DNA of 64,000 nucleotides, from positions 186,001 through 250,000 of the IMG/VR virus record IMGVR_UViG_3300007770_001284; one strand, 5' to 3'. This document shows, piece by piece, positions 1-64,000 of the stretch. Made by a program: the position numbers and the translations under genes. Under the pieces are notes generated by a model. The model worked only from the letters and a program-made list of their open reading frames with translations. It was not told the origin of the DNA and made no database searches. Positions within the stretch are counted from its first letter, which is position 1. Every line of letters begins with the position of its first letter.

Positions 1-20
1 GTCGCGTTTTAGGAGAGAAA

Positions 21-623
21 GTGCATTGGACATCAGAAATTGATAACAAGATAGAGAAAGTTGAGTTACGAAAAAGCCCGCTCATTGTGAGAGTCAACAA
101 ATTCGATGAAGAATCCGCTAAGAAATTTAGCGATGAGATGGCTTTGGCTCACAATACAGGACAAGACATTATTCCAGTGGTCATTGATTCCTACGGTGGC
201 CAAGTTTATAGTCTTATGGCAATGATAAGTGCGATTAAGCATTCAGAGCTTCCGGTAGCGACGATTGTTGAGGGAAAAGCAATGTCATGTGGCGCTATTT
301 TGTTTTCTTTCGGTGAACAAGGCCGCAGGTTCATGGACCCAGACGCGACTTTAATGATTCATGACGTTTCTTCAATGGACATGGGGAAAGTGGAAGAGCT
401 AAAGGCTGGTGCCAAGGAAGCTGATCGGTTAAATGAAATTGTTTATAAGATGATGGCGCAAAACTGCGGAAAAGCAGATGATTATTTTATGCACATTGTT
501 GATAAAAAGAAACATGCTGACTGGTTCTTAGATGCAAAGCAGGCGAAGCGGCATGGGTTAGCAAATCAGCTCCGTGTTCCAAAGTTAAGCATAAAAGTTA
601 CTGTTGACATTGATTTTGAATAA
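21..623 (+). CDS. clpP: ClpP-like serine protease subunit
   Basis: DSYGG, AMSCG (catalytic Ser), MIHD (His), DWFLDAxQA (Asp) match the ClpP triad; AGGAG RBS before GTG. Confidence 0.85.
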   Translation: MHWTSEIDNKIEKVELRKSPLIVRVNKFDEESAKKFSDEMALAHNTGQDIIPVVIDSYGGQVYSLMAMISAIKHSELPVATIVEGKAMSCGAILFSFGEQGRRFMDPDATLMIHDVSSMDMGKVEELKAGAKEADRLNEIVYKMMAQNCGKADDYFMHIVDKKKHADWFLDAKQAKRHGLANQLRVPKLSIKVTVDIDFE

Positions 624-1036
624 TGCTAGCTTACAGAACCAGGCGACTGGTAAAAACAGAAGACTTAAATTCAAGGGGAACTTTGTTCGGTGGTCGACTC
701 CTGGAGTGGATTGATGAAGAGGCTTCGATTTTTTGCTTTTGTCAATTAGGGACTAGAAATATCGTAACAGTTCACATGTCAGAGATCAATTTTAGACACC
801 CTGCAAAATTGGGTGATGTTATTGAATTCGGTACTGACATGGTTTCATTTGGCAACTCTTCCATAACACTTAAAATGATTGTAAGGAATAAGAGAACAAA
901 GAAGACTCTTTTATCTGTTGAGAAGATTGTATTTGTGGCTTTGAATGAATTTGGTGAACCAGCGCCGCATGGAGTAACGAAATTTTCAGAACGAGGTAGA
1001 TGGAAACAACTTAAAAAAGGGAACGAAGATGGATAA
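623..1036 (+). CDS. Hotdog-fold acyl-CoA thioesterase (YciA-like)
   Basis: DLNxxGTLFGGxLLxWIDE signature; F-x-x-P-x-x-x-GD strand. Confidence 0.85.
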   Translation: MLAYRTRRLVKTEDLNSRGTLFGGRLLEWIDEEASIFCFCQLGTRNIVTVHMSEINFRHPAKLGDVIEFGTDMVSFGNSSITLKMIVRNKRTKKTLLSVEKIVFVALNEFGEPAPHGVTKFSERGRWKQLKKGNEDG

Positions 1037-1979
1037 AGACTTTTATAATAGTTCAAGTGCGGCAAAGCTGGGGTGGGAACCATCGTGGTTCGGCTGTGAT
1101 GAGTTCGATATTGATCTTGTGAAAGCAGTCAAGAAGTGGCAACGCGGTAACGGACTGACAGCAGACGGTCTTGTTGGCCCCATGACATATCGTAGAGTGT
1201 GGACAGAAAGAGAAGCAAGCATTTCTGACTGGATGGATACTCTTCCGTTAAAGAAAAGTTATAGACAAGGCGAAAAATATATTGTTCATAATGGTCATTT
1301 TATCCCTATAGAGTGGGATAATGTAATTTTATGGGACGAACCCAGTGGCCATAAGTCTAAGAAGGGATGTTACACAGATTATTCTGGGAGAGAAGATAGG
1401 GCTCCTACGTTTTTTGTTAATCATTGGGACGTGTGCCTAAGCGCAGATAGCTGCGCGAAAGTCTTGAATAAGCGCGGTATCTCTGTGCATTTTTTAATTG
1501 ATAATGATGGAACGATTTTTCAAATGCTGGATACGCAACACAAGGCATGGCACGCTGGTATACCGAATGGTGTCGGGGGAAATTCAAAAGGGATTGGTGT
1601 GGAAATTTCGAATGCTTATTATACAAAGTACCAAGACTGGTATGTTAAGCATGGCTATGGCGAACGGCCCATTCAAGAGCATGGTTACGTTCATGGCTCC
1701 ACGCGGGAGCCATTTCTAGATTTCTATCCAATCCAACTTGAGGCTTTAAAGGCGCTATGGAAGGCTGTCCACGTCGGGTTAGGCATTCCACTGGAGTATC
1801 CGAAAAATTCGTCGGGGCATATCGAGACCAGCGTGCATAAAGAATGTGTACGAGGAAAATTTCAGGGATTCTGTAATCACTACAATTTTATTAGAACAAA
1901 AATTGATTGCGCTGGCCTGGATCTTCCCGCTCTTTTAGAGGAAGTTAAAAAAACGCCGATGTACTGTTTAGATAAATAG
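1029..1979 (+). CDS. Endolysin-like: peptidoglycan-binding domain + N-acetylmuramoyl-L-alanine amidase
   Basis: AVKKWQRGNGLTADGLVGPMT (PG_binding_1); SVHFLID, AWHAG, IGVEI, H...KIDC (Amidase_2). Confidence 0.85.
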   Translation: MDKDFYNSSSAAKLGWEPSWFGCDEFDIDLVKAVKKWQRGNGLTADGLVGPMTYRRVWTEREASISDWMDTLPLKKSYRQGEKYIVHNGHFIPIEWDNVILWDEPSGHKSKKGCYTDYSGREDRAPTFFVNHWDVCLSADSCAKVLNKRGISVHFLIDNDGTIFQMLDTQHKAWHAGIPNGVGGNSKGIGVEISNAYYTKYQDWYVKHGYGERPIQEHGYVHGSTREPFLDFYPIQLEALKALWKAVHVGLGIPLEYPKNSSGHIETSVHKECVRGKFQGFCNHYNFIRTKIDCAGLDLPALLEEVKKTPMYCLDK

Positions 1980-1987
1980 CATATAAT
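1959..1987 (+). promoter_or_regulatory. sigma70-type promoter (ATGTAC-N17-TATAAT)
   Basis: Member of a recurrent promoter family; lies upstream of the glutamine synthetase RBS. Confidence 0.55.
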
Positions 1988-2007
1988 TGGTGTCATCAGG
2001 AGATGAT

Positions 2008-3015
2008 ATGCGAACAGTACATATAGATTATCTTTGGGTTGATGGGTTTGACACACCAGCAATTAGATCAAAGACGAAAGTCCAGCCGCTGAAGAGTGAC
2101 GACGACGAATCTTTTGAATTAGAAATTGAGCCGTGGAATTTTGATGGTTCCTCCACTGGGCAAGCCACCACAGCAGATTCAGAAAGAGTACTTCTTCCTG
2201 CTCGACTTTATCAAGTTTCTCCTGCGCATTATCTTCTTTTATGTGAAGTATGCAATGTTGATGAAACACCCCACGAGACGAATTATCGCGAGACGTTGCG
2301 GATATTTTTAGATGAAAATCCTCAGAAAAATATGTGGGTCGGATTTGAGCAAGAGTTTTTCTTAACCGATCAGAACAAAAATATTTTCTGGCCTGATGGA
2401 GCTGGTGAACCGATCAATGACCCGCGCTATTATTGTTCAGTTGGCGGTGATAGGGTAAAGAAGCGTAATCTGGTAAGGTCTCACGCAACAGGCTGTTGGG
2501 ATATTGGAATTCAGATTGTAGGGTATAATGCAGAGGTGGCTCCAGGCCAGTGGGAATTTCAATGTTTTGCAGAAGACGCATTACGAGCGTGTGATGATTT
2601 GTGGGTTGCTAGATATATGCTATCTTTATTATCTGAAACCGAAGACTTGGGGGTCGATTGGTCACCCAAGCCCCATGCCGGGTGGAATGGTAGCGGTTGC
2701 CACACAAACTTTTCTACAATGGAAATGAGAGATGTTGGTGGAGAGATGGCTTTTAACGAGATATTAGAGAAGATGAAGCAATTTCATCCTTCAACAGTAG
2801 AAAATTACGGAACGGGAAACGATCTCAGACTCGTCGGTGCGTACGAAACATCAAGCTATAATAAATTTACACACGGAATTGGCAGCCGAGATACATCGGT
2901 TAGAATACCCAATTCTGTCCCCAAGAATGAGTGGAAGGGATATCTCGAAGATCGGCGCCCTTCCTCTAATTGCGATCCCTATCGGGTAGTGTTTGAACTG
3001 CTGAAATTTGTGTAA
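2008..3015 (+). CDS. glnII: Glutamine synthetase, type II
   Basis: WNFDGSSTGQA, GQWEFQ, WNGSGCHTNFST, SVRIP, GYLEDRRPSSNCDPY; start moved to ATG after AGGAG. Confidence 0.9.
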   Translation: MRTVHIDYLWVDGFDTPAIRSKTKVQPLKSDDDESFELEIEPWNFDGSSTGQATTADSERVLLPARLYQVSPAHYLLLCEVCNVDETPHETNYRETLRIFLDENPQKNMWVGFEQEFFLTDQNKNIFWPDGAGEPINDPRYYCSVGGDRVKKRNLVRSHATGCWDIGIQIVGYNAEVAPGQWEFQCFAEDALRACDDLWVARYMLSLLSETEDLGVDWSPKPHAGWNGSGCHTNFSTMEMRDVGGEMAFNEILEKMKQFHPSTVENYGTGNDLRLVGAYETSSYNKFTHGIGSRDTSVRIPNSVPKNEWKGYLEDRRPSSNCDPYRVVFELLKFV

Positions 3016-3072
3016 TACTCACTCACCACCGAATACTTAACAATAGTTCGTTCGTTTCCGTGGTGATAAAGT

Positions 3073-3315
3073 ATGTCTAACACAAAAGCTTCTGATACTA
3101 TTTTGCGACTTCGCGCTCTTAGAGAGAAATTATGCGGTCACGATGTACCTTGGCAAGAGGCTTTTGAAGTTAGAGACGCTGTAGTCGAGCAGCTGTGTGA
3201 ATTACATGCATGCGCGAGTAGAGATGGCGCTGAGCTTCATATTGTGCAAGCAAAAATTGTTTCTATTCTTGAATATTTACATGTAGAGATCGAGTGCAAT
3301 GAGGAGAACAAGTAA
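3073..3315 (+). CDS. Hypothetical protein
   Basis: ORF in phase with neighbours; ATACTTA motif upstream. Confidence 0.55.
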   Translation: MSNTKASDTILRLRALREKLCGHDVPWQEAFEVRDAVVEQLCELHACASRDGAELHIVQAKIVSILEYLHVEIECNEENK

Positions 3316-3644
3316 TGCCAGCTCAAGACAATGATGGGTGGAGTGAATATTCAAGACTAGTCCTCAAAGAGCTAGAGACCTTGGCCGCCAGTATTCAATC
3401 TTTGAATTCAGAAATTCAAGAGCTTAAGCAAGAAATTGCAAGAATGCGAGAACGAGAAGATCGCGTTGATGATCTTAAGATGTGGAAAGAAAAAATCGAT
3501 GAGGTGGCTTCCCCCACCCAGCTACAGGTCATGGTAAAAGAAGTTGAAGACTTGAAGCTTTTCAAGACAAAAGCGATCACTGTTTTTGCGGTTGTACAGT
3601 TTGGTATGGCTCTTGCGATGTGGGCACTTAACTACTTTAAATGA
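3315..3644 (+). CDS. Coiled-coil protein with C-terminal transmembrane helix
   Basis: Heptad pattern followed by AITVFAVVQFGMALAMWAL; GAGGAG RBS. Confidence 0.6.
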   Translation: MPAQDNDGWSEYSRLVLKELETLAASIQSLNSEIQELKQEIARMREREDRVDDLKMWKEKIDEVASPTQLQVMVKEVEDLKLFKTKAITVFAVVQFGMALAMWALNYFK

Positions 3645-3693
3645 TGTAAATTTCGAATTTTTATATTATCATTTTTTGTAGGATGAGAGTATA

Positions 3694-4167
3694 ATGAATT
3701 CGTGGGTTCCACCAAGGTCGCCGTTTGATCTTTTGCAAGAGCGTTTCTGGCCAGATGGTTGGAAAATTCTTGTTACGTGCTTATTGTTAAACCAAACATC
3801 ACGTAAGCAGGTTGAACCGATGATTGAAAGGTTTTTCCAGCGCTATCCTTCCCCAGAAGTGCTAGCACACGCTGATCAAGAAGAATTGTATCATTACATC
3901 AAGGCGCTTGGATTAGCAAACAAGCGGGTAAAAACGCTTAAACGCTTCAGTCAAGAATTTTTAGAGGGGAATTGGACATCTGCGAAGGACCTCTACGGGT
4001 GCGGAAAGTATGCGGATGATACATACCGCATTTTCATCGTTGGAGATTGGCGAGAAACCTCGCCAAATGATCATGCCTTGAGCGATTATCACGGATGGTT
4101 ACAATCTTCTGATAATTCCTATAATAAAAATCGATGTGTGGAGGAAATATGGACACCGAAGAATTGA
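3694..4167 (+). CDS. MBD4-like HhH-GPD mismatch DNA glycosylase (stand-alone catalytic domain)
   Basis: WVPPRSPFDLLQE..WKILV..LLNQTS..LYGCGKYADDTYRIF..PNDHALSDYHGWL aligns by eye with the MBD4 glycosylase domain (WTPPRSPFNLVQE..LHGIGKYGNDSYRIF..PEDHKLNKYHDWL). Confidence 0.85.
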   Translation: MNSWVPPRSPFDLLQERFWPDGWKILVTCLLLNQTSRKQVEPMIERFFQRYPSPEVLAHADQEELYHYIKALGLANKRVKTLKRFSQEFLEGNWTSAKDLYGCGKYADDTYRIFIVGDWRETSPNDHALSDYHGWLQSSDNSYNKNRCVEEIWTPKN

Positions 4168-4388
4168 AATTAACAGATAACGCGATATCACATATCGCCC
4201 AGCTTTTGCAGATGGCAATCCTAACAGGAACAGACATCATGGACAATCTTCGATCTGCGACGTTTGTTGCATATGAAGGGACAGTGGACATCCATCCGGA
4301 TTACCATGAAACGTTCCAGGAGGGAATTCAGCGAATGGTTGAGGCAGTACAAGACGTCGCCTCTGATGGAGAAACCACGGATGAGTGA
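4149..4388 (+). CDS. Hypothetical protein
   Basis: GGAGG RBS before ATG 4149; overlaps neighbours. Confidence 0.6.
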   Translation: MDTEELKLTDNAISHIAQLLQMAILTGTDIMDNLRSATFVAYEGTVDIHPDYHETFQEGIQRMVEAVQDVASDGETTDE

Positions 4389-4767
4389 GACTGTCAGCAA
4401 TGAATTAGCTGAAATTTTTCGTTTACGTGAAAAGTTTATGCGTACATTACGAGCAAAGAAGCCCACCGAGTATCCGACTTGGCCGATTGATCTTTCTGAT
4501 AAAAAGAACCAGCAACATGTTAGAGATATGGCTCTACGTGGTGTTGAAGAAATGTTTGAGGCATTACAACATTTGAAAAACTGGAAGCCTCATCGAGACA
4601 CAGAATTACAAGAAGTTGATAGGGAAGAATTTTTAGAGGAAATTGTTGATGCATTCAATTACTTTTTCTCTGTGCTGGTCCTTGTCGGGGTTAATTCTGA
4701 TGAGCTTTTTGCTGCGTATTGTCGAAAGGATGAAATCATTCATTCGCGATTGGAGACGGGATATTGA
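4381..4767 (+). CDS. All-alpha NTP pyrophosphatase (dimeric dUTPase / T4 gp56 dCTPase-like)
   Basis: EEMFEA..NWKPH..EEIVD acidic metal-binding motifs. Confidence 0.7.
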   Translation: MSETVSNELAEIFRLREKFMRTLRAKKPTEYPTWPIDLSDKKNQQHVRDMALRGVEEMFEALQHLKNWKPHRDTELQEVDREEFLEEIVDAFNYFFSVLVLVGVNSDELFAAYCRKDEIIHSRLETGY

Positions 4768-4785
4768 CGATACTTATAGTACGCT

Positions 4786-5541
4786 ATGTCGTCGACTTCC
4801 CGTCAAATTCAGAGAAGAGTCCGGATGCTGAAGGCAGAATTGCGAATGTTGCAAAATTATTATGATGAGTCTTCTATTGTTTTAGTTGAGTATGAAGAGG
4901 AGTGGACTTCTGATCTCACTTATTTTCTTTTAAAGTACAATAATGAAAAAAAGTCTCTCGCCAGCTCAGATAACCAGTCTTTTGATATTGGACCCGTAAA
5001 GGGAGATGGTTGGGAAGAGAGGAATGCTCGTCGAAAACAACGCGATGATCGTATCAAGGCTCGCCGCGGCAAAAAGTGGGGTAGAGAAGCAAAAGAAAAG
5101 AATGCTAATACCCCACTTGAAAAAGACACCACGCCAGAATGGGCAAGAAAACTTTTTCGTGAAATTGCGAAATTAACGCATCCTGACAAAGCGCCAGAAG
5201 ATTCAAAAGAGAAGTTTTCAAAAATATTTCGGCGGGCATCTGCAGCAATTGATGGCGAAGACTATAAAGAGCTACTATCTCTTGCAATGGATTTAGATTT
5301 GTCTTTTGACATGTTAGATCAAGAGTTACGTCCCTTATTAGAACAACGAGTAGTTGATATGAGGGCTAAAATAAAGGCTCTTGAGGAAAAAGCCTCATGG
5401 ATTTGGGGTGAGAATTTCGGTATGTCTGCCCTCCGTGCAGAAGTCCTACAGCGGATATTGACACAGTCTGGAATAAGCAGATCGTTAGAAGAGCTAAAAG
5501 ATGAAATTGAGAAAAGAGAAGAGCAAAGTACAAGAGGGTAA
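4786..5541 (+). CDS. Coiled-coil protein with J-domain-like HPD motif
   Basis: RKLFREIAKLTHPDK. Confidence 0.6.
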   Translation: MSSTSRQIQRRVRMLKAELRMLQNYYDESSIVLVEYEEEWTSDLTYFLLKYNNEKKSLASSDNQSFDIGPVKGDGWEERNARRKQRDDRIKARRGKKWGREAKEKNANTPLEKDTTPEWARKLFREIAKLTHPDKAPEDSKEKFSKIFRRASAAIDGEDYKELLSLAMDLDLSFDMLDQELRPLLEQRVVDMRAKIKALEEKASWIWGENFGMSALRAEVLQRILTQSGISRSLEELKDEIEKREEQSTRG

Positions 5542-5713
5542 GATAGCGCATGTGGTCGATACCCACTGCGGTATCGGTGATGACGGTCTATCTTATATTC
5601 TTGAACCTGGAATGAGCGGTCTTGTGGTGTCTATCACACCAGAAATTACGACGTTGCTTATTCATGATAGACTTGTAGACGTTAGAGGATATAGCCTGGA
5701 AGCTTTATCATGA
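5501..5713 (+). CDS. Small hypothetical (SH3-like beta) protein
   Basis: Fills gap, ATGA overlap with next gene; start uncertain. Confidence 0.4.
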   Translation: MKLRKEKSKVQEGKIAHVVDTHCGIGDDGLSYILEPGMSGLVVSITPEITTLLIHDRLVDVRGYSLEALS

Positions 5714-6546
5714 AACGTATTTCAAGAAAGTATTTAAGCAAAATAATAAAAGAAGAGCTACATCTGCATAATCTCTTGGAATCGAATGTGAAGTCTGCTC
5801 GTGGGATGTCCAATCGTGTTACAAGAGCGATTATGGACCTTGTAAAGGATGGTGCCACAAATAGAGAGCGCTATGTTGTATTAACAATAGATGACTTAAT
5901 CGATGACGAAGGATATCGGTCGCAAGCCACGACTGCGTATAATCTGGATATTGACTTTATTCCCGGAAAAATAAACAGGCAGGCCGCTGATGAGGACTTC
6001 GAAGAATCAGACGCTTATTTAAGCGTTTCTCTTTTCGTAAACGAGGGTTCAGAACTGCATGTTTCGGGAGATGATATTAACAGGACGGGTGACCCTGGAA
6101 TTCATTTAACGATTATAAAGCCTGTAGAGTTAACAGGTGCAGATTTATCGACACTTCGAACAGAAATTTCAAATTCTGTTCGTCATGAAATGGAACATAT
6201 GACACAAAACCTTCCTCGCTATTATCAAGGGATGGAAAAACCTGACGGTGGTCGGTATGCATATGACGAATTTGATATTTCTGGAGAGCCAGAATCTGAT
6301 CGCGCGAAAGACTATTATCTCGATCCGAAGGAAGTGTCCGCTCATATTATGGGTTATGCACAGAATACATCATCAATAAGCGATTTAGAAGAAGAAATTC
6401 GAGAGATGCTTGATAATTGGGCTAGCCCAGACTGGGAGAAGCGTAAAAATGTTTTAATAGCTCCTGGTGACGTAGACATAATAGCGAATGCTTGGCTAGA
6501 TTGGGCAAAGAAGCATCTTCGAGGGAAACGATTTCAAGGGAAATAA
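5710..6546 (+). CDS. Zincin-like (HExxH) protein with N-terminal leader peptide
   Basis: RHEMEH..YYLDPKEVSAH; N-term ISRKYLSKIIKEEL..LLE; paralogous to the C-terminal domain of 53141..55264. Confidence 0.55.
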   Translation: MKRISRKYLSKIIKEELHLHNLLESNVKSARGMSNRVTRAIMDLVKDGATNRERYVVLTIDDLIDDEGYRSQATTAYNLDIDFIPGKINRQAADEDFEESDAYLSVSLFVNEGSELHVSGDDINRTGDPGIHLTIIKPVELTGADLSTLRTEISNSVRHEMEHMTQNLPRYYQGMEKPDGGRYAYDEFDISGEPESDRAKDYYLDPKEVSAHIMGYAQNTSSISDLEEEIREMLDNWASPDWEKRKNVLIAPGDVDIIANAWLDWAKKHLRGKRFQGK

Positions 6547-6591
6547 AAGTGAGTGATCATTCTAAAGGACATATACTGAGGTTAGAATATA

Positions 6592-7515
6592 GTGTTTGAA
6601 ATTTATATTCCATTTTATAACAGCCCGTTTTGTGCTGAGTATCAAGCGAAAACGCTGCGAGCATTTATGCGTGACGAAGATGTTACACTAATCTTTGTTG
6701 ATAACAATATGGGGTATCACCCAGAGGCCTCTTTACGAATTATTGAGATTTGCAAAGAGTATGATATAGAGCTTATTGTTAACAATGATCCGCTCTGTGC
6801 GAAATTTCAAGAGGGAATAGCGCAAGGTCATGTATCTACTTCCGATAAGCTGGGCCATACGCTTAATTTGATTTATGGCGTAGTCCAGCAAAGAAAACCT
6901 GATTATTTTGGGTTTCTCGATCAGGATTGTTTCGCGTTTAAGCCCGTTCAGCTTAAAGAATATCTAGATGAGCACGGCGCGTACGGAAAGGTGGTCCCAA
7001 CACATCCGGACGAAAGTCATGTGACACGATCTGGCGAGCATGTGTGGAATTTACATGTGATGTGTAATTTTTTTAAGCGAGATTTTCTTTCTAACATGAA
7101 CGTTAATTTTATGCCAGGGAGCTGGTGCGAGAGGCTTGGTTATGGCTATGATGTCATACTAGACACGGGAGGAGTTAATTGGTGGACAATGTATAAAGAC
7201 ATGGATCGATCTCAGTATGTGCTACCAGAAGAACATTTTCTGTATTATGATGATATTTCTCTCCTTGACCCCAATAATGATAGTCCTACTAAGACTCTTT
7301 ATGAAGTGCTTGACAACAAGTGGGTGCATATGGTCCACGCCGCAAATTCTGGTGCAGCAGCAGACTATCTTAAGCCAAAAACTTCATATATGAAGGGATT
7401 CCTTGATTTTGCGTTATTGGATGCGGGTGCCGTTGGTGCCAGCCCTCGTCCAGAGTCTGACTTCATACCGTCGTACAGAGACCCGAACCGTCATTTTTCT
7501 TTTGAGGGTTCCTAA
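6592..7515 (+). CDS. Putative GT-A fold glycosyltransferase
   Basis: IYIPFYN start strand, FVDNN, FGFLDQD (DxD), LDTGG. Confidence 0.6.
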   Translation: MFEIYIPFYNSPFCAEYQAKTLRAFMRDEDVTLIFVDNNMGYHPEASLRIIEICKEYDIELIVNNDPLCAKFQEGIAQGHVSTSDKLGHTLNLIYGVVQQRKPDYFGFLDQDCFAFKPVQLKEYLDEHGAYGKVVPTHPDESHVTRSGEHVWNLHVMCNFFKRDFLSNMNVNFMPGSWCERLGYGYDVILDTGGVNWWTMYKDMDRSQYVLPEEHFLYYDDISLLDPNNDSPTKTLYEVLDNKWVHMVHAANSGAAADYLKPKTSYMKGFLDFALLDAGAVGASPRPESDFIPSYRDPNRHFSFEGS

Positions 7516-7540
7516 ACCCACAAGATTAATTTACGTTAAG

Positions 7541-7569
7541 CTGAAAAAACCTCTCATACCCTCTATAAT
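7541..7569 (+). promoter_or_regulatory. sigma70-type promoter for dnaE operon (CTGAAA-N17-TATAAT)
   Basis: Family member; followed by GGAGG and GTG 7589. Confidence 0.55.
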
Positions 7570-7588
7570 ACATCACATTGGAGGTTTT

Positions 7589-10500
7589 GTGCGTAAGACT
7601 AAACTGGTTCCCCCAAATAAGTTCATCTCCCTTCATTCTCATGATGGGTTTTCTACTTTTGATGGGCTGGGCTATCCACAAGAGCACATCGACTTTGTCA
7701 TTGAGAACGGCATGGACGGATGGTGTCTCACAAATCATGGTCATATGAATTCATTTGGGCATGCTTTTCTTCATGCGGAAAAGGTCCAGAAGCGTGGGGG
7801 TACCTTTAGGTTTGTCCCTGGTTGTGAAATGTACGTTCATCCAGACCTTGACGCTTGGAAGCTGGATTACGAAATTCGCCAGGCTGCAAAGAAGGGTGAT
7901 AAAGAAGCGTTGTTCTCATTACGAGAACAGCGGGAAGCAATTACGACTCCGCTCACCGCCGTCACAGACCGCGACGATGAAATTATTGATATCGGTAAAG
8001 AAGAAGCTGGGCTTACCGTAGAAAATGAAGAGGAAACGAAGTCTGGAAAGTTTTACGATCCAGTGAAGCGTCGCCATCATTTGGTAGTTTTGCCCAAGAC
8101 CAGCGAGGGTCTCCAACGTTTGTTCCACCTCGTTAGTAGGGGTTACAGAGAGGGCTTCTATAGGTTCCCGCGTGTTGACTATAGGATGCTAAGGGAAGCT
8201 GCTGAGGGAGGCCATCTAATGGTCTCAACAGCATGTATTGGTGGCCCAATCGCATACGAGGTCTTTAGGCACGCTCAACAGGTCGAGTTTGATGATTTAA
8301 AGCATACGCTGCTTGACGATCCGTCATTTCACCGTAACGTTATGACGGGAGTTGGAAATGCGTATCAAGGGCTTGTTGATGCTGTCGGAATTGATGATGT
8401 ACACCTCGAGCTTCAATTTAACAAACTTCCAGCTCAGCATCTAGTAAATCGGGCGATCATTGAATTTGCAAATAACCAGGGGCTTCAAGACAAGCTGGTT
8501 GTTACAACAGATTCTCATTATGCCCGACCAGAGCATTGGCGTGAACGTGAGCTTTATAAAAAGCTGGGATGGCTAAACTATCGTGAATTCGATCCATCGA
8601 AATTGCCCCAATCAAGAGATGATTTGAAGTGCGAGCTTTATCCTAAGAACGCTCCTCAGGTTTGGGATACGTATCTAGAGTCAACAGACGGAATGGATTT
8701 TTACAATGACCAAGTGGTAAAGGACGCAATCGAGCGTCCGCATACGCTTGTTCACGAGGCTATCCAAGACATCGTTCCCGATCGTACCATGAAGCTTCCT
8801 TCTTATGTTGTACCTGAAGGTATGACAGATGATAAGGCTTTGCTTGAGGCATGTAAGAAGGGTCTTGTTGAGCGAGGGTTGGCAAACGATCCAAAATATA
8901 TCGAGCGAATAAAGCAAGAACTAAAAATCATCAAAGATAAGAATTTTTCTCGATATTTCTTAACAATGGAAGCGATTATTAAGATTGCCAAGAAAGCCAT
9001 GCTTGTCGGACCAGGACGCGGTTCGGCCGCGGGTAGTCTAGTTGCCTATGTTCTTAAGTTGACAGACGTTGACCCGTTCGAATACGATCTTATGTTTGGT
9101 CGTTTTCTAAACCCAAGTCGTGAGGGTGCCCCAGATATCGATACCGATGTTGGTGACCGAGATTTGCTTCTCCAGCTAATGAAAGATGAGTGGGGAGATG
9201 AGAATATTATCCCCATCTCGAATTATAATACTTTCAAGCTTAAGTCCCTTGTGAAGGATATCTCTCGTTTTTATGGAATTCCATTTAACGAGGTAAATAA
9301 GGCTCTGTCAACTGTAGATGAAGATGTGAAGCGTGCAGTGTTTAAGCAGGGGACTGATAAAAACCTGTTCGTTCTACTTTACGAAGATGCTCTAGCTCAT
9401 TCTAAGAAGTTTAGAGCGTTTATCGAGGCGCATCCAGAGGTCGCCGCCCCTATCCAGGTTTTGTTTAAACAGAACAAGGCTCTTGGTCGTCATGCAGGAG
9501 GTTGCATTGTCGCAGAAGATATAGCTGAAAGAATGCCGCTGATCAAAGCTCGAGGTGAGCTCCAGACCCCCTGGGCTGAAGGCATGAACTATAAGCATCT
9601 TGAAACATTTGGCTGGATTAAGTTCGATCTTCTCGGTCTTGAAACGCTACGGATCATTCAAAGAACGATTGAGCTGATTCTTCAAAGAAAAGAGGGTATT
9701 GAGGACCCAACATTCGAGCAGGTCTATGAGTGGTTCAATGCAAATATGGATCCCAAGGTTCTTGATATGGATGACCAGCATGTCTATGAGCATGTTTATG
9801 CAGGTGGTCGTTGGGCCGGTATCTTTCAGCTAGCGGGAAGAGGTGCGCAAAACCTCTTTAAGAAAGCCAAGCCCAAGAGCATTATCGATATTGCTACGCT
9901 GACCTCTATCTATCGTCCAGGCCCACTCACTGCGAAGGTCGATAGATTGTATATCAAGGCCAAGAATAATCCTGAGAAGATTGATTATGGGCATCCACTA
10001 ATCAAAGAAGTACTAGAAGAAACATACGGCTTGATAGTCTTTCAAGAGCAGATCATGAAGCTTTGTTCTGTTGTAGCTGGTTTCCCAGAGGAAGAAACAG
10101 ATACTGTTCGTCGCAGTATTATGAAGCGTAAAGCATCAGAGGCTGCAGAAAGTCTTGCTAAGGCTCGATCTATTAAGGAGCAGTTTGTTGCTGGCTCTGT
10201 TAAGAATGGAGTGGATAGTCAGCTTGCAGATGATTTGTACGAAAAGATTCTCTTCTTCGCAGGATACGGCTTCAATAAGTCTCATGCAGTTTGTTACGCT
10301 ATTGACTCTTACTACTGCGCTTGGCTTTTAACATATTTCGAAGAGGAATGGTTATGCGCTTATCTTGAAGCGATGTCGGGTAATGATAAGAAGCGAGCCA
10401 AGGCTTTCGCTGAGGTTAAGACGCTAGGGTATCGAGTTGTGCCCCTTGATATTAATTACGCGACCAAGGATTGGACAATTCTTGAAGGTAAGAAATTTAT

Positions 10501-11203
10501 GCCTTCTCTTTTGTCTTGTAAGGGTATTGGTGAATCTGCAATCGACGAACTTGTGACTAGTCGACCGTATAAGCATATTGACGACTTGTTGTGGGATGAT
10601 ATCGGAAAGTGGAGGCATTCCAAATTTAACAAGCGTGCTTTGGAGGCGTTAATCAATATTCAAGCATTCGAGTCTATGGATCTTATTGGTGACAACAAGA
10701 CATTTGAAAGCTACAAACAAATGCATGAAGTGTTGATTGGTAAAAATTCTGAAATCAAGAAATGGACAAAGAAGGATCCAGAACGTGGTCGTAGAAACTT
10801 TAACGAGGCGTTGCTTGATACTCAGGGAGCTGGTGTCTGGACACGACGAGAGCGAGTTGAGAATAACGTGCGACATTTCGGTTCATTTAATGCAGCTACA
10901 CTAGTCCCAAGCGAGGTTCAAGAAAAGCTTGCTAAAATGGACATTTTTCCCATTGATGAAATTAATGGTCATGACTTGTATTGGTTCCTCGTGTCAGATG
11001 TGAAGCCGAAGCTAACAAAGAACAAGCGGCCCTATCTACTGGTTACAGCAACTGCATTGTCTGGTCAGACCTATCGGATGTTTTGCTGGAGCTGGGATGG
11101 TGAAACCGAACTGCCGCTTTACAGTCTGTGCGTAGCTGAAGTGAAGAAAAATGATTTTGGATATCAAACTTCTATGAGAAAAATCAAAGTTCTTCAGTTA
11201 TGA
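7589..11203 (+). CDS. dnaE: DNA polymerase III alpha subunit (family C)
   Basis: PHP motifs HSH..DG, TNHG, GCEMY, TDSHY; GPGRGSAAGSLVAY; PDIDTD; KFDLLGL; YGFNKSHA; real start is probably GTG 7589 after GGAGG. Confidence 0.95.
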   Translation: MRKTKLVPPNKFISLHSHDGFSTFDGLGYPQEHIDFVIENGMDGWCLTNHGHMNSFGHAFLHAEKVQKRGGTFRFVPGCEMYVHPDLDAWKLDYEIRQAAKKGDKEALFSLREQREAITTPLTAVTDRDDEIIDIGKEEAGLTVENEEETKSGKFYDPVKRRHHLVVLPKTSEGLQRLFHLVSRGYREGFYRFPRVDYRMLREAAEGGHLMVSTACIGGPIAYEVFRHAQQVEFDDLKHTLLDDPSFHRNVMTGVGNAYQGLVDAVGIDDVHLELQFNKLPAQHLVNRAIIEFANNQGLQDKLVVTTDSHYARPEHWRERELYKKLGWLNYREFDPSKLPQSRDDLKCELYPKNAPQVWDTYLESTDGMDFYNDQVVKDAIERPHTLVHEAIQDIVPDRTMKLPSYVVPEGMTDDKALLEACKKGLVERGLANDPKYIERIKQELKIIKDKNFSRYFLTMEAIIKIAKKAMLVGPGRGSAAGSLVAYVLKLTDVDPFEYDLMFGRFLNPSREGAPDIDTDVGDRDLLLQLMKDEWGDENIIPISNYNTFKLKSLVKDISRFYGIPFNEVNKALSTVDEDVKRAVFKQGTDKNLFVLLYEDALAHSKKFRAFIEAHPEVAAPIQVLFKQNKALGRHAGGCIVAEDIAERMPLIKARGELQTPWAEGMNYKHLETFGWIKFDLLGLETLRIIQRTIELILQRKEGIEDPTFEQVYEWFNANMDPKVLDMDDQHVYEHVYAGGRWAGIFQLAGRGAQNLFKKAKPKSIIDIATLTSIYRPGPLTAKVDRLYIKAKNNPEKIDYGHPLIKEVLEETYGLIVFQEQIMKLCSVVAGFPEEETDTVRRSIMKRKASEAAESLAKARSIKEQFVAGSVKNGVDSQLADDLYEKILFFAGYGFNKSHAVCYAIDSYYCAWLLTYFEEEWLCAYLEAMSGNDKKRAKAFAEVKTLGYRVVPLDINYATKDWTILEGKKFMPSLLSCKGIGESAIDELVTSRPYKHIDDLLWDDIGKWRHSKFNKRALEALINIQAFESMDLIGDNKTFESYKQMHEVLIGKNSEIKKWTKKDPERGRRNFNEALLDTQGAGVWTRRERVENNVRHFGSFNAATLVPSEVQEKLAKMDIFPIDEINGHDLYWFLVSDVKPKLTKNKRPYLLVTATALSGQTYRMFCWSWDGETELPLYSLCVAEVKKNDFGYQTSMRKIKVLQL

Positions 11204-11248
11204 TTAAGGACTAAAGGGTATCGCGCTTAAAGATGAACGGGGTAAAAA

Positions 11249-12280
11249 TTGTTTGCTGGAAAATTTGAAAACTTCACTGAATGTTATCTATCATTGATTG
11301 ATGATGTCTATAATAATTCGACGTATTTATCTGCACCGAGAGGTCAGAAAATTAGGGAAAAACTTGGAGTATCTTTTACGATTGAGAATCCTCGTCACCG
11401 CATCCCCTACGTTGCGGGAAGAAAGTTTAGTGTGACGTATATGGTTGCCGAATTGTTGTGGTATCTTTCTGCAAATAATAAAACTGAATGGATCTCGAAG
11501 TACTCAGCTTTCTGGAAAGATATTAGTGATGATGGTGTGACAGCAAACTCTGCTTACGGTGCTCGGCTTTTTGCCCCTAATGAGAAGATTGCCAATGGTA
11601 GATTTACGCAATGGCAATATGTCGTAAACGAACTAAGAAGAGATCCAGACTCCCGCAGGGCAGTAATGCACTTGAGAATGCCGGCAGACGGAATTGATGC
11701 GAAGTTAGATGTACCATGCACACTTACGCTGCAATTTTTTATTCGAGATAATGAGCTGCATATGATTGTTAACATGCGAAGCTCTGATTTGATTTTTGGA
11801 ATTGCTTATGACATCCCTGCTTTTACATTTTTTCAAGAAATTTTAGCTGGACAATTGGGTGTCGAGCTTGGATCTTATACTCACATGAGCAATTCTCTTC
11901 ACATTTACGAACGTCATTTTGAGATGGTCGAGACGATTTTAAGCGAAAAATGTCTAGCTAAAACGCGCAAGCTAACTGATATTCATGGTCCAATGCCAGC
12001 GATTGACGCTGCTGGGTGCAACCAGCAGGCATTAACATACTGGATTAAGAAGCTAATGACATTTGAGAAAGCACTTTCTGATGCTACAACTCCTCGAGAT
12101 GCCGTTCGTCTGTGGACTGCTTATTTTGCTTATGCTAATAATTCTGATCAAATATGGGCTGACTGGGCTCGGGTCTTAGCTGCACAAAGAGCAAGAAGAC
12201 TTGGCGAGCCAGCAGAAGCAAACGAAATTCAAGCTATCACAGATTTTAGTGGATATTCATTTAATATCAGGAGTCGTTAA
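11249..12280 (+). CDS. Thymidylate synthase paralogue, predicted dCMP hydroxymethylase/hydroxylase
   Basis: SRRA, PCT (catalytic Cys), MRSSDLIFGIAYD with Asp at the position of E. coli ThyA Asn177 (as in T4 gp42), SLHIYERH. Confidence 0.8.
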   Translation: MFAGKFENFTECYLSLIDDVYNNSTYLSAPRGQKIREKLGVSFTIENPRHRIPYVAGRKFSVTYMVAELLWYLSANNKTEWISKYSAFWKDISDDGVTANSAYGARLFAPNEKIANGRFTQWQYVVNELRRDPDSRRAVMHLRMPADGIDAKLDVPCTLTLQFFIRDNELHMIVNMRSSDLIFGIAYDIPAFTFFQEILAGQLGVELGSYTHMSNSLHIYERHFEMVETILSEKCLAKTRKLTDIHGPMPAIDAAGCNQQALTYWIKKLMTFEKALSDATTPRDAVRLWTAYFAYANNSDQIWADWARVLAAQRARRLGEPAEANEIQAITDFSGYSFNIRSR

Positions 12281-13392
12281 TGACGTATCAGTATGATTAT
12301 CTTATTGTCGGTGCTGGAATATTCGGCGCGACGTTTGCTAGAGAAATGACTGACGCGGGCAAAAAGTGCCTTGTCATTGATAAGCGGAAGCACATCGGTG
12401 GTAACGTGTATTCTGAAAAGCGAAATGGCATTGACGTACACGTATATGGTGCCCATATTTTTCATACAAACAATGATCGAATTTGGGAGTACGTAAATCG
12501 ATTTACGACATTCAACAATTACATCAATAAACCGAAGGTACGCTTTGGCGATCGCATTTTTTCGTTTCCCATTAATCTAATGACGCTTCATCAACTATGG
12601 GGTGTTATGGACCCCGCTGAAGCGAAAGCAAAGCTTAATGAAGTGAGGATTCATTGTGAGAATCCTGAAAATTTAGAAGACTGGATCCTTTCCCAGGTTG
12701 GGCGAGAAGTATACGAAACGTTCATCCGTGGTTATACAATGAAGCAATGGCAACGCGACCCGCGGGAACTCCCTTCGTCTATTATCAAGAGACTTCCCAT
12801 TCGTCTTACATTTGATGAAAATTATTTTTTCGACAAGTACCAAGGAATTCCTGTTGACGGCTACACTGCAATGGTTGATAATATGCTGGAAGGAATTGAG
12901 GTGAAGACAGGTATTGATTATTTTGAAAACAGAGCCGTCTTTATTCCTGCTGCAAAGAAGACTGTGTTCACTGGTAAAATTGATGAATTTTTTGGGTTTG
13001 TTCATGGTGAGCTTGAGTATCGCACTTTGCGGTTCGAGCATGAAGAGCTGATGGGTGACTTTCAAGGAAACGCTGTAGTGAACTATACTTCACCAGATGT
13101 CCCCTTTACTCGGATTGTAGAACACAAGCATTTTTTGCCTGAATCGGCTGGAAAACTGGATAACACGATTATCACAAGAGAGTATTCCGCAGAGTATGAC
13201 AGGAGCAAAACGCCATATTATCCTATCGGCGATGCGAAGAATATAGCAATGTATAAGAAGTATTGCGAGATGGCTGAATCGGCAAAGGATGTCATTTTCG
13301 GGGGCCGGCTAGCAGAGTACAAATACTACGATATGCACCAAGTTATCGGTTCAGCACTTGTAAAAGCGAAAAGAGAACTTGAAAATAAATGA
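12280..13392 (+). CDS. glf: UDP-galactopyranose mutase
   Basis: IVGAGIFG, HIGGN, YGAHIFHT, YFxDKYQGIP, TRIVEHKHF, PYYP, GRLAEYKYYDMHQ. Confidence 0.95.
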   Translation: MTYQYDYLIVGAGIFGATFAREMTDAGKKCLVIDKRKHIGGNVYSEKRNGIDVHVYGAHIFHTNNDRIWEYVNRFTTFNNYINKPKVRFGDRIFSFPINLMTLHQLWGVMDPAEAKAKLNEVRIHCENPENLEDWILSQVGREVYETFIRGYTMKQWQRDPRELPSSIIKRLPIRLTFDENYFFDKYQGIPVDGYTAMVDNMLEGIEVKTGIDYFENRAVFIPAAKKTVFTGKIDEFFGFVHGELEYRTLRFEHEELMGDFQGNAVVNYTSPDVPFTRIVEHKHFLPESAGKLDNTIITREYSAEYDRSKTPYYPIGDAKNIAMYKKYCEMAESAKDVIFGGRLAEYKYYDMHQVIGSALVKAKRELENK

Positions 13393-13407
13393 AGATTTGG
13401 CTATAAT
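13379..13407 (+). promoter_or_regulatory. sigma70-type promoter (TTGAAA-N17-TATAAT)
   Basis: Near consensus; GGAG RBS follows. Confidence 0.65.
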
Positions 13408-13430
13408 AAAATAGCAAATTTGGAGAATAG

Positions 13431-14483
13431 ATGAGAGTTTTGTATAGTTTTTGGGGGTTTATTACTCCGCTTGAAAAAAATAGTATTGTAAATACACCTG
13501 ATGGTGAGCGTGGGAACAGGGTGGACTTTGTTACCGAGCTTATGAAGCGTGGCCACGTACCGATTCAACTTCAAAAGATGCGGGATATCGAGCGATATCC
13601 GGGTGTTGAATATGATGACGTAGGGTTTCCCGATGGTGATATTCTTTATGTCGAATGGCGTTGGCCCACTTGGAAGAACAGCGGCGATGACATTTTCGAG
13701 TCTGATTATACACGCCAGTGTAAGGTTCTTGACTATTATCATGATAAAGGAATACCCATCATTATTCATGACGGTGATTTGAAGATGACCCCTGAAGAAG
13801 AGCTCCGCTGGCCGAATGCAGTTCTAGCTGATGCGTGCGTGAACTCGCGACAGCAAACGAGGGAGCGTATTACCATTCCGTGGTGCAATTATATGAAACG
13901 CTATCTTGACCCTGTCGAGTATTCCTACAATTACACGTACGTTGGGAACAATTATGAGAGAGACGATCAATTTCAGAAGTATTACATAAGTTCAAGTCGC
14001 TCGCTTCGAGATCGAGGAATTCAAACGTCTATTTACGGTAATTGGTTACAAAAGTCTCCAGAGCGAAAAGACCCAAAAGAATTGCTGCAGGGAACTCCCT
14101 ATGTTGCCTTTGGCCCACGCTTGGCGTACAAAGATATTTTCGGAGTCTTGAATTCTTCTATCACTGTTACCCATATCACAAAAGACGCGTATACGCCGTA
14201 TGGTAATATTACGGGGAGATTTTTTGAAGCGATCAAAAGCAACGTACCAGCGTTAGTCCCAATAGAATTTAAGCACGCTCTTCCTGTTGGACTAAATGGT
14301 CAACTTGTGGTGGAATCAACTCGTGATGTAATAAGCAAAGTAAACTGGCTTTCATCGTTGAATGCCGAGCAAAGAAAAGCACTAGTAGACGAGCAGGAAG
14401 AGGCTCTTCGAACAGTGATTGATCCCAGACCAGAATACAGGGTAGATCTTCTTGAGCATATTTTGGGAGATTACCACGGATGA
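13431..14483 (+). CDS. GT-B fold glycosyltransferase, possibly DNA/nucleotide-modifying (beta-glucosyltransferase-like)
   Basis: YTYVGNNYER, IYGNW, ITGRFFEAI C-terminal GT-B motifs; context between glf and dNMP kinase. Confidence 0.65.
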   Translation: MRVLYSFWGFITPLEKNSIVNTPDGERGNRVDFVTELMKRGHVPIQLQKMRDIERYPGVEYDDVGFPDGDILYVEWRWPTWKNSGDDIFESDYTRQCKVLDYYHDKGIPIIIHDGDLKMTPEEELRWPNAVLADACVNSRQQTRERITIPWCNYMKRYLDPVEYSYNYTYVGNNYERDDQFQKYYISSSRSLRDRGIQTSIYGNWLQKSPERKDPKELLQGTPYVAFGPRLAYKDIFGVLNSSITVTHITKDAYTPYGNITGRFFEAIKSNVPALVPIEFKHALPVGLNGQLVVESTRDVISKVNWLSSLNAEQRKALVDEQEEALRTVIDPRPEYRVDLLEHILGDYHG

Positions 14484-15034
14484 AGGTAGCATTCATTGGA
14501 CCCGACATGACAGGAAAGTCAAATATTGCTGAAGAACTGTCTCGTCAGACAGACGTTCCTGTGTTCAAAAATTCCAGTGAATGGAAAACGCAACTTGATA
14601 GTCCAGATTATTTTCTTAATCTACTCAAATATGGTGGCCCATTTTTAATGGACTTTATTCGCCAAACAGGCGTATCAGTTATTTTAGACCGTTTTTATCC
14701 GTGTGAGTATGTCTACGCAGAAGCATTCGAGCGAGAGACAGATATGAATGCAATTTTGTGGATGGACGAGAATTTTTCTGAAGTAGGTGGGAAGTTTATC
14801 ATATGTTTGCGGAAAGACTACTCTGGTCTGGTCGATGATCAATATCCTGACCAATTACCACCTGAAATGTTGAAAAAGTTAGACATTTATTATCGTAAGT
14901 TTGCTGAGCGTACAAGTTGTGATTATCTGATTTTAGAGACAGATGACATGGACTTGAACAAGCAGGTAAAAGAGATTAAAATATTTTTAGGAATTAGAGA
15001 AATGGAAGCGGAGGATTTTTGTGTATACTCGTAA
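14480..15034 (+). CDS. Deoxynucleoside monophosphate (thymidylate-type) kinase
   Basis: P-loop GPDMTGKS; VILDRF. Confidence 0.75.
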   Translation: MKVAFIGPDMTGKSNIAEELSRQTDVPVFKNSSEWKTQLDSPDYFLNLLKYGGPFLMDFIRQTGVSVILDRFYPCEYVYAEAFERETDMNAILWMDENFSEVGGKFIICLRKDYSGLVDDQYPDQLPPEMLKKLDIYYRKFAERTSCDYLILETDDMDLNKQVKEIKIFLGIREMEAEDFCVYS

Positions 15035-16025
15035 AGCGTTAGTTACAGGGTGCTGTGGATTTATCGGCGGTCATCTTACGAAGATGTTAGTTGAGCAAGG
15101 GTGGGATGTAACTGGTGTCGACGATTTGTCAAATGGCGACCCCTCTGTATTAGACGGTATAGATATTAGGTGTATCCCACCTGCTCTTTTAGTGGCTTAC
15201 GAAACACAGGCCGTCGATGCTAGTAAGACGCTGGTTATTACTGGTGATTTTGCTCATGAATATGTTCTTATGAAAATTGCTGAAGGTGAATTTGATGTAA
15301 TTTTCCATCTGGCTGCCAATCCGCGTGTGGAGTTTTCTGTTAAGAATCCCGCATCGACTACCCATACAAACGTTCAAAAAACAATTGAATTAATGACAGC
15401 AGCTACCGGAAAAATTGATCGCTTTGTTTTTGCATCATCTTCGTCCAGCTATGGCAATACCGACCAATTTCCAACAAGAGAATCTTCTCCCACAAATCCA
15501 GAGTCACCTTACGGACTACAGAAGCTTGTCGTGGAACAATTTGGTGAATTGTACAACCGATTGTACAGTATGGATTTTGTTGCACTTCGGTTTTTCAATG
15601 TGTACGGCCCTGGCCAGGTGGGAGACTCTCCTTATTCAACTGCAATCGCTGCGTGGTGTACACGTCTTAAGAAAAATGAGCCCCTTCGAAGTGATGGAGA
15701 CGGAGAACAACGGCGTGATATGGTGTATGTAAATGATGTTGCAAGTGCTATGGTGACAGCCGCTGATCACCCCGATTCGTTAGGTTACGCAATGTATAAT
15801 GTTGCAACAGGCGTAGCTGTTACTAACAATGAAATTCTTAAGACACTTAAAGAGTATTTTCCTGAGATGGTTATCAATCATGCTCCCGCTCGCCCAGGCG
15901 ACGTAAAATTTACCTTGGGTTCTATAGATAAAATTAATGAGGAGCTCGGATGGATTCCCCGAAAGGAGTTTTGGGCTGGGCTCAGAAGCACGTTAAAGTG
16001 GTGGGGCTTATTGGACGATGAATAG
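15021..16025 (+). CDS. NAD-dependent nucleotide-sugar epimerase/dehydratase (GalE/WbpP-like)
   Basis: TGCCGFIG, HLAA, ASSSSSYG, SPYGLQK (YxxxK), LRFFNVYGP, DGEQRRD. Confidence 0.9.
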   Translation: MYTRKALVTGCCGFIGGHLTKMLVEQGWDVTGVDDLSNGDPSVLDGIDIRCIPPALLVAYETQAVDASKTLVITGDFAHEYVLMKIAEGEFDVIFHLAANPRVEFSVKNPASTTHTNVQKTIELMTAATGKIDRFVFASSSSSYGNTDQFPTRESSPTNPESPYGLQKLVVEQFGELYNRLYSMDFVALRFFNVYGPGQVGDSPYSTAIAAWCTRLKKNEPLRSDGDGEQRRDMVYVNDVASAMVTAADHPDSLGYAMYNVATGVAVTNNEILKTLKEYFPEMVINHAPARPGDVKFTLGSIDKINEELGWIPRKEFWAGLRSTLKWWGLLDDE

Positions 16026-16449
16026 AAACGCATGGACCAGCAAATCGGTGACAGTAGAAATGCCATGGGGTATAGAGACTCGCTGGAGCGCTGTCCCCAC
16101 AATTACTGGAAAAAAGCTTGAAATTTATTCTGGTTTATGTACAAGCTTAAAATTTCATAAACAAAAGAATGAAGTTTTGTTTGTTGCATCTGGGGAAGTG
16201 ACTGTTATTTTTGCTTGCGAGCGACATTTTGAAGACCCAATTCAGTATCCATCGTCAAAAGAAGTTTTAGGTCCAGGTGGTATGCTGAATGTCCAAGCAG
16301 GGTGCCCTTATCGGGTGTGTGCAAATAAAGATTCTGTAGTATATGAAATTTCGGATGGAAGTAGTGAGAACAGTGTCCGGCTTGAGGACGAATATGGAAG
16401 AGCAATCGACACAATTGACGAGTTTCAGTTTATTTATCCAAAGGACTAA
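16018..16449 (+). CDS. Cupin, mannose-6-phosphate isomerase C-terminal-like
   Basis: PWG..SLKFHKQKNE..VRLEDEYGR. Confidence 0.65.
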   Translation: MNRNAWTSKSVTVEMPWGIETRWSAVPTITGKKLEIYSGLCTSLKFHKQKNEVLFVASGEVTVIFACERHFEDPIQYPSSKEVLGPGGMLNVQAGCPYRVCANKDSVVYEISDGSSENSVRLEDEYGRAIDTIDEFQFIYPKD

Positions 16450-16472
16450 GTCCTAATTCTAAGGAGAAGAAA

Positions 16473-17312
16473 ATGAGCTCGATCGACCCAAATTCAGTAG
16501 ATGTAGTGATTTACCACGCTGATTGCACTGACGGTTACGGGGCTGCGTATTCAGCATGGAAGCTGTTGGGAAAACGTGCCGAGTTTTATCCGTGTAAGCA
16601 CGGTAATCCCCCCCCAAAAGTAAAGGGAAAGAACGTTGTTATTTTAGACTTCTCGTTTACGAATGCAGTTACAAAAAAGATGATAAAGTCTGCAAAAAAC
16701 CTCATCGTGATTGACCACCATAAATCTGCAATGGTAGAATTACATGATATAACAAATACACATTTTGACATGACTAAGTCGGGTGCAATGCTGGCTTGGG
16801 AATTTTTTCATCCTGGAAAAGATGCTCCCAAGTTTATTCAATATATTCAAGATCGTGATCTTTGGAAGTGGGAGCTCCCATACTCAAGGGAGTTCGCAGC
16901 AGCGTTTGATATGGTCCCCTTTGAGTTTGAGGAATTTGAAAAGTTTGAAGATGATTCGGTGTTTGATGACGCTGTTAAACGCGGTTCGTATATACTTGCT
17001 TATTCTAAGACAGTTGTAAAGAAGGTTTGCGAGAAAGCTGAGCCAAGAAAGTTTGAAGGGAAGGATGTTCTTGTTGTGAACGCTTCTCACTGGATGTCAG
17101 AAATCGGAGCAAGACTTTCACCAGATTGTGATTTTGCATTGATTTGGTACTGGGATCATGAAGATAAGGTTACGAAGGTCAGCTTACGTGCATTTCACGA
17201 TTCTGTTGACGTATCTGAAATTTCGAAAAAGTTTGGTGGCGGTGGTCACAAAAAAGCAGCAGGATTTACGCTTCCTAAGGAGACTCACATTGAAGAACTC
17301 TTTGACACTTGA
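16473..17312 (+). CDS. DHH/DHHA1 phosphoesterase (nanoRNase-like)
   Basis: YHADCTDG, IDHH, DRDLW, SLR, FGGGGHKKAAGF. Confidence 0.9.
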   Translation: MSSIDPNSVDVVIYHADCTDGYGAAYSAWKLLGKRAEFYPCKHGNPPPKVKGKNVVILDFSFTNAVTKKMIKSAKNLIVIDHHKSAMVELHDITNTHFDMTKSGAMLAWEFFHPGKDAPKFIQYIQDRDLWKWELPYSREFAAAFDMVPFEFEEFEKFEDDSVFDDAVKRGSYILAYSKTVVKKVCEKAEPRKFEGKDVLVVNASHWMSEIGARLSPDCDFALIWYWDHEDKVTKVSLRAFHDSVDVSEISKKFGGGGHKKAAGFTLPKETHIEELFDT

Positions 17313-17886
17313 TAGAACGCCAAAGTTTGATATTGTTTATTTAGATCCGCCATGGGACTACAAAGGCCAGCTACAACATAGTAAACCTGGAATGGGTGAT
17401 ACAGGTGGGGCTCGCAAGCATTATGGTACGCTCAAACTAAAACAGCTTAAGCAGTTTCCAATGCAGGAGCTTCTTAACGAAGACTCGCTTGTCTTTATGT
17501 GGGTAACAAACCCACACCTCGATCAGGGCATTGAGCTGCTTAAGAGCTGGGGGCTGAAATATTCTACAGTCGCCTTTGTGTGGAACAAGATGCGGGTTAA
17601 TCCTGGGTTTTATACCATGTCGCAGTGCGAGCTTTGCCTTGTTGGAAAAAATGGCAAGATTCCTCGACCTCGAGGTGCCAGAAACGTGCGACAATATCTA
17701 GAGCACCTCCGTGAAGAGCATAGCAAAAAGCCGGATGAAGTTAGGGCTCGCATTGAGCAGATGTTTCCAGACCAGACGAAGGTTGAACTGTTTGCTCGCC
17801 ACCAGTTACCTGGATGGTCAGTTTGGGGAGATGAAGTCGAAAGCTGTGACAGTCTTAAAGGGTACTTGAATGAGCTCGGATGGTAG
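17302..17886 (+). CDS. MT-A70 family adenine methyltransferase
   Basis: FDIVYLDPPW, FMWVT, CELCLVG, HSKKP, VELFAR, GWSVWGDE; start probably TTG 17302. Confidence 0.9.
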   Translation: MTLDRTPKFDIVYLDPPWDYKGQLQHSKPGMGDTGGARKHYGTLKLKQLKQFPMQELLNEDSLVFMWVTNPHLDQGIELLKSWGLKYSTVAFVWNKMRVNPGFYTMSQCELCLVGKNGKIPRPRGARNVRQYLEHLREEHSKKPDEVRARIEQMFPDQTKVELFARHQLPGWSVWGDEVESCDSLKGYLNELGW

Positions 17887-18298
17887 ACCGCCATGGGATG
17901 AAATCTGGATGGGGTTTGCTCATTCAATAGCTCGTCGTTCCTATGATCCGCGACATCAGGTTGGTGCTGTTGTTGTTACGAAAGAAAATACACAAGTGTT
18001 AGCTGTTGGGTATAACGGGAATTATACAGGCGGACCCAATGAGGCAGAGTCAGAAGTTCCGGGTGAGTCTGGAATGATTCATGCTGAAATTAACGCGCTG
18101 CTTAAATGTGATTACAATATTCTTGCGGAAAAGATAATGTACGTTACACTAAGTCCGTGTCGAATGTGCGCAAAAGCGATGGTAAATGGTGGGATTAGCG
18201 AAGTCATTTATAACGAGCAGTATCGTGATATTTCTGGGCTGGATCTATTGAGGGCCGCTGGAGTAAAAGTAAGGCGCTATTCCTATAAGAAATACTAG
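17870..18298 (+). CDS. dCMP deaminase
   Basis: RPPWD, QVGA, GYNG, HAEINA, SPCRMC. Confidence 0.9.
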   Translation: MSSDGRPPWDEIWMGFAHSIARRSYDPRHQVGAVVVTKENTQVLAVGYNGNYTGGPNEAESEVPGESGMIHAEINALLKCDYNILAEKIMYVTLSPCRMCAKAMVNGGISEVIYNEQYRDISGLDLLRAAGVKVRRYSYKKY

Positions 18299-18308
18299 CC
18301 GCGCGTAT

Positions 18309-18315
18309 ATATTTA
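18309..18315 (+). promoter_or_regulatory. Putative late promoter core ATATTTA
   Basis: ATA(T/C)TTA recurs shortly upstream of many genes. Confidence 0.45.
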
Positions 18316-18346
18316 GTCTAGTGCTTTGTTTGCCGGAGTTGTTCTT

Positions 18347-19693
18347 ATGCGTAGAGGTCTAGTAGAAAATCTTGCTGAAATTTCTGTTTGTGCAGTTTTT
18401 CGAGCATATTCTAGCGAGCTAACTTATCTTGCGTTGCAAGAGGGCCAAGTCCGTGGAATGCTTCTAGTTGAGGAATTCAGTAGTGAAGATGCCAACAAAC
18501 TAGACGCAGCAGTAAAAGAAATAAAGGCTTTGGTCGCTGCAGCAACAGACAAATTTGCAGATGCGGCAGAGGTCTGGTCCAAGCCATTCGGTGAATTTGA
18601 TACATTCATGACAGACATGCCTGATGCTGCGGAGATCGTTACTCTGATACAGGGTGGCGACGCAGACAAGCTTGGAAAGATGACAGCGGATTATACAAAA
18701 AAATTGCAAACAGTTGCTGGTGATATTGCCGCTTTGATCGCTGCGGTTGGCGCCGTGCAGAAAGATTTGGCAAATTTTAAAGACGCAGTGGGTGAAAATG
18801 GTGCTCAGACCATCGGCGAGTTGGCCGGCCAAGAAGGCGGAGAGTTCCCGGCGCTCGATAAATTAGATGCAGGGATTCAGCAAGCATATCAAATTCCTGG
18901 GTGGTTTGATAAGATTTGGGCCGCTGGCTCGAAAGCAGCAGAACAAGAAAGTGAGGGTGGCTTCTTTAAGAAGGCGATGGCGTTCATCGGCGGCTTATTT
19001 AAGAGCGATAAAAGTGGACGAGTTGTAGACGCTAGCCTAATCGCTGACGCCATTAAGCAGACTCCCTATGATGTGTTCATGGGCGTCGATCTTTCTGATG
19101 TGCAAACAAGCCTCGAAAGTGCCACCGAAGTCGCCGGTGAAGAAACGACACAGGCTACATCGGCAGCGCAATCAGCGGCAGGGGGAGCCGATGGCGTAAC
19201 TGATGCTGGTGAGGGGGACGCCGACCCATCTGATGAGATAGAAACAGCAGCTAAGGAGCCAGAGGCTCCCGGGGTGGCTGTTTCTAATGCCCTCGACGCT
19301 TGGTATGATGGGTTAGCCGCTGAGTCTCAAAAAACAATAAAGGCAAACGGTCGATATGACGCACTAAAGACCGGAATTAATGACACGCTTGATGGGCTGT
19401 CCAAAGCTGTAGAGAAGGAAGTTGGGAATGCCGTCGGCGCTTGGCGCAAGGAGCATGAAGAAGCTATGGGAAGAAGATTCTCTAAGAAAAATATGGACGC
19501 CCTGCAGGCCATGATTCCTAAATTGGCATCGACAATGATGCAGAAGAAAGAAGAATCAGTTGGACGATTTACTGTTGGCACAGTCCACAGAGCGGTTTAT
19601 CGTTATCTTGATGCTTCGCATCGCAGTGATAAAATTTTATTTGAGTCCACGAGGTGGGGCCAATTAGCGGGTGTTGGAGAAGACAATGAGTAG
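18347..19693 (+). CDS. Acidic helical protein, putative virion/internal protein
   Basis: Ala/Glu-rich; LLVEE near N-term; C-terminal RWGQLAGV motif. Confidence 0.5.
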   Translation: MRRGLVENLAEISVCAVFRAYSSELTYLALQEGQVRGMLLVEEFSSEDANKLDAAVKEIKALVAAATDKFADAAEVWSKPFGEFDTFMTDMPDAAEIVTLIQGGDADKLGKMTADYTKKLQTVAGDIAALIAAVGAVQKDLANFKDAVGENGAQTIGELAGQEGGEFPALDKLDAGIQQAYQIPGWFDKIWAAGSKAAEQESEGGFFKKAMAFIGGLFKSDKSGRVVDASLIADAIKQTPYDVFMGVDLSDVQTSLESATEVAGEETTQATSAAQSAAGGADGVTDAGEGDADPSDEIETAAKEPEAPGVAVSNALDAWYDGLAAESQKTIKANGRYDALKTGINDTLDGLSKAVEKEVGNAVGAWRKEHEEAMGRRFSKKNMDALQAMIPKLASTMMQKKEESVGRFTVGTVHRAVYRYLDASHRSDKILFESTRWGQLAGVGEDNE

Positions 19694-20126
19694 TGTTGAT
19701 TCGAGATATATTTTAGAGGTGCTGAAATTTGAATATAATCAAAGATTATCAGAGACCTTACGAGAAGCAGAAATTTTTGATGCTCAAGGAAATATTATCA
19801 TCAAACCTGATTTGAAAGTACGTCATAAGAAGTCTGGTTATGAATATACAGTCGATCGAGTCGAGGGTGATGTACCCGGCAGCGTTAAGATTGTTTTACG
19901 AGAACCCGATGAGCCAAGGTTTGAACCCCCTCCAGAGGGTGAAGAAGTTTTAGGCGGACCCCAGGATGGAGTATTGGCTGAAGATGATTTAACGATTCAG
20001 GGTAATGGTGTTGAAGTTGTGGTTCCAGGTGTCGCACCGGTGGAAGTACCGGAGGAAGAAGCCGAAGATGAAGAATATTTCGTGGTCGATGAAAAAGACT
20101 TTGAAGAAGAATACGAGGTAAAGTAA
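19686..20126 (+). CDS. Acidic hypothetical protein
   Basis: GGAG RBS; acidic C-terminus. Confidence 0.6.
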   Translation: MSSVDSRYILEVLKFEYNQRLSETLREAEIFDAQGNIIIKPDLKVRHKKSGYEYTVDRVEGDVPGSVKIVLREPDEPRFEPPPEGEEVLGGPQDGVLAEDDLTIQGNGVEVVVPGVAPVEVPEEEAEDEEYFVVDEKDFEEEYEVK

Positions 20127-20127
20127 A

Positions 20128-20841
20128 ATGTCATTTGACGATAAAGAGATTAAGAAAGTTATTCGAGACACGCTTGGGTTAAATGAAGTAAAAGAGCGAC
20201 TAGACGAAGCCTATGTGCTTCAAGCAAAGAAATACGATCTTAAGACAGATTTATTGAGCAGGAAAACAATCGATACACATCAGAAATTGTTACAAGGCTA
20301 TGTTGAGACTGCAAATAATATTTCTGCTAAATTAGATTCTGTTGATAGAACAGAAGCGAATGCAAATGATTCTGCTTTTCGATCTTTGAAAATTGAGGAA
20401 TCGTATAATTTAAATGCATCATTTCTTCATGCTTATTATTTCGATAATATTGCTGACCCCAACTCAAAGATAACAATGGATTCGCTAGCTTATATGCGAC
20501 TAGCCAGGGATTTTGGGACATTTGATGACTGGCAACGTGACTTTGTTGCATGTGCCTTGTCAGCGAGGAACGGTTGGGCAATGACTGTTTATAATTGCTT
20601 TTTAGATCGTTTCATGAACGTCGTTGTTGATCTACATAATATCAATATTCCACTAAATTGCTATCCAGTGATCGTTCTTGATATGTGGGAGCATGCATAT
20701 TTCAGGGATTATCTCAGTGATAAGCAGAAGTACGTATTTGCTATGATGAAGGAACTAAACTGGGATGTTATAGAAGACCGTGTTAGCCGTGCCGATAAGC
20801 TTGCAAGGTTGTTTAACAAACCTTCGGAGACGAAGCAATGA
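20128..20841 (+). CDS. Fe/Mn superoxide dismutase-like protein with N-terminal extension
   Basis: HQKLLQGYV, LHAYYF, RDFGTFDDW, GWA, LDMWEHAY. Confidence 0.8.
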   Translation: MSFDDKEIKKVIRDTLGLNEVKERLDEAYVLQAKKYDLKTDLLSRKTIDTHQKLLQGYVETANNISAKLDSVDRTEANANDSAFRSLKIEESYNLNASFLHAYYFDNIADPNSKITMDSLAYMRLARDFGTFDDWQRDFVACALSARNGWAMTVYNCFLDRFMNVVVDLHNINIPLNCYPVIVLDMWEHAYFRDYLSDKQKYVFAMMKELNWDVIEDRVSRADKLARLFNKPSETKQ

Positions 20842-21491
20842 AAGAAAAAGATATACGAGAATTTTTTAATCGAGCGTATGCTCATCTTTTACGAGAGCAA
20901 GACGAAGAAGACCCGTTTGCGACGGACGATGAGGGTGGAGATGAAGGCGGTGACGAAGAAGCTGGTGACGAAGAAGCCGGTGATGAGACTGCTGAAGGTG
21001 AAGAGGGTGAAGAAGCTGAAGGTGAAGAGGAAGAGCCAGAGGTTGAGGTAGAAGAAGAAGACGAAGTTAGGTTTGGGAAATCGCTGGATGACCAATTACA
21101 GGCAATCTTTATTGATATAGAATCTGATTCGCTTAAGAGCGCCGCGATACAGGAAGAAGGATATTCGCTGTCTAGAATTCTTCTACGAGAGCAAGAAGAT
21201 GACCCCGAAGCTCCTCCTATTGATATAGATAAATTTGCGAGTGAGACAGCTCGGCTTGTTAAGAACTTCGACGCCTTTTTTGATATTGAAGAGCTGCTCC
21301 AGGCGAAAGCTAGAAGCTTTTTGTTAGACAAGTATGGCGAGGAAATTGCTGATGAGTTTACTGACTTGCTAAAAGTGCGTCATGGTATCGAAACAAACGA
21401 AGAGGAGCGCGCTAAAAGAGAAGACCTCTCAACAGAAATACCAATTGCCGTTGGCGCTACTGCCGGTGGAGGTGGTGGTGGAGCTGTATGA
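20838..21491 (+). CDS. Highly acidic protein, putative virion/scaffold-type
   Basis: Two LLREQ motifs flanking a GDEEA low-complexity tract. Confidence 0.55.
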   Translation: MKEKDIREFFNRAYAHLLREQDEEDPFATDDEGGDEGGDEEAGDEEAGDETAEGEEGEEAEGEEEEPEVEVEEEDEVRFGKSLDDQLQAIFIDIESDSLKSAAIQEEGYSLSRILLREQEDDPEAPPIDIDKFASETARLVKNFDAFFDIEELLQAKARSFLLDKYGEEIADEFTDLLKVRHGIETNEEERAKREDLSTEIPIAVGATAGGGGGGAV

Positions 21492-21766
21492 GTGATTTTA
21501 TTCGCAAGAAATCGGTCCACTTTAACTTGCTTACCGAAACCCACGCAGAGTTTCGTGTCTTGGCTTTTCGTAAAAAGCTCTCGATGCAAGAAATTGTTGA
21601 GGGTCTTATTTCACGTTTAGCAAATGGTAATCCAACGTTAGTGAGGATTGTTGATAAGATTGCTGAAGAAAAATATGACTCTGAATTGAGAAAGGTTGTG
21701 GGAACAGACGCAGACAGCTTATTCGATGCGATTGAGAAACATGACCAATTACGGGGAGACGAATAA
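21488..21766 (+). CDS. Ribbon-helix-helix-like DNA-binding protein
   Basis: KSVHFNL strand followed by two helices (SMQEIVE). Confidence 0.5.
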   Translation: MSDFIRKKSVHFNLLTETHAEFRVLAFRKKLSMQEIVEGLISRLANGNPTLVRIVDKIAEEKYDSELRKVVGTDADSLFDAIEKHDQLRGDE

Positions 21767-22047
21767 TGGGGTGGTTTTTTAGGTCACGGAAAAAAGAACG
21801 AGAGCGAGTAAGGGTTTTAGAGCAAAAAGTCTATGAGCTAGAAAAAACTCTTACTCTGGTGAAAATGACACTGCATAATTTACAAAGTGCGCTACTAGCC
21901 ATGTCGCGGACACAAGACAGCATAGGAAGAGATATTTCGAATATTGGCGAAGTTGTTGAAAATATTGTGGGGGTTTTTGAAGTTGATACTACATCCTCAT
22001 TTCCTCTACAAACGACGCCCAGTAATGATGATGATTTACCAAATTAG
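21766..22047 (+). CDS. Coiled-coil hypothetical protein
   Basis: TAATG overlap, RBS. Confidence 0.55.
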   Translation: MGWFFRSRKKERERVRVLEQKVYELEKTLTLVKMTLHNLQSALLAMSRTQDSIGRDISNIGEVVENIVGVFEVDTTSSFPLQTTPSNDDDLPN

Positions 22048-22059
22048 GGGGAGTTTAAG

Positions 22060-22296
22060 ATGAGTAAAGAAGAGTTACCCGCTGAGGTTTCGGTGTTGGT
22101 AGAGCGAGTTGGAATTTTAGACAGGGTTACTTCTAAAATAATATCACGTAAATTTTTGGTTTTCGTAACAGCGACAGCTTTGCTAGCGTGGTCTGATTTG
22201 GAGAGTGACACTTGGGGAATGATCGCAATGATCTATATCGGCAGCCAAGCAGTAATTGATGCGGCTCTAGCGTGGAAGCACGGTCCTAACAGATAG
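22060..22296 (+). CDS. Small two-TM protein, holin-like
   Basis: SRKFLVFV..; two hydrophobic helices. Confidence 0.5.
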   Translation: MSKEELPAEVSVLVERVGILDRVTSKIISRKFLVFVTATALLAWSDLESDTWGMIAMIYIGSQAVIDAALAWKHGPNR

Positions 22297-22301
22297 GTGG
22301 C

Positions 22302-22682
22302 ATGATGGTTTGGGCAAAAATAAAAAATGCAGTTTGCGGTTGGTGCAAAAAGTATTGGCAGATTTTGGTGGGCTTTTTTGGAGCTTTATTTGCTGTTTTT
22401 GCTATATCTGGTGGTAATAAAGAAGCTAGAAAGATTTTAGATGCAAAAAATGATCTACTACGAAAAGAAGAAGAAGCGATCGCTGAGGCGCGAGATGCAG
22501 AAACCGAAGCAATTAAAAATAATATAGAAAAATATTTCGATGTTGAAGATGAAGCGAGGGAAGCTCTTCAAAAGTGGGTAGACGATTTAGATGAGCAAAA
22601 ACGTAATCGAGTATTGGAGTTGCTTGAATCAGATACCCCAGAAGAAGAAATCGCCGCGGGTCTGCGTCGGTTTTTAGAATAG
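22302..22682 (+). CDS. N-terminally anchored coiled-coil membrane protein (i-spanin-like)
   Basis: TM at residues ~18-35 followed by a charged coiled coil. Confidence 0.45.
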   Translation: MMVWAKIKNAVCGWCKKYWQILVGFFGALFAVFAISGGNKEARKILDAKNDLLRKEEEAIAEARDAETEAIKNNIEKYFDVEDEAREALQKWVDDLDEQKRNRVLELLESDTPEEEIAAGLRRFLE

Positions 22683-22734
22683 GAAGTTTGTTATAACACA
22701 CCATATTTAAGTGTAGGTTTTTCGGAGAAACAAG

Positions 22735-23919
22735 ATGGCAAAGCGAACGTTAGCTGAATTATACGGGTATTCAACCCCCAAGCGTAGGGCGAAAAAGCTC
22801 TCTTCTCGTAAATTACGGTCAGTTATTTTGCAAGAAATTCGGGGCATTCTAAATGAAGCAGGGGAGTCTGACGGTCCGGTCAACGTTGAGGGTGTTCCTG
22901 AGGCCTATCAAAAACCTGCGGGTACTGCGATGAAGGGCGGAGATAATATCAAGGGAGTCGATGCGACAGAAATAGTCGCACAGCTCGCTAGCGGTGATGT
23001 AAAAATGCCCATCTTTGCCGCCATTGGAGAGTATCATAATCCACAATTTACCCCAGGGATTCCAAAGGCCGACACACCAGAAGGCGCTGCTGCGATTGCA
23101 AATTGGGTGAAGACGAAAGGCCCTGACTTTTTACAACAGAACATTATCAATATTCAAGGCAAGCTTCCCTCTAGTGGCAAGCCAAAATCCGATATGCCTG
23201 CCCTCGAGCCTATGGATGTTGTCCACGTTAAGGATGCACTAAGCCCCGGCGGACAGATCAATATCGATATGGACGACCCTTCTGCTGATGATACAGCAGA
23301 TGTTGAAAAATGGCATAAGGAACATGGCGATGAAGCAGAGTTAGGCGGAGCTAAAAAAGAATCAAAATATTCGTTAGCGGCGAGTTTGTTAGAAGACAAA
23401 TTTCCCCAAGGTCATAAGGGCGGTATGCCAGGCGCGCCTGTGAAAGGTGAAAAAGATGCTGTCGACCTCAACGCGATCAAAGATTTGGCTCTTAGCTTTT
23501 TGACAAAAGGGCTTCAGTCATATGACGACGACGGTGGGGATGATATGATCGCAGTGCAGGAGAATGAACCGATTAAGGTGGCCGCAATGATCCCGACACA
23601 ATCAAACGTTCTTCTTGGAAAATCACTCGCATTTGCAATCGGTGGCGGGTTCGGTGGTCAGGAACTCGGAGCTTATATTACTGGCGGCAATGAGATTTTA
23701 GATGGTCACCACCGCTGGGCAGGAACAATGATTGTAGATCCGGGAGCTGAGATCAAGGGTCACAAGGTTATGGCTCCAGCTGCACAAATTCTCCCTGTTT
23801 TAACAACTTTGGGGAATGCATTAGGACGTCAACAGAAGGGGATGGAGCACAATGAATCTTTGAGCCCATCTGATAATGTACTTCTAGAGCGCTGGCGCAA
23901 GTTAGCAGGTTTACTGTAG
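22735..23919 (+). CDS. ParB/Srx-like domain protein with leader and RWxxLAG tail
   Basis: MIPTQS..ILDGHHRWA; N-term KLRSVILQEIRGILNE; C-term LLERWRKLAGLL. Confidence 0.55.
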   Translation: MAKRTLAELYGYSTPKRRAKKLSSRKLRSVILQEIRGILNEAGESDGPVNVEGVPEAYQKPAGTAMKGGDNIKGVDATEIVAQLASGDVKMPIFAAIGEYHNPQFTPGIPKADTPEGAAAIANWVKTKGPDFLQQNIINIQGKLPSSGKPKSDMPALEPMDVVHVKDALSPGGQINIDMDDPSADDTADVEKWHKEHGDEAELGGAKKESKYSLAASLLEDKFPQGHKGGMPGAPVKGEKDAVDLNAIKDLALSFLTKGLQSYDDDGGDDMIAVQENEPIKVAAMIPTQSNVLLGKSLAFAIGGGFGGQELGAYITGGNEILDGHHRWAGTMIVDPGAEIKGHKVMAPAAQILPVLTTLGNALGRQQKGMEHNESLSPSDNVLLERWRKLAGLL

Positions 23920-23943
23920 ACTTAATCACTCTACTATTTCGGT

Positions 23944-24396
23944 ATGAGAGTTTTTACAAATTTGCTTTGCGCATATATCTGCGCATGGCTTATCATATTC
24001 CCAACAATCGCATACGCTGACGATCCCCTTCCAATAAAAGCGGGCGATCCCGCTCCTCATGATGGAGTATTGTTTACCACCGAGGACGCCGCACGGCTTT
24101 TAGCGAATCTTGAGGTACAAGAAGCGACCTGTCAAGCGCAGATAGAATATGAGGTGGCAACAGCAGTGAATCAAACGCAGCTATTATTAGATAATTGCCA
24201 GTCAGCGCTGGATATTAGAACACAATTATATGATGAAAGATTAGCTTTCCATACTGATTATAGTGAATATTTAGAGAATAGATTGACAAAGCCAAAAATA
24301 TCACCAGAGGTTACTTTACTCATTGGAATATTAACTGGTGTGGGTTTGACAATCGGCGCTGGTGTTGCAATGAACCAAGCAGCAATATCTCCGTGA
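23944..24396 (+). CDS. Signal-peptide protein with coiled coil and C-terminal TM (spanin-like)
   Basis: AYA|D signal cleavage site; GDPAPHDGVL; C-terminal hydrophobic helix. Confidence 0.5.
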   Translation: MRVFTNLLCAYICAWLIIFPTIAYADDPLPIKAGDPAPHDGVLFTTEDAARLLANLEVQEATCQAQIEYEVATAVNQTQLLLDNCQSALDIRTQLYDERLAFHTDYSEYLENRLTKPKISPEVTLLIGILTGVGLTIGAGVAMNQAAISP

Positions 24397-24436
24397 AAAC
24401 CGCTATTCTTGGTGATACTTATTGGTGAGGTAGGCC

Positions 24437-25672
24437 ATGAAACGAAATTTCGAAAATTTTAGAACACAAGCCAGAAAACTTTTGTTTGAAGACACATATA
24501 GCCTTTACAGCGATCAAGATAATCAGAGGGCAGGCACTCAGTTTGAAGAACCAGAGACCGCAGATCCCTATGAGCCTCCGATCACTGTTAACCCCCAGAT
24601 GGCCACACAGCTATCAGTGGATGAACCCCCAGTTGACGACCCCGAATATAAGCCTGTAAGCAGTAAGGAGCTAGCAAAAGCAGTCGCAGTGTTGGCTCAG
24701 CGTTTACCTGACGAAGTAGCGGAGCTGACGTATGACAAATTTGAGAAATATGTTGTTGATAATGAAAGCGCTGGTGTTGAGGTCGTGGGTGAAGAAGAAG
24801 CCATGGCGGAAGAAGCTGAAGAGGATTCTGAGGTTAATGAGGTACGTAAGCTTGTCCAAACCGCGCTTTGGCGCCATCTAATCGCAGAGGGGGACTGGTC
24901 TCAATTTCGACTGGGAAGGCATGATCATGATGATGATGATCTCGGAGAGGAAGGGTCGTATTCAGAGGTAGAACCCACCGAAGATGACTTAGACACAATT
25001 GAGTCTGGTGGTGGTATGTCATTCGAGGATCTTGCTCAAGAAATTCCAGGCGTTTCCGGGGCTTCTGGAGCGAAACAAACCGTTAATAGAATCTTAAAAA
25101 AGATGGAGACATTGGCAAAACACTTTCCTGGAGATGTGGATGAAATTCGTCCTATAGCACGAAAAGCTTTTGTAGAAGGTAGCTTAGATCTTGGTCTTTT
25201 TGAACAAGAAGACGTTAGTGAAGTTGGTATTGATAATCCTATGTGGGATAAACTTGATGCGTTTCGGGCGTTTATGGATGCTGGGTTTATTTTACCAGCG
25301 CATCAATCGCTACTAAGAGATATGGGAAAAGAGATTCGAAAAGAGATTTCAGCTTCTGGGCTGGATCCGCTTGTCCATGAAATGGTCTTCAACCAGGCTG
25401 TCGGGAATTCCCCAGTGTCACCTCGTAAGATTGGATTGAAGCTGCAACGAAAAAATCCTGATATGTCCATGGAGGAGAGAGATGCAGAAGTGAAAAAAGC
25501 TTCAGGACTGGTGAGGAAGCTTACCACACAGCAGGAAAATTTGGGGGTTCTCTCTCCTGGACTGGCTGAAAGAGCGATAAGCGCATGGGATGGAAAATCA
25601 AATTCTCGTCAATTAAAGATTTTGTCTGATGCGTGGGCAGACGCAGCAGATTTTCGAGCTGAAGATTCATGA
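24437..25672 (+). CDS. Acidic hypothetical protein, putative virion protein
   Basis: RKLLFE and HLIAE motifs; ATACTTA at 24415. Confidence 0.55.
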   Translation: MKRNFENFRTQARKLLFEDTYSLYSDQDNQRAGTQFEEPETADPYEPPITVNPQMATQLSVDEPPVDDPEYKPVSSKELAKAVAVLAQRLPDEVAELTYDKFEKYVVDNESAGVEVVGEEEAMAEEAEEDSEVNEVRKLVQTALWRHLIAEGDWSQFRLGRHDHDDDDLGEEGSYSEVEPTEDDLDTIESGGGMSFEDLAQEIPGVSGASGAKQTVNRILKKMETLAKHFPGDVDEIRPIARKAFVEGSLDLGLFEQEDVSEVGIDNPMWDKLDAFRAFMDAGFILPAHQSLLRDMGKEIRKEISASGLDPLVHEMVFNQAVGNSPVSPRKIGLKLQRKNPDMSMEERDAEVKKASGLVRKLTTQQENLGVLSPGLAERAISAWDGKSNSRQLKILSDAWADAADFRAEDS

Positions 25673-25690
25673 TCTTGGATGGGCATTTTT

Positions 25691-26083
25691 ATGAAATTGG
25701 ATAAATTAATGAGAGAATATTTGGGTGAATCTGTTCCGCAAAGGAACCCGCTCAAAGATATTATGCCCCCCGATCTAGTGTGCGAAACAACAAGCCTTCC
25801 AGTGCAGGCAACTGAGGTTTCATGGGTTGTTGAAGAGGGGCCAGAAAGGCTTGTCCGGACATTTCATTTTCCAGATTTATCGACCAGAAATTGGTTCGTT
25901 TCAGAGATTATGGAAAAAGAAAAAGAAACAGACCATTATGGGAAGATATTGGTTGAGGGAAATGATGTTAAAATCGAGGTTCAAACTCACGATTTAAATC
26001 GAGTTACCGAGTTAGACCAGGAATACGCAGAGTATTGTGATGATGTCTTTGGAGACGTTGGGTTTATGAAGGAGCTGTTTTAA
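25691..26083 (+). CDS. Pterin-4a-carbinolamine dehydratase-like protein with leader
   Basis: LVRTFHF..DHYGKI..VQTHDLNRVTELD; N-term KLMREYLGE. Confidence 0.65.
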   Translation: MKLDKLMREYLGESVPQRNPLKDIMPPDLVCETTSLPVQATEVSWVVEEGPERLVRTFHFPDLSTRNWFVSEIMEKEKETDHYGKILVEGNDVKIEVQTHDLNRVTELDQEYAEYCDDVFGDVGFMKELF

Positions 26084-26511
26084 TGGCTGACATGAAAGTA
26101 ACAATGGATTATGAAGAACTTGTAGATACTGACCATATTATCCTTTCGGAAGAGTTAAAAGATGCTCTTTTTACCGACAAAGACCTGGGTAATATAGAAG
26201 CTGCAGATCACAGTAGATTAACAATTACTGTCGGTGATGATGGAACAACGGCGGTAGTAAATGGTGCGTTGCAATCAATCGTGTCAGGTGCATATTTAAC
26301 GATAGGATTTATTACGAGGAGTGATTGCAAAGAAATGTTAGGGGCTTTACAATCATGCGCGGTGAGCGATTCAAAGATCACGATCCGCGTAACGGGTGAT
26401 TACAGCCTACAGGCATCTAGTGAGTGCTTTAAAAAATGGGATCTGACCATTCAAGAAGATAGATCGGCGTTATTAACTTTTACCATGGGAACTGAAAATG
26501 TCATATTTTGA
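26083..26511 (+). CDS. Hypothetical protein
   Basis: AAGGAG RBS, TAATG overlap. Confidence 0.55.
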   Translation: MADMKVTMDYEELVDTDHIILSEELKDALFTDKDLGNIEAADHSRLTITVGDDGTTAVVNGALQSIVSGAYLTIGFITRSDCKEMLGALQSCAVSDSKITIRVTGDYSLQASSECFKKWDLTIQEDRSALLTFTMGTENVIF

Positions 26512-26674
26512 TAAGTTTATTAAAGATCTAGAAGATCGTCGTCAACGAAAGAAAGACTCAAAGACGATACTTGAGCAAGAGCAGCAGTACCAAGAGAAAA
26601 GAAGGGAGCGAATTCGTCGTTTTCAAGAGCGTTGGCAGAATACTGTTGTGTGGAAGCCGGTAAATAAAAAATGA
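26498..26674 (+). CDS. Small charged protein (58 aa, not in ORF track)
   Basis: MSYFDKFIKDLEDRR..VVWKPVNKK; fills gap, ATGA overlap. Confidence 0.55.
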   Translation: MSYFDKFIKDLEDRRQRKKDSKTILEQEQQYQEKRRERIRRFQERWQNTVVWKPVNKK

Positions 26675-27666
26675 AGCGTTTTGATCCCGAGGCCGTTGGT
26701 GCAAAAATAGCAAAGCTATTGCTATTAGAGCAGGTCGCTGCGAGCGAAGAAGAAAAGCTGCAAGATAAATTATCAAAACAAATTGATAAATTAAAGTTAC
26801 GCGCTCCTGAAGGCTCTGATGAAGAAAAAATAACAGATGAGCAGGAAGATGAAGAAGAAGAGGGGGAAGAAAAAGAAGCTAAGCCCGACGCTGAAGATGT
26901 AGATATGGACCCAAAGCCTGTTCCTGAAGAGGGCGAAGAAGGAGGCGAAGACTCAGAGGGTGGTCAGGGCGAAAAATTTAAAGTAACCGCTCCAGCGTAT
27001 ATCCCTACGCAGCTCAGCATTGGTGACATTGAGCGCCAGCTAAACAACCTCAGGGCCGGCAAGAGCCTTAAAGATAAGGTAATCGCAAAAGAGCTTGAAA
27101 CATATTTTGGAGAGCTTGGACAGGGTGAGCAACAAGCTCTCTTCACCTATCTCGCTTCATTGGCAGCGATAATGACGGGTGGTACATCTGGCGCAGCAGC
27201 CCCTCGTCCAGAGAATTTGGATGTTGATATTGATATTGAACCTAAGGCCGGCTCAGATGTTGCAAGAACAACGCAGTCTCGTCAACGTACATCATCGAGA
27301 AAGAAAGCTGCAACGCCTTCTGGAATTCCAGTTGACAGAGCAGCGCCGATAGTCGTTGGAGAGAGAGCGAATAAGCAGCTTGAACTAATGAGCGTTTTTG
27401 AGAATGCATCGTACGGCGATGATCACCGCTGTGTTGGGGGTCGTGTTGTTCCGTTCGGTTCCTCACGCTGCGTGCAAGATCTAGATATTAGAATTGAAGA
27501 CCTCGTTCAACAGCGAGATGATTTGACAAGAGGGACTGCTGATAGAGCAAGCTTAAACGGAACGCTAAAGTTTATGCGCCAAAAAAGAAGAAAGGCAAAT
27601 AAGTTTGCTGAGCAACAAAAACAAGAAAAACTCCAAGGCAGGCTTGACACAGCAGACGAGCTATAG
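26671..27666 (+). CDS. Acidic hypothetical protein
   Basis: LLLLEQ N-term; LNNLRAGKSLKD core. Confidence 0.6.
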   Translation: MKRFDPEAVGAKIAKLLLLEQVAASEEEKLQDKLSKQIDKLKLRAPEGSDEEKITDEQEDEEEEGEEKEAKPDAEDVDMDPKPVPEEGEEGGEDSEGGQGEKFKVTAPAYIPTQLSIGDIERQLNNLRAGKSLKDKVIAKELETYFGELGQGEQQALFTYLASLAAIMTGGTSGAAAPRPENLDVDIDIEPKAGSDVARTTQSRQRTSSRKKAATPSGIPVDRAAPIVVGERANKQLELMSVFENASYGDDHRCVGGRVVPFGSSRCVQDLDIRIEDLVQQRDDLTRGTADRASLNGTLKFMRQKRRKANKFAEQQKQEKLQGRLDTADEL

Positions 27667-27668
27667 AG

Positions 27669-28553
27669 ATGTTGTTCCACGTCAATCCTTTCTTGTGGTC
27701 TGTTGACGACTTAAGCCTCGACGATATACTTGAGATAGCAGATGTACTGACTCATCAGACGCCCGCAGTCCGACCAATTTTTGAGTGCGTGAAGGTGTAT
27801 GCTAAGCTGGATGAGAATGCCAAAGTGAGGTATGCTCGACACAAGTCAGACTTTCGTGGAGTTTACAAGCAGGACATCATTGATCGAATGAAAGGCTCCG
27901 CCGTTTCAGACGCAGTGGCTGAAGCGCTTCAAGAAATTGAAGATAACATTATAGATGTATGGCCCTTTCGTCCCGGGTCTGCGACGTGGTGCTTGTTTGA
28001 AATACTTGACCCTGCAATATGTATCGCTGGTTGGGAAAATTCCCAGAGGGTAATCGTAAGAGAAGCAGTTCGGATCGATATTAAGGGTAATAAGACTTCT
28101 AGTCCATTGATAGATCGCATGTTCGCAAGAATGAGAGAAGACATCAAGCGAAGTGACAGTTCACAGTTTATTTTTGATCCTGTTTTGCATCTTCGAAACA
28201 TTAGTGGTACTGGAGTATATACTGACTTAAGGGCTGATGTTGCTGCAATTTCAGCAGCTGAAGGCGGGACACGATTATCAGTGCGTGAATTAAGCGAGCA
28301 ATCGCAGAATTTCCTTGTGGCTAGTTTAAGGAAGTTTGCTGATCGTCTGTTTCTCGCGAATTCTACAAGTTTACTATATGAATCTTTAGAAGAATCAGAA
28401 GCTTTGCTTGACCATTTTCCCGGGATAAATGTGAAAATAGACGGCCTAGCATTTCGATTAAGCGGTTCTTTTCTGAGCAGAAAGGAAGAAATAGTCCTGG
28501 AGGGAGAGGCTCAAAAGAGTACACTCCCTCTTCCCCTTCCGTGGCGGTCGTAA
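27669..28553 (+). CDS. Hypothetical protein
   Basis: 294 aa ORF in operon. Confidence 0.6.
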   Translation: MLFHVNPFLWSVDDLSLDDILEIADVLTHQTPAVRPIFECVKVYAKLDENAKVRYARHKSDFRGVYKQDIIDRMKGSAVSDAVAEALQEIEDNIIDVWPFRPGSATWCLFEILDPAICIAGWENSQRVIVREAVRIDIKGNKTSSPLIDRMFARMREDIKRSDSSQFIFDPVLHLRNISGTGVYTDLRADVAAISAAEGGTRLSVRELSEQSQNFLVASLRKFADRLFLANSTSLLYESLEESEALLDHFPGINVKIDGLAFRLSGSFLSRKEEIVLEGEAQKSTLPLPLPWRS

Positions 28554-28786
28554 TGACACATAGCGAGATCCTTGAAGAAGCCATTGGTCTCGGGAGCGTT
28601 TGCGAGATAAACGAGTGGATGGAATTGAAAAAACTTTTACTAGTCAGTCTTCCCTCTGATGCTAGGAGAAATTTCTCCACTAGAGACCCAAAAACAAAAA
28701 GACAGCACCTAAATGATTTTGAGCATTGGTTGATTGATAATTACTTCCGTGCACTTGGCACAAAGCTTGGAGTTGAAGATGAATAG
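28553..28786 (+). CDS. Hypothetical protein
   Basis: TAATG overlap. Confidence 0.55.
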   Translation: MTHSEILEEAIGLGSVCEINEWMELKKLLLVSLPSDARRNFSTRDPKTKRQHLNDFEHWLIDNYFRALGTKLGVEDE

Positions 28787-30026
28787 AGCGCAGCGAGCCA
28801 ATGAGCAGTTTATCAGGCAACAAATTAGGAAAATTCTTGCAGAGTCTTCTCAAGAGCTATTGCTTGAGAATGAGTTCGGAGACTTTGCATCACCTGATGA
28901 AGTCTATAAAACTTTCATTGGTCCATTTGTTAACGTGATGAAGGTTGCCAAAACAGCTTTCAAGGATGTGTCATCCGCCACTCTTATTTCTCTGTCTCAT
29001 GCATTTTCTTTCAGTGAAAAAAATCGTGAGAAGCTCCGGGCAAAGTATAAAATAGATCGTGACAAATACCGGCAAGAATATGCTGAAACGATGAAAGAGA
29101 TTGATGAAACGTTGGCATCTAGCGATGCAAAGTTGATGGCTTTTATGTTCAACCCTGGTGCATTTTTGGGTGCTCAAATGCTATCTCAAGCCAATGACCT
29201 GAATGAGCCGGTTTATGACTATATAAAGATGAGGATGGATTGGATCAGTCCAGAGCTAGACGCAGTTTTTCGAGATGTTGACACCAAGAGGGGCGCAGAG
29301 GCAGGACCCGCTCGTGGCCTGTTGGGAGACCTCAAGGTGCTATTTTTTGGCGAGGGATATCAATCGGTCACGCCCTTGTTAGAAGCAGAAGAAGAAGGAA
29401 AGAAGGAAAAGAAGGAAGAAGAGGAAGAGCCTCCAGCTGAATTATCTGAAGAAGAAGTGATAGAAAGAATTACTAAAGCTCTTAAGGCTTCGGCTTGGGG
29501 TAAGCAATTGCGGAAGGATGCTGAGAATATCGTAAAGATGAAGATGGCTGAAATCGAGGAAGTAAAAGGGATGGTTCAGGATCAAATGGCTGCCCTTTCG
29601 GAATTAACATCTGCAAAAAGTCTGGAAGAAATAGCACCGGTCGCTCAAAAACTAAAAACAATGGATGTAGATCTCACCTCCCAACTTCAGGAAGTCGAGA
29701 AGGTTGTCACAAAGAAGAAAGAAGAGTTAGCTGGCCCTGACGGAAAGACAATGATGGATGATCTTCGAAAGTTACCTGATGGGAAGAGTCTTCCGAAAGA
29801 TGCTGGACCGGAGGATTTTGCACCGCTTCTAGAGAAGGGTATACTTGCAAGTATGTTTCAGGGAGCAACCGCGAAAGCTCGTCAAGAATTGCTTCAAGGT
29901 GTGATGGACTATGTCGCAGAAGACATGAAGCCAAGCGAAGTACAGGAATTCAAAGAAGCTGGTCCATTAGGCGAAAAATATTCTGATGTAATAATGAATT
30001 TCTCTAAAGAGCTTGCAAGCCTTTAG
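28779..30026 (+). CDS. Helical protein with leader, putative virion protein
   Basis: FIRQQIRKILAE..LLLE N-term; internal PLLEAE. Confidence 0.55.
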   Translation: MNRAQRANEQFIRQQIRKILAESSQELLLENEFGDFASPDEVYKTFIGPFVNVMKVAKTAFKDVSSATLISLSHAFSFSEKNREKLRAKYKIDRDKYRQEYAETMKEIDETLASSDAKLMAFMFNPGAFLGAQMLSQANDLNEPVYDYIKMRMDWISPELDAVFRDVDTKRGAEAGPARGLLGDLKVLFFGEGYQSVTPLLEAEEEGKKEKKEEEEEPPAELSEEEVIERITKALKASAWGKQLRKDAENIVKMKMAEIEEVKGMVQDQMAALSELTSAKSLEEIAPVAQKLKTMDVDLTSQLQEVEKVVTKKKEELAGPDGKTMMDDLRKLPDGKSLPKDAGPEDFAPLLEKGILASMFQGATAKARQELLQGVMDYVAEDMKPSEVQEFKEAGPLGEKYSDVIMNFSKELASL

Positions 30027-30096
30027 TTCTACTTTCCAGTTTTCATTTCGCGGTTTATGATTATAATGAAATCGTACATGTCTGGGAGATGATGTT

Positions 30097-30456
30097 ATGA
30101 ATGATGAGAGATGGATACCAGAAATTTGTTATGAAGAAGTTGAAGATGGACTGACATCTCATATTCCTTTTGTAGAAGTTCCAATTGGAGCTGAAATGCC
30201 GAAGGTTCTTTTCATTTTTGAATCTAGAAACACTGGTGAGACAGAGCCTGGTCTTGATGGCGAAGAAATGCCGATCGTGGAATTAGATTTGCATCAATAT
30301 GCTGATATGAATATTTTACGTGATCAATTGAGTACAGCCTTATATGATGAAGTAAGGCAAGCTCTAGGGCTAGAGTCTCTTTCGACGGCGATGCCAGCTG
30401 GCACGAAAATTACTGAAAATATTAGAAGTAAGCTGGGTAGTGAAACTAGTGATTGA
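30097..30456 (+). CDS. Hypothetical protein
   Basis: RBS; TATAAT at 30062. Confidence 0.6.
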   Translation: MNDERWIPEICYEEVEDGLTSHIPFVEVPIGAEMPKVLFIFESRNTGETEPGLDGEEMPIVELDLHQYADMNILRDQLSTALYDEVRQALGLESLSTAMPAGTKITENIRSKLGSETSD

Positions 30457-30457
30457 T

Positions 30458-30486
30458 GTGTAAAATTTGCGGTTTTATGGTAAAAT
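30458..30486 (+). promoter_or_regulatory. sigma70-type promoter GTGTAA-N17-TAAAAT (extended TG)
   Basis: Family member; GGAGG RBS follows. Confidence 0.6.
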
Positions 30487-30518
30487 ATAGCTATATCAAA
30501 TAATACCGGAGGTTTTTG

Positions 30519-31193
30519 ATGTCACACTCTTATCTTTCCCGTGAGGCAGCGATTGATGCTGTTAACAATATCATGGGATTTGCAGATGATATGACTCGAA
30601 CATACGCAAAACATGGAATAGATCTCGGTGGTGATGTTGGTAGACAAAATATCCTTCTGTCTCCCGCTCAAGAGCATTTTTTTGCTGATGCTATCCGGCA
30701 AGCCGTAGGCTCATGTCGTAACGATGGTAGGACTGGTGAACCTGATATCGTCATTACTGCATTGGGTGATAAAGAGCTTGAGTGTAAGGTTGTCTGCCAA
30801 GGAAAGTCCGGCGCATGGTCCCTCCAGGCAGATCGTACGTCACTGTCTGACGGTAGAACGTTAGATTTTCTATATCTTATGTTCGATCGCTCATATGAGA
30901 ATGTAGGCGTTTTCCTTTTTAGTGATTTAGGATATGATGATTTTAAGGTGGCTAGCCCTGGCTCAAGAGGGAAATCCCGAATGCATAAATCATCGGCATT
31001 TCAAAAGTGCATTCCGTTGATTGGCGGTTTTTCTGATAGGAGCAAAAAATTCATCGCGCAATATACTAAGGCGCTAGAGGAAGCCGTTACACCAGCGCAA
31101 CGTTCTCATGCTAAGCAAAAATTAGAGCTGTGGAAAACAAAGGGTCCGCAAATAGCAATTTCACTGGAGCCTATTGATGACATTAGAAAATGA
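30519..31193 (+). CDS. PD-(D/E)xK nuclease, restriction-endonuclease-like
   Basis: GEPDIV...ELECK motif; DFLYLMF strand. Confidence 0.55.
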   Translation: MSHSYLSREAAIDAVNNIMGFADDMTRTYAKHGIDLGGDVGRQNILLSPAQEHFFADAIRQAVGSCRNDGRTGEPDIVITALGDKELECKVVCQGKSGAWSLQADRTSLSDGRTLDFLYLMFDRSYENVGVFLFSDLGYDDFKVASPGSRGKSRMHKSSAFQKCIPLIGGFSDRSKKFIAQYTKALEEAVTPAQRSHAKQKLELWKTKGPQIAISLEPIDDIRK

Positions 31194-31578
31194 ATCAGAT
31201 TTTTCGGTTGGTCAAGTTGTTTATTTTATAGCAAACAAAACAGAGACAGTTATTCCAGCTTTGATTGCTGAAAAGATTGTTCGAACACGCATCGATGGTG
31301 AACAGGTTGGGTATATTTTAAGCGTTAGAACCAAGCAGGGCATTGAGCGTGCAGAGATTGACCCATCTAAAACTAAGCTTTTTTCCACAACTGTAGATGT
31401 TCGAGAGCACATGCTGACCTTGGCGACAGCAGCCATAGATCGATTGATCCTGACAGCTGAGAAAGCTGCTGAGGAATTCGGTCCGGCGCAAGAGGCAATC
31501 CCAATGAGCGAGACAGCAGGAGAGGAAGCTCAAGTTGTTTTAGAAGATGGCAAGATCGCAAGAATTAGGATGCCTTGA
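31174..31578 (+). CDS. Hypothetical protein (SH3-like N-terminus)
   Basis: FSVGQVVYF. Confidence 0.55.
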   Translation: MMTLENESDFSVGQVVYFIANKTETVIPALIAEKIVRTRIDGEQVGYILSVRTKQGIERAEIDPSKTKLFSTTVDVREHMLTLATAAIDRLILTAEKAAEEFGPAQEAIPMSETAGEEAQVVLEDGKIARIRMP

Positions 31579-31579
31579 T

Positions 31580-32410
31580 ATGAAACACTTGATTTTAGAT
31601 GCGAACAACTTGATCTTTCGAGCGCGTCATTCTTGCTATCAGCGTAATTACGAGAATGTTATTGTCCATACATTCTTTCGGAGTCTGAAACCGATCGTTG
31701 AAAAGTTTTCACCTGATTACGTGTATTTTGTGCTTGATGGAAGACCGAAAAAAAGGTTAGAGGTTCTTCCCGAGTATAAGGCAAACCGCACTTACCATGA
31801 TAAAGATGGCTTTAGTCATCAAAGAAAAGAAATTATAAGAATTGTTAGGGAGAAATTTCCATTTGTGACTTTACGACATCCTGAAGCAGAGGCTGATGAT
31901 GTAATAGCGCATTTGGCGCTTGAGTCTATTCCTGACGATCATGAAAAGATTATTGTTTCAAGCGATACAGATTTCATTCAATTGTGCCAAGATGCTCCGC
32001 TGACGCAGCTTTACAATCCCATCTCAAAAAGCTTTCGCCCGGCGCCCGCTTACCCCTACGCTATTTGGAAAGCGTTTCGAGGTGATGGGTCTGATAATAT
32101 TCCCGGTATTAGGGGGATTGGGAACAAGCGCGCAGCTACTCTGGCTAGCGATCTTAATGCCAGATCGTTGTTTTTCGAAAGCAGTCCAGAGCATGAAGAG
32201 GTTTTTTTGCGAAACGTAGGGTTGATATCGCTGACTGCGCTTGAGGATATATCAACGCTACAAATTTCTTATAGCGAACAAGAATTTTCTAGTGTGCTGG
32301 AAACCTTTACTACACTTGGATTCAAGAGTATGATTAGTCAAAATGCATGGCAAAAATATTCTAAGCCATTTGAGGACTTGAAAGATGGAACAAGGTACAT
32401 TACCTCCTGA
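31580..32410 (+). CDS. 5'-3' flap exonuclease / RNase H (T4 Rnh, Pol I N-domain family)
   Basis: LILDANNL, YKANR, EADDVI, SSDTDFIQL, GDGSDNIPGIRGIG. Confidence 0.9.
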   Translation: MKHLILDANNLIFRARHSCYQRNYENVIVHTFFRSLKPIVEKFSPDYVYFVLDGRPKKRLEVLPEYKANRTYHDKDGFSHQRKEIIRIVREKFPFVTLRHPEAEADDVIAHLALESIPDDHEKIIVSSDTDFIQLCQDAPLTQLYNPISKSFRPAPAYPYAIWKAFRGDGSDNIPGIRGIGNKRAATLASDLNARSLFFESSPEHEEVFLRNVGLISLTALEDISTLQISYSEQEFSSVLETFTTLGFKSMISQNAWQKYSKPFEDLKDGTRYITS

Positions 32411-32579
32411 GATTTTGGTAGAAATGCGCGCAAAAGGATTGATATCTGAGACTGAGATTGTCTATAAAGAGGGTGATCTTTATGTCGCAAAGGATGTTGT
32501 GACAAATTCAAAAAGAATTATTGAGTATGGAGGCCCAGTCCGTGAGGGCCGCGGCGGTAAGAGGCTGCTCAAAGGATGA
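32385..32579 (+). CDS. Small hypothetical protein
   Basis: Overlapping operon member ending RLLKG; not GroES-like. Confidence 0.5.
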   Translation: MEQGTLPPEILVEMRAKGLISETEIVYKEGDLYVAKDVVTNSKRIIEYGGPVREGRGGKRLLKG

Positions 32580-34159
32580 TTGATGAGTCTCCAAAATTAA
32601 TCAGCTTTTCCGATGACGCCCGCGAAAAAGTAAAAGTGGGAGTTGATACCCTCAACTCTGCTGTCGAGGTTACAATGGGCCCAAGCGGAAAAAACGTCCT
32701 AATTGAAAGAGACGGTATGTCTCCTATTTTAACAAAGGATGGGGTCACCGTAGCAAGAGCAGTTCATCTTCGCGATCGATTTGCCAATATGGGTGTACAT
32801 CTTGTACGAGAAGCAGCTCAAAGAACTGCTGAAGAGGCAGGAGATGGCACTACAACAGCCACTATTTTGGCATCTGCAATCTTCCACGAAGGGCTAAAGG
32901 CCCTTAATGCTGGTCATGAATTAAACGATATTAGAAGCGGTATCAGGTCTGCGACGTTAACGCTTATCGAGAAGCTCCAAAGCAAGTCAAGTCCCGTAAA
33001 GTCTGATAAAGATCTGTTAAGAGTCGCAAATATATCTGTTAATGGAGAAGAGGACCTTGCTGAATTGATCGTAGACGCGTTGAAAGCTGTCGGTGAAACA
33101 GGTAGCGTGACAGTCGATGAAGCAAAAGGCTTTGAGTCGTCTTTGGAGGTTGTTGATGGGTGTGAAATTGATCGTGGTTATGTGTCACCATACTTTATAA
33201 ACCGACCAGCGAGAATGTGTTGTGAACTTGAGAATCCTGCAATTTTAATTACAACACAAAAAGTCCACCTGTTGAGTCATATTATGCATTTTTTAGAAGA
33301 ATCGGCTTCAACAGGTAGACCGCTTGTATTAATATCACCAGAAGTAACTGGCGAAGCGCTTCAAGCATTAATTCTAAATCATTCAAAAAACTTAATCAAG
33401 ACATGCGTTCTTGCTGCTCCTGAATTTGGAGATGCAAGGATAGAGGCATTGAGAGATTTAGCGGTTTTATTTGGCTGCGAGATGTTAACAGACGAACCAT
33501 CGACTTGGACGAACTATGGTTTAGGGGACATGGGTCGGTGTGATAGGTTGTTGGCGTATAGGTTTCGAAGCATTTTTATCGGAGCAGCAGGTGATGAGAC
33601 AACTCGCTCTGAAAGAATTGACGATATTGTGGCTGCAAAAGAAAGCCAGCAAGAAAGCAATGAAATATACGCAGTTCTCGATCGTCGAATTCGGAGGATG
33701 AGTAGCGGTATCGGAATTTTACGAGTTGGCGGCGCGACAGAAGCAGAAATTCGTGAACGTAAAGACAGGGTTGACGATGCCATTTACGCGACTAGAGCAG
33801 CGATAGAGGAAGGAATTATCCCAGGTGGTGGAGCAGTTTTAGCAAGGATTGCTTCAGATATTTTAGAGCCTGAATCGGGGATAGGCGAGAAAATTTTATA
33901 CAAGTCTGCAACGGCGCCGCTTAAACAAATTGCGAAGAATTGTGGTGCTGTGCCTGAGGTAATTTTAGAGAAAATGCTTGAAAAACCCTCATCTTTTGGC
34001 TACAATGGTATATCTAATGAGGTGTGTAACCTTATGAAGGTAGGAATTGTGGATCCTGTGAAGGTTACTCGTTTGGCTCTTACAAATGCGTCCAGTGTTG
34101 CGATTAACCTGTTATCAATTGGTTGTGCAATGGTAAACGAAGAGGATAACAACGATTGA
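32576..34159 (+). CDS. groEL: Phage chaperonin GroEL (divergent)
   Basis: TMGPSGKNV, TKDGVTVA, AGDGTTTAT, DRGYVSPYF, VGGATE, EGIIPGGG, GIVDPVKV; no GGM tail. Confidence 0.93.
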   Translation: MIDESPKLISFSDDAREKVKVGVDTLNSAVEVTMGPSGKNVLIERDGMSPILTKDGVTVARAVHLRDRFANMGVHLVREAAQRTAEEAGDGTTTATILASAIFHEGLKALNAGHELNDIRSGIRSATLTLIEKLQSKSSPVKSDKDLLRVANISVNGEEDLAELIVDALKAVGETGSVTVDEAKGFESSLEVVDGCEIDRGYVSPYFINRPARMCCELENPAILITTQKVHLLSHIMHFLEESASTGRPLVLISPEVTGEALQALILNHSKNLIKTCVLAAPEFGDARIEALRDLAVLFGCEMLTDEPSTWTNYGLGDMGRCDRLLAYRFRSIFIGAAGDETTRSERIDDIVAAKESQQESNEIYAVLDRRIRRMSSGIGILRVGGATEAEIRERKDRVDDAIYATRAAIEEGIIPGGGAVLARIASDILEPESGIGEKILYKSATAPLKQIAKNCGAVPEVILEKMLEKPSSFGYNGISNEVCNLMKVGIVDPVKVTRLALTNASSVAINLLSIGCAMVNEEDNND

Positions 34160-34410
34160 TGGCTCAAAGAAGACAAACACGTCAGCCCTTTAGGAAAGTA
34201 GATATGCAAAATATCCAATATATGTCCGACTCTAAAGTCGAAATGTTACTGGAGCGATACAGACAAAAGAGGCGGTATAGTCCTCCTGAATTTTATAAGA
34301 GCTATGAAGAAGAAATATGTTATTTATTTCGAGAAGCGGAGTGTCGAAAAAATAGGAAAATTGCTCATCAAAATTATTTGAGAAAAAAGACAAGATATCG
34401 TGCAAAGTAA
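34159..34410 (+). CDS. Basic hypothetical protein
   Basis: TGATG overlap. Confidence 0.5.
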   Translation: MAQRRQTRQPFRKVDMQNIQYMSDSKVEMLLERYRQKRRYSPPEFYKSYEEEICYLFREAECRKNRKIAHQNYLRKKTRYRAK

Positions 34411-34429
34411 CGTACATATGGTGTATAAT
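34400..34429 (+). promoter_or_regulatory. sigma70-type promoter GTGCAA-N18-TATAAT
   Basis: Upstream of the sigma factor gene. Confidence 0.55.
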
Positions 34430-34495
34430 ATTAATGATGGATGGGGAAATACCTCTATCTGTGACTAACCTAATTTACTCGGGGCTATAAAACAT

Positions 34496-35251
34496 ATGAT
34501 GCTAGACCATTACTTTAAGGATGTGGGAAGCCATGATCTTCTCACGAGAGAAGAAGAAGTAGAGCTTGCAAAAGCAATTGAACTGGGTGACCAGTCTGCT
34601 AGAGAAAAGATGATTCAGTCGAATCTTCGTCTTGCGATCTCTATTGCAAAGAAATTCCGTGACCGCGGATGTTCGTTTGAAGACTTGATTCAAGAATCGA
34701 ATATTGGCTTGATTAGAGCGGTCGATCGTTTTGACTGGCGTAGGGGTTTCAAGTTCAGTACATATGCTGTGTGGTGGATTCGTCAAGCCGTGCAATCTCA
34801 CGTTGCTGGCCAGTCTGGCGCAATTAAGATGCCAACTTCTGCTCGAGCGCTAATGTACAGAGCGTACAAATTCACGGAAGAATATACCGAAGAGTTTAAA
34901 TGCGAGCCCTCTCCTGAAGAAGTCGCCGCGGCAGTTGGTGTTCCGGTTCAGACTCTAAAGGCAATCAGAAAGTCAGGAGCACCTCAACTATCACTGGACG
35001 CCCCGGTAGGGAAAAACGATTCGGGGAGTCGAACATTCGCTGAGCTTGTTGGAGGCACGGACGATCGTGATCCGGGCGATAGTCTGGATCGTATTGTTCT
35101 TCGGGGTGCTCTAGTTGGCGCTCTTAAGAAGCTATCTTCTCGAGAAGAAAAGATTATTCGTCTTCGATTTGGGTTGTCTGAAGATGACCATGATTCTGAG
35201 AATTTTCCAATTTCAAAAGCTGATTTTTTGAAGCTACAAGGGAGTAAGTAA
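34496..35251 (+). CDS. RNA polymerase sigma70-family factor (RpoD/RpoS-like)
   Basis: [74 protein letters not shown]. Confidence 0.93.
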
Positions 35252-35529
35252 TGAGTATGCCAAAGGGATTCAAAGCCACACACGGCTACGCAACAGTAAC
35301 TGAGCGGGGTGGCAAGGGCTATCGTGAAATTGCTGAAATTATGACAGAGCATGGCGATTCCATGAAGCACTCTGCTGCTAGAAACTATTTCTTAAGCGGA
35401 ATGCGAAAGGTTGCGTCTGTCGTATGCGAGCTTTACGAAATGCCAAATGACGAGATTGAGCGGATCGCTCTTGATCCAAGGTTCCAGGAAAGCGTAGCAG
35501 ACATTATGTCAGAGGGAATTGATTTGTGA
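35251..35529 (+). CDS. Small HTH protein, possibly completing sigma region 4
   Basis: GYREIAEIM..ARNYFLSGMRK resembles a region 4.2 HTH; TAATG coupled to the sigma gene. Confidence 0.45.
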   Translation: MSMPKGFKATHGYATVTERGGKGYREIAEIMTEHGDSMKHSAARNYFLSGMRKVASVVCELYEMPNDEIERIALDPRFQESVADIMSEGIDL

Positions 35530-35852
35530 GCCTGCGTTTATTCATAGAGCAATTTCAGTCCTTGAGAGAAAGGACTGAATTGCTTGAAGCGCTTGAGTGG
35601 GATGAAGAGCTATTAAACGAATTTTTAAATGAGCTAAGAGCAATGTTGTCCGCAGCCCCACCAGATCTAGGGAAAGCTTTGTTTTGGCTTAAGAACACTG
35701 GGTGGGAATGCTTCGATGGGAATCTAATGCCCGAAAACGTTTTTCGTACTGTTGAAATACTTATTTGTAATGCAAGAGATAGAATGCTAGCTGAAGAAGC
35801 TGCCAGAAAACGATATTATAGTTCAGGTAATGATGATGACAAATGGAATTAG
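35526..35852 (+). CDS. Hypothetical protein
   Basis: GTGA overlap. Confidence 0.5.
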   Translation: MSLRLFIEQFQSLRERTELLEALEWDEELLNEFLNELRAMLSAAPPDLGKALFWLKNTGWECFDGNLMPENVFRTVEILICNARDRMLAEEAARKRYYSSGNDDDKWN

Positions 35853-36198
35853 AAAACGCTCATTTGAAAGCTGGATCCACCGCCGACAGATAAATTTAGG
35901 CGAATGGTTAAAAAACAAACAGATTACTAGCTTGAGCCATCTCAAAAAGTGGTGCAATGAGAATAATCTGGTTCCCCCCAAGACCTCAGACGTATCTTCA
36001 TTGTTTATAGACACCTCTATAGCAGAAAAAGAACACACCGCTCCCGACAAGCCTGTACCCTCGTTGTCTTCTGAAGAAGTAAAGTCAAAACAAGCAGAGA
36101 AGACTTCTTCTAAGAAAGAAGCGTGGCATACTCCTGCCGCCGAGCGCCCACGTCGAGCGAAGAAAAAGAGAGTAACCAATGATTCCAAAAAGCGTTAG
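35830..36198 (+). CDS. Basic hypothetical protein
   Basis: Operon member. Confidence 0.5.
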   Translation: MMMTNGIRKRSFESWIHRRQINLGEWLKNKQITSLSHLKKWCNENNLVPPKTSDVSSLFIDTSIAEKEHTAPDKPVPSLSSEEVKSKQAEKTSSKKEAWHTPAAERPRRAKKKRVTNDSKKR

Positions 36199-36357
36199 AG
36201 GACGTATATTTGTTGTATTGACGTTTTTAAATTTTGGAATTGCTGCATTTTTTGCTGCGCTAGGAGAAGCGCAACAAACGCTGTTCAGCGGTGTTACTGC
36301 AACTTTGTGCTTTTTTGTTTGGTGGGCTGAAATTATTAGGCAAGATAGGGACTAACG

Positions 36358-37005
36358 ATGTATAAAAGTATTGTTACATGGCCGAATAAGACGTTGTCTA
36401 AAGTGTGTTCACCAATTACAACGGGAGAAGATTCATATCAATTCCTTGATGATCTAAAAGACACATTTCGAGTGCTCCAGGGATACGGTCTTGCAGCGCC
36501 CCAAATTGGATATTCGGTAAGCGCATTTGTTATAAACCCACAATTGCTTGAAATAGAGGACCATGAAGAAGAAGTTTTGGAAGTGATTAATCCCTCCATA
36601 TCATGTAGCGGTGAGATTGTTCGCGTTGAAGAATCGTGTTTCTCTATTCCAGAAATTTCTGCTTACGTTCCTCGTTATGAAAAATGTGTATTAACTTTTT
36701 GTGATCGTGAGGGAAACCCTAGAGAATTAAATTTGTTTGGGTTCCCAGCAGCATGTGTTCAGCATGAATTTGATCACCTGACAGGCCAGGTTTTTTTAAA
36801 TCGACTTTCTAGATTAAAGCGATCAATGCTCATTAAGAAGGTAAAGAAGACTAGAAAGCGTGATAGGGAGCTCGCGGCGCTGGTGAAAGCGCAGTTTGAG
36901 CAAGACAGCGAGCTTTATAACGGCAAATCAAGCAAGTCCTCACCGCAAAAAACAGGACGTAGTCGTAAGAAAAAAATACGCAAGAAGCGAAATAAACGAA
37001 AGTAA
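36358..37005 (+). CDS. def: Peptide deformylase
   Basis: GYGLAAPQIG, EESCFS (EGCLS variant), QHEFDHLTG; long Lys/Arg tail. Confidence 0.9.
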   Translation: MYKSIVTWPNKTLSKVCSPITTGEDSYQFLDDLKDTFRVLQGYGLAAPQIGYSVSAFVINPQLLEIEDHEEEVLEVINPSISCSGEIVRVEESCFSIPEISAYVPRYEKCVLTFCDREGNPRELNLFGFPAACVQHEFDHLTGQVFLNRLSRLKRSMLIKKVKKTRKRDRELAALVKAQFEQDSELYNGKSSKSSPQKTGRSRKKKIRKKRNKRK

Positions 37006-37081
37006 TTCCGAGTGTGTGAGTACACCAGCGGGCTTGTTTTTATATTTACTTGATGTAACAAAAAAGGTGTTGGGAGAAAAA

Positions 37082-37321
37082 ATGCCAAGCATTAAACTAC
37101 GAAAAGGTCAATCAGTTATTCGTTCTGTTAAGGGAGCCCGCGGTTTCTGTTATCCCGCTAGTTCTGTCGATGGTAAGCTTATTGTCGAAAAAAATTGCAC
37201 TGCCGAAAAAATGATGTGGAAGGATCACCTTGGTCTGAATGCATATGCTGTCACCACATCAGCTTTCAGGATGGAAGATCGCTATCCAGGTCACGCTTCG
37301 AAGATGGTTGTCTGGAAGTGA
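37082..37321 (+). CDS. Hypothetical protein
   Basis: GGGAG RBS before ATG 37082. Confidence 0.55.
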   Translation: MPSIKLRKGQSVIRSVKGARGFCYPASSVDGKLIVEKNCTAEKMMWKDHLGLNAYAVTTSAFRMEDRYPGHASKMVVWK

Positions 37322-37346
37322 AAAGCTGCTGAGTTTTTGGTATAAT
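37318..37346 (+). promoter_or_regulatory. sigma70-type promoter GTGAAA-N17-TATAAT (TGG extended)
   Basis: Family member. Confidence 0.6.
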
Positions 37347-37364
37347 ATATCAAAAGGATTTTAA

Positions 37365-37709
37365 GTGGCAAAGAAAGTAAAAAGGCGCTCTAGAACCAGA
37401 AAAGGTGTTTCGAAAAGCTGGGGTCGTACAGCTGATGCACAGATAAATTACACACCAATGAAGTTAGCGATTCCTTCTGGAAAGTGTCCGATTGTTTTAG
37501 CTGATACAAGCTACGAAGCAGTTCGGGAGTGGGTCATTGCGATAACGTCAAGTAAGCCTGAACCTCACACATACCAGCTTAGCGTTTACAGGTACTGGGT
37601 CAGGGATTTCTATGATATTTTCTCTGAAGAGTATAAGACAGTTGTCTCTGAATTAGAGAAAATAGTAACTCGTGATATAAAGACTGTCGATGATTTGGGA
37701 GGGCAATAA
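37365..37709 (+). CDS. Hypothetical protein
   Basis: AAGGA RBS. Confidence 0.55.
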   Translation: MAKKVKRRSRTRKGVSKSWGRTADAQINYTPMKLAIPSGKCPIVLADTSYEAVREWVIAITSSKPEPHTYQLSVYRYWVRDFYDIFSEEYKTVVSELEKIVTRDIKTVDDLGGQ

Positions 37710-37717
37710 AATGCCGA

Positions 37718-38074
37718 GTGTATTATCGAGCTAAGGAATTGGCTGTGGCGAATGGACGATCTTATCATTTGGCTGCAATTCTTCGCCGGAACGGTAGGGT
37801 CGTTCGCATTGGGGAGAACACCGACAAGACACATCCTCGTTTTAAGAGGCAATACGCTGACGGAACTTGGGCTTCTCACATGCATGCGGAAATGAACGTT
37901 CTTCGTTTTGCCGAGCCTGGTGACGAGCTGGAAGTGATGCGCTTTAAGAAGTGTGACCACGGTCGGACAATGGCAAAGCCTTGTCAGCTCTGTGTTTCTG
38001 AGATTCAAAAAGCTGGTATTAAAAAGGTGAAGTTTACCAATTGGGACGGTGAGTGGGAGGAACTTGAGTTGTGA
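37718..38074 (+). CDS. Zn-dependent cytidine/CMP deaminase-fold protein
   Basis: HAEMNV..AKPCQLC. Confidence 0.8.
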   Translation: MYYRAKELAVANGRSYHLAAILRRNGRVVRIGENTDKTHPRFKRQYADGTWASHMHAEMNVLRFAEPGDELEVMRFKKCDHGRTMAKPCQLCVSEIQKAGIKKVKFTNWDGEWEELEL

Positions 38075-38358
38075 TAAAAAAAGGTTCATTAGTTTCTCGA
38101 AAGCCCGATGGTTATTGCGCACATCTTCGTGGAGATATTTTTAAAAATGATTATCCGCCCGCTGGAGAAGTGTGTATTGTGGTTTCGACGCCCAAAGAGA
38201 AAGACCTTTCATATCAGTTGCGACGAGTCAGCGAAGATTATATTGCTCTGAAAAAAGCTATTGATGTTATTTATTGTGGAGCACTTTTTGAATTGTGTGA
38301 CATGGCACTCTTTGAAGAAGTTAAGCCTCCCCGTAGCGATGGAGCGGCTATAGAGTGA
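38071..38358 (+). CDS. Hypothetical protein
   Basis: GGAGG RBS, overlap. Confidence 0.5.
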   Translation: MIKKGSLVSRKPDGYCAHLRGDIFKNDYPPAGEVCIVVSTPKEKDLSYQLRRVSEDYIALKKAIDVIYCGALFELCDMALFEEVKPPRSDGAAIE

Positions 38359-38558
38359 AGGGTCGTGTTTTGGAAATTCTAGACGTATTAAGTCAGCTAC
38401 CGCTACCCAGCCTTTATCCCCCTCCAGGAGCTCGTGTTTTATGTATAAAAGAAGACCCTGGTTTAGATGTTGGAGAACCGTGGTACGAAGTGCTGTATGA
38501 AAACAAAGTTTATAAAGTTGACAAATATATGGTCGCAGAATGCAAGCACCGAAAATAG
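38355..38558 (+). CDS. Small hypothetical protein
   Basis: Overlap chain. Confidence 0.5.
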   Translation: MKGRVLEILDVLSQLPLPSLYPPPGARVLCIKEDPGLDVGEPWYEVLYENKVYKVDKYMVAECKHRK

Positions 38559-38728
38559 AAGTAGGGGACTTAGTTCTTCTTAAAAATGGACTAACTGCGA
38601 TGATTTTAGAAGAGCACCTGGGCCCGCCTGCTCTTGGGGTATTTTATACTATTCTTGTAGATTCGCAAAAGAAAGAGATACCAGGCTTTGAAATAAAGCG
38701 GGTTGTTGTTCAAAATGAGGAAAAATGA
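38540..38728 (+). CDS. Small SH3/KOW-like hypothetical protein
   Basis: IEVGDLV. Confidence 0.5.
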   Translation: MQAPKIEVGDLVLLKNGLTAMILEEHLGPPALGVFYTILVDSQKKEIPGFEIKRVVVQNEEK

Positions 38729-39066
38729 AGATTATCTACGCTGCAGCCATGTTCACTCTTCTCCACACGCTTGTATGGTTTGCGGCAAATACACAGTTTA
38801 TTTCACCTGAGTGGAAAGAAAAATCTCTTCAGATAGCGATTTTAACAGCGGTTCCCGCATCGCTATGTGCTTATTACGGGGCGCGGTTTGCGTATACTGC
38901 GCTAAATGATAGCGTTTGGGCATCCAGGTTCTTGGCTTTTGGGATTTCATATCTTGTGTTCCCCATCTTGACATACGCCCTTTTGGGGGAATCGATGCTT
39001 ACTATGAAAACGATGCTTTGTGTTGGACTTTCTTTTACTATAATCTTTATTCAAGTTTTTTTGTAA
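38725..39066 (+). CDS. Four-TM membrane protein (SMR/DMT-like)
   Basis: Four hydrophobic segments; LLGES motif. Confidence 0.55.
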   Translation: MKIIYAAAMFTLLHTLVWFAANTQFISPEWKEKSLQIAILTAVPASLCAYYGARFAYTALNDSVWASRFLAFGISYLVFPILTYALLGESMLTMKTMLCVGLSFTIIFIQVFL

Positions 39067-39102
39067 TAAGCTAATTTGCTATGTTGCACGATATTTAGTA
39101 AT

Positions 39103-39702
39103 ATGGAACAAGCGTTTTCGAGAGAAGATTACGAAGATGTTTATGCGACTGCGAGGATGGCCCACATGGGTCAGAAGCGTCGCTCTGGAGCCCCGGGATT
39201 TTCTCACCCGAGCGCTGTACGTAATTTAGCAAGAAAATATTACCCTAATGATAAGCAAGCACAGTTTGTTGCCTTGTTACACGATACGCTGGAAGACGCT
39301 CCGAAGGAAGGCACTGTCGGCTCTGAGGAAGAAATGAAGTCCTGGATTAGGGGAGCGTTCGGTGATCCAAGCGCTGCCGAAAAAATTCTTGCGACTGTGG
39401 AGGCTCTGACGCACTCGGCGGGAGTACGCTACGACGTTTATATTTCCTCACTTTTGGGTGATGAACTGGCGCTTCGAGTTAAGCTTGTGGATATGCTTCA
39501 TAATCTACGCACAAGCCCATCACCAAAGCAAGCACAGAAATACAAGAATGCGCTAGAGGTTTTAACTGATCTTGCTGGTGGAAAACCTACCGGAATAAGC
39601 CGTGAACACTGGGGCGCTCTGCAAACTGCCCTGACCGCGGTGACAGAAAGCAGAAAGAGGCAGATCGAAATTTCGTGCAAAATTCGATATGGTGTGGTAT
39701 AA
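39103..39702 (+). CDS. HD-domain small alarmone hydrolase (Mesh1/SpoT hydrolase-like)
   Basis: HMGQKRRSG..HP, LLHDTLED, VKLVDMLHN. Confidence 0.8.
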   Translation: MEQAFSREDYEDVYATARMAHMGQKRRSGAPGFSHPSAVRNLARKYYPNDKQAQFVALLHDTLEDAPKEGTVGSEEEMKSWIRGAFGDPSAAEKILATVEALTHSAGVRYDVYISSLLGDELALRVKLVDMLHNLRTSPSPKQAQKYKNALEVLTDLAGGKPTGISREHWGALQTALTAVTESRKRQIEISCKIRYGVV

Positions 39703-39703
39703 T
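39675..39703 (+). promoter_or_regulatory. sigma70-type promoter GTGCAA-N17-TATAAT (TGTGG extended)
   Basis: Family member; AAGGAG follows. Confidence 0.65.
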
Positions 39704-39724
39704 AATAATGTAAAAGGAGCTGGG

Positions 39725-39910
39725 ATGCTTTGGAAGTTTACGAAGGGTCCACATAAGGGATCGACTGCTTTGGCGGTCGAAACATCGAAGCTAAAGACTG
39801 CTTCTCACTCTGAAGATAAAGACTTCGTTACTTTGTATGTTGATGGAAAGATGATCTCATTCCTGAGAGAAGCACTGGAACAAATTGCTGTTTATGTCGA
39901 TGAGCAATAG
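39725..39910 (+). CDS. Small hypothetical protein
   Basis: Promoter and RBS. Confidence 0.55.
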   Translation: MLWKFTKGPHKGSTALAVETSKLKTASHSEDKDFVTLYVDGKMISFLREALEQIAVYVDEQ

Positions 39911-39911
39911 A

Positions 39912-40793
39912 TTATTTTTTGCTTCTTCCAAATAAGCGGCCTCTTTCTTTTTTCGTTCCACCACCACGTTGTTCCAGTTCCGTTTCGATCCATTTTTTAC
40001 CAATCGGATTTTTAATAGGTCGATTGACAAATCCACCCACCGCTTTCTGTACTGCTTCGTCGACAGGGCCGTACACTGTGTTGTCAACAATCGAAATGTT
40101 TCCCTGTCCAAATAATCCTTGGAATGCGCCAAGGTTTGCTTGAACGTCTGTCCAGATTTCTTCAACTTTTTTCGGCGGCAGCTTTCTTGGTCGGTTCATA
40201 TTTCTTTCTTGCGCAACCTCAAGCGTTGTGTTGACAAAAATCATGTAGGTATCATAGCCAAGTTTTTCCATGGCCTCTTTTTTCTTTTCAATTTTGGCTA
40301 GATCATCACCGGTTCCATCGATAATAACACCGAGCCGTGCCGTTGACTTTGTGTATTGCTGCGTAGCTGCTGTCTTGTATTGTTTTGCTTTCCCTCGAGG
40401 TGAGCTGGCAGGTACACCACGTTCATCGTCAAGTCCTAGCTCATAAGCTTTTTCGGGATCTTCTCTTGCAATTCTTGCAAGATCGCCTGGGTCGACACCT
40501 GCTTCTTCAAGATATTTTTCAAAAGCTGGATCAGAGTTAATAATTTTAAGTCCCATGGCCGTCGAAGCCGACAATTCATTTGCGAGGCTTCCGCCAAAGA
40601 GCACTTTTGCCGTAAAGCTTTTTCCGCTTCCTGGACCGCCAGCCATAAAGACAGCTTTAAGAATTCCAGGATCGTAGATACCTTCGCTTAATAATTCTCT
40701 GATCGCTTCTCGGAGCGTGATCAGTTCATGCTTTGAAAGCTCTTCTCTAATAATATACTGTAATTGCTGTTTAGAGACATTTAGCTTTTTCAT
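39912..40793 (-). CDS. P-loop kinase (AAA_33/zeta-toxin-like) with double leader
   Basis: AGGPGSGKS, IIDGTG, ERNMNRPR; N-term QLQYIIREEL..LREAIRELLSE. Confidence 0.75.
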   Translation of the reverse strand: MKKLNVSKQQLQYIIREELSKHELITLREAIRELLSEGIYDPGILKAVFMAGGPGSGKSFTAKVLFGGSLANELSASTAMGLKIINSDPAFEKYLEEAGVDPGDLARIAREDPEKAYELGLDDERGVPASSPRGKAKQYKTAATQQYTKSTARLGVIIDGTGDDLAKIEKKKEAMEKLGYDTYMIFVNTTLEVAQERNMNRPRKLPPKKVEEIWTDVQANLGAFQGLFGQGNISIVDNTVYGPVDEAVQKAVGGFVNRPIKNPIGKKWIETELEQRGGGTKKERGRLFGRSKK

Positions 40794-40859
40794 TGCTATT
40801 CCATCGCACACATACGCTTTTCATAAATATGCGGTCCGGCCAGATAAAAATGCTTAAGC

Positions 40860-42092
40860 TTATAGTCCACCAAGTAATGTAATAGCAATCAACCCTGGAA
40901 TTCCTTCTTTTACATAGATGCCAGAGAAAACAGTATTTGCTCGACCACCGACGTATGAGAATGCTGACTCAAGTCGTCTTCCGACTTCGGGGTCCGAAGC
41001 CATGTTATTGTCCACCACCAGCAGCAGTGCACCTGTTTCTGTGTTTCCGCTTGGTGTAGGACAAGGAGATGAACGCAAGCACCCCTGATAGACAAGAGAA
41101 CCAAGGTCGTTCCTATTAACATCTCTAACAACTGTGCTTCCGATAACCATACGACCTGCTGTGCTCAAGCAGCGCTCCAAGTCCTTTGTATCAAATGTCT
41201 GGATTTCTGTATGCTCTGACGCAAGCTTAAAGACTTGCCACAAAAGCTTAGCAAAGTTTTTATTGGCTACTGGCATCATGTTGAGAAGACCAGTCCTACC
41301 ACGGAGCAACTGTAATTGTCTCTCGTTGTCTATTACAATATGGGGGCTAGTGCCTACATCACTCATAAGTGATTGATAATTCGACTTGATAGTGGGGTTG
41401 AGAAGCTCTTGAGCTGTTGGTTTCGTTACGATATAGACAACACGACCTGCTGCTTCAATTGACTGTAGGTAGCGGCTTAATGAAGAATCTAATTCGTGGC
41501 ACGCGCTACCGGTTCCTCCACCACCACCGGCGATAACGAATAACCAATCGACCTGTCCGATTCGTGTTCGAGCAGCATCTTCAACAAATGCGCTGTTTTC
41601 TGCTAACACTTTTTTTCCAAGTGTGATATCTTTTCCAACACCATCCGCTCCGGGAACAAGAACAAAATGTTGCGGATCAACTCCGCCCGGCTGGTCCTTT
41701 TCAGTTGTGTTAACAAGTATTGTCTTACTGAATCCGAGATCGAGAAATGCTTTTGCAATTTTCCCTCCCCCTCCGCCAACGCCTATGAATCCACAATTAA
41801 TAGCTGAAACAGCTGTGTTGTCGGGGAGTAGTCTTTCGTCTGTGGCCGCGGGATCATCATCGTAGGCCATTACGAAATCAAAATCATCTCCCGCATCTGG
41901 GATGTTGATATGTGCATCGTCCGTAGGATTATCGCTTGTTTGCGCTTGCTCTTCGATAGCTTTGTCATTGTCGGGCATAATTTTTTTTAACCTCTCAGAA
42001 ATAATAGTGTCTGGGTGTGGCTTTATTTTCTTGTTCTCTTCTATGTTGGTGGGTTGTTCTAGTCCAACGCGGTTCCAAGATGTAGAAGCCAT
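40860..42092 (-). CDS. Tubulin/FtsZ-family GTPase (PhuZ/CetZ-like)
   Basis: IGVGGGGGKI, VNT, GVGKD, AGGGGGTGS, IDNE, TFDTKD; alternative start ATG 41978. Confidence 0.8.
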   Translation of the reverse strand: MASTSWNRVGLEQPTNIEENKKIKPHPDTIISERLKKIMPDNDKAIEEQAQTSDNPTDDAHINIPDAGDDFDFVMAYDDDPAATDERLLPDNTAVSAINCGFIGVGGGGGKIAKAFLDLGFSKTILVNTTEKDQPGGVDPQHFVLVPGADGVGKDITLGKKVLAENSAFVEDAARTRIGQVDWLFVIAGGGGGTGSACHELDSSLSRYLQSIEAAGRVVYIVTKPTAQELLNPTIKSNYQSLMSDVGTSPHIVIDNERQLQLLRGRTGLLNMMPVANKNFAKLLWQVFKLASEHTEIQTFDTKDLERCLSTAGRMVIGSTVVRDVNRNDLGSLVYQGCLRSSPCPTPSGNTETGALLLVVDNNMASDPEVGRRLESAFSYVGGRANTVFSGIYVKEGIPGLIAITLLGGL

Positions 42093-42164
42093 ACCTCGTT
42101 CCTAAAATTATAATCGTATCCATGATGATATAAATATGTTGTTTTAGTACAATTGTACAAAGAA

Positions 42165-42509
42165 TGGTGGAGGCGGCGGGAGTCGAACCCGCGTCCAAAG
42201 CAGTTTAGGGATCAAGTCATTCACAGGTTTAGACAGTTTTTCTAAACTGACAAATCTTCCGCTGGTGAAACCCCCCTGCTCGCGGATACAAGGTTCGAGC
42301 ATTATTTTATTTCAGTGATGCTACTTCACTTAGCCTAAATTGGATAGATGGTTTTAGGCAACCACCCGATTACGCAGCTAGGGCGTATTCGAAGTGATTG
42401 TTGTTATTGGCAACTATCTTTTTTGAAACCGCGATTTAGGTCTGCTGTTTCCTGAGACCACCTGCACTCTTATACTCCTTTGCTACCCTGTCGAAGCCAT
42501 ATCGCCCCC
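42165..42509 (-). ncRNA. ssrA: tmRNA; tag peptide ANNNNHFEYALAA (42411-42370)
   Basis: 5' GGGGGCG pairs with 3' CGCCUCC-ACCA including G3:U70; T-arm GCGGG-UUCGACU-CCCGC; UAGUU before resume codon GCC; tag ends YALAA-stop. Confidence 0.95.
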
Positions 42510-42562
42510 AGGATGAAAATTTTAACTATGTCTTTTATTATATTTAAGATTGAGGGAATTTC

Positions 42563-43318
42563 ATGCCTATACGAAAAATAGTTGCATTTGATTTTGATGA
42601 CACGCTGGCGGTTACTGAATCGCGAATCGGTGTTCAGCGCCCAGAGGCAGCTGGAACGTCCTCTCCCACGTTAGAAGACTGGTTGCTAGACCACAATATT
42701 CAATATATGGATGTAACGGGTACGGGTGGTAATGAGTTTTATTGGTTAGATTCTGCAAATTTTGCATTGTATGAAGAGCATGCTGAAGGATTTGAGGATG
42801 TGATTGATTACGTTGGGACATCTTCATTTGATGTGAGCAAAGCTCAAGTGATTACCCCAATGTTAAAAAAGCTGGTTGAAGCAGAATCAGATCCTGATAC
42901 GCTAGCATTAATCATAACGGCGAGAGCAGGGAAGAAGCAGATGTACAGTCCGTCTCAGGGAACGTCAGTAAAGCCCTTAAACCGCTCCCAGATCCTTCAG
43001 TTCTTAAAAGATAATGGAATCAGCTTTGATGACAGCAGATTACATACAGTGGGTGACCAGGGCTCTAATAGCGCTGCACACAAGGTCAACGTATTGACTG
43101 GATATCTAAACAAGTATAAACCAGATGAGTTAATTTTTTATGATGATAACGAAAATAATGTAAGGGCAGTTGCTGCATTGTGTAAGCAATTTGCTCCGTC
43201 AGTGAAGATATCAGCTTTCCGCGTGGCAGCGGGGTGGATTTCTTCGGAATCTGGGTGCAATGAAACGGTTAATTTACGCTTGAAAAAGATACTTAGTCGT
43301 ACAGGCCGCGCTCGTTAG
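42563..43318 (+). CDS. HAD-family phosphatase
   Basis: AFDFDDT, ITAR, K, FYDD. Confidence 0.75.
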   Translation: MPIRKIVAFDFDDTLAVTESRIGVQRPEAAGTSSPTLEDWLLDHNIQYMDVTGTGGNEFYWLDSANFALYEEHAEGFEDVIDYVGTSSFDVSKAQVITPMLKKLVEAESDPDTLALIITARAGKKQMYSPSQGTSVKPLNRSQILQFLKDNGISFDDSRLHTVGDQGSNSAAHKVNVLTGYLNKYKPDELIFYDDNENNVRAVAALCKQFAPSVKISAFRVAAGWISSESGCNETVNLRLKKILSRTGRAR

Positions 43319-43348
43319 ACGTTGGCCGCCCTAATAGGACGTGCCGGA

Positions 43349-43888
43349 ATGTCATTATTGCGAGAATATATCAAAGAAATTCTTAATGAAAGCATTGAGT
43401 TTCGGACGCTTGATTCTCCCCTTAAGTACAGTCGCGCTTCAGATATAAAAAGAATAGCACTTTGCGATACATCGGTAGAAGAACCCCACATGGGCCCTAC
43501 TGGCAAGCCCAAAATAGATGCATACTTCAACCAAAGACAAGAGATGGAATATTATGGCGCTTCGGGTCGACGATTAAAGAAACCGAGAAAGGGCCAGCTG
43601 GTTCCCGGGGTTTCTGATGCTTGCGTTATTGGATTTTTAGACTACCACAAAGAAGGTGTTTCGTCAGGCGGAAATGATATGTGGTACATTGACTATATGA
43701 AGACTCGTGGTGATAAAGGTGGCCAAGGGACTGCCAGCATGCTGATTGATGAATTTTATAACACTGTTGCCAAACCTGGTGACAACGTTAGTTTTGGTAA
43801 GATGATGCGGAAAGAGATCGGTCACCTCAAAGATAAGATGGTAGACAAGTATCCAGAAGTTAGCACTAGAGGAGCAGTGAATTTCTAA
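43349..43888 (+). CDS. LLREY-leader protein, GNAT-like
   Basis: MSLLREYIKEILNE; YIDYMKTR..GGQGTASMLI. Confidence 0.55.
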   Translation: MSLLREYIKEILNESIEFRTLDSPLKYSRASDIKRIALCDTSVEEPHMGPTGKPKIDAYFNQRQEMEYYGASGRRLKKPRKGQLVPGVSDACVIGFLDYHKEGVSSGGNDMWYIDYMKTRGDKGGQGTASMLIDEFYNTVAKPGDNVSFGKMMRKEIGHLKDKMVDKYPEVSTRGAVNF

Positions 43889-44148
43889 TGAAAATCACAA
43901 GACGACAGATTAGACAGATCATTGCTGAAGAGCTTGCGCTCGATCTTGAGGTTGGAGACATCATACTAACCGGTCGCTTCAAGAACAAGCGAACGGTGGT
44001 CAAGAAACTTGGTACCGATGACCTGGGCCAACCGACTGTGAATGGCATGAAAGTGTTAGCGTTCAGGATTGAAAAATTGATGCCGAAAGAGAAGTGGAGC
44101 AAGAAGACAATCGCCGAACTTGAGAAGGAAGAGGAAGATAAGAAATGA
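43888..44148 (+). CDS. Leader-bearing small SH3-like protein
   Basis: MKITRRQIRQIIAEE; LEVGDIILTGRFKNK. Confidence 0.55.
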   Translation: MKITRRQIRQIIAEELALDLEVGDIILTGRFKNKRTVVKKLGTDDLGQPTVNGMKVLAFRIEKLMPKEKWSKKTIAELEKEEEDKK

Positions 44149-44825
44149 GGTTAACTGAATCTGCTTTACGACATTTGATACGCAGAACGTTGTTGGAAAA
44201 GAGCTGGGCTGATTTCCAGGCACCCAAGGGAAAGACCATCCCTATCGATCCTGCAGATTTTGCAACCAATACTCCGAACGTGCGTGACTTGGATGAAGAA
44301 ATATTTGACCTGATACAAGTTGCATATCAAGATGTCGAGCTAACGCCGGCGTCGGAAGAGGGCCCAGCGACATTTGGCAACATCAAAATTCAAAGTCCAG
44401 GGGATCTACCCTATAAATACACTATCATGAAGGGAGCCGACATAGACGAAGATCCTGACCCCGATTATTTTCGCGGCGGAAAGATGGTCAAGGGCCGATT
44501 CAAGCTGGGCATCGTCGGCCATGATGGAACTCGTGCTGCAATCGATCGCTATCTCGAAGAGACAGCAGCAGATCTAAGAGCTGGTGCAATTGCAGAGATG
44601 TCAGGGAAGATTGCACATATCATGATCACTCGACATGGAGTCCCTGCAGTTCAGACAGAGGAGGCTGTGGAAGCGATGCTAGGTAAAGAGGTGGACTGGA
44701 CAGGCCGACATCCTAACGAGAAATATGCGAATAGGTACGGGCCTGATTATGAGGCTTGGTATTGTCGTGGTATCTCGGGGGCATGCGCCGGAGACCACAT
44801 GAAGATTCTACTGGGCGGCGGATGA
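44145..44825 (+). CDS. Leader-bearing hypothetical protein
   Basis: MRLTESALRHLIRRTLLE. Confidence 0.55.
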   Translation: MRLTESALRHLIRRTLLEKSWADFQAPKGKTIPIDPADFATNTPNVRDLDEEIFDLIQVAYQDVELTPASEEGPATFGNIKIQSPGDLPYKYTIMKGADIDEDPDPDYFRGGKMVKGRFKLGIVGHDGTRAAIDRYLEETAADLRAGAIAEMSGKIAHIMITRHGVPAVQTEEAVEAMLGKEVDWTGRHPNEKYANRYGPDYEAWYCRGISGACAGDHMKILLGGG

Positions 44826-45292
44826 TGCAATTATTGAACGAATATGCAAGAGAGATTATGACATCGCAGGTTGACTCCGGATGTATTGATCTACGTGTAC
44901 GTGGCTTTAAAGTTAACGCTGAGCTGGCAACAACGACAGAAGCAAGAAATCGAGGCTTGATGCATAGACAATCGATGAATGAGGATGATGGTATGTTGTT
45001 CGTTTTCCCTGACACCGACTATCGTTCATTTTGGATGGAGAATACCTTCATCCCGTTGTCGATTGCTTATCTAACAGAAGCTGGAAAAATTATTAATATA
45101 GAGCGGATGCATCCTTTTAACCGAACTTCTGTAAGGTCAACAGAGCCAGCAAAGTATGCGCTAGAAATGAATGCTGGCTGGTTTAAGAAGCGAGGCGTTC
45201 AAGTTGGTGATGTTGTAAGTGGTATTTCTTCCATGAACGAGTCTATGCTCCGCGAGTACGTAAGAACTTTGCTAATAGAACAGAGCGGGTAA
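44822..45292 (+). CDS. DUF192-like protein with leader motif at both ends
   Basis: RGLMHR..GMLFVF..FWMENTFIPLSIAY..ALEMNAG; N-term LLNEYAREIM, C-term MLREYVRTLLIE. Confidence 0.8.
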   Translation: MMQLLNEYAREIMTSQVDSGCIDLRVRGFKVNAELATTTEARNRGLMHRQSMNEDDGMLFVFPDTDYRSFWMENTFIPLSIAYLTEAGKIINIERMHPFNRTSVRSTEPAKYALEMNAGWFKKRGVQVGDVVSGISSMNESMLREYVRTLLIEQSG

Positions 45293-45295
45293 TTC

Positions 45296-46933
45296 ATGAC
45301 TCTCCTCCGCGAATGCGTAAAAGAAATGCTTGTAGAAAGTAATGTACTTGCTACAGGAATGTGTTTTCCTTTCGCATACCAGAAAGCTGAAGAGTGGTTT
45401 AACGATCACTTTACGAAGGCTAAGCCGGGCCGCGGCCCAAAGAGGCACCCGAACTTAAATGACAAGAGTAAGTTCAAAGTTGTTCATGGTACAGTAACAG
45501 ATAAGTGGAAGAAGCCGCCGAAGCCAGTTGTTCATGGGTGGGTTGAAATGGGAGATCTAGTCTTTGATGATCAGACCAGAATAACAAAACCAAATGGTAT
45601 TGAAAAAGAATTCTATTACGATATGTATCAGCCTGAGGTGTACAAGGAGTTCACTGCTGAAGAGGCTATACTCAATTGTGCGATGAAGGGTGGTGAAGGG
45701 CCTTGGGATGATGATCTCTATGTGATGATGCAGGACCGTGATGCATGGATGAATGAAGCGCTACTTCGAGAAGCTACCGCGATTCGTGAGCCGTTAAATC
45801 TCTCTGTACCAGAAGACTTGAAAGATATCCACCGTCGTATGCAGCAAGCGGGAAAAGAATTATATGTCGTTGGAGGTGCTGTTCGTGATGCGTTGATGGG
45901 GAAGACTCCCAAAGATTACGATGTCGCTACGAATGCAACTCCAGACCAGGTGATTCGAATTTTACAGAGCCATGGCAGACTCAGGCTTGACTTAACAGGA
46001 AAAGCTTTTGGTGTGGTGAGAGTGAAGACCCCCGACAAAAATGAATACGAGATTGCAACATTTAGAGAAGATATAGGCCCCGGTCGTCGACCTGAGGGCG
46101 TGGCATTCACCAGTATAGAGGGTGATGTAAAAAGACGCGATCTGACAGTGAACGCGTTGTTCTATGATATGAATACAGGCGAGGTCGTTGATTACGTTGG
46201 TGGAATAAAAGACATTGAAGACGGCGTAATTCGAGCCGTTGGAGATCCAGCCCAACGTTTTGATGAAGACAGGCTACGTATTTTACGTACTATTCGATTC
46301 GCAGGCCGAATGGGCGCAGAGCTGGATCCTGCTACAAAGGCTGCAATTCTTAAAGACAATAGTTTGACTGATGTTAGCCCAGAGCGTATAAGGGAAGAAT
46401 TTTTGAACGGTGTTAGTTCTGCTGCTAACCTTGATCACTTTATAAACCTGATAACAGAACTGGGATTGTTTGAGCAGATATTCCCGGGTCTTCAAATTAC
46501 ACCGCTTTCTGGTACAGCCAGCAATCCGTATGTACAGGTTGCAGCATTGCTGGGTGATAATGCATCACAAGATACGCAGCAGGTGCTGGAAGAAATGCGT
46601 TATTCTCGTAAGCAGATTATTCTTATTAATTTTTTGATTCGATTGAAAAGCATCACAAAAGAAACTGCGCCCCAATTAAAGAAGGACTTCATTCGACACA
46701 AGATTTCTATTAATGATATTGAGGATTTCGCAGCTGTCACCCCTCAGCTTTCTGATCGTGTTGTTCAGGGCTTTTTGAAATTTGTTTCAAATCCGCCAGC
46801 CAGCAATCCACAAGAGCTAATGGCTCAAGGCCTTGCAGGTGAAGCAATAGGACAAGCTATGAAGGCAGCTGAGGTTGATGCATATTCGAGTTTGGTTGGC
46901 GAGTTAAGGTCGTACATACGGGAGCTATTATGA
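45296..46933 (+). CDS. Polyprotein: Cys-His-Asp (papain/transglutaminase-like) domain + class II CCA-adding tRNA nucleotidyltransferase
   Basis: GMCF..VVHG..HGWVE..DD; then VVGGAVRD..KDYDVAT, RRDLTVNAL, FDEDRLRILRTIRF, VSPERIREE. Confidence 0.8.
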   Translation: MTLLRECVKEMLVESNVLATGMCFPFAYQKAEEWFNDHFTKAKPGRGPKRHPNLNDKSKFKVVHGTVTDKWKKPPKPVVHGWVEMGDLVFDDQTRITKPNGIEKEFYYDMYQPEVYKEFTAEEAILNCAMKGGEGPWDDDLYVMMQDRDAWMNEALLREATAIREPLNLSVPEDLKDIHRRMQQAGKELYVVGGAVRDALMGKTPKDYDVATNATPDQVIRILQSHGRLRLDLTGKAFGVVRVKTPDKNEYEIATFREDIGPGRRPEGVAFTSIEGDVKRRDLTVNALFYDMNTGEVVDYVGGIKDIEDGVIRAVGDPAQRFDEDRLRILRTIRFAGRMGAELDPATKAAILKDNSLTDVSPERIREEFLNGVSSAANLDHFINLITELGLFEQIFPGLQITPLSGTASNPYVQVAALLGDNASQDTQQVLEEMRYSRKQIILINFLIRLKSITKETAPQLKKDFIRHKISINDIEDFAAVTPQLSDRVVQGFLKFVSNPPASNPQELMAQGLAGEAIGQAMKAAEVDAYSSLVGELRSYIRELL

Positions 46934-48549
46934 AGATGTATCATGCAACCACTCCAGCAAATGCTCGTGATATATTAGCGAACGGTCTTGAGGTTGATGC
47001 TACCGGCGAAGCGGGCTATACCCAGGTGCACGCTCAATGGGCAGACCAGCTTTATGGTATGCGGCCTGTTTTTCTATCTGTTAAAAAGGGAAAATTCGCC
47101 GGGATTCCCTTGTTGGTCGACACAGAGGGATTATCCCTTGTAGCGGATTTAGCAGCTGTCGCAGACCTGGGAGACGAGCCCCCCAGCTTGGATGGAGATG
47201 AACTTATTTGGTGGGATGGAATCGGTCCAGAAGAATTATCCCCTATAGCAAGTGACGGCGCGGTCAATATAGAAAATTTGCTTGTTCCCGGAAGTAGGGA
47301 AGCCAAGTTAGCAATTGCAGTTACGGGAACAGCGGCAGTGTTGGAAGATATTCCGCCTGATAGAATCAAGATTGCTTCATATAATGAAGCTTTCCTACGC
47401 GAGTATGTAAGAGAGGTGTTGAGCGAAGAAGTGGAACGCCAAACGGTGGGAAGCGTTTTAGACGCTTTAGGAGCGATAAAGGGCGTCGATGATGAAGCCC
47501 AGCGCAAAGAGCGTATGAAAAAGCTTGCTAAGAAAATTGGTTGGGAAATGGTCAAATTCATTCCTGTGGTTGGAAAAGGAATCAAGATGGCCAAGACAAT
47601 CGGTGATATTTACAAATTAGCAAAAGACACTCCCGATGATCTGGCCACGAAAGACAACGTCGTTCTAGACATGCTGGATGTTGATGATAAGTATCAGCAA
47701 ATGTTGGATGATCGGCTTGAAGCTGCATTCGATGAGGTCGTGATTCCTTGGCTCGAAAGCCTTCCACCAGATGCTCCACTCCCTGACATGAATAATAAAT
47801 TGGAGGCTTGGGTTAATCAAAATTTCGATGAGCGAGGAATCCACGGCGCAGCCGGGGGTGTACCAGCTAGTTCATCTCCTGTAATGAAGCAAGAAAATGT
47901 CGAGTTATCGTTGCGTCAGTACGTAAGGACAATGTTGGAGGCCGGTGAACTTGGTCGGCAAATATTTTCTGATAGGGCTCCGCTGGGACGTCATATGGGA
48001 TCCGAAAGAGACACAGAGCTAGAGGGAGAAATTTGGACGGCATTATGGGGTCACCTGCAAGGCCTTAGTTCAAAAGTGCCTACAAACTTGCTAGATGCGA
48101 TGGTAAGTTTTTCCAAAGATCCAGCTTATAACGACGTTTTCATACTACATACGAGTGGCGACGCCTACCGCGGCATGGAAGTTTCACAAGAATACTTGGA
48201 TGAACACGCGCCTGGCTGGAAAGAAGCAACATGGCCAACATCGAAACTTCACTGGCAGTGGTCTGATGTTATCCCGGTTGATTTCGAATATCAAAACCGG
48301 AATGAATCAAGAACAGTGTCTTCATGGACTCCATCAAGAGACGTGGCCGAGCAATTCGGTCGAGCCGGACACGGTATGGTGGGAGTAGTTTTAATCGCAG
48401 ATTCGGCAACGAATACGTTTCTTGACTTGAAGGAATTGTACAGATTCGATCGTCTAGACGACTTTCATTGGGAAGAGGAGATCGTCGGATTTGGTTCCGT
48501 TCGAGTTAAGGGAATTAAAATCTTGAAGAAACTCGGGGGGCTCGGATGA
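46930..48549 (+). CDS. Polyprotein: ART-like domain + helical domain + R-S-E ADP-ribosyltransferase-like domain
   Basis: MYHAT..ILANGL..VFLS; linkers LREYVREVLSE and LRQYVRTMLE; AYRGM..VSSWT..VAEQF..EEEIV. Confidence 0.6.
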   Translation: MKMYHATTPANARDILANGLEVDATGEAGYTQVHAQWADQLYGMRPVFLSVKKGKFAGIPLLVDTEGLSLVADLAAVADLGDEPPSLDGDELIWWDGIGPEELSPIASDGAVNIENLLVPGSREAKLAIAVTGTAAVLEDIPPDRIKIASYNEAFLREYVREVLSEEVERQTVGSVLDALGAIKGVDDEAQRKERMKKLAKKIGWEMVKFIPVVGKGIKMAKTIGDIYKLAKDTPDDLATKDNVVLDMLDVDDKYQQMLDDRLEAAFDEVVIPWLESLPPDAPLPDMNNKLEAWVNQNFDERGIHGAAGGVPASSSPVMKQENVELSLRQYVRTMLEAGELGRQIFSDRAPLGRHMGSERDTELEGEIWTALWGHLQGLSSKVPTNLLDAMVSFSKDPAYNDVFILHTSGDAYRGMEVSQEYLDEHAPGWKEATWPTSKLHWQWSDVIPVDFEYQNRNESRTVSSWTPSRDVAEQFGRAGHGMVGVVLIADSATNTFLDLKELYRFDRLDDFHWEEEIVGFGSVRVKGIKILKKLGGLG

Positions 48550-50354
48550 GCTTGCTTCGAGAATATGTTAACGTCCCTCCAGAGGAAGAACTCCACCCAA
48601 GTCAGATGAAGACTGTCGGTGAGATCTTGGATCTTATCGAACGTATCCAAGAAGAAACAGACGAAGCCGGCCGTCGGGTGCGTAGTGCAAATGTCGGGAT
48701 TGAATTCATAAAGATCGCCATGGGGGAGATACCACTCGTTGGTGGTGCGCTTGGTGCCGCAGATGGATTATTTGCCATGTACCAAGCGGGGAAGAATGAG
48801 GAACACACCTGGGCCGAGCTGGAAGAGTATCCCATTCTGGCTCGGATGAAGATGCACCCTTCTTTGGCCAAACACCTCGATCCTGTAACACTGAAAGAAA
48901 TTGATAAAGCATATCAGGGCTATCTTCAGGGTCTTGGTCGCGAGACGCTAGTCAGCGAAATCACAGATATCGATAATTTTACGCATGATTGGATTATGGG
49001 TGATACAGACAGCAAGCTTAGCGTGGAGCTCCTACGTGAGTACGTAAGAGAACAATTTCTACTTGAAAGAGAGGAAGCAGAAGCGTCCCTGCTTTCAGGG
49101 GTGAGTGACTTTATAGAGACTCGTCATTATGATGACGTGTTAGATGCTGCGTTTAAACGCATAGCCCCTGGTTTAGTTCGTCATGTCATGGAGCAAGAAA
49201 TCAACGAGGATGTTGCTGAATTTCTTGATGGCGCAATAGAGGGTCGGTGGGAGAAACAAAAAGGGTGGTCTTTTGAAGATCCAAGTCCAAAACAGTTGGG
49301 TCACTCTGAGGATTCTGCCGATTACATATTGGGGTACTCATGGGGCTGGAATAATGCAGACTCGTGGGAAGGTAATCGATTGCCGACCCAAGCCAGGAAA
49401 GAAGCAGTTGAGGCGCAGATCGCAGAATTTGAAGATCAAATATCTGAGCAGATGGTCATTGCGGCGCTGGAAACTGCCAATGAAAAGGTTAACCCCGTTA
49501 AGCTCATCAAAAAGGCAATTGGTGCAATTCGTAGTGCAGTTCGGGAAGAGGGTCTTTCTGGTGGCCTCAAAAAGGGCTTGCCTATCGCGATAGGAATTAT
49601 TGTAGGGGAGGCACTCGATAATTTTATTATACCCATGGCATTCTTTTCGATGACCGGCATTCCCATCCCTCCGCTTCCGATTGGAGTGGGGGAAATCATT
49701 AATCCCGTAGTGATCAGTATGGTCGGTGCCGATATAGAGTCAGACGAACTAGTTGATGAGCTAGGGTGGTACGAGGAAGAGTACGGAGAGGCATCTTCGC
49801 TGGGTCCTCGAGAGACGAACGAGTTACGTGCGTATATACGAGAAGCGTTACTTACAGAGTATTGGCCTGCCCGTACAGAGGGCAAGAAAAATGTCTGGCG
49901 TGGCATGAAGATCAAGATGTCACCAGCTATTTTGGCTTCAAAGGTCCGTCAGTACATTAAGACTGGCGAAGAGAAAGGAATTACGCAGCAAGAATTGATA
50001 AGATTTTTGCTTGGCCGTCTTGAGGGCGAAAGTACGGGTGCATCATGGTCGCTCAGCTTTGATGTTGCTGTTAGTTTTGCAGATGCCTGGGGAGCAACAA
50101 ACCGTGGCGCCGAACTCCACGTCATATTTCAAGCCACGGTCGATGAAGAAGCTGGATACGATCCTCAGGCTGCAGGCGAAGAGCCCGGCTTGTTTTACGA
50201 TGAGGCAGAAGTAAGGTTTAAGCCTGGCGCTGAGATACCTCTCACTGGAATTTACGTCTTTATCAAGTCTAAGGATCAGTGGGCCAAGCAAAGGACTCAG
50301 TTCCGGCCTCTAATGATAAAGGCAGAAGACAATCCGATGATGGTAAAGGCATGA
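48546..50354 (+). CDS. Polyprotein: helical domain + hydrophobic-hairpin domain + R-S-E ADP-ribosyltransferase-like domain
   Basis: Three LREY motifs; VWRGM..GASWSLSFDVAVSFA..EAEV. Confidence 0.6.
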   Translation: MSLLREYVNVPPEEELHPSQMKTVGEILDLIERIQEETDEAGRRVRSANVGIEFIKIAMGEIPLVGGALGAADGLFAMYQAGKNEEHTWAELEEYPILARMKMHPSLAKHLDPVTLKEIDKAYQGYLQGLGRETLVSEITDIDNFTHDWIMGDTDSKLSVELLREYVREQFLLEREEAEASLLSGVSDFIETRHYDDVLDAAFKRIAPGLVRHVMEQEINEDVAEFLDGAIEGRWEKQKGWSFEDPSPKQLGHSEDSADYILGYSWGWNNADSWEGNRLPTQARKEAVEAQIAEFEDQISEQMVIAALETANEKVNPVKLIKKAIGAIRSAVREEGLSGGLKKGLPIAIGIIVGEALDNFIIPMAFFSMTGIPIPPLPIGVGEIINPVVISMVGADIESDELVDELGWYEEEYGEASSLGPRETNELRAYIREALLTEYWPARTEGKKNVWRGMKIKMSPAILASKVRQYIKTGEEKGITQQELIRFLLGRLEGESTGASWSLSFDVAVSFADAWGATNRGAELHVIFQATVDEEAGYDPQAAGEEPGLFYDEAEVRFKPGAEIPLTGIYVFIKSKDQWAKQRTQFRPLMIKAEDNPMMVKA

Positions 50355-50902
50355 ACCTCCTCCGTGAATGCATAGAAGAGCTGCTCCGTGAGTCTCATTT
50401 TCCATTGACAGGTGGAGAGAAGGTGCGCATCCACCACAGCCGACAAGACACTAGAGACGGTAAAGAACCACAGATCAGTGGTTTTTCACAGAGGGTTGGC
50501 TACAAGCCCAGTGGTCTGTGGTATGAATGCAAAGACGGTAGCTCGATAGACTGGCTGGAATTTTGTAGGACGGGCCTAACGGACGGTGCAAGTAGATATG
50601 ATAGCGCATATAACGTTGTCTTGAATGATTATGAAATCTTGTTCATAACAGATAATCATGATTTTAAGAAATTTGAGAAGATGTACGGCGTTCCCAATAG
50701 CTACGGGGACATCAAGATTGACTGGCCAAAGGTCGCAAGTCATTATGACGGTATTGAGATCTGTCCCTATCTATGGAAAATGCGACCGGACTCGGACTGG
50801 TATTACGGGTGGGACGTAGCGTCAGGGTGCGTGTGGAACGCGTCTGGAATAAAAGAACTTATAAGTGCAGAGGAGGGTTGTGAAGATGAATCCGCTGCGT
50901 GA
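50351..50902 (+). CDS. LLRE-leader hypothetical protein (possible ART-like fold)
   Basis: MNLLRECIEELLRE; IHHS..KPSGLWY..YDGIEI..WDVASGCVWN. Confidence 0.55.
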   Translation: MNLLRECIEELLRESHFPLTGGEKVRIHHSRQDTRDGKEPQISGFSQRVGYKPSGLWYECKDGSSIDWLEFCRTGLTDGASRYDSAYNVVLNDYEILFITDNHDFKKFEKMYGVPNSYGDIKIDWPKVASHYDGIEICPYLWKMRPDSDWYYGWDVASGCVWNASGIKELISAEEGCEDESAA

Positions 50903-51368
50903 GTATATAAGAGAGATCTTGACCGAAGACGCTGACTCTTCTGGAGTCACTATCAGAGTACAAAATTATGGAAATGGAGTCGCAGCTGCTATAATGATGA
51001 GCGGAATGAGAATAGGCTCAGCTACAGCTCGCGAAGTTCTTAAGTACGAGCACTGTACAGAAGATGTAGAGAAACTCAAAGCTCAGGGTTATGATTACGA
51101 TAATCCGAAATTTCCGACCCTGGGGCCGACGCTATATGCGATAGGAGAATCTCATGTGGATGAAGCTTTTAGGGGATTTGGATACGGTAAGAAGTTATAC
51201 AAGGCAATAATTGAAGAGATTGGTAAGCATGTTGGTAATCGTGGTGCCTTTGTCGGCGCTGATGAGTGTGCAGCGGGTTCTACTTCCGGCACCGCGCAGC
51301 GAGTCTGGAAGTCGGTGGGTCGTGATTACCCATCATCTGGTAATGTAGTTTATGTGGGACCAAAATGA
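50886..51368 (+). CDS. LREY-leader GNAT-like acetyltransferase
   Basis: MNPLREYIREILTE; VDEAFRGFGYGKKLY (motif A)..AQRVW. Confidence 0.65.
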   Translation: MNPLREYIREILTEDADSSGVTIRVQNYGNGVAAAIMMSGMRIGSATAREVLKYEHCTEDVEKLKAQGYDYDNPKFPTLGPTLYAIGESHVDEAFRGFGYGKKLYKAIIEEIGKHVGNRGAFVGADECAAGSTSGTAQRVWKSVGRDYPSSGNVVYVGPK

Positions 51369-52009
51369 ACCTGCTTCGCGAATATATCCGAGCTCTGCTC
51401 ACCGAAGCTGCCAAGACCGTGGAAGATCTTCCTGAGGGTGCTTTCGTGACAATACTAAAAAGGTACGGCGGTTCATCAGTGTTCGTATACATCGGCGATG
51501 AGAAGGGAAATCGGTGGAGGACTAGAGAGGAGCACGGGGAGAGGTATGATAATTCCATACACGCAGGAATAGAAATTGCCAAGCCAAGACCGTCAGAGAC
51601 CGGACCTTGTGGCGATGCATTCGTGGTGGAAGGTTCTGGAGCAACTCACGGTTGGGGTCCGTTAGTATATGATGTTGCAATTGAGTACGCATCGCTTGAC
51701 GGATCTGGCGGCTTAATTTCAGATAGAAGTTCGGTTTCTCCTTATGCTCGACGTGTATGGGAATACTATATGAACAACCGACCGGACGTCACAGCGCATC
51801 AATTAGATGACATGAAAGATACGCTAACTCCAGAATGGGAAGATAACTGCCAGCAGTGGATAGCCATGAAGACAACGGTACCAGCATTCACCGCAGAAAA
51901 ATCTGATGATACTCGCTGGGTTGATTCACCGCTCAGTAAGAGATACACGGCACCTCCCAAAACCATCGATGCGCTTCGTGCAGCTGGAAAACTGGTGGAG
52001 ATTGAATAA
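51365..52009 (+). CDS. LLREY-leader GNAT-like protein
   Basis: MNLLREYIRALLTE; HGWGPLVYD..SDRSSVSPYARRVW. Confidence 0.55.
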   Translation: MNLLREYIRALLTEAAKTVEDLPEGAFVTILKRYGGSSVFVYIGDEKGNRWRTREEHGERYDNSIHAGIEIAKPRPSETGPCGDAFVVEGSGATHGWGPLVYDVAIEYASLDGSGGLISDRSSVSPYARRVWEYYMNNRPDVTAHQLDDMKDTLTPEWEDNCQQWIAMKTTVPAFTAEKSDDTRWVDSPLSKRYTAPPKTIDALRAAGKLVEIE

Positions 52010-52473
52010 TGAACCTTCTCCGTGAATACATAAGCGAGCTTTTGACAGAGATAAATCTTGGTCAGGGCTATGGGATAGAATATACAGCATTTGTTCTGGA
52101 CGACGCGTCACATCAGAAGCTAGCCGCTTTTGCTCCCGAAGGCTGGAAAGTCTTTGCTCATCACATGACGATTATTAATCCACCCAACCAGAAATTACGG
52201 TTACCGTCGCAATGGCTTGACCAAGACCTTTGCGTGAGAGTCGTGGGAATTGCACAATCGGCTCAGGTCATGACTGCGCTAGTTGATCTGGAAGGATTAC
52301 CTCTTCCGATGAAGGGACCAGAATATCCTCACATCACTATTGCTACGAATCCAGCAGAGGGTGGCAAGCCTGCGATGTCTAATTGGAAGTTTAAGCCAGT
52401 TATCGATAAGCATAATTTTGAGGCTATTACCTCAATCGTTGTGTGCGGCAGAATAGAGGAAATATTAAGGTGA
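52009..52473 (+). CDS. LLREY-leader 2H phosphoesterase
   Basis: MNLLREYISELLTE; two HxT motifs (HHMTI, PHITI). Confidence 0.75.
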   Translation: MNLLREYISELLTEINLGQGYGIEYTAFVLDDASHQKLAAFAPEGWKVFAHHMTIINPPNQKLRLPSQWLDQDLCVRVVGIAQSAQVMTALVDLEGLPLPMKGPEYPHITIATNPAEGGKPAMSNWKFKPVIDKHNFEAITSIVVCGRIEEILR

Positions 52474-53144
52474 GCTTACTTCGCGAATACATCAGTGAGG
52501 TGCTGCAAGTGACTGCTCGAGTGCAACCCGAGTCCCAGATATTCTGTGACATGGACGGCGTTTTGGTAAATTTTGAAGATATGATTGTGAGATTTATCAA
52601 CGGTCTTTTGGGCGGTGGCATCTCTCCAGGGATTGAAATTACGAAGGGTTACGAGAAGAGGCTAGCAAAAGTACGCGGAGAGCTCGGTCCAGATTGGCGC
52701 GCAAAGGGTCGTCCTGATTTAGATATTAAGTCGGTTCGAAATTTTATGATGGGTGCTGTTGGAGCAAATCCTGGTCCTATATTTGCTGAGATGAAGCCAC
52801 ATGCTGACGCTCTGGAAAAACTTTGGCCATTTCTGACGGGGACTGGTCGGACTGTGAATATACTGACTGCTGAAATTAGGGCGAGAGAGGGAGCTGTTAT
52901 GACAACGGCCGAAGGGAAGGAATTGTGGATACACAGGTGGCTTAAGCCTCAACCTTCTCAAATTATTATGTCACCAGCCAAACAGAAAGCCAGGTATGCA
53001 ACGACCAACGGCATTCCCAACATACTTATTGATGATAAACTTACGACCGTCGACAGCTGGAATGCCGCCGGCGGAATTGGTATCTGGCATCTGCCGGGCG
53101 GAAGCGTAGACACTGTGGAACAGCTAAAGGAATTGGGCGTATGA
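52470..53144 (+). CDS. LLREY-leader HAD 5'(3')-nucleotidase (NT5C-like)
   Basis: GTG start, SLLREYISEVL; FCDMDGVL, ILTA, K, ILIDD, WNAAGGIGI. Confidence 0.8.
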   Translation: MSLLREYISEVLQVTARVQPESQIFCDMDGVLVNFEDMIVRFINGLLGGGISPGIEITKGYEKRLAKVRGELGPDWRAKGRPDLDIKSVRNFMMGAVGANPGPIFAEMKPHADALEKLWPFLTGTGRTVNILTAEIRAREGAVMTTAEGKELWIHRWLKPQPSQIIMSPAKQKARYATTNGIPNILIDDKLTTVDSWNAAGGIGIWHLPGGSVDTVEQLKELGV

Positions 53145-55264
53145 AAACTCAGTTGCACATATACGATTTTGATGCAACTCTTTTCATGAGCCCGATGCAT
53201 CCCGACGATTGGGAAGGTCACATCGGTCATTGGTACGATACGCTACAATCGTTGTCACCGCCCTGTGTAATCGATCCTCCCAATGATTTGTGGATAGGCA
53301 GCACAGTGTCTAGTGCACATAGCAGTATAGCCGACCCCAATGTATATGCGATTTTAATGACAGGTCGCACAAGAAAACCTGAATTAGTTGGTCGGATAGC
53401 AGAGCTTCTTGCTATGGGAGGGCTAACGTTTGAAGAGATCTTGCTTAAGCCCACTGGAGATGTTAGGACTCTGCCGTGGAAATCTTCAATGATTGAAAAG
53501 CTAGCTGAAAAATTGCCTGACTTACAAGAAGTACATATCTGGGAAGATAGAGCAGACCATCTACAGGCTTTTGTTAAGCTTGTAGAATCTATGGGACTCA
53601 CAGCGGTACCGCACTTTGTTAATGTTGTGCTCAATGCGCCCTGCGATTTAGGGAGTGTACAGCCCGACGTCGACCCTGGCGCTGTGATGGATCTCCCAGT
53701 GTTGAGTAAGCAGAATGAAAATTTAGTAAGACGATACATCAAGCTTTGTTTGGAAAAAACCGTCCGAAGCCAGAAAGACAAACGTGTCCTGTATCACATT
53801 AATCGCTTTCGTCCCGCTCGTCCCCAGCCGAAAATGTCGTATTTTCAAGAGTGGGACCCGGATGCAATTGACCCGGACACGCATGAAAGAACAGGCGACT
53901 ATGTAGACGTTCCAGGAACCGACAACTGGCAACGACACTGGCTTGATAGTCCAGTTAAGTCCGGCGTTTTCTTAACCCCCAACCCAATTGATATAGCGAT
54001 CAATCACGGTAGATCTGGTCACGTATACGCCTATAAAGTACCACAGTGGGTTATAGCTAAATCAGGTGGTTTACATCGATATGATCATGGTTCCGAAGTA
54101 CTAGTTCCTGAAGATGTCTGGAACGAGGCGGGTAAAGAGATCGAGTTCATGGGTAAGAGTATGGACAAGGAAGAGTTGTGGGATGAGATGATGCCTTCCC
54201 TGTATGGACGTGGCCACCACCGGCCAGCAACAAAACCATCCTGGATGTCCGGTGAAGAATTAAAGCAATGGAAAAAGGGTCAAAGTAAATTTAATCTCTC
54301 TGGCTTAAGAGCAACACGACATCCCGAAGATGTAATCAAAATGCTTACGTCAGATGAACAGCGAAAGGCGATTGAAGCGATTGAAGCGAAGAAAGAGGAT
54401 ATTCCTGGCTTTATTGAAAAAGGCCCAAGAGACAAAAAGGGAATTGTGGTTCCGCCATTTGGACAACTATTAGACAAGAAAGACGAAGAGCTCTTGGCTT
54501 TGCTGAACAAACACCTGAACGAAGATATATTACGTGGGTACGTGAGGGCTCTATTGATCGAAAAATCATTAACTGGCCGGAAGCTTGAGAAGGTCGCAAC
54601 ATTGATAGCTGATGAAGTTATCGAATATCTTTTAGATGAAGACCTCAGGGGTGCGTTTGCGGCACAGGGTCCGCTTGGGTTTCAAGTAGAAGTTGAGTTA
54701 CCAGAAGCAGTGTTGTGGCTGCGAAATGTGTATGTGAAAATGGAGCCAGCAGATATTTTTAACAGCGATGCAAGCTATGAATTTGATCTAGATGCGACTG
54801 ATGAGCAGCGAGAAGAATCAGATATTCGAATTAATCTTCAAATGCCAACAGACTACTCAGACGAAGAAGTAGAAAAGCTTAAAGTAGAAATTGAAGCTGA
54901 TATTCGCCACGAGCTAGAACATTCAGGACAGTCCACAGATGTCCTAATGGATGTACAGAGGAACGTCCCGGATTCTGAGATATGGAAATCCTTAGATCGT
55001 GCTGATTATTACTACACAAGTGAGGCTGAGGTGCCCTCATACGTGTCCAGCCTTGTTCTTAAATCTAAGAGGCATGAGTCGCATGCAGCGGATGAAATTG
55101 ATGAAGACCTCAATAAGATCTACGCTACAGGACTAAGCAAGGGCTACTCTGAAGAAGAGTTGTCCCCCCTGATGACAAAGATTAGAGACACTTGGCAGTA
55201 TTATTTAATGTCTCGGTGGCCTGAGCAAGAATGGCCGATTGAATTTAGGCCAGAAAATGGGTAA
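53141..55264 (+). CDS. Polyprotein: RNA-repair-type HAD phosphatase + ART-like domain + zincin (HExxH) domain
   Basis: YDFDATLF..MTGR..WEDR; linker LVRRYIKLCLE; LYHI..GVFLT..VYAY..SEVLV; linker ILRGYVRALLIE; RHELEH..YYTSEAEV. Confidence 0.65.
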   Translation: MKTQLHIYDFDATLFMSPMHPDDWEGHIGHWYDTLQSLSPPCVIDPPNDLWIGSTVSSAHSSIADPNVYAILMTGRTRKPELVGRIAELLAMGGLTFEEILLKPTGDVRTLPWKSSMIEKLAEKLPDLQEVHIWEDRADHLQAFVKLVESMGLTAVPHFVNVVLNAPCDLGSVQPDVDPGAVMDLPVLSKQNENLVRRYIKLCLEKTVRSQKDKRVLYHINRFRPARPQPKMSYFQEWDPDAIDPDTHERTGDYVDVPGTDNWQRHWLDSPVKSGVFLTPNPIDIAINHGRSGHVYAYKVPQWVIAKSGGLHRYDHGSEVLVPEDVWNEAGKEIEFMGKSMDKEELWDEMMPSLYGRGHHRPATKPSWMSGEELKQWKKGQSKFNLSGLRATRHPEDVIKMLTSDEQRKAIEAIEAKKEDIPGFIEKGPRDKKGIVVPPFGQLLDKKDEELLALLNKHLNEDILRGYVRALLIEKSLTGRKLEKVATLIADEVIEYLLDEDLRGAFAAQGPLGFQVEVELPEAVLWLRNVYVKMEPADIFNSDASYEFDLDATDEQREESDIRINLQMPTDYSDEEVEKLKVEIEADIRHELEHSGQSTDVLMDVQRNVPDSEIWKSLDRADYYYTSEAEVPSYVSSLVLKSKRHESHAADEIDEDLNKIYATGLSKGYSEEELSPLMTKIRDTWQYYLMSRWPEQEWPIEFRPENG

Positions 55265-56075
55265 CTTCGAAAAATTTAAGGTGCTTGGGTATATCCGTCC
55301 AGCTGAGGTATTTTTTACGTTAGGCGAATGGCGTACCGTTGTGGAAGAATTAATAGAGCTTCAGTCCCGTGGATTCGACACGAGGTCAGGTAAAATCAGC
55401 TGTAAACATATGTCTTTTTGCACACAAGAAGATATGGATCGATTCGTACAACTTATTGCAAAATTCTGGGGCTATCAGCTCACAGTAGAGGTGGATAGAT
55501 ATGACCTCCTGACAAGCAAAAATGTTCTTGATTTCATAGAGGACTTCGTGAACCATCGCTTTTGGGGGTTCGAGAATGAATTTAGCCATTACTTCCCAGA
55601 CGTCTCTAAATTGAAGTTTGCATACTTTTATTCTCGTGGGGATATCGAACCATATGTGATGTTGGACGATGAATACACGACGCAGCTTTATGGTACCCTG
55701 GAAAATCCAGCAGATCTATGGCACTTTACAAGCCCGGATGGGTTAGATCGTTTGTCCCGCGCGATAGAAGCTGGAGAGCAATTTGATATTTCAACTTTCA
55801 CTGTAGCTGAGCGGATGTTTTTCAGAAAGACTTCCACTCTTACTGTTAGGTTAGTAGGAAATGTAAGGGCTGCGTTCCGTAGCGATATAAAGTCTTTGGC
55901 TCTGGATAACGGCAGACGAGCGTGCAACATGTATCGCCTTGAGTATCCCGGTAGGGCAGCGAATAATATTTGCTATGATTTAGACAAGTGCTTAGATCCA
56001 GAGGGCGTACAGACTGGATTATGGAATGAGTATATTGCAACGCCGCTCGAGATTATAAGCGTCGAATCATCTTAA
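55257..56075 (+). CDS. Hypothetical protein
   Basis: Last gene of the array; LWHFTS..ISTFT..WNEYI may be ART-like. Confidence 0.55.
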   Translation: MGNFEKFKVLGYIRPAEVFFTLGEWRTVVEELIELQSRGFDTRSGKISCKHMSFCTQEDMDRFVQLIAKFWGYQLTVEVDRYDLLTSKNVLDFIEDFVNHRFWGFENEFSHYFPDVSKLKFAYFYSRGDIEPYVMLDDEYTTQLYGTLENPADLWHFTSPDGLDRLSRAIEAGEQFDISTFTVAERMFFRKTSTLTVRLVGNVRAAFRSDIKSLALDNGRRACNMYRLEYPGRAANNICYDLDKCLDPEGVQTGLWNEYIATPLEIISVESS

Positions 56076-56795
56076 GGCATGTCGGATTCTGGCAACGTGA
56101 TCAGCGCTCAGTTCATGCATATAAACAAGGTCTTCTAGTACCTGCCTCGTTTCATCGTATTCCTGTACACCGACCGCAACGACTATACCCACGATGTCTC
56201 CTTGAGCATTGAACACGCCGCTACCAGAGTAGCCGAACCAAATAAACCCATGCAGCAGAACAGCCCTATATCCGTCTTCATAACCTGTAACATATGCTCT
56301 TGTTGTTAACATGTCGTAGCTAGCCGGATAACCGCTGTATACCACTTCGTCTCCGACGCTTAATTGACGATTATGCCTGGAAACATTAACTGCTTTTCTA
56401 GAGTTCAATCTCGGTATTTTCAACAATGCGATGTCATGAGTTTCTGATTTCCATATTACTTGACCAACGACTTTCTCTGCTCCGGTTGAAACATAAAAAA
56501 TATTAGAATCATCGACAACATGTCGAGCAGTTAGAACAGCGTAGTGGTCGTTGTGCTTGATATACGTTCCCGATCCATGTCCGCCGCTTAAGCCTTGAAC
56601 AGCTACAGAGCTGTGACGGCTTGTTCTTTCGTTCATTCGAGTTGAGGACACCGTCTGGATAATTGCGGGACGGGGAGATGTTGTGTTTGCGATTACTTTT
56701 GGTGCTTCTGCGTGCACTTTCGGTGTGTTGAAAAATGTAATGCAAAAAACTGCAGATACAGACAGAAAAATTGCTATGAAAAATGTTCTTGTCAT
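56067..56795 (-). CDS. Secreted trypsin-like serine protease
   Basis: Signal peptide; LTARHVV, DIALL, FGYSGSGVF. Confidence 0.85.
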   Translation of the reverse strand: MTRTFFIAIFLSVSAVFCITFFNTPKVHAEAPKVIANTTSPRPAIIQTVSSTRMNERTSRHSSVAVQGLSGGHGSGTYIKHNDHYAVLTARHVVDDSNIFYVSTGAEKVVGQVIWKSETHDIALLKIPRLNSRKAVNVSRHNRQLSVGDEVVYSGYPASYDMLTTRAYVTGYEDGYRAVLLHGFIWFGYSGSGVFNAQGDIVGIVVAVGVQEYDETRQVLEDLVYMHELSADHVARIRHALR

Positions 56796-56859
56796 AATTG
56801 CCCTGTTAATAACTATAGATTTGGGGGGTATATTTACAGTTGGTTGAAAGGGTAGTATT

Positions 56860-57270
56860 ATGACAACTTCTGGTAAGAGCTGTGGCCCAATTTTTATTGA
56901 AAATTCTAGGGTGCCAGTGTGTCTTTCTGCTTTTTCTCCAATCGATATTCACGCTATCAACTTAGTTTTTTTTGTATTTTGTAGAACCGAGATGAGCGAC
57001 CAAACAAAGCAACACGAAACGATCCATTTCAAGCAGTGGCTAGAATTATTGATCGTTGGATTCGGTGTTCTTTACGTCGCTTTCTATCTTTGGTTTCGTC
57101 TGGTTAAACGATTAGATGGACCCGCTGCATATCGCGCTATTCCGTTCGAACGCGAAGCGTATGCACATCAAGGGACTGTCTCGTATCTTTCTGAAAGAAA
57201 AATGTACGCATGGACGAAATATATTCGTTCGAATTTACCAGGAGATACCGGAGATGCTCAAGAAACATGA
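56860..57270 (+). CDS. Membrane-associated HExxH metallopeptidase-like protein
   Basis: HETIH..TM..AYRAIPFEREAY. Confidence 0.6.
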   Translation: MTTSGKSCGPIFIENSRVPVCLSAFSPIDIHAINLVFFVFCRTEMSDQTKQHETIHFKQWLELLIVGFGVLYVAFYLWFRLVKRLDGPAAYRAIPFEREAYAHQGTVSYLSERKMYAWTKYIRSNLPGDTGDAQET

Positions 57271-57439
57271 TCTTGTGATATGTCTAGAGACGGGTGAGAT
57301 GGGGGAAATATTAGCTGTTTTTTCGATTTCACGAATTCGTGTGAGGTTCCCCTCGGGCGAGTGTATTCTATGTACAGAAGATGTAATGACAGTTGAAGGA
57401 GAAAATGATGATACCGTGCCACCACCTTACGAAAAGTAA
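57254..57439 (+). CDS. Small hypothetical protein
   Basis: GGAG RBS before ATG 57254. Confidence 0.45.
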   Translation: MLKKHDLVICLETGEMGEILAVFSISRIRVRFPSGECILCTEDVMTVEGENDDTVPPPYEK

Positions 57440-57635
57440 CATGACGTATTCTCAGCATTTTAAGAGAGCTGGCTCCTTTGCTGTGTCGTGTATGTTGATG
57501 TCAGTTGTCTGCGGCATCCATGCAGTTTTGCCGTGGTTTTTTACCGAAACTTTCTCTGATTTTGTTATAAAATTAGCACGTAAGTTTAACGAAGAGAGAG
57601 TTCAACATAATGAAAAATTTGAAGGTTGGTTCTAA
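57405..57635 (+). CDS. Small membrane protein
   Basis: HL..MTYSQHF..IHAVLPWFF. Confidence 0.55.
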   Translation: MMIPCHHLTKSNMTYSQHFKRAGSFAVSCMLMSVVCGIHAVLPWFFTETFSDFVIKLARKFNEERVQHNEKFEGWF

Positions 57636-57813
57636 AGTATACCACTTTATGCAGATGAGCAGGGTCGGCACTGTTATTCGTATTGAGAAAGTACCGATGC
57701 CGTTTATGACAACAGAGGGATCGATGTCTGGTCTTACAAAGATTATCGTGAAATTTGATGATAATACTGAAGAGTCATTTTCTCCCGAAGATTTGATGCG
57801 AGCAGATATCTGA
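57610..57813 (+). CDS. Small SH3-like hypothetical protein
   Basis: LKVGSKV..IVKFDD. Confidence 0.5.
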   Translation: MKNLKVGSKVYHFMQMSRVGTVIRIEKVPMPFMTTEGSMSGLTKIIVKFDDNTEESFSPEDLMRADI

Positions 57814-57816
57814 TTA

Positions 57817-57845
57817 GTGTAAATTCACTCCCTACCTGGTATAAT
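57817..57845 (+). promoter_or_regulatory. sigma70-type promoter GTGTAA-N17-TATAAT (TGG extended)
   Basis: Family member; AGGAGG follows. Confidence 0.65.
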
Positions 57846-57865
57846 AAAATTAATAGGAGGGTGAA

Positions 57866-58027
57866 ATGCTGCTTTTTCTGATCTTTCTCATTGGTCTGTT
57901 TACCGGTGATTTTGCTTGGGCTTTTAAGGTTGCAGGAGCGTATATTCTTGCCCTTCTGATTGTAGAACTATTCTTTTGGATGATGGTTTTTGGTATATTT
58001 GGAATGCTGTACGTGGTGTTTTTATAG
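57866..58027 (+). CDS. Small hydrophobic membrane protein (53 aa, not in track)
   Basis: AGGAGG RBS; MLLFLIFLIGLF.. Confidence 0.55.
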   Translation: MLLFLIFLIGLFTGDFAWAFKVAGAYILALLIVELFFWMMVFGIFGMLYVVFL

Positions 58028-58035
58028 GGTGCTGG

Positions 58036-58350
58036 ATGTATGTAAGAGATGCAAACGTTGGTGATGTGATTCGTGTTGTCGGTGATAATAAGGGTGTTCG
58101 ACAAAGCATTTTTCGTATATCACAAGAAGAAAGAGACGAAGCGCGTAAGCATGGTTTTATGATTGGATTTGTTCGTCATTTCTGGAAAGGTAATCCTGAC
58201 AAGCCATATGACATGGTATATCTTGGTCCAGTAAGCACAAGGATTCCCGTGGCTGGCCTTTTTAAACATCATTTATTTTTGACTCCAGATGGTACGTACG
58301 GGATAGAGGGATATGACTTTCGATATTTGGAGAAAATTACAGGGCGATAG
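58036..58350 (+). CDS. Hypothetical protein
   Basis: VGDVIRV; stop codon lies inside the tRNA 5' end. Confidence 0.5.
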   Translation: MYVRDANVGDVIRVVGDNKGVRQSIFRISQEERDEARKHGFMIGFVRHFWKGNPDKPYDMVYLGPVSTRIPVAGLFKHHLFLTPDGTYGIEGYDFRYLEKITGR

Positions 58351-58418
58351 CTCAATTTGGTCAGAGCAACGGTCTCATAAACCGTGGGTTCCGGGTTCAA
58401 GTCCCGGTCGCCCTACCA
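58341..58418 (+). tRNA. tRNA with CAT anticodon, probably Ile2 (lysidine-modified)
   Basis: Cloverleaf: AGGGCGA/TCGCCCT, ACGGT-CTCATAA-ACCGT, TTCAAGT loop, A-CCA; no initiator GGG/CCC stem; directly upstream of tilS. Confidence 0.9.
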
Positions 58419-58425
58419 CTTAAAA

Positions 58426-59049
58426 ATGATTAGACTATCAACGAAATTACCACGCAGGCTAGCGATTGCTGTCTCGGGTGGACCTGATTCAATGGCAGCT
58501 CTAGATTTTCTTTCACGAAGCAACAAAGAAATTCTGGTGTTGCACTTTAATCACAACACCCACCATGCGCAAAGTGCTGAAAATGTAGTATCTGATTATT
58601 GCGGCTCTAAAAGCATTCCCCATATAATTGGTGGCCTCAAAGAGGCCGTTCCTCCCGGCATGTCTAAAGAAGACTTTTGGCGGAAGGCTCGCTACGATTT
58701 TTTTGAGCGTGAGGCGGGTGATTTGCCTGTTGTTACGTGTCACCACCTTGATGATGTTGTAGAAACCTGGCTGTTTACGGCTTTCCATGGAGAGGCTAGA
58801 TTAATCCCATCGAAGCGCGGAAGGTATCTGAGGCCGTTTCTAGAGACGAGAAAGGCAGTGTTTGAGGACTGGTGTGACCGAAAGGATGTGCCATACGTAA
58901 TAGATTCAAGTAATTTCGATATTTCTTTTATGAGAAATTATATTAGACATGAAGTCGTACCGAAAGCCCTTATGGTTAATCCAGGGTTGCCAAAGGTCCT
59001 ACGAAAAAAGATTGTGAATAATCCTGTAATATTTACAGAAGCTGTTTAG
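58426..59049 (+). CDS. tilS: tRNA(Ile)-lysidine synthase (minimal catalytic domain)
   Basis: AVSGGPDSM, HFNH, RKARY, HHLDDVVET, RPFL, DSSN, RNYIRHEVVP. Confidence 0.92.
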   Translation: MIRLSTKLPRRLAIAVSGGPDSMAALDFLSRSNKEILVLHFNHNTHHAQSAENVVSDYCGSKSIPHIIGGLKEAVPPGMSKEDFWRKARYDFFEREAGDLPVVTCHHLDDVVETWLFTAFHGEARLIPSKRGRYLRPFLETRKAVFEDWCDRKDVPYVIDSSNFDISFMRNYIRHEVVPKALMVNPGLPKVLRKKIVNNPVIFTEAV

Positions 59050-59071
59050 ATTTATCTTCAAGGGAGAAACA

Positions 59072-59263
59072 GTGGGTTCAAAAACGGAGCGTCAAAATCA
59101 GCACATTAAGCGGATTGAAAAGAAGATTAGAAAGTTTACAAAAAGGGGTAAGTCCACAGAGAGGCTCACAAAAGAACTTGGTTATATGATGGGTGAAGAC
59201 AGGCCTGAGTTTAAGACAGGCCGCGATGTCGATCCCAGACTAAAGAAGACATGGCAAAATTAG
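59072..59263 (+). CDS. Small basic protein
   Basis: GGGAG RBS before GTG. Confidence 0.55.
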   Translation: MGSKTERQNQHIKRIEKKIRKFTKRGKSTERLTKELGYMMGEDRPEFKTGRDVDPRLKKTWQN

Positions 59264-59275
59264 GAGTGAAGAAAA

Positions 59276-59422
59276 ATGGCAACAAATAGAATTACAAATG
59301 TAGCACAATCGTTATCTAGCGTGCGTGATGACGCTAGTAAACTTAAACGGCTTGTTTATGTGGTGTGCTTAATTGAATTACTGCATGTCGGCTGGTCTGT
59401 TTTTACTTACTTTTCCAGCTGA
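59276..59422 (+). CDS. Small protein with C-terminal TM (48 aa, not in track)
   Basis: AGGAG RBS; MATNRITNVAQ.. Confidence 0.5.
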   Translation: MATNRITNVAQSLSSVRDDASKLKRLVYVVCLIELLHVGWSVFTYFSS

Positions 59423-59434
59423 TTGCCTAATTTG

Positions 59435-59510
59435 GGGCCGTTAGCTCAACAGGTAGAGCAAAAGACTTTTAATCTTTAGGTTCAGGGTTCGAGTCCCTGG
59501 CGGCTCACCA
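59435..59510 (+). tRNA. tRNA-Lys(TTT)
   Basis: GGGCCGT/GCGGCTC, AAAGA-CTTTTAA-TCTTT, TTCGAGT, A-CCA. Confidence 0.93.
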
Positions 59511-59552
59511 CTACTAATTTTTTGTAGCATAATTATGACTAGAACACAAAGA

Positions 59553-59625
59553 TGGGGTGTAGCATAATTGGCAGTGCACCGGGTTGTTACCCCGGAGGTT
59601 GGTGGTTCGAATCCACCCGCCCCAG
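59553..59625 (+). tRNA. tRNA-Asn(GTT), CCA not encoded
   Basis: TGGGGTG/CGCCCCA, CCGGG-TTGTTAC-CCCGG, TTCGAAT, discriminator G followed by CCT. Confidence 0.88.
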
Positions 59626-59634
59626 CCTTGGTAC

Positions 59635-59823
59635 ATGGAATATAAGATGAGTGGATTTTTACTATTTTTGACAGGCTGTTATCTTGGTTTGGATGCTTTA
59701 AATAATGAGTGTCCGGGTGGCTCTAATTGCTGGTGCCCGTGGGACACTGCTCATGAATATTTTCCACCCCTTGATGAACATAATAACATCATTTGTGATG
59801 ATTCTGGTGAAGGGAACCAATAA
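59635..59823 (+). CDS. Small Cys-containing hypothetical (lipoprotein-like)
   Basis: FLLFLTGC; start placed after the tRNA-Asn. Confidence 0.45.
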   Translation: MEYKMSGFLLFLTGCYLGLDALNNECPGGSNCWCPWDTAHEYFPPLDEHNNIICDDSGEGNQ

Positions 59824-59825
59824 GA

Positions 59826-60230
59826 ATGCAGACGTCTAATTCGATTACAGGGTACTATTGTCGAACGTGTAATAATACAATTTTTTCTAGGACTCGTCAC
59901 GATTTTCGAACGTGTATGTGTTGGCGAGACAAGTCTAAGCGCACAGGCGTCGCCGTTGACGGCGGTCGGGACTATTTTAGAGTTTCGCTTGAGAAGCACT
60001 TCAAGGGTGAAAAGGTTGAGATTGAAGTACGTCTTTTGGCTCATGAATTATACGATGATTGGAACCATCGTCATGACCGCTGGGGCATGCATAGCGGAAA
60101 AATAGAAATGATTCCTATTCCAATAAGCACTAGTCGTAAGTCTTGTAGGCCGCTAGACAAAGCGATTAAGGGTCAAGAAGAAGAATATGAAGATGAGATT
60201 GAGCTTTATAAGACCTACGGTGGAGATTGA
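59826..60230 (+). CDS. Zn-ribbon phage protein
   Basis: CRTC..HDFRTCMC..AVDGG. Confidence 0.6.
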   Translation: MQTSNSITGYYCRTCNNTIFSRTRHDFRTCMCWRDKSKRTGVAVDGGRDYFRVSLEKHFKGEKVEIEVRLLAHELYDDWNHRHDRWGMHSGKIEMIPIPISTSRKSCRPLDKAIKGQEEEYEDEIELYKTYGGD

Positions 60231-60234
60231 CTGT

Positions 60235-60441
60235 TCACCAGCTTTTTTCGATACATGAGCTATTGATGAATATCATTTCGTCTAATTCGGTCAGCACCCA
60301 AAAATCGAAAGTAGTCCATCCGTTTTCTCGTAAAACTTCTGTTTTGTGAATTTTTACGATGATTGCTAACTTGCCATGTCCACGATATCTCTGCTTTAGG
60401 CGTATCAAGTCCCCTACGCTGTATTTTGAGTCAGCTGTCAT
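60235..60441 (-). CDS. Small SH3-like hypothetical protein
   Basis: YSVGDLI; fills gap. Confidence 0.5.
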   Translation of the reverse strand: MTADSKYSVGDLIRLKQRYRGHGKLAIIVKIHKTEVLRENGWTTFDFWVLTELDEMIFINSSCIEKSW

Positions 60442-60492
60442 TATAAAGTAAGCATTGCCCCCTGGAATATAAGTAGTATTAGGGGTCGAGAA

Positions 60493-60993
60493 TTGCGCAT
60501 ACGCTTGCCAAAGATATCAAACGCTATGCTACTGTGGTGGCTCTGCTTCTGCACGATGCTTGTGGGAGCTGAGCTGGCGTATGTTTACGGGCTTCTCCAG
60601 GAAATTATGATGAATGATGTAACAAGGATTACATTCATCGTCGCTGCGATTCTTGTGTGGCAATCGATCGCTTGTGGGATTGAAATCGGGAAGACAAGGT
60701 TTTCATGGGACCTCGGAAAACCAAATCCCACTTTAGAGCGCGGGTGGTTTTTTAGTGACATCGTACTTTCTCTTGGAATGATAGGCACCGTTGTTGGGTT
60801 CATGATGATGCTGGCTGGTTTTGCGACATTAGACTTTTCTGATATTGAAGCTGCACAAGAGATGGTCGCTCGTTTGGGCGCCGGGATGGCAACTGCGCTG
60901 TCTACAACTCTCACTGGGCTAATAGCAAGTGTTCTTTTAAAGCTTCAATTTTTTATGCTTGAGCGAACACTGGAGCGTGAGGAGCACGGGTGA
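60493..60993 (+). CDS. MotA/TolQ/ExbB proton-channel family protein
   Basis: LGMIGTVVGF..GMATALSTTLTGL. Confidence 0.8.
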   Translation: MRIRLPKISNAMLLWWLCFCTMLVGAELAYVYGLLQEIMMNDVTRITFIVAAILVWQSIACGIEIGKTRFSWDLGKPNPTLERGWFFSDIVLSLGMIGTVVGFMMMLAGFATLDFSDIEAAQEMVARLGAGMATALSTTLTGLIASVLLKLQFFMLERTLEREEHG

Positions 60994-61601
60994 GACGCTC
61001 GTATCATTCTAACCTGGCATTTTTAGACGTACTTTTTAACACGCTTCTATGCTTTGTTGTATTTTTTGTTATTGCGTTGATCTTCATGCAAAGGGAAGAT
61101 ACCTCAGAGGCCGATGTTGAGCTGTCTGCTTATGTCATTATTGTTGCCAGTTGGCCAGGTGAATATGATGATGATGTAGATTTGTACGTTCGTGATCCTC
61201 GGGGCGAAGTTGTTTTCTTCCGTCAGATGAATAATTCTGTGATGCATTTAGATCGTGATGATCTGGGCACTCACTATGATAATCCAAATTACGACACAGT
61301 CGATACAGCTGCTGAACCAGAAAATCGAGAGATTGTAATGATTAGAAGAAAGATTCCTGGCGAGTTTATTGTTAATGCGCACATGTACAATAAAGTGACA
61401 GATGACCCAATCCCTGTCCGCGTAACTGTTTATCGTATCTCTCCACGTAAGGAGATTGCTGATACTATTTTAATGTTTACGTATCGTGGACAAGAAGAAA
61501 CGGTCTGCAGGTTTACCATAGATTCTGGCGGAAAGATTTTAGACATCAATGACCTGCCCCATGTGATTGCAGGAGAAATCCTTCATGGCGGATATTATTA
61601 A
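60990..61601 (+). CDS. ExbD/TolR/MotB-like partner with periplasmic domain
   Basis: AFLDVLFN TM with conserved Asp; DVDLYV..LDRDD..NRE. Confidence 0.65.
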   Translation: MRRSYHSNLAFLDVLFNTLLCFVVFFVIALIFMQREDTSEADVELSAYVIIVASWPGEYDDDVDLYVRDPRGEVVFFRQMNNSVMHLDRDDLGTHYDNPNYDTVDTAAEPENREIVMIRRKIPGEFIVNAHMYNKVTDDPIPVRVTVYRISPRKEIADTILMFTYRGQEETVCRFTIDSGGKILDINDLPHVIAGEILHGGYY

Positions 61602-62119
61602 TGAGTTTCTTAGTTTATCTAACCATCGTATCTATTTGCGTCGCGGTTTGTTTGGTACAGTCAAATTTGCACCAAGCGTTGAAGGTAATGCTTGTTGTTG
61701 TATTAATGCACGGTTACCTGACAGCTTTTTCTACGTTTAGGGACGTGAGCGGCTATCCAACACAGGCTGATTTACCTGAAGAATTTGAAGTGGTGTGGGC
61801 TCGAGCAGTTGAAATACCTCAGAACGATGTTAAGTTTATAGAGCTGTGGGTGGCTTATGATTTTTCTTTTACTGAGGTGTGGATAAGTCGATTTTCTCTG
61901 GCACACAGAAAAGATTCACTATCAAGAGTTTATAGACTTCCTTATTCACAAGAGAATCATGAGTTTGTTCTTGAGATGCAGCAAGCAATTCAATTGGGCA
62001 AGCAGATGAAGCTATCTTTTCAAAATATTTCAATGGATGAGAAAATCGATTTACGAGAAGCAGCACAGAATTACGCGATTAACCACGAAGAGTGGGTCAT
62101 TAGTAAACAATCCAAATAA
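61601..62119 (+). CDS. Membrane protein, third gene of the ExbBD-like operon
   Basis: Two N-terminal TMs; GYP..RVYRLPYS. Confidence 0.55.
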   Translation: MSFLVYLTIVSICVAVCLVQSNLHQALKVMLVVVLMHGYLTAFSTFRDVSGYPTQADLPEEFEVVWARAVEIPQNDVKFIELWVAYDFSFTEVWISRFSLAHRKDSLSRVYRLPYSQENHEFVLEMQQAIQLGKQMKLSFQNISMDEKIDLREAAQNYAINHEEWVISKQSK

Positions 62120-62180
62120 TATGTACAAGCATAGTAAACCTATTATTTATTAATTGGTTGATAAAACCAAGGAGCGAAAC

Positions 62181-62489
62181 ATGTTTACTATATTGGCTGC
62201 ATTTTGTCTGGGGTGTGCAACACACGCACATACACACCACAGGACCCCCCCTCCACCGACTCCGAAACCGTCAGTTTCGGTATCTGTGAATTGGGCATGG
62301 GTCGATGCACACTGGTCTCACGGCGTTCGAGTTAAGTCTCACTGGGCTCATCCCCACTATGGGAAGTCCTATCGTTCACGGACTGTAGGTCCACCCCCAC
62401 CTCGTCCCCACATGGGGGCCCATTGGGAACCTGGACATTGGGAAAGACGCGGCCACCGTAGAGTATGGGTGGCAGGCCACTGGTCGTAA
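62181..62489 (+). CDS. YXWGXW-repeat-like lipoprotein
   Basis: FCLGC lipobox; WVDAHW, HWEPGHW, VWVAGHW; AAGGAG RBS. Confidence 0.65.
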   Translation: MFTILAAFCLGCATHAHTHHRTPPPPTPKPSVSVSVNWAWVDAHWSHGVRVKSHWAHPHYGKSYRSRTVGPPPPRPHMGAHWEPGHWERRGHRRVWVAGHWS

Positions 62490-62677
62490 AATGAGTGATG
62501 GCGCGGTGTTGCTCGTGCAGCGATGCACAAATTTATAAAGTAAAAGGTGAACGACGTCCGCGCGCGTCAAGTAACCACCATTTTTTTAGCAAAAATTGTA
62601 CATTTGTGAAAAAAGGCTTATACTTTCTGGAGTTTAGAGTATAAATAAAGGTCTCACCCACAAAGGAGAGAATACAA

Positions 62678-62809
62678 ATGTGGAAGTACGGAGCAGTTGC
62701 CTTCATGGCAGCTATTTTTTTTGGGTCGTTAATTGCATGTAGCGATGACGGCGATGATACAGCAGTTGAAGATACAGCAGTTGAAGATACGGCGCAGGAG
62801 TCAGAGTAA
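62678..62809 (+). CDS. Small lipoprotein with DTAVE repeats (43 aa, not in track)
   Basis: AAGGAG RBS; LIAC lipobox; SDDGDDTAVEDTAVEDTA. Confidence 0.6.
   Translation: MWKYGAVAFMAAIFFGSLIACSDDGDDTAVEDTAVEDTAQESE
62756..62790 (+). repeat. 15-bp tandem repeat GATACAGCAGTTGAA x2.3 (coding)
   Basis: Direct inspection. Confidence 0.8.
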
Positions 62810-63094
62810 ATGATCAATCATCTTAAGAATCTATGGGCAAAGTGGAAGGTACAGATTTCCGTTGTTGGTGGTGCTATAATCATAGCAACAGCATGGGGAA
62901 CTTGTACAGTCCAACCAGCCCAAGTTGAGGAAGCTGAGGAGTCATCCGAAGGTAGTGAAGAAGCAGTTGAAGAGGTGTCAAATTCTAGTGTAGCCCCCAC
63001 TGAAAATGAGACAATATCAGCAGCCGATGAAAATGGTGAGGCTAGCACTACCAACGTAACGAACACAACCGTTACGAATAAGGGTGATAACTAG
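62810..63094 (+). CDS. Membrane-anchored protein with acidic/Thr-rich tail
   Basis: WKVQISVVGGAIIIATAWGTC. Confidence 0.6.
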   Translation: MINHLKNLWAKWKVQISVVGGAIIIATAWGTCTVQPAQVEEAEESSEGSEEAVEEVSNSSVAPTENETISAADENGEASTTNVTNTTVTNKGDN

Positions 63095-63144
63095 AGATTT
63101 TCTCTCCGCAGGGAGGCACGGGATTATAGGTGTCTCATATCCGT

Positions 63145-63186
63145 AAAGAGGACCATTAATTTGGTCCTCTTTTTTATTTTTTATTT
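63145..63186 (+). terminator. Rho-independent terminator
   Basis: AAAGAGGACCA-TTAATT-TGGTCCTCTTT followed by a T-run. Confidence 0.8.
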
Positions 63187-63295
63187 CGTGTATAAGGAGA
63201 TAACATGTCTGTTTATTTTGCTGTCGGTATAATGAGCGCCCTATGGGGTGTTGCCGGTGTTGGAATGGCTTTCGAAACATTTCGAGATTAATACA

Positions 63296-63324
63296 TTGAA
63301 CTTTTCGAGGTAAGGAGCTATAAT
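63296..63324 (+). promoter_or_regulatory. sigma70-type promoter TTGAAC-N17-TATAAT for tRNA-Arg
   Basis: -10 box ends 8 nt before the tRNA 5' end. Confidence 0.65.
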
Positions 63325-63332
63325 GAATTTGA

Positions 63333-63408
63333 GCCTCCTTAGCTCAGTGGATAGAGCACCGGCCTTCTAAGCCGTAGGTCGCAGGTTCGAATCCTGCAGG
63401 GGGTGCCA
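63333..63408 (+). tRNA. tRNA-Arg(TCT)
   Basis: GCCTCCT/AGGGGGT, CCGGC-CTTCTAA-GCCGT, TTCGAAT, G-CCA. Confidence 0.92.
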
Positions 63409-63427
63409 TTACAGGAGAAGTGTTATT

Positions 63428-63586
63428 ATGGCAAGGAATTTTTTAAGCTCAAGTAGGTTTAGCTTGTTTTGTGCGGTCTTGAATGTCGCATTTGCCCTAC
63501 AGGCGTTTTCACACGGTAGCTGGATATTTGGAGCGATTTGCACAGTTTTTGCATGCCTTTGCTTTAGCAATTACAAGCGTGCATAA
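63428..63586 (+). CDS. Small two-TM protein (52 aa, not in track)
   Basis: AGGAG RBS; TAATG overlap with tdk. Confidence 0.5.
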   Translation: MARNFLSSSRFSLFCAVLNVAFALQAFSHGSWIFGAICTVFACLCFSNYKRA

Positions 63587-64000
63587 TGAAAAATAGGTTC
63601 GTCATTTTCTGTGGTCCGATGTTCGGCGGAAAGACGTCGAAGTTGCTCAGCGCGATCGATCGATACAGTTATCAAAAAAGAACAATCCTCGCGTTTAAGC
63701 CCTGCGTTGATGATCGGTATGACAATAATTCCATTGTTACTCACACTGGCGGAAATGTCGCAGCAGCTGTCGTTGACAATGGTGAAGACATCCTTGCTAG
63801 CGTAGAGATCTTTACTTCCCCCATCGTGATTGCGGTTGATGAAGCTTTCATGATACCCGGCTCGGGAAAAGCTTTGGTTGAGCTCTACAACCGCGGTCAC
63901 ACTATACTAATTTCGAGCCTCCAGCTTTCTTCTAGCGGTGAGGCCTATGGTGAAATTGCGCAGATGATGCCATACGCAACAAAGATCGAAATATGTCCCG
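63586..64000 (+). CDS. tdk: Thymidine kinase (runs off the window end)
   Basis: Manual translation: GPMFGGKTS, FKPCVDDRY, IVTH, VIAVDEAFM. Confidence 0.9.
   Translation, partial: MKNRFVIFCGPMFGGKTSKLLSAIDRYSYQKRTILAFKPCVDDRYDNNSIVTHTGGNVAAAVVDNGEDILASVEIFTSPIVIAVDEAFMIPGSGKALVELYNRGHTILISSLQLSSSGEAYGEIAQMMPYATKIEICP

What the first reader, a model, noticed from the sequence alone, without database searches (positions are those of the whole stretch)
3694..4167. Stand-alone MBD4-like glycosylase in a phage with predicted modified cytosine
Seen: near-colinear similarity to the catalytic domain of eukaryotic MBD4 (WxPPRSPF, LxGxGKY, PxDHxL with the catalytic Asp). Known: MBD4 excises T, U and 5-hmU opposite G, the deamination products of 5mC, C and hmC. 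Inference: the phage repairs deamination of its modified cytosines, and the family may bear on the origin of eukaryotic MBD4.
Basis: partly seen in the sequence, partly recalled or inferred. Interest (0 to 1): 0.65.

Follow-up and report, generated by a model that had tools for sequence, protein, structure and literature searches.

The report
Phage MBD4-type mismatch DNA glycosylase
A large uncultured bacterial virus that very probably replaces cytosine with hydroxymethylcytosine carries a stand-alone copy of the catalytic domain of the animal and plant repair enzyme MBD4, probably to repair its deaminated modified cytosines. Outside eukaryotes this enzyme type was found almost only in such phages.

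Summary
ORF 3694..4167 (+), 157 aa, aligns without gaps over 137 residues to the human and mouse MBD4 glycosylase domain (E 1e-39, about 44% identity). The next best solved structure is Mig at 8e-6. An AlphaFold model (pLDDT 90) superposes on MBD4 at 1.0 Å. The catalytic Asp and the thymine/uracil-reading Gln and Tyr are invariant in the family.

The genome is a jumbo phage of at least 255 kb. Its thymidylate-synthase homologue carries the dCMP-hydroxymethylase signature (ThyA L143D, D169, N177D). It sits beside sugar-nucleotide enzymes and a likely DNA glycosyltransferase.

All 25 MBD4-like-bearing phage records checked in which a TS homologue was found carry a cytosine-specific one. These include Xp12, which has 5mC DNA. 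Half of the related loci have Fpg/Nei directly downstream.

The family was nearly absent from 800 sampled bacterial genomes. Its nearest relatives are pan-eukaryotic MBD4. The tree does not resolve who gave the gene to whom.

Viral forms carry a distinct active-site triad: Q/L/C468, R471 and A562, where most eukaryotes have K/R, G and K/M. Function is inferred and has not been assayed. I rate it a new variant of a known kind, with interest about 0.6.

The parts
3680..3689 (+). Shine-Dalgarno-like AGGATGAGAG, 4 nt upstream of the ATG
   Evidence: Read directly from the sequence.
3694..4167 (+). MBD4-type HhH-GPD DNA glycosylase, 157 aa, stand-alone. Key residues: Q15 (= human Q449), N33/Q34/T35 (= N467/R468/T469), R37 (= G471), L72/L74 (= L506/L508), G102-x-G104-K105-Y106 (HhH hairpin, Y = Y540), D126 (= catalytic D560), A128 (= K562).
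4134..4388 (+). Small acidic ORF (84 aa, pI 4.05) overlapping the glycosylase stop. Homologues lie downstream of the glycosylase in 33 of 61 related loci and accompany the NTP-PPase in all 23 loci that have it. Function unknown.
4264..4767 (+). All-alpha NTP pyrophosphohydrolase (MazG / dimeric-dUTPase-like), a candidate dCTPase/dUTPase. The ORF is open from 4264. The real start is probably the ATG at 4381, which gives 128 aa as in relatives.
7403..11203 (+). DnaE-type replicative polymerase (PHP, Pol III alpha, finger and HHH_6 domains)
11249..12280 (+). Thymidylate-synthase homologue with the dCMP-hydroxymethylase signature (ThyA L143D, C146, D169, N177D). It is the only ThyA-family gene in the 255-kb record.
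   Evidence: criteria from PMC13326640.
12280..13392 (+). UDP-galactopyranose mutase (GLF, E 1.3e-76)
13431..14483 (+). Unannotated 350-aa protein. Language-model features place it with viral glycosyltransferase clusters, including the T4 beta-glucosyltransferase family. This is a lead only.
   Evidence: no Pfam or PHROG hit.
14480..15034 (+). Nucleotide-kinase-like protein (weak thymidylate-kinase PHROG match, P-loop), a candidate hm-dCMP kinase
15021..16025 (+). NAD-dependent nucleotide-sugar epimerase (GalE-like)
17870..18298 (+). dCMP deaminase

Best explanation
The ORF encodes a catalytically competent, monofunctional, MBD4-type helix-hairpin-helix DNA glycosylase of a jumbo bacteriophage.

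The phage very probably makes 5-hydroxymethyl-dCMP with a thymidylate-synthase homologue and builds hmC into its DNA. The hmC is likely glycosylated further. Hydrolytic or enzymatic deamination of such a cytosine gives 5-hydroxymethyluracil, or thymine in 5mC phages, opposite G. The host uracil-DNA glycosylase does not remove these bases.

Proposed steps:
1. The phage enzyme flips the mispaired pyrimidine into a pocket. The pocket reads the uracil/thymine Watson-Crick edge with Gln15, Tyr106 and a main-chain amide.
2. It checks the orphan G with main-chain carbonyls.
3. It cleaves the N-glycosidic bond with Asp126.
4. The abasic site is then processed. In about half of the relatives a phage Fpg/Nei encoded directly downstream would do this. 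This phage record has no such gene, so host enzymes would act.
5. The gap is refilled with the modified dCTP.

Shown here: family identity, fold, conserved residues and the genomic associations. Inferred: the substrates, the repair role and the DNA modification itself.
For: **Identity and fold**
- E 1e-39 and gapless to MBD4; family profile 1e-55.
- The model superposes on MBD4 at 1.0 Å.

**Residues**
- Q449, N467, T469, L506, R512, G536, G538, K539, Y540, L563 and Y566 are invariant or nearly so in 120 homologues, and D560 is Asp in 119 of 120. Q449, N467, Y540 and D560 are invariant in 76 viral loci.
- In MBD4, Q449A is inactive. Gln and Tyr restrict the pocket to T/U derivatives. The orphan G is read by main-chain atoms (PMC3479182, PMC3458566).
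- Tyr106 occupies the register of the Nth lyase Lys120, and there is no Fe-S Cys motif. This points to a monofunctional enzyme.

**DNA modification**
- The TS homologue is closest to the CMP hydroxymethylase MilA (6e-43, against TS at 1e-23).
- It has the L143D / D169 / N177D pattern.
- A Glf, a BGT-like protein, a kinase-like protein and an epimerase lie next to it.

**Association**
- All 23 IMG/VR records with an MBD4-like gene in which a TS homologue was found carry a D/D/D-type one, across three TS sub-lineages.
- Xp12 (5mC DNA) has the glycosylase two genes upstream of its N177D TS homologue.
- The TS homologue of cyanophage S-TIM54 is also N177D.
- For scale, only about 5% of cultured phage records match any ThyA-family protein.

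**BER cassette**
- Fpg/Nei lies immediately downstream in 31-32 of 61 dereplicated loci.
Against: - No biochemical data exist for any member.
- Three positions that line the active site of mammalian MBD4 differ: Arg468 to Gln, Gly471 to Arg, Lys562 to Ala. Substrate range may therefore differ. K536A slows mouse MBD4 5-10 fold.
- Two near-complete relatives (G022 at 100%, G033 at 87%) have neither a ThyA-family gene nor a C5-methyltransferase. The enzyme is therefore not strictly tied to C5-modified cytosine.
- This record has no Fpg, no Xth-type AP endonuclease and no true ThyA or ThyX, but it is only about 75% complete.
- The background frequency of D-type TS genes among comparable jumbo phages was not measured.
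- The jumbo-phage records are related to one another, so they are not 23 independent observations.
Confidence: 0.62

Rival explanations
1. It is a general phage-encoded G:U / G:T mismatch glycosylase that maintains a very large genome whatever its base modification. In effect it replaces or supplements host UDG. The link to cytosine modification would be a by-product of sitting in the nucleotide-metabolism module.
For: - Two near-complete relatives lack any ThyA-family gene and any C5-methyltransferase.
- The gene neighbours are generic nucleotide-metabolism genes: RNR, ThyX, NTP-PPase and the polymerase.
- MBD4 also removes U opposite G.
Against: - Every MBD4-like-bearing phage record in which a TS homologue was found has a cytosine-specific one, in at least three unrelated phage groups.
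- The family is missing from most cultured phages: 16 of 50,697 records matched, two of them an archaeal virus whose match is annotated as a MutY-type glycosylase.
- Uracil alone would be handled by host Ung.
Confidence: 0.17
2. The changed active-site triad (Q/L/C468, R471, A562) marks a changed substrate. One possibility is excision of bulky glycosylated 5-hmU. Another is a different base altogether, such as misincorporated or unfinished modification intermediates. That would be quality control of the hypermodification pathway rather than repair of deamination.
For: - The triad is nearly fixed in viral forms and co-varies.
- Lys562 stacks on the flipped base and touches the 5hmU hydroxyl, and Gly471 C-alpha lies 4 Å from C5.
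- Xp12, with plain 5mC, keeps Lys562.
- A glycosylation module lies nearby.
Against: - The residues that read O2/N3/O4 of uracil-type bases are invariant. The base is therefore still a T/U derivative, which overlaps the best explanation.
- Gln at 468 is also the state in Nth and MutY, so it need not signal a new specificity.
Confidence: 0.13
3. It is an offensive or competitive enzyme. It would attack host DNA, or the DNA of competing phages that contain 5-hmU or uracil, in analogy to the bacterial defence glycosylases.
For: HhH-superfamily glycosylases have repeatedly been recruited for conflict (bioRxiv 10.1101/2025.10.29.685425).
Against: - The MBD4 scaffold needs a G opposite the target, and the residues that read it are kept.
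- The gene sits with replication and nucleotide genes and with Fpg/Nei, not with anti-defence genes.
- A PADLOC defence-library scan was not run.
Confidence: 0.05

Closest known systems
Eukaryotic MBD4 (MED1) C-terminal glycosylase domain (human 4e9e/6vjw, mouse 4evv/4ew0)
   Same: - Same fold: RMSD about 1.0 Å, 43-44% identity, gapless over 137 residues.
- Catalytic Asp560, base-reading Gln449 and Tyr540, intercalating Leu506/Leu508 and the HhH hairpin are all kept.
- No Fe-S cluster and no lyase Lys.
   Different: - No N-terminal methyl-CpG-binding domain or linker; the protein is 157 aa and stands alone.
- Arg468 finger becomes Gln, Gly471 becomes Arg, and the Lys562 lid becomes Ala, family-wide.
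- It is encoded by a bacteriophage next to nucleotide-modification genes.
MBD4-like proteins of Xp12-group phages (Xp12 QNN97216, FMYAK-P1, AXL_1 'ENDO3c domain protein', Donnerlittchen 'endonuclease III') and cyanophage S-TIM54
   Same: - Stand-alone MBD4-type glycosylases in phages that carry an N177D (cytosine-specific) TS homologue.
- In Xp12 the two genes are separated by one gene.
   Different: - Only 31-39% identical to the window protein.
- Xp12 keeps Lys562 and has Leu468 and Trp471.
- The Xp12 TS homologue has Asn, not Asp, at the L143 position. This is consistent with methylation rather than hydroxymethylation.
Mig.MthI / MutY / endonuclease III (prokaryotic HhH-GPD glycosylases)
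   Same: - Same superfamily, HhH motif and catalytic Asp.
- Mig is also a G:T/U mismatch glycosylase.
- Gln at the plug position (Nth Q41).
   Different: - Sequence relation is weak: 8e-6 to 0.04 against 1e-39 for MBD4.
- TIGR01083 nth scores 39.5 bits against a cut-off of 211.7.
- No [4Fe-4S] Cys cluster and no Lys120.
- Fold TM is 0.6 or less.
Phage DNA hypermodification clusters (T4 gp42/gp56/gp1/BGT; Rhizobium phage RL38J1 with UDP-galactopyranose mutase; PMC13326640)
   Same: - The window has a TS homologue with N177D and L143D, a kinase-like gene, an NTP-PPase, a UDP-Galp mutase, an epimerase and a BGT-like protein.
- This is the same logic as the known clusters.
   Different: - D169 is kept, so the product is predicted to be 5hm-dCMP and not the 5-hydroxy-dCMP of RB69/RL38J1.
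- tblastn found no MBD4-like match in the T4 or RL38J1 groups, and PMC13326640 does not mention MBD4.

Membership tests
MBD4-type glycosylase domain (HhH-GPD superfamily) | HhH-GPD fold, closest to MBD4 rather than to Nth, MutY, Mig, AlkA or Ogg | tested here: met
   - Pfam HhH-GPD 1.7e-13.
- PDB phmmer: MBD4 1e-39 against Mig 8e-6.
- Family profile: 1.4e-55 against 7e-13.
- Foldseek: TM 0.91-0.95 and RMSD 1.0 Å to MBD4, against 0.6 or less for the others.
MBD4-type glycosylase domain (HhH-GPD superfamily) | Catalytic Asp (human D560) in the P-x-D-H-x-L motif | tested here: met
   D126 in the query. Asp in 119 of 120 homologues and in 76 of 76 viral loci.
MBD4-type glycosylase domain (HhH-GPD superfamily) | Thymine/uracil-edge recognition by Gln449 and Tyr540 | tested here: met
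   Q15 and Y106 in the query, invariant in 120 homologues and 76 viral loci. Their roles are taken from PMC3479182 and PMC3458566.
MBD4-type glycosylase domain (HhH-GPD superfamily) | Monofunctional enzyme: no lyase Lys in the HhH hairpin and no [4Fe-4S] cluster | tested here: met
   - Tyr106 stands in the G-x-G-[RK]-K register of Nth K120.
- The query has only three Cys (29, 103, 148) and no C-x6-C-x2-C-x5-C motif.
MBD4-type glycosylase domain (HhH-GPD superfamily) | Arg finger (human R468) that fills the gap left by the flipped base | tested here: not met
   - Gln34 in the query.
- Q, L, M or C in about 97% of viral forms and K or R in 113 of 136 eukaryotic forms.
- Gln is also the state in Nth and MutY.
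MBD4-type glycosylase domain (HhH-GPD superfamily) | Lys lid (human K562, mouse K536) that stacks on the flipped base | tested here: not met
   Ala128 in the query. Ala in 119 of 120 homologues. Eukaryotes have K (69) or M (36) of 136.
MBD4-type glycosylase domain (HhH-GPD superfamily) | Excision of T, U and 5hmU opposite G | not testable with these tools
   Needs an enzyme assay.
Full-length eukaryotic MBD4 | N-terminal methyl-CpG-binding domain joined to a C-terminal glycosylase domain | tested here: not met
   - The ORF is 157 aa and holds the glycosylase domain only.
- 127 of 160 further proteins fetched from the all-lengths search and cluster look-ups carry the domain at the C-terminus of a longer protein.
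- Every long hit whose source was looked up is eukaryotic.
Endonuclease III (Nth, TIGR01083) | Score above the curated cut-off, Lys120 and a Fe-S cluster | tested here: not met
   39.5 bits against a cut-off of 211.7. No Lys120 equivalent and no Cys cluster.
dCMP hydroxymethylase (TS homologue at 11249..12280, context gene) | ThyA N177D (dCMP substrate), L143D/E (water access) and D169 retained (not a 5-hydroxy-dCMP synthase) | tested here: met
   - Alignment with E. coli ThyA, Aeromonas phage 31 gp42 and the Xp12 TS homologue.
- Criteria from PMC13326640.
- Best PDB match is MilA, 5.6e-43.
- Product not assayed.

The most novel reading that the evidence does not exclude
MBD4-type glycosylases arose, or at least diversified, in bacteriophages as the repair arm of C5-modified-cytosine DNA, and the eukaryotic MBD4 catalytic domain descends from such a phage gene. 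It would have been fused later to an MBD domain. On this reading the viral Q/L-R-A active site, which lacks the Lys lid, is adapted to excise bulky products such as glycosylated 5-hmU opposite G. No known enzyme has that activity.
Probability: 0.15. Interest if true: 0.85.

Novelty: new variant of a known kind. Interest (0 to 1): 0.62.

Why it matters
- **A repair arm for modified phage DNA.** Phages that replace cytosine with 5mC, hmC or glycosyl-hmC lose the protection of host uracil-DNA glycosylase, because deamination no longer gives uracil. A dedicated phage glycosylase for G:T or G:5hmU would be the missing repair arm of these modification systems. In the papers I could search, none describes one.
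- **Distribution.** MBD4-type enzymes were found in eukaryotes and in bacterial viruses, but almost never in the cellular prokaryotes sampled. This makes the origin of a central enzyme of eukaryotic 5mC maintenance a concrete, testable question.
- **Practical use.** The viral clade offers small (about 140 aa) natural variants with an altered pocket. These may serve as reagents for detecting deaminated modified cytosines.

Tried and rejected
- **Near-identical DNA in cultured phages.** None found.
- **PHROGs on the glycosylase.** No family matched.
- **Single-sequence scan of genome contigs.** Nothing found. The profile scan found 3 loci, of which at least one sits on a probable misbinned phage contig.
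- **Single-sequence AlphaFold model.** Unusable at pLDDT 43. Replaced by the alignment-based model.
- **Direction of transfer between phages and eukaryotes.**
  - The FastTree topology put viral forms as a basal grade.
  - The careful mixture-model tree left the base unresolved.
  - AU tests accept both eukaryote monophyly (p 0.63) and viral monophyly (p 0.66).
  - I therefore make no claim of direction.
- **Own-genome searches.** No Fpg/Nei, Xth-type AP endonuclease, C5 DNA methyltransferase or ThyX was found in a record that is about 75% complete.
- **C5-methyltransferase route in relatives that lack a TS homologue.** Not found.
- **Literature.** Seven searches found no description of a phage MBD4-like glycosylase. 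The one 'MBD4 + phage + jumbo' hit was an accession number.
- **Ordinary endonuclease III, rejected.** The score is far below the cut-off, and there is no Fe-S cluster and no lyase Lys.
- **Eukaryotic virus or contamination, rejected.** The record carries a tmRNA, a DnaE-type polymerase, ClpP, GroEL and a peptidoglycan amidase. The same protein occurs on 15 contigs.
- **Not used.** Read-laying tools, other genetic codes, the complex predictor and the PADLOC defence library.
- **Big all-lengths protein search.** Used once, because the word search is length-limited and the evolutionary claim needs relatives of every length.

Full report
**1. The observation**

The window holds an ORF at exactly 3694..4167 on the + strand (157 aa, ATG start). 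A purine-rich AGGATGAGAG stretch lies just upstream.

- phmmer against all PDB sequences gives E 1.1e-39. The match is one gapless stretch from query 3-139 to the human and mouse MBD4 glycosylase domain. The next families are Mig.MthI at 7.7e-6 and MutY at about 2e-5.
- Pfam finds HhH-GPD at 1.7e-13.
- NCBIfam nth scores 39.5 bits against a cut-off of 211.7.
- A profile of 64 family members scores MBD4 at 1.4e-55, Mig at 7e-13 and endonuclease III at 7e-9.
- An AlphaFold2 model built with that alignment (pLDDT 90.3) matches 16 MBD4 chains. TM is 0.91-0.95 by target, RMSD is about 1.0 Å and identity is 43-44%. MutY and Mig reach TM 0.6 or less.

**2. What the genome is**

The window is bases 186001-250000 of a single 254,743-bp IMG/VR virus record, judged about 75% complete. 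It is a bacterial virus. The evidence is:

- a tmRNA (124 bits) and four tRNAs
- a DnaE-type polymerase, ClpP and GroEL
- a peptidoglycan amidase with a PG-binding domain, and a tRNA nucleotidyltransferase

No cultured phage is close at the DNA level.

**3. Is cytosine modified?**

The record has one ThyA-family gene, at 11249..12280.

- Its best solved relative is the CMP 5-hydroxymethylase MilA (5.6e-43). Thymidylate synthases score 1e-23 or weaker and T4 dCMP hydroxymethylase 7e-17.
- A 2026 paper (PMC13326640) gives the diagnostic positions in E. coli ThyA numbering:
  - N177D sets dCMP as substrate.
  - L143D/E admits water and gives hydroxymethylation.
  - D169N marks 5-hydroxy-dCMP synthases.
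- Aligned with E. coli ThyA, a T4-type gp42 and the Xp12 enzyme, the window protein has D143, D169 and D177. This is the gp42/MilA pattern.
- Downstream lie a UDP-galactopyranose mutase (1.3e-76), an unannotated 350-aa protein, a kinase-like protein, a GalE-like epimerase and a dCMP deaminase.
- Language-model features group the unannotated protein with viral T4 beta-glucosyltransferase-type clusters. This is a lead only.
- An all-alpha NTP pyrophosphohydrolase follows the glycosylase.

The prediction is therefore 5-hydroxymethylcytosine DNA, probably glycosylated. This rests on sequence alone.

**4. The family and its conserved residues**

The word search found 172 relatives, nearly all 138-157 aa and 56-70% identical, from marine metagenomes. 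Human numbering equals query numbering plus 434.

- Q449, N467, T469, L506, R512, G536, G538, K539, Y540, L563 and Y566 are invariant or nearly so. D560 is Asp in 119 of 120.
- In MBD4, Gln449 and Tyr540 read O2/N3/O4 of thymine or 5hmU, and Q449A is inactive. The orphan guanine is read by main-chain carbonyls of residues 468 and 506. Asp560 is catalytic (PMC3479182, PMC3458566).
- Tyr106 stands where Nth has its lyase Lys120, and there is no Fe-S cysteine motif. The enzyme should therefore be monofunctional.

Three positions differ systematically from mammalian MBD4:

| Human position | Role in MBD4 | State in the query and viral forms |
|---|---|---|
| Arg468 | finger that fills the gap left by the flipped base | Gln in the query; Q, L or C in nearly all viral forms |
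| Gly471 | C-alpha lies 4 Å from C5 of the flipped base | Arg |
| Lys562 | lid that stacks on the base and touches the 5hmU hydroxyl; K536A is 5-10 fold slower | Ala |

- The three positions co-vary. Viral forms are Q/L/C-R-A, and most eukaryotes are K/R-G-K/M.
- A haptophyte clade and Prasinoderma carry the viral triad.
- Xp12 has L-W-K.
- Gln at 468 is also the state in Nth and MutY.

**5. Associations that bear on function**

(a) Among cultured phages, tblastn finds relatives only in these groups:

- the Xp12 group (Xp12, FMYAK-P1, MET13-T1, Ep029, YB23, AXL_1, DoCa6, Donnerlittchen)
- cyanophage S-TIM54
- an archaeal virus, with a shorter match whose feature is annotated as a MutY-type glycosylase in one of its two records

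Xp12 is the classical phage with all cytosine replaced by 5-methylcytosine (stated in PMC7653180). In Xp12 the gene lies two genes upstream of a block of TS homologue, dCMP deaminase and DHFR, and that TS homologue is N177D. The TS homologue of S-TIM54 is also N177D.

(b) A profile scan of IMG/VR found 152 viral contigs with a relative.

- Of 36 large records examined, 23 had a ThyA-family gene. Every one of the 23 has a D143/D169/D177 copy, spread over three distinct TS sub-lineages. One record also has a true ThyA.
- Most of the records without one are fragments, 18-52% complete.
- G022 (100% complete) and G033 (87%) lack both a TS homologue and a C5-methyltransferase. The link is strong but not absolute.
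- As a rough scale, only 2,756 of 50,697 cultured phage records match any ThyA-family protein.

(c) A neighbourhood census was run over 61 dereplicated loci.

- An Fpg/Nei glycosylase/AP-lyase gene lies immediately downstream in 31-32 loci.
- A small acidic ORF lies downstream in 33, and the NTP-PPase in 23.
- ThyX, ribonucleotide reductase and ClpP recur upstream.

A monofunctional mismatch glycosylase followed by an AP lyase is a minimal base-excision cassette. This record itself has no Fpg, no Xth and no ThyX in the 75% that is held.

**6. Mechanism proposed**

Deamination of hmC, or of 5mC or glycosyl-hmC, opposite G gives 5hmU or T. Host Ung does not remove these bases (established knowledge).

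1. The phage enzyme flips out the base.
2. It reads the base as a uracil derivative and checks the opposite G.
3. It cleaves the glycosidic bond with Asp126.
4. The abasic site goes to the phage Fpg/Nei where one is present, and otherwise to host enzymes.
5. The gap is refilled from the modified dNTP pool.

The missing Lys lid and the Arg at 471 may open or re-line the C5 side of the pocket for larger substituents. That step is speculation. I put the repair reading at about 0.62.

The rivals are:

- a modification-independent G:U / G:T repair enzyme (0.17)
- a changed substrate or pathway quality control (0.13)
- an offensive role (0.05)

**7. Relation to eukaryotic MBD4**

The all-lengths search of 1.84 billion representatives gave 2,652 hits, 140 of them at E 1e-30 or better.

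- The best 150 are 37-57% identical (nearly all 37-52%) and are mostly long proteins with the domain at the C-terminus.
- Look-ups show animals, land plants, green and brown algae, a haptophyte, a glaucophyte, Amoebozoa and a heterolobosean. The domain is therefore pan-eukaryotic.

In cellular prokaryotes the type is almost unfound.

- A pattern-limited scan of 185,579 species genomes gave three loci.
  - One sits on a 305-kb 'Methylococcaceae' MAG contig that carries a D/D/D TS homologue and is probably a misbinned jumbo phage.
  - The other two are nearly identical genes binned into a Saprospirales MAG and a Promethearchaeota MAG.
- A profile search of 400 sampled genomes in each of two phyla found none besides the centre genomes, plus one marginal partial hit.

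The phylogeny does not settle direction.

- A careful IQ-TREE analysis (65 rows, mixture model) separates the MBD4-type clade from Nth and MutY at 100/97 support.
- It recovers a main eukaryotic clade at 92/88 and leaves the base unresolved.
- AU tests accept both eukaryote monophyly (p 0.63) and monophyly of all viral and stand-alone forms (p 0.66).

Phage forms are thus the closest non-eukaryotic kin of MBD4, but the direction of transfer is open.

**8. Novelty and verdict**

[quoted passage not shown] Cultured-phage homologues are annotated 'hypothetical', 'ENDO3c' or 'endonuclease III'. I found no paper that describes a phage MBD4-type glycosylase or links it to cytosine modification.

I rate it a new variant of a known kind. 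It is a stand-alone, phage-borne form with a distinct active-site triad. It is tied to cytosine-modifying TS homologues and often paired with Fpg/Nei.

**Limits**

- No biochemistry exists for any member.
- The viral records are related to one another and often fragmentary.
- No measured background rate is available for D-type TS genes.
- The phylogeny rests on about 144 columns.

Noticed in passing
window 11249-16025: A DNA hypermodification cluster: a dCMP-hydroxymethylase-type TS homologue, a UDP-galactopyranose mutase, an unannotated BGT-like protein, a kinase-like protein and a GalE-like epimerase. The content resembles the RL38J1 cluster of PMC13326640, but D169 is retained, so the base is predicted to be hmC, possibly carrying galactose or galactofuranose.
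   Followed up: partly
window 42165-42509 (-): A full-length tmRNA gene in a phage genome (Rfam RF00023, 124 bits; ARAGORN tag peptide ANNNNHFEYALAA). Four tRNAs (Met, Lys, Asn, Arg) lie at 58341-63408.
   Followed up: partly
window 4134-4388 (+): A small acidic ORF (84 aa, pI 4.05) overlaps the end of the glycosylase gene. Homologues occur in 33 of 61 related loci and in all 23 loci that have the NTP-PPase. It has no Pfam match, and its size and charge recall DNA-mimic inhibitors such as Ugi. Untested.
   Followed up: partly
proteins P0142, P0184, P0195, P0202 and P0176: Haptophyte (Phaeocystis) and Prasinoderma MBD4-like proteins carry the viral-type triad Q/C468-R471-A562. They do not join the main eukaryotic clade in the careful tree. 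This may reflect separate exchange between marine viruses and algae.
   Followed up: partly
L022-L024 ('Woeseia sp.' MAG contig); L028/L134 ('Methylococcaceae TMED69', 305-kb contig): These MAG contigs have phage-like gene content. The first has an M15 peptidase, a tubulin-like gene, GIY-YIG and DnaJ. The second has a D/D/D TS homologue. Both are probably jumbo-phage contigs binned into bacterial MAGs.
   Followed up: partly
L029 (Saprospirales MAG) and L030 (Promethearchaeota MAG): Nearly identical MBD4-like genes (branch lengths 0 and 0.009) sit in MAGs of two different domains. This suggests a shared mobile or viral contig, or a binning artefact.
   Followed up: no
window 1987-3015, 21-623, 32576-34159, 45296-46933, 17158-17886: Host-like auxiliary genes in the phage: a glutamine-synthetase-like protein, ClpP, GroEL, a tRNA nucleotidyltransferase and an MT-A70 adenine methyltransferase.
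   Followed up: no
L131 (cyanophage S-TIM54, record 145421-146233): The TS homologue of S-TIM54 has N177D with Cys at the L143 position. This hints at a dCMP methylase and 5mC DNA in a cultured cyanophage. Its MBD4-like protein aligns Val at the Gln449 position.
   Followed up: partly
window 6592-7515 and 7403-11203: The listed ORFs overlap by 113 bases. The DnaE-type polymerase probably starts downstream of 7403. The 307-aa upstream ORF has only a faint GT2 match.
   Followed up: no

What the first reader, a model, noticed from the sequence alone, without database searches (positions are those of the whole stretch)
6592..16449. Putative new DNA hypermodification: galactofuranosyl (or other furanosyl) modified cytosine
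Seen: dnaE is followed by a thymidylate synthase paralogue with Asp in the dUMP/dCMP specificity position (RSSDLIFGIAYD). That gene is coupled by TAATG to a complete UDP-galactopyranose mutase, followed by a GT-B glycosyltransferase, a dNMP kinase, a GalE-like epimerase and a sugar-isomerase cupin. A second, GT-A glycosyltransferase precedes dnaE. Known: T4 gp42 (Asp179) makes hm-dCMP that is later glucosylated; RB69-type phages arabinosylate modified cytosine; Glf converts UDP-Galp to UDP-Galf and is normally a cell-wall/LPS gene. Inference: UDP-Glc -> UDP-Galp -> UDP-Galf -> Galf on hmC (or 5-hydroxy-C), possibly extended to a disaccharide by the second transferase. I know of no described galactofuranosylated DNA base.
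Basis: partly seen in the sequence, partly recalled or inferred. Interest (0 to 1): 0.88.

Follow-up and report, generated by a model that had tools for sequence, protein, structure and literature searches.

The report
Predicted galactofuranosyl-hydroxymethylcytosine DNA module
An uncultured marine jumbo phage carries a tightly packed gene set that most likely replaces cytosine in its DNA by hydroxymethylcytosine and attaches a sugar, probably galactofuranose; this would be a new sugar on a known kind of phage DNA armour.

Summary
The window belongs to a 255-kb marine virus record with no close cultured relative. The thymidylate-synthase homologue matches T4 gp42 (5hmdCMP synthase) at every diagnostic position. 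It lacks the D169N mark of the 5-hydroxycytosine synthases described in 2026, so the predicted base is hmC, not 5-hydroxy-C. Glf passes the UDP-galactopyranose mutase equivalog cut-off. The unnamed 350-aa ORF folds as a GT-B whose best structural match is T4 beta-glucosyltransferase.

In 53 related marine loci, TS, GT-B, kinase and 4-epimerase form a conserved core. Glf was inserted into that core at least twice, and it does not track the phages' separate glycan gene clusters.

The likeliest product is therefore Galf-hmC (confidence about 0.5), and a glycosylated hmC of some kind is more likely still (about 0.8). The GT-A is sporadic and not linked to Glf. The cupin lacks the metal ligands of the sugar isomerases it resembles.

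The novelty claim is weakened. Rhizobium phage RL38JI has galactose on 5-hydroxycytosine, and a phage Glf was proposed to supply UDP-Galf for it (NAR 2026). Cultured Aeromonas T4-like phages also combine Glf with an hmC-type synthase and could serve as a test system. No chemistry was shown here.

The parts
4264..4767 (+). All-alpha NTP pyrophosphohydrolase-like protein; candidate dCTPase that would keep dCTP out of the pool
   Evidence: Weak Pfam hits: dUTPase_2 2.3e-5 and PRA-PH 0.0035. Homologues lie upstream of the module in most Glf-bearing and several Glf-less loci. No PDB sequence match.
6592..7515 (+). Probable GT-A (GT2-like) glycosyltransferase; sporadic accessory gene
   Evidence: Pfam GT2 E 0.0033, below its cut-off. 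Family alignment A3 has invariant D37, N39 and DQD (D110, D112). 4 of 12 family members hit PF00535 weakly. Atlas look-alikes are GT2-like. Present only in L017, L018, L033 and L002 among 53 loci.
7403..11203 (+). DnaE-type replicative polymerase (context gene and anchor of the module); the real start is probably downstream of 7403
   Evidence: Homologues in related loci carry PHP, DNA_pol3_alpha, finger and HHH_6 domains. At most 29% identity to cultured phage DnaE.
11249..12280 (+). Thymidylate-synthase homologue with the dCMP hydroxymethylase (5hmdCMP synthase) signature and a C-terminal extension of about 110 aa
   Evidence: PF00303 1.6e-35. Closest solved structure is MilA CMP hydroxymethylase, 5.6e-43. 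W80, D143, C146, T147, D169, G173 and D177 are identical to T4 gp42 and differ from RB69 gp48 and RL38J1 gp216. The same signature occurs in the 42 other distinct homologues of the related loci, with one divergent exception, L065.
12280..13392 (+). UDP-galactopyranose mutase (Glf)
   Evidence: TIGR00031 equivalog, 367.2 bits against a cut-off of 303.75. PF03275 1.3e-76. 2.8e-126 to E. coli UGM 1i8t; the substrate and FAD motifs are conserved; His and Lys stand where C. jejuni UNGM has R59 and R168.
13431..14483 (+). GT-B glycosyltransferase; candidate DNA hmC glycosyltransferase
   Evidence: AF2 pLDDT 92.9, pTM 0.90. Best VIA match is T4 beta-glucosyltransferase 1qkj: Z 23.2, 306 residues aligned, model residues 1-343. 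Foldseek TM 0.67. 182 homologues, some carrying PF13524. Present in all 53 related loci.
14480..15034 (+). P-loop nucleotide kinase-like protein (presumed hm-dCMP kinase)
   Evidence: phrog_761 'thymidylate kinase' 5.3e-6. AAA_28 weak. The only PDB hit is YorR 3kb2/2axp, E 0.28; this is the same top structural hit reported for the cluster kinase DLP3_078 in PMC13326640. Present in 52 of 53 loci.
15021..16025 (+). NAD-dependent UDP-hexose (or HexNAc/HexA) 4-epimerase
   Evidence: PF01370 1.1e-52. Best NCBIfam hit is GalE, 150.6 bits, below the 262.3 cut-off. The closest solved proteins are named UDP-glucose 4-epimerase, WbgU and WbpP. The Ser/Tyr/Lys triad is kept, there is no dehydratase Asp-Glu, and Thr stands at the GalE Y299 gatekeeper.
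16018..16449 (+). Small cupin related to the PMI type II C-terminal domain, without its metal ligands; role unknown
   Evidence: AF2 pLDDT 91.8; generic cupin matches. Atlas look-alikes carry MannoseP_isomer, Cupin_2 or Lyx_isomer. The His/Gln metal ligands are not conserved in alignment A2. Present in 18 of 20 Glf loci and 8 of 33 others.
16473..17312 (+). DHH/DHHA1 phosphoesterase, conserved next to the module
   Evidence: PF02272 1e-8 and PF01368 2.8e-6. phrog_4771 1.1e-78. Present in 33 loci.
17158..17886 (+). MT-A70 family DNA adenine methyltransferase (a second, independent DNA modification); the real start is probably near 17300
   Evidence: PF05063 4.6e-26. phrog_359 1.6e-63.
17870..18298 (+). 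dCMP deaminase
   Evidence: PF00383 1.6e-21. Present in 46 of 53 loci.

Best explanation
This is a cytosine-hypermodification module of an uncultured marine jumbo phage.

Inferred pathway:
1. A candidate dCTPase and the DHH phosphoesterase help supply dCMP and deplete dCTP.
2. The TS homologue converts dCMP to 5-hydroxymethyl-dCMP, using methylene-tetrahydrofolate and water as T4 gp42 does.
3. The adjacent kinase, together with host NDP kinase, raises it to hm-dCTP.
4. The DnaE-type polymerase incorporates it in place of C.
5. In parallel, the 4-epimerase turns host UDP-glucose into UDP-galactopyranose, and Glf contracts the ring to UDP-galactofuranose.
6. After replication, the GT-B enzyme transfers the sugar to the hydroxymethyl group in DNA, giving galactofuranosyl-hmC that blocks restriction and other DNA-targeting defences.

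Shown by computation: the family, signature and fold assignments, the operon-like coupling, the conservation of the module, and the repeated insertion of Glf into it.

Inferred: every enzymatic step, DNA as the acceptor, the furanose ring form, and the anomeric linkage.
For: - TS signature: W80, D143, C146, T147, D169, G173 and D177 match T4 gp42 and not the 5hoC synthases. R126 and S167 stand where CMP-specific MilA has Lys and Ala. The signature holds in the 42 other distinct homologues of the related loci, with one exception, L065.
- The record holds only one TS homologue and no ThyX.
- Glf passes the equivalog cut-off and is about 57% identical to E. coli UGM, with conserved motifs.
- The GT-B model's best match is the DNA-modifying T4 beta-glucosyltransferase over its whole length (Z 23.2).
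- Overlapping stops and starts couple TS to Glf and couple GT-B, kinase, epimerase and cupin to one another.
- TS, GT-B, kinase, epimerase and dCMP deaminase next to dnaE form the core in 46-53 of 53 related loci.
- Glf is present in 20 loci, always inside this core. The GT-B tree requires at least 2 gains: one clade with 100/99 support, plus the distant locus L059.
- Five Glf-less relatives of 201-278 kb have no Glf anywhere in their records.
- The GT2-rich glycan clusters occur with and without Glf.
- Most Glf-bearing loci have no other recognisable transferase within 10 kb.
- Precedents: 5hmC glycosyltransferases that depend on a partner epimerase (10.1101/2023.12.21.572611), and RL38JI, with galactose on 5hoC and a phage Glf (PMC13326640).
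Against: - There is no chemical or sequencing-signal evidence. The public runs are held only as contigs.
- GT-B relatives in Glf-less sister clades (about 61% identical) presumably use a pyranose donor. A switch to a furanose donor is assumed, not shown.
- T4 BGT stands only marginally above generic GT-B matches (Z 23.2 against 22.2 for BshA), at 15% identity.
- The epimerase is below the GalE cut-off and has the small gatekeeper residue typical of HexNAc/HexA epimerases.
- The genome holds at least 9 other glycosyltransferases, plus Ugd, Gmd and a sulfotransferase, which could also consume UDP-Galf.
- The kinase and dCTPase assignments are weak.
Confidence: 0.5

Rival explanations
1. hmC is glycosylated, but the GT-B attaches a pyranose hexose or derivative made by the epimerase (Gal, GalNAc or GalA), as it presumably does in the Glf-less relatives. 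UDP-Galf would then be used by another transferase: the GT-A in this phage or an unrecognised one. It would serve as a second, capping sugar.
For: TS, GT-B, kinase and epimerase work without Glf in 33 of 53 loci. The Glf clade's GT-B is still about 61% identical to its Glf-less sister clade. By general knowledge, known Galf transferases are mostly GT-A enzymes, and a GT-A-like gene sits upstream here and in L002. RL38JI and the T-even phages build di- and trisaccharides with successive transferases.
Against: Fifteen or more Glf-bearing loci have no GT-A and no other recognisable transferase within 10 kb of the module. Glf is wedged directly between TS and GT-B in one lineage and beside the kinase and GT-B in L059.
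Confidence: 0.22
2. The furanose is not galactofuranose. Glf-family mutases also handle UDP-L-arabinopyranose or UDP-GalNAc, so the product could be arabinofuranosyl- or N-acetylgalactofuranosyl-hmC.
For: The epimerase is closest to solved proteins named UDP-glucose 4-epimerase, WbgU and WbpP, which I recall as HexNAc-type 4-epimerases, and it has Thr at the gatekeeper. In L059 a UXS-like decarboxylase (motifs TSTSEIYGD and YDEGKR) precedes Glf, which completes a route from UDP-GlcA through UDP-Xyl and UDP-Arap to UDP-Araf. Arabinofuranose is the sugar on the RB69 and DLP3 bases.
Against: This genome has no UXS orthologue and no NTP-transferase. Glf has His and Lys, as in Gal-specific E. coli UGM, where the GalNAc-accepting C. 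jejuni enzyme has R59 and R168 (the role of these residues is from my memory of Poulin et al. 2014). Glf passes the UDP-Galp mutase equivalog cut-off.
Confidence: 0.1
3. Glf, the epimerase and the cupin feed the phage's separate glycan machinery (virion or host-surface glycans). The DNA carries plain or glucosylated hmC only.
For: Large glycan gene sets lie elsewhere in the record. At 58.8-72 kb: GT2 x4, GT7C-like x2, GT11, an aminotransferase, Ugd and a sulfotransferase. At 83.8-89.3 kb: Gmd, an SDR and 2 GT4. Glf is normally a cell-wall or LPS gene.
Against: Those glycan clusters lie more than 100 kb away. GT2 genes are present in all five Glf-less relatives tested, but in only two of five Glf-bearing records, which are fragments. 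Glf entered the hmC module twice independently. It is translationally coupled to the TS gene.
Confidence: 0.1
4. The TS homologue does not make hm-dCMP. It acts instead on dUMP or CMP, or hydroxylates dCMP, so the base is something else.
For: The closest solved relative is the CMP hydroxymethylase MilA. The record has a dCMP deaminase but no separate ThyA or ThyX, although it is only about 75% complete.
Against: D177 excludes dUMP. R126 and S167 match the deoxy-specific enzymes. D169, W80 and G173 exclude the flavin-type 5hoC synthases as defined in PMC13326640.
Confidence: 0.04

Closest known systems
T-even phage hmC glucosylation (T4 gp42, gp1, gp56, alpha- and beta-glucosyltransferase)
   Same: A TS-family dCMP hydroxymethylase with identical diagnostic residues. 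A nucleotide kinase, a candidate dCTPase and a dCMP deaminase are nearby. The GT-B transferase has T4 BGT as its best structural match.
   Different: The GT-B is not a sequence-family member of T4 BGT (15% identity, no Pfam hit). This phage brings its own sugar-nucleotide tailoring genes (4-epimerase, Glf, cupin), which T4 lacks. It replicates with a DnaE-type polymerase and is unrelated to the Straboviridae.
Rhizobium phage RL38JI / Pootjesviridae: galactosyl(-glucosyl) 5-hydroxycytosine with a phage Glf (PMC13326640)
   Same: A phage-encoded Glf (45% identical). The transcription order TS, then glycosyltransferase, then kinase. Galactose as the base-proximal sugar, with UDP-Galf proposed as the donor.
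   Different: The RL38JI synthase has N169, A80, V173 and E143 (flavin-type, making 5hoC), whereas this one has D169, W80, G173 and D143 (hmC type). The glycosyltransferases are not detectably homologous (hhalign probability 0.1), nor are the kinases. In RL38JI, Glf lies about 60 kb from the TS cluster; here it is inside it.
RB69 / DLP3 arabinofuranosyl-5-hydroxycytosine systems (PMC13326640)
   Same: A furanose sugar on a C5-oxygenated cytosine, and a cluster of TS homologue, Tmk/YorR-like kinase, GT-B transferases and sugar-nucleotide genes.
   Different: The base differs (5hoC against the hmC predicted here). The sugar route also differs: isomerase, kinase, phosphatase and uridylyltransferase from ribulose-5-P there, against 4-epimerase plus mutase from UDP-hexose here.
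Metavirome 5hmC glycosylation clusters with paired GT and sugar epimerase (bioRxiv 10.1101/2023.12.21.572611)
   Same: A glycosyltransferase adjacent to a sugar epimerase on which its activity depends. The products there are Hex-, HexNAc- or HexA-5hmC. The conserved core of the marine loci has the same GT plus epimerase logic.
   Different: There, 5hmC is made on DNA by a methyltransferase plus a TET-like dioxygenase. Here it is made at the nucleotide level by a TS homologue. That paper mentions no pyranose-furanose mutase.
Aeromonas T4-like phages of genus Tulanevirus (phiAS4, 25, Aes012, Aes508, AS-gz)
   Same: A Glf homologue (38.5% identical; PF03275 5.9e-54) together with a gp42-like TS that has the hmC-type signature.
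   Different: Glf and the TS gene lie far apart. The two proteins of about 350 aa that follow Glf show no profile similarity to this GT-B. I found no paper describing their DNA sugar.

Membership tests
dCMP hydroxymethylase / 5hmdCMP synthase (thymidylate synthase superfamily, T4 gp42 type) | Thymidylate synthase family domain with the catalytic Cys (ThyA C146) | tested here: met
   PF00303 1.6e-35. Cys is aligned with C146.
dCMP hydroxymethylase / 5hmdCMP synthase (thymidylate synthase superfamily, T4 gp42 type) | Asp at ThyA N177 (cytosine rather than uracil) and an acidic residue at L143 (admits water, giving hydroxymethyl rather than methyl) | tested here: met
   D177 and D143, as in T4 gp42. 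Criteria as stated in PMC13326640.
dCMP hydroxymethylase / 5hmdCMP synthase (thymidylate synthase superfamily, T4 gp42 type) | Deoxyribonucleotide rather than ribonucleotide substrate (Arg and Ser where MilA has K133 and A176) | tested here: met
   R126 and S167 are kept. The role of the MilA residues is from my memory of Zhao et al. 2016 and was not checked in a paper here.
dCMP hydroxymethylase / 5hmdCMP synthase (thymidylate synthase superfamily, T4 gp42 type) | Product is 5hm-dCMP | not testable with these tools
   Needs expression followed by LC-MS.
5-hydroxy-dCMP synthase (RB69 gp48 / DLP3 gp80 / RL38J1 gp216 type) | Asn at ThyA D169 (the diagnostic D169N) | tested here: not met
   Asp at 169. 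W80 and G173 are also kept where the 5hoC enzymes have Ala and Val. Criterion from PMC13326640.
UDP-galactopyranose mutase (Glf, TIGR00031) | Score above the curated equivalog cut-off over the full length | tested here: met
   367.2 bits against 303.75, residues 4-367.
UDP-galactopyranose mutase (Glf, TIGR00031) | FAD-binding GxGxxG and the conserved substrate-cleft motifs of solved UGMs | tested here: met
   GAGIFG, IIKRLPIR, YQGIPVDGY, TRIVEHKHF, PYYPIGD and GGRLAEYKYYDMHQV align with the E. coli UGM 1i8t motifs.
UDP-galactopyranose mutase (Glf, TIGR00031) | Interconverts UDP-Galp and UDP-Galf | not testable with these tools
   Needs an enzyme assay.
T4 beta-glucosyltransferase family (DNA hmC glycosyltransferase, GT63) | Compact two-domain GT-B fold that superposes over the full length | tested here: met
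   VIA Z 23.2, 306 of 351 residues, rmsd 3.6. Foldseek TM 0.67.
T4 beta-glucosyltransferase family (DNA hmC glycosyltransferase, GT63) | Sequence-family membership | tested here: not met
   No Pfam family at E <= 0.01. 15% identity. No tblastn match in 50,697 phage records. It works like this family, but it is not a member by sequence.
T4 beta-glucosyltransferase family (DNA hmC glycosyltransferase, GT63) | Acceptor is hmC in duplex DNA | not testable with these tools
   Inferred only from gene context.
UDP-glucose 4-epimerase GalE (TIGR01179) | Ser/Tyr/Lys catalytic triad of extended SDR epimerases, without the dehydratase Asp-Glu pair | tested here: met
   SSS...YGLQK aligned to GalE S124, Y149 and K153; no TDE.
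UDP-glucose 4-epimerase GalE (TIGR01179) | Score above the equivalog cut-off | tested here: not met
   150.6 bits against 262.3. Substrate (Glc, GlcNAc or GlcA) is therefore left open.
RL38JI-type galactosyl-cytosine system (Pootjesviridae) | Homologous base-proximal glycosyltransferase (gp215) and cluster kinase (gp214) | tested here: not met
   hhalign probability 0.1. BLASTP E 1.6.
Type II phosphomannose isomerase cupin (PF01050) | Cupin fold with the Gln/His/Glu/His metal site | tested here: inconclusive
   The fold is confirmed and the look-alikes carry PF01050. The ligand positions are Lys, a variable His, Glu and none in alignment A2. No Pfam PF01050 hit.
GT-A glycosyltransferase family 2 | PF00535 above cut-off; DxD motif | tested here: inconclusive
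   17.8 bits against 23.3. 4 of 12 relatives hit weakly. DQD is invariant. The PDB profile search found nothing relevant.

The most novel reading that the evidence does not exclude
Galactofuranosyl-5-hydroxymethylcytosine would be a DNA base not yet described: a hexofuranose on hmC. It would fully replace C in a widespread lineage of uncultured marine jumbo phages. The conserved core of hmC synthase, GT-B, kinase and epimerase would then act as a scaffold on which different sugar-nucleotide tailoring genes are swapped to diversify the DNA sugar. Those genes include Glf, a UXS-like decarboxylase with Glf, a DAO-like flavoprotein with an SDR, and a HAD with a nucleotidyltransferase and GT-A. The same Galf-hmC chemistry may also exist, unnoticed, in cultured Aeromonas T4-like phages.
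Probability: 0.45. Interest if true: 0.7.

Novelty: new variant of a known kind. Interest (0 to 1): 0.55.

Why it matters
Sugar-decorated cytosines are a main phage counter-defence against restriction enzymes, CRISPR and DNA glycosylases, and each new sugar changes which defences still work. The described hexose modifications of hmC that I found give no furanose ring form. The only furanoses reported sit on 5-hydroxycytosine: Araf, shown by NMR, and Galf, which is only proposed.

A Galf-hmC base would add a new chemical class. It would provide a new DNA glycosyltransferase with a rare donor specificity, which could be useful for 5hmC labelling. It would also show that abundant marine phages diversify their DNA sugars by swapping nucleotide-sugar genes around a fixed core.

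The finding also points to cultured Aeromonas phages in which the prediction can be tested directly.

Tried and rejected
1. Idea: Glf co-occurs with the GT-A, so that Galf is the second sugar. Rejected. The GT-A is found only in L017, L018, L033 and L002, while 20 loci have Glf.
2. Orthology of the GT-B and the kinase with RL38J1 gp215 and gp214. None detectable.
3. Similarity of phiAS4 ORF0026 and ORF0027 to the GT-B. None.
4. Megablast of the cluster and tblastn of the GT-B against 50,697 phage records. No match.
5. Profile of the GT-A family against PDB sequences. Only spurious ribosomal protein L24 hits.
6. PDB sequence search for the cupin, the kinase and the candidate dCTPase. Nothing useful.
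7. Fold search for the cupin. Only generic cupins.
8. Atlas search for the clade-specific 455-aa ORF at 18326-19693. No lead.
9. Search for a UXS or a sugar nucleotidyltransferase in this genome, to support an arabinose or other NDP-sugar route. Absent.
10. Public sequencing runs. All holders are stored as contigs only, so there is no base-level or signal-level evidence of modification. Contigs from libraries labelled as metatranscriptomes cover parts of the cluster, but the runs are flagged as probably DNA.
11. Promoter and terminator scan. The counts are not clearly above those of shuffled sequence.
12. The paper on UNGM specificity residues is not in the library, so that point rests on my memory.

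Full report
**Setting.** The window is bases 186001-250000 of a 254,743-base IMG/VR virus record that CheckV rates about 75% complete. G+C is about 43%, and nearly all genes are on the + strand. The phage has no near relative among 50,697 deposited phage genomes. Megablast of the cluster finds nothing, the DnaE-type polymerase is at most 29% identical to cultured phage polymerases, and the 350-aa ORF has no tblastn match at all. The same DNA is held by marine and seawater metagenome runs from several studies. Other features typical of jumbo phages lie in the window: a tmRNA gene, four tRNAs, a GroEL-like chaperonin and a CCA-adding/poly(A) polymerase-like enzyme.

**Observation check.** The TS stop overlaps the Glf start as TAATG at 12278-12282, with AGGAG upstream. 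The GT-B stop overlaps the kinase start as ATGA. The kinase/epimerase and epimerase/cupin pairs also overlap. The only gap in the cluster is 38 nt between Glf and the GT-B, and it holds the best sigma-70-like match of the region. Promoter-like sites are, however, not enriched over shuffled sequence.

**The base: hmC, not 5-hydroxy-C.** A 2026 paper (PMC13326640) showed that some phage TS homologues are flavin-dependent 5-hydroxy-dCMP synthases. They are recognisable by Asn at ThyA position 169, together with N177D and L143E. I aligned the window protein with four references, all taken from public records:
- E. coli ThyA;
- T4 gp42;
- RB69 gp48;
- RL38J1 gp216.

The window protein has W80, D143, C146, T147, D169, G173 and D177. 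This matches T4 gp42 at each position, whereas the two 5hoC synthases have A80, E143, N169 and V173. Its nearest solved relative is the CMP hydroxymethylase MilA (5.6e-43). At the two positions where MilA has Lys and Ala, the window protein has Arg and Ser like the deoxynucleotide enzymes. To my recollection these two positions set MilA's ribo preference. The 42 other distinct homologues from related loci share the signature, with one divergent exception, L065. The record holds no second TS and no ThyX. The predicted product is therefore 5-hydroxymethyl-dCMP.

**The sugar-nucleotide genes.**
- Glf scores 367 bits against the 303.75-bit equivalog cut-off for UDP-galactopyranose mutase. It aligns end to end with E. 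coli UGM (2.8e-126), and the FAD and substrate motifs are conserved. It has His and Lys where the GalNAc-accepting C. jejuni enzyme has Arg59 and Arg168 (the meaning of these two residues is from memory, because the paper is not in the library).
- The SDR is an epimerase, not a dehydratase. The Ser/Tyr/Lys triad is present and the Asp-Glu pair is absent.
- Its substrate is less certain. It scores below the GalE cut-off. Its closest solved relatives include proteins named UDP-glucose 4-epimerase, WbgU and WbpP, which I recall as HexNAc-type 4-epimerases. The GalE Y299 gatekeeper is Thr.
- The cupin is a confident cupin fold. Its motifs recall the C-terminal domain of type II phosphomannose isomerases, and its Atlas look-alikes carry that family. 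The metal-ligand positions are not conserved in 16 homologues, so its role is open.

**The transferases.**
- The 350-aa ORF has 182 metagenomic homologues, a few of which carry PF13524.
- An AlphaFold2 model built on 42 of them is confident (pLDDT 92.9) and is a GT-B.
- T4 beta-glucosyltransferase, the classical DNA hmC glucosyltransferase, is the best structural match over the whole length (Z 23.2; TM 0.67). It stands only slightly above generic GT4-type enzymes, and identity is 15%. The protein therefore works like T4 BGT on present evidence but is not a sequence member of that family.
- The upstream 307-aa ORF has GT-A hallmarks: an invariant DQD motif, weak PF00535 hits and GT2-like look-alikes. 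It stays a probable assignment only.

**Comparative genomics.** I collected 53 loci that encode GT-B homologues and scored gene presence.
- The conserved core, placed next to dnaE, has these counts out of 53 loci: GT-B 53, kinase 52, epimerase 50, TS 49, dCMP deaminase 46. The DHH phosphoesterase is present in 33.
- This core matches the 'GT plus partner epimerase' logic shown experimentally for TET-made 5hmC (10.1101/2023.12.21.572611). Here it is joined to a nucleotide-level hydroxymethylase.
- Glf occurs in 20 loci and always inside the core.
- On a maximum-likelihood GT-B tree, the Glf-bearing loci form one clade (100/99 support) plus the distant locus L059, so at least two gains or losses are needed.
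- Five Glf-less relatives of 201-278 kb have no Glf anywhere in their records.
- My own idea that Glf travels with the GT-A was refuted. The GT-A is limited to copies of this phage and to L002.
- Other lineages carry other tailoring genes in the same slot. L059 and L016 have a UXS-like decarboxylase. L016 also has a DAO-like flavoprotein with a short-chain dehydrogenase. L002 has a HAD with a nucleotidyltransferase. This pattern suggests that the DNA sugar is being diversified on a fixed hmC scaffold.

**The main rival sink for UDP-Galf.** The record also holds two glycan gene sets far from the window:
- one with GT2, GT7C-like and GT11 transferases, an aminotransferase, Ugd and a sulfotransferase;
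- one with Gmd, an SDR and two GT4 enzymes.

These could also consume UDP-Galf. However, GT2 genes were found in all five Glf-less relatives tested and in only two of five Glf-bearing records, so Glf does not track them. It tracks the hmC module.

**Verdict on mechanism.** The best-supported reading has three parts.
- Base: dCMP is converted to hm-dCMP by the TS homologue, phosphorylated, and incorporated by the phage polymerase.
- Sugar donor: host UDP-Glc is epimerised to UDP-Galp, and Glf contracts it to UDP-Galf.
- Transfer: the GT-B attaches the sugar to hmC in DNA.

I put about 0.8 on 'glycosylated hmC' and about 0.5 on Galf as the sugar the GT-B transfers. The rivals are:
- a pyranose first sugar, with Galf added by another enzyme;
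- another furanose (Araf or GalfNAc);
- use of UDP-Galf for non-DNA glycans;
- a different TS product.

No chemical evidence is available. The public runs are stored as contigs and cannot show modification.

**Comparison with what is known, and novelty.**
- The scheme is that of T4, extended by phage-encoded sugar-nucleotide tailoring.
- The nearest precedent for the sugar is Rhizobium phage RL38JI. Its DNA carries galactose (followed by glucose) ether-linked to 5-hydroxycytosine, and PMC13326640 proposes that its own Glf makes UDP-Galf.
- The present system differs from RL38JI in three ways. The base is hmC-type rather than 5hoC-type. The glycosyltransferase and kinase are not homologous. Glf lies inside the cluster.
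- Full-text searches found no paper that links galactofuranose to hmC.
- It is therefore a new variant of a known kind.

**A by-product.** Cultured Aeromonas T4-like phages of the genus Tulanevirus (phiAS4, 25, AS-gz and others) encode both a Glf homologue and a gp42 with the hmC-type signature. They are a ready experimental system for the same prediction.

Noticed in passing
L070 (Aeromonas phage phiAS4, NC_014635.1: 14224-17496) and L073: Cultured Aeromonas T4-like phages (Tulanevirus) carry a Glf homologue followed by two unknown proteins of about 350 aa. They also have a gp42-like TS with the hmC-type signature (W80, D143, D169, G173, D177). I found no paper on their DNA sugar. They may carry a Galf-type hmC modification.
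   Followed up: partly
L059:7352-12948: A distant relative has the order UXS-like decarboxylase, Glf, kinase, GT-B, epimerase, TS. This is a complete paper route from UDP-GlcA through UDP-Xyl and UDP-Arap to UDP-Araf, so this lineage may put arabinofuranose on hmC.
   Followed up: partly
L016:3104-10020: Another relative carries a UXS-like SDR before dnaE. In the slot where Glf sits elsewhere, it has a DAO-like FAD protein and a short-chain dehydrogenase. This is probably yet another sugar variant.
   Followed up: no
L002:1836-3159: The 289-kb relative has a HAD hydrolase and a sugar nucleotidyltransferase inserted just before its GT-A homologue. This suggests that there the GT-A uses a phage-made NDP-sugar. 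Both genes are absent from this genome.
   Followed up: partly
G000:C1:58800-72000 and 83800-89300 (L066, L067; outside the window): Large glycan-biosynthesis gene sets: four GT2, two GT7C-like, a GT11 fucosyltransferase-like gene, an aminotransferase, UDP-glucose dehydrogenase, a sulfotransferase, GDP-mannose 4,6-dehydratase, an SDR and two GT4. The phage probably builds a sulfated or fucosylated glycan of unknown target.
   Followed up: partly
window 42165-42509 (-): A phage-encoded tmRNA gene with tag peptide ANNNNHFEYALAA. It lies next to a weak tubulin/FtsZ-like ORF (40860-42092, - strand). This is the only stretch of the window with reversed GC skew.
   Followed up: no
window 58341-63408: Four tRNA genes: Met-CAT, Lys-TTT, Asn-GTT and Arg-TCT.
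   Followed up: no
window 17158-17886: An MT-A70 family adenine methyltransferase sits directly after the DHH gene. It is present in most of the Glf clade but in none of the Glf-less loci within 10 kb, so the DNA probably also carries m6A.
   Followed up: no
window 1987-3015, 3694-4167, 32576-34159, 45296-46933, 53141-55264: A glutamine synthetase-like protein, an HhH-GPD DNA glycosylase just upstream of the modification module, a GroEL-like chaperonin, a CCA-adding/poly(A) polymerase-like enzyme, and a HAD_SAK_1 'RNA repair' domain protein.
   Followed up: no
L014:1-5291: In the 258-kb relative, the DnaE polymerase gene is split by intein-like insertions (Intein_splicing domains between the DNA_pol3 pieces).
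   Followed up: no
window 18326-19693: A 455-aa ORF with no family or look-alike. It is found in 16 of 20 Glf loci and in none of the others. A variable gene of unrelated sequence occupies the same slot in other lineages.
   Followed up: partly
window 11249-16449 in runs X11 and X20: Contigs from libraries labelled as metatranscriptomes cover parts of TS, Glf, GT-B, kinase, epimerase and cupin at 95-99% likeness. The runs are flagged as probably DNA, so this is not proof of transcription.
   Followed up: partly
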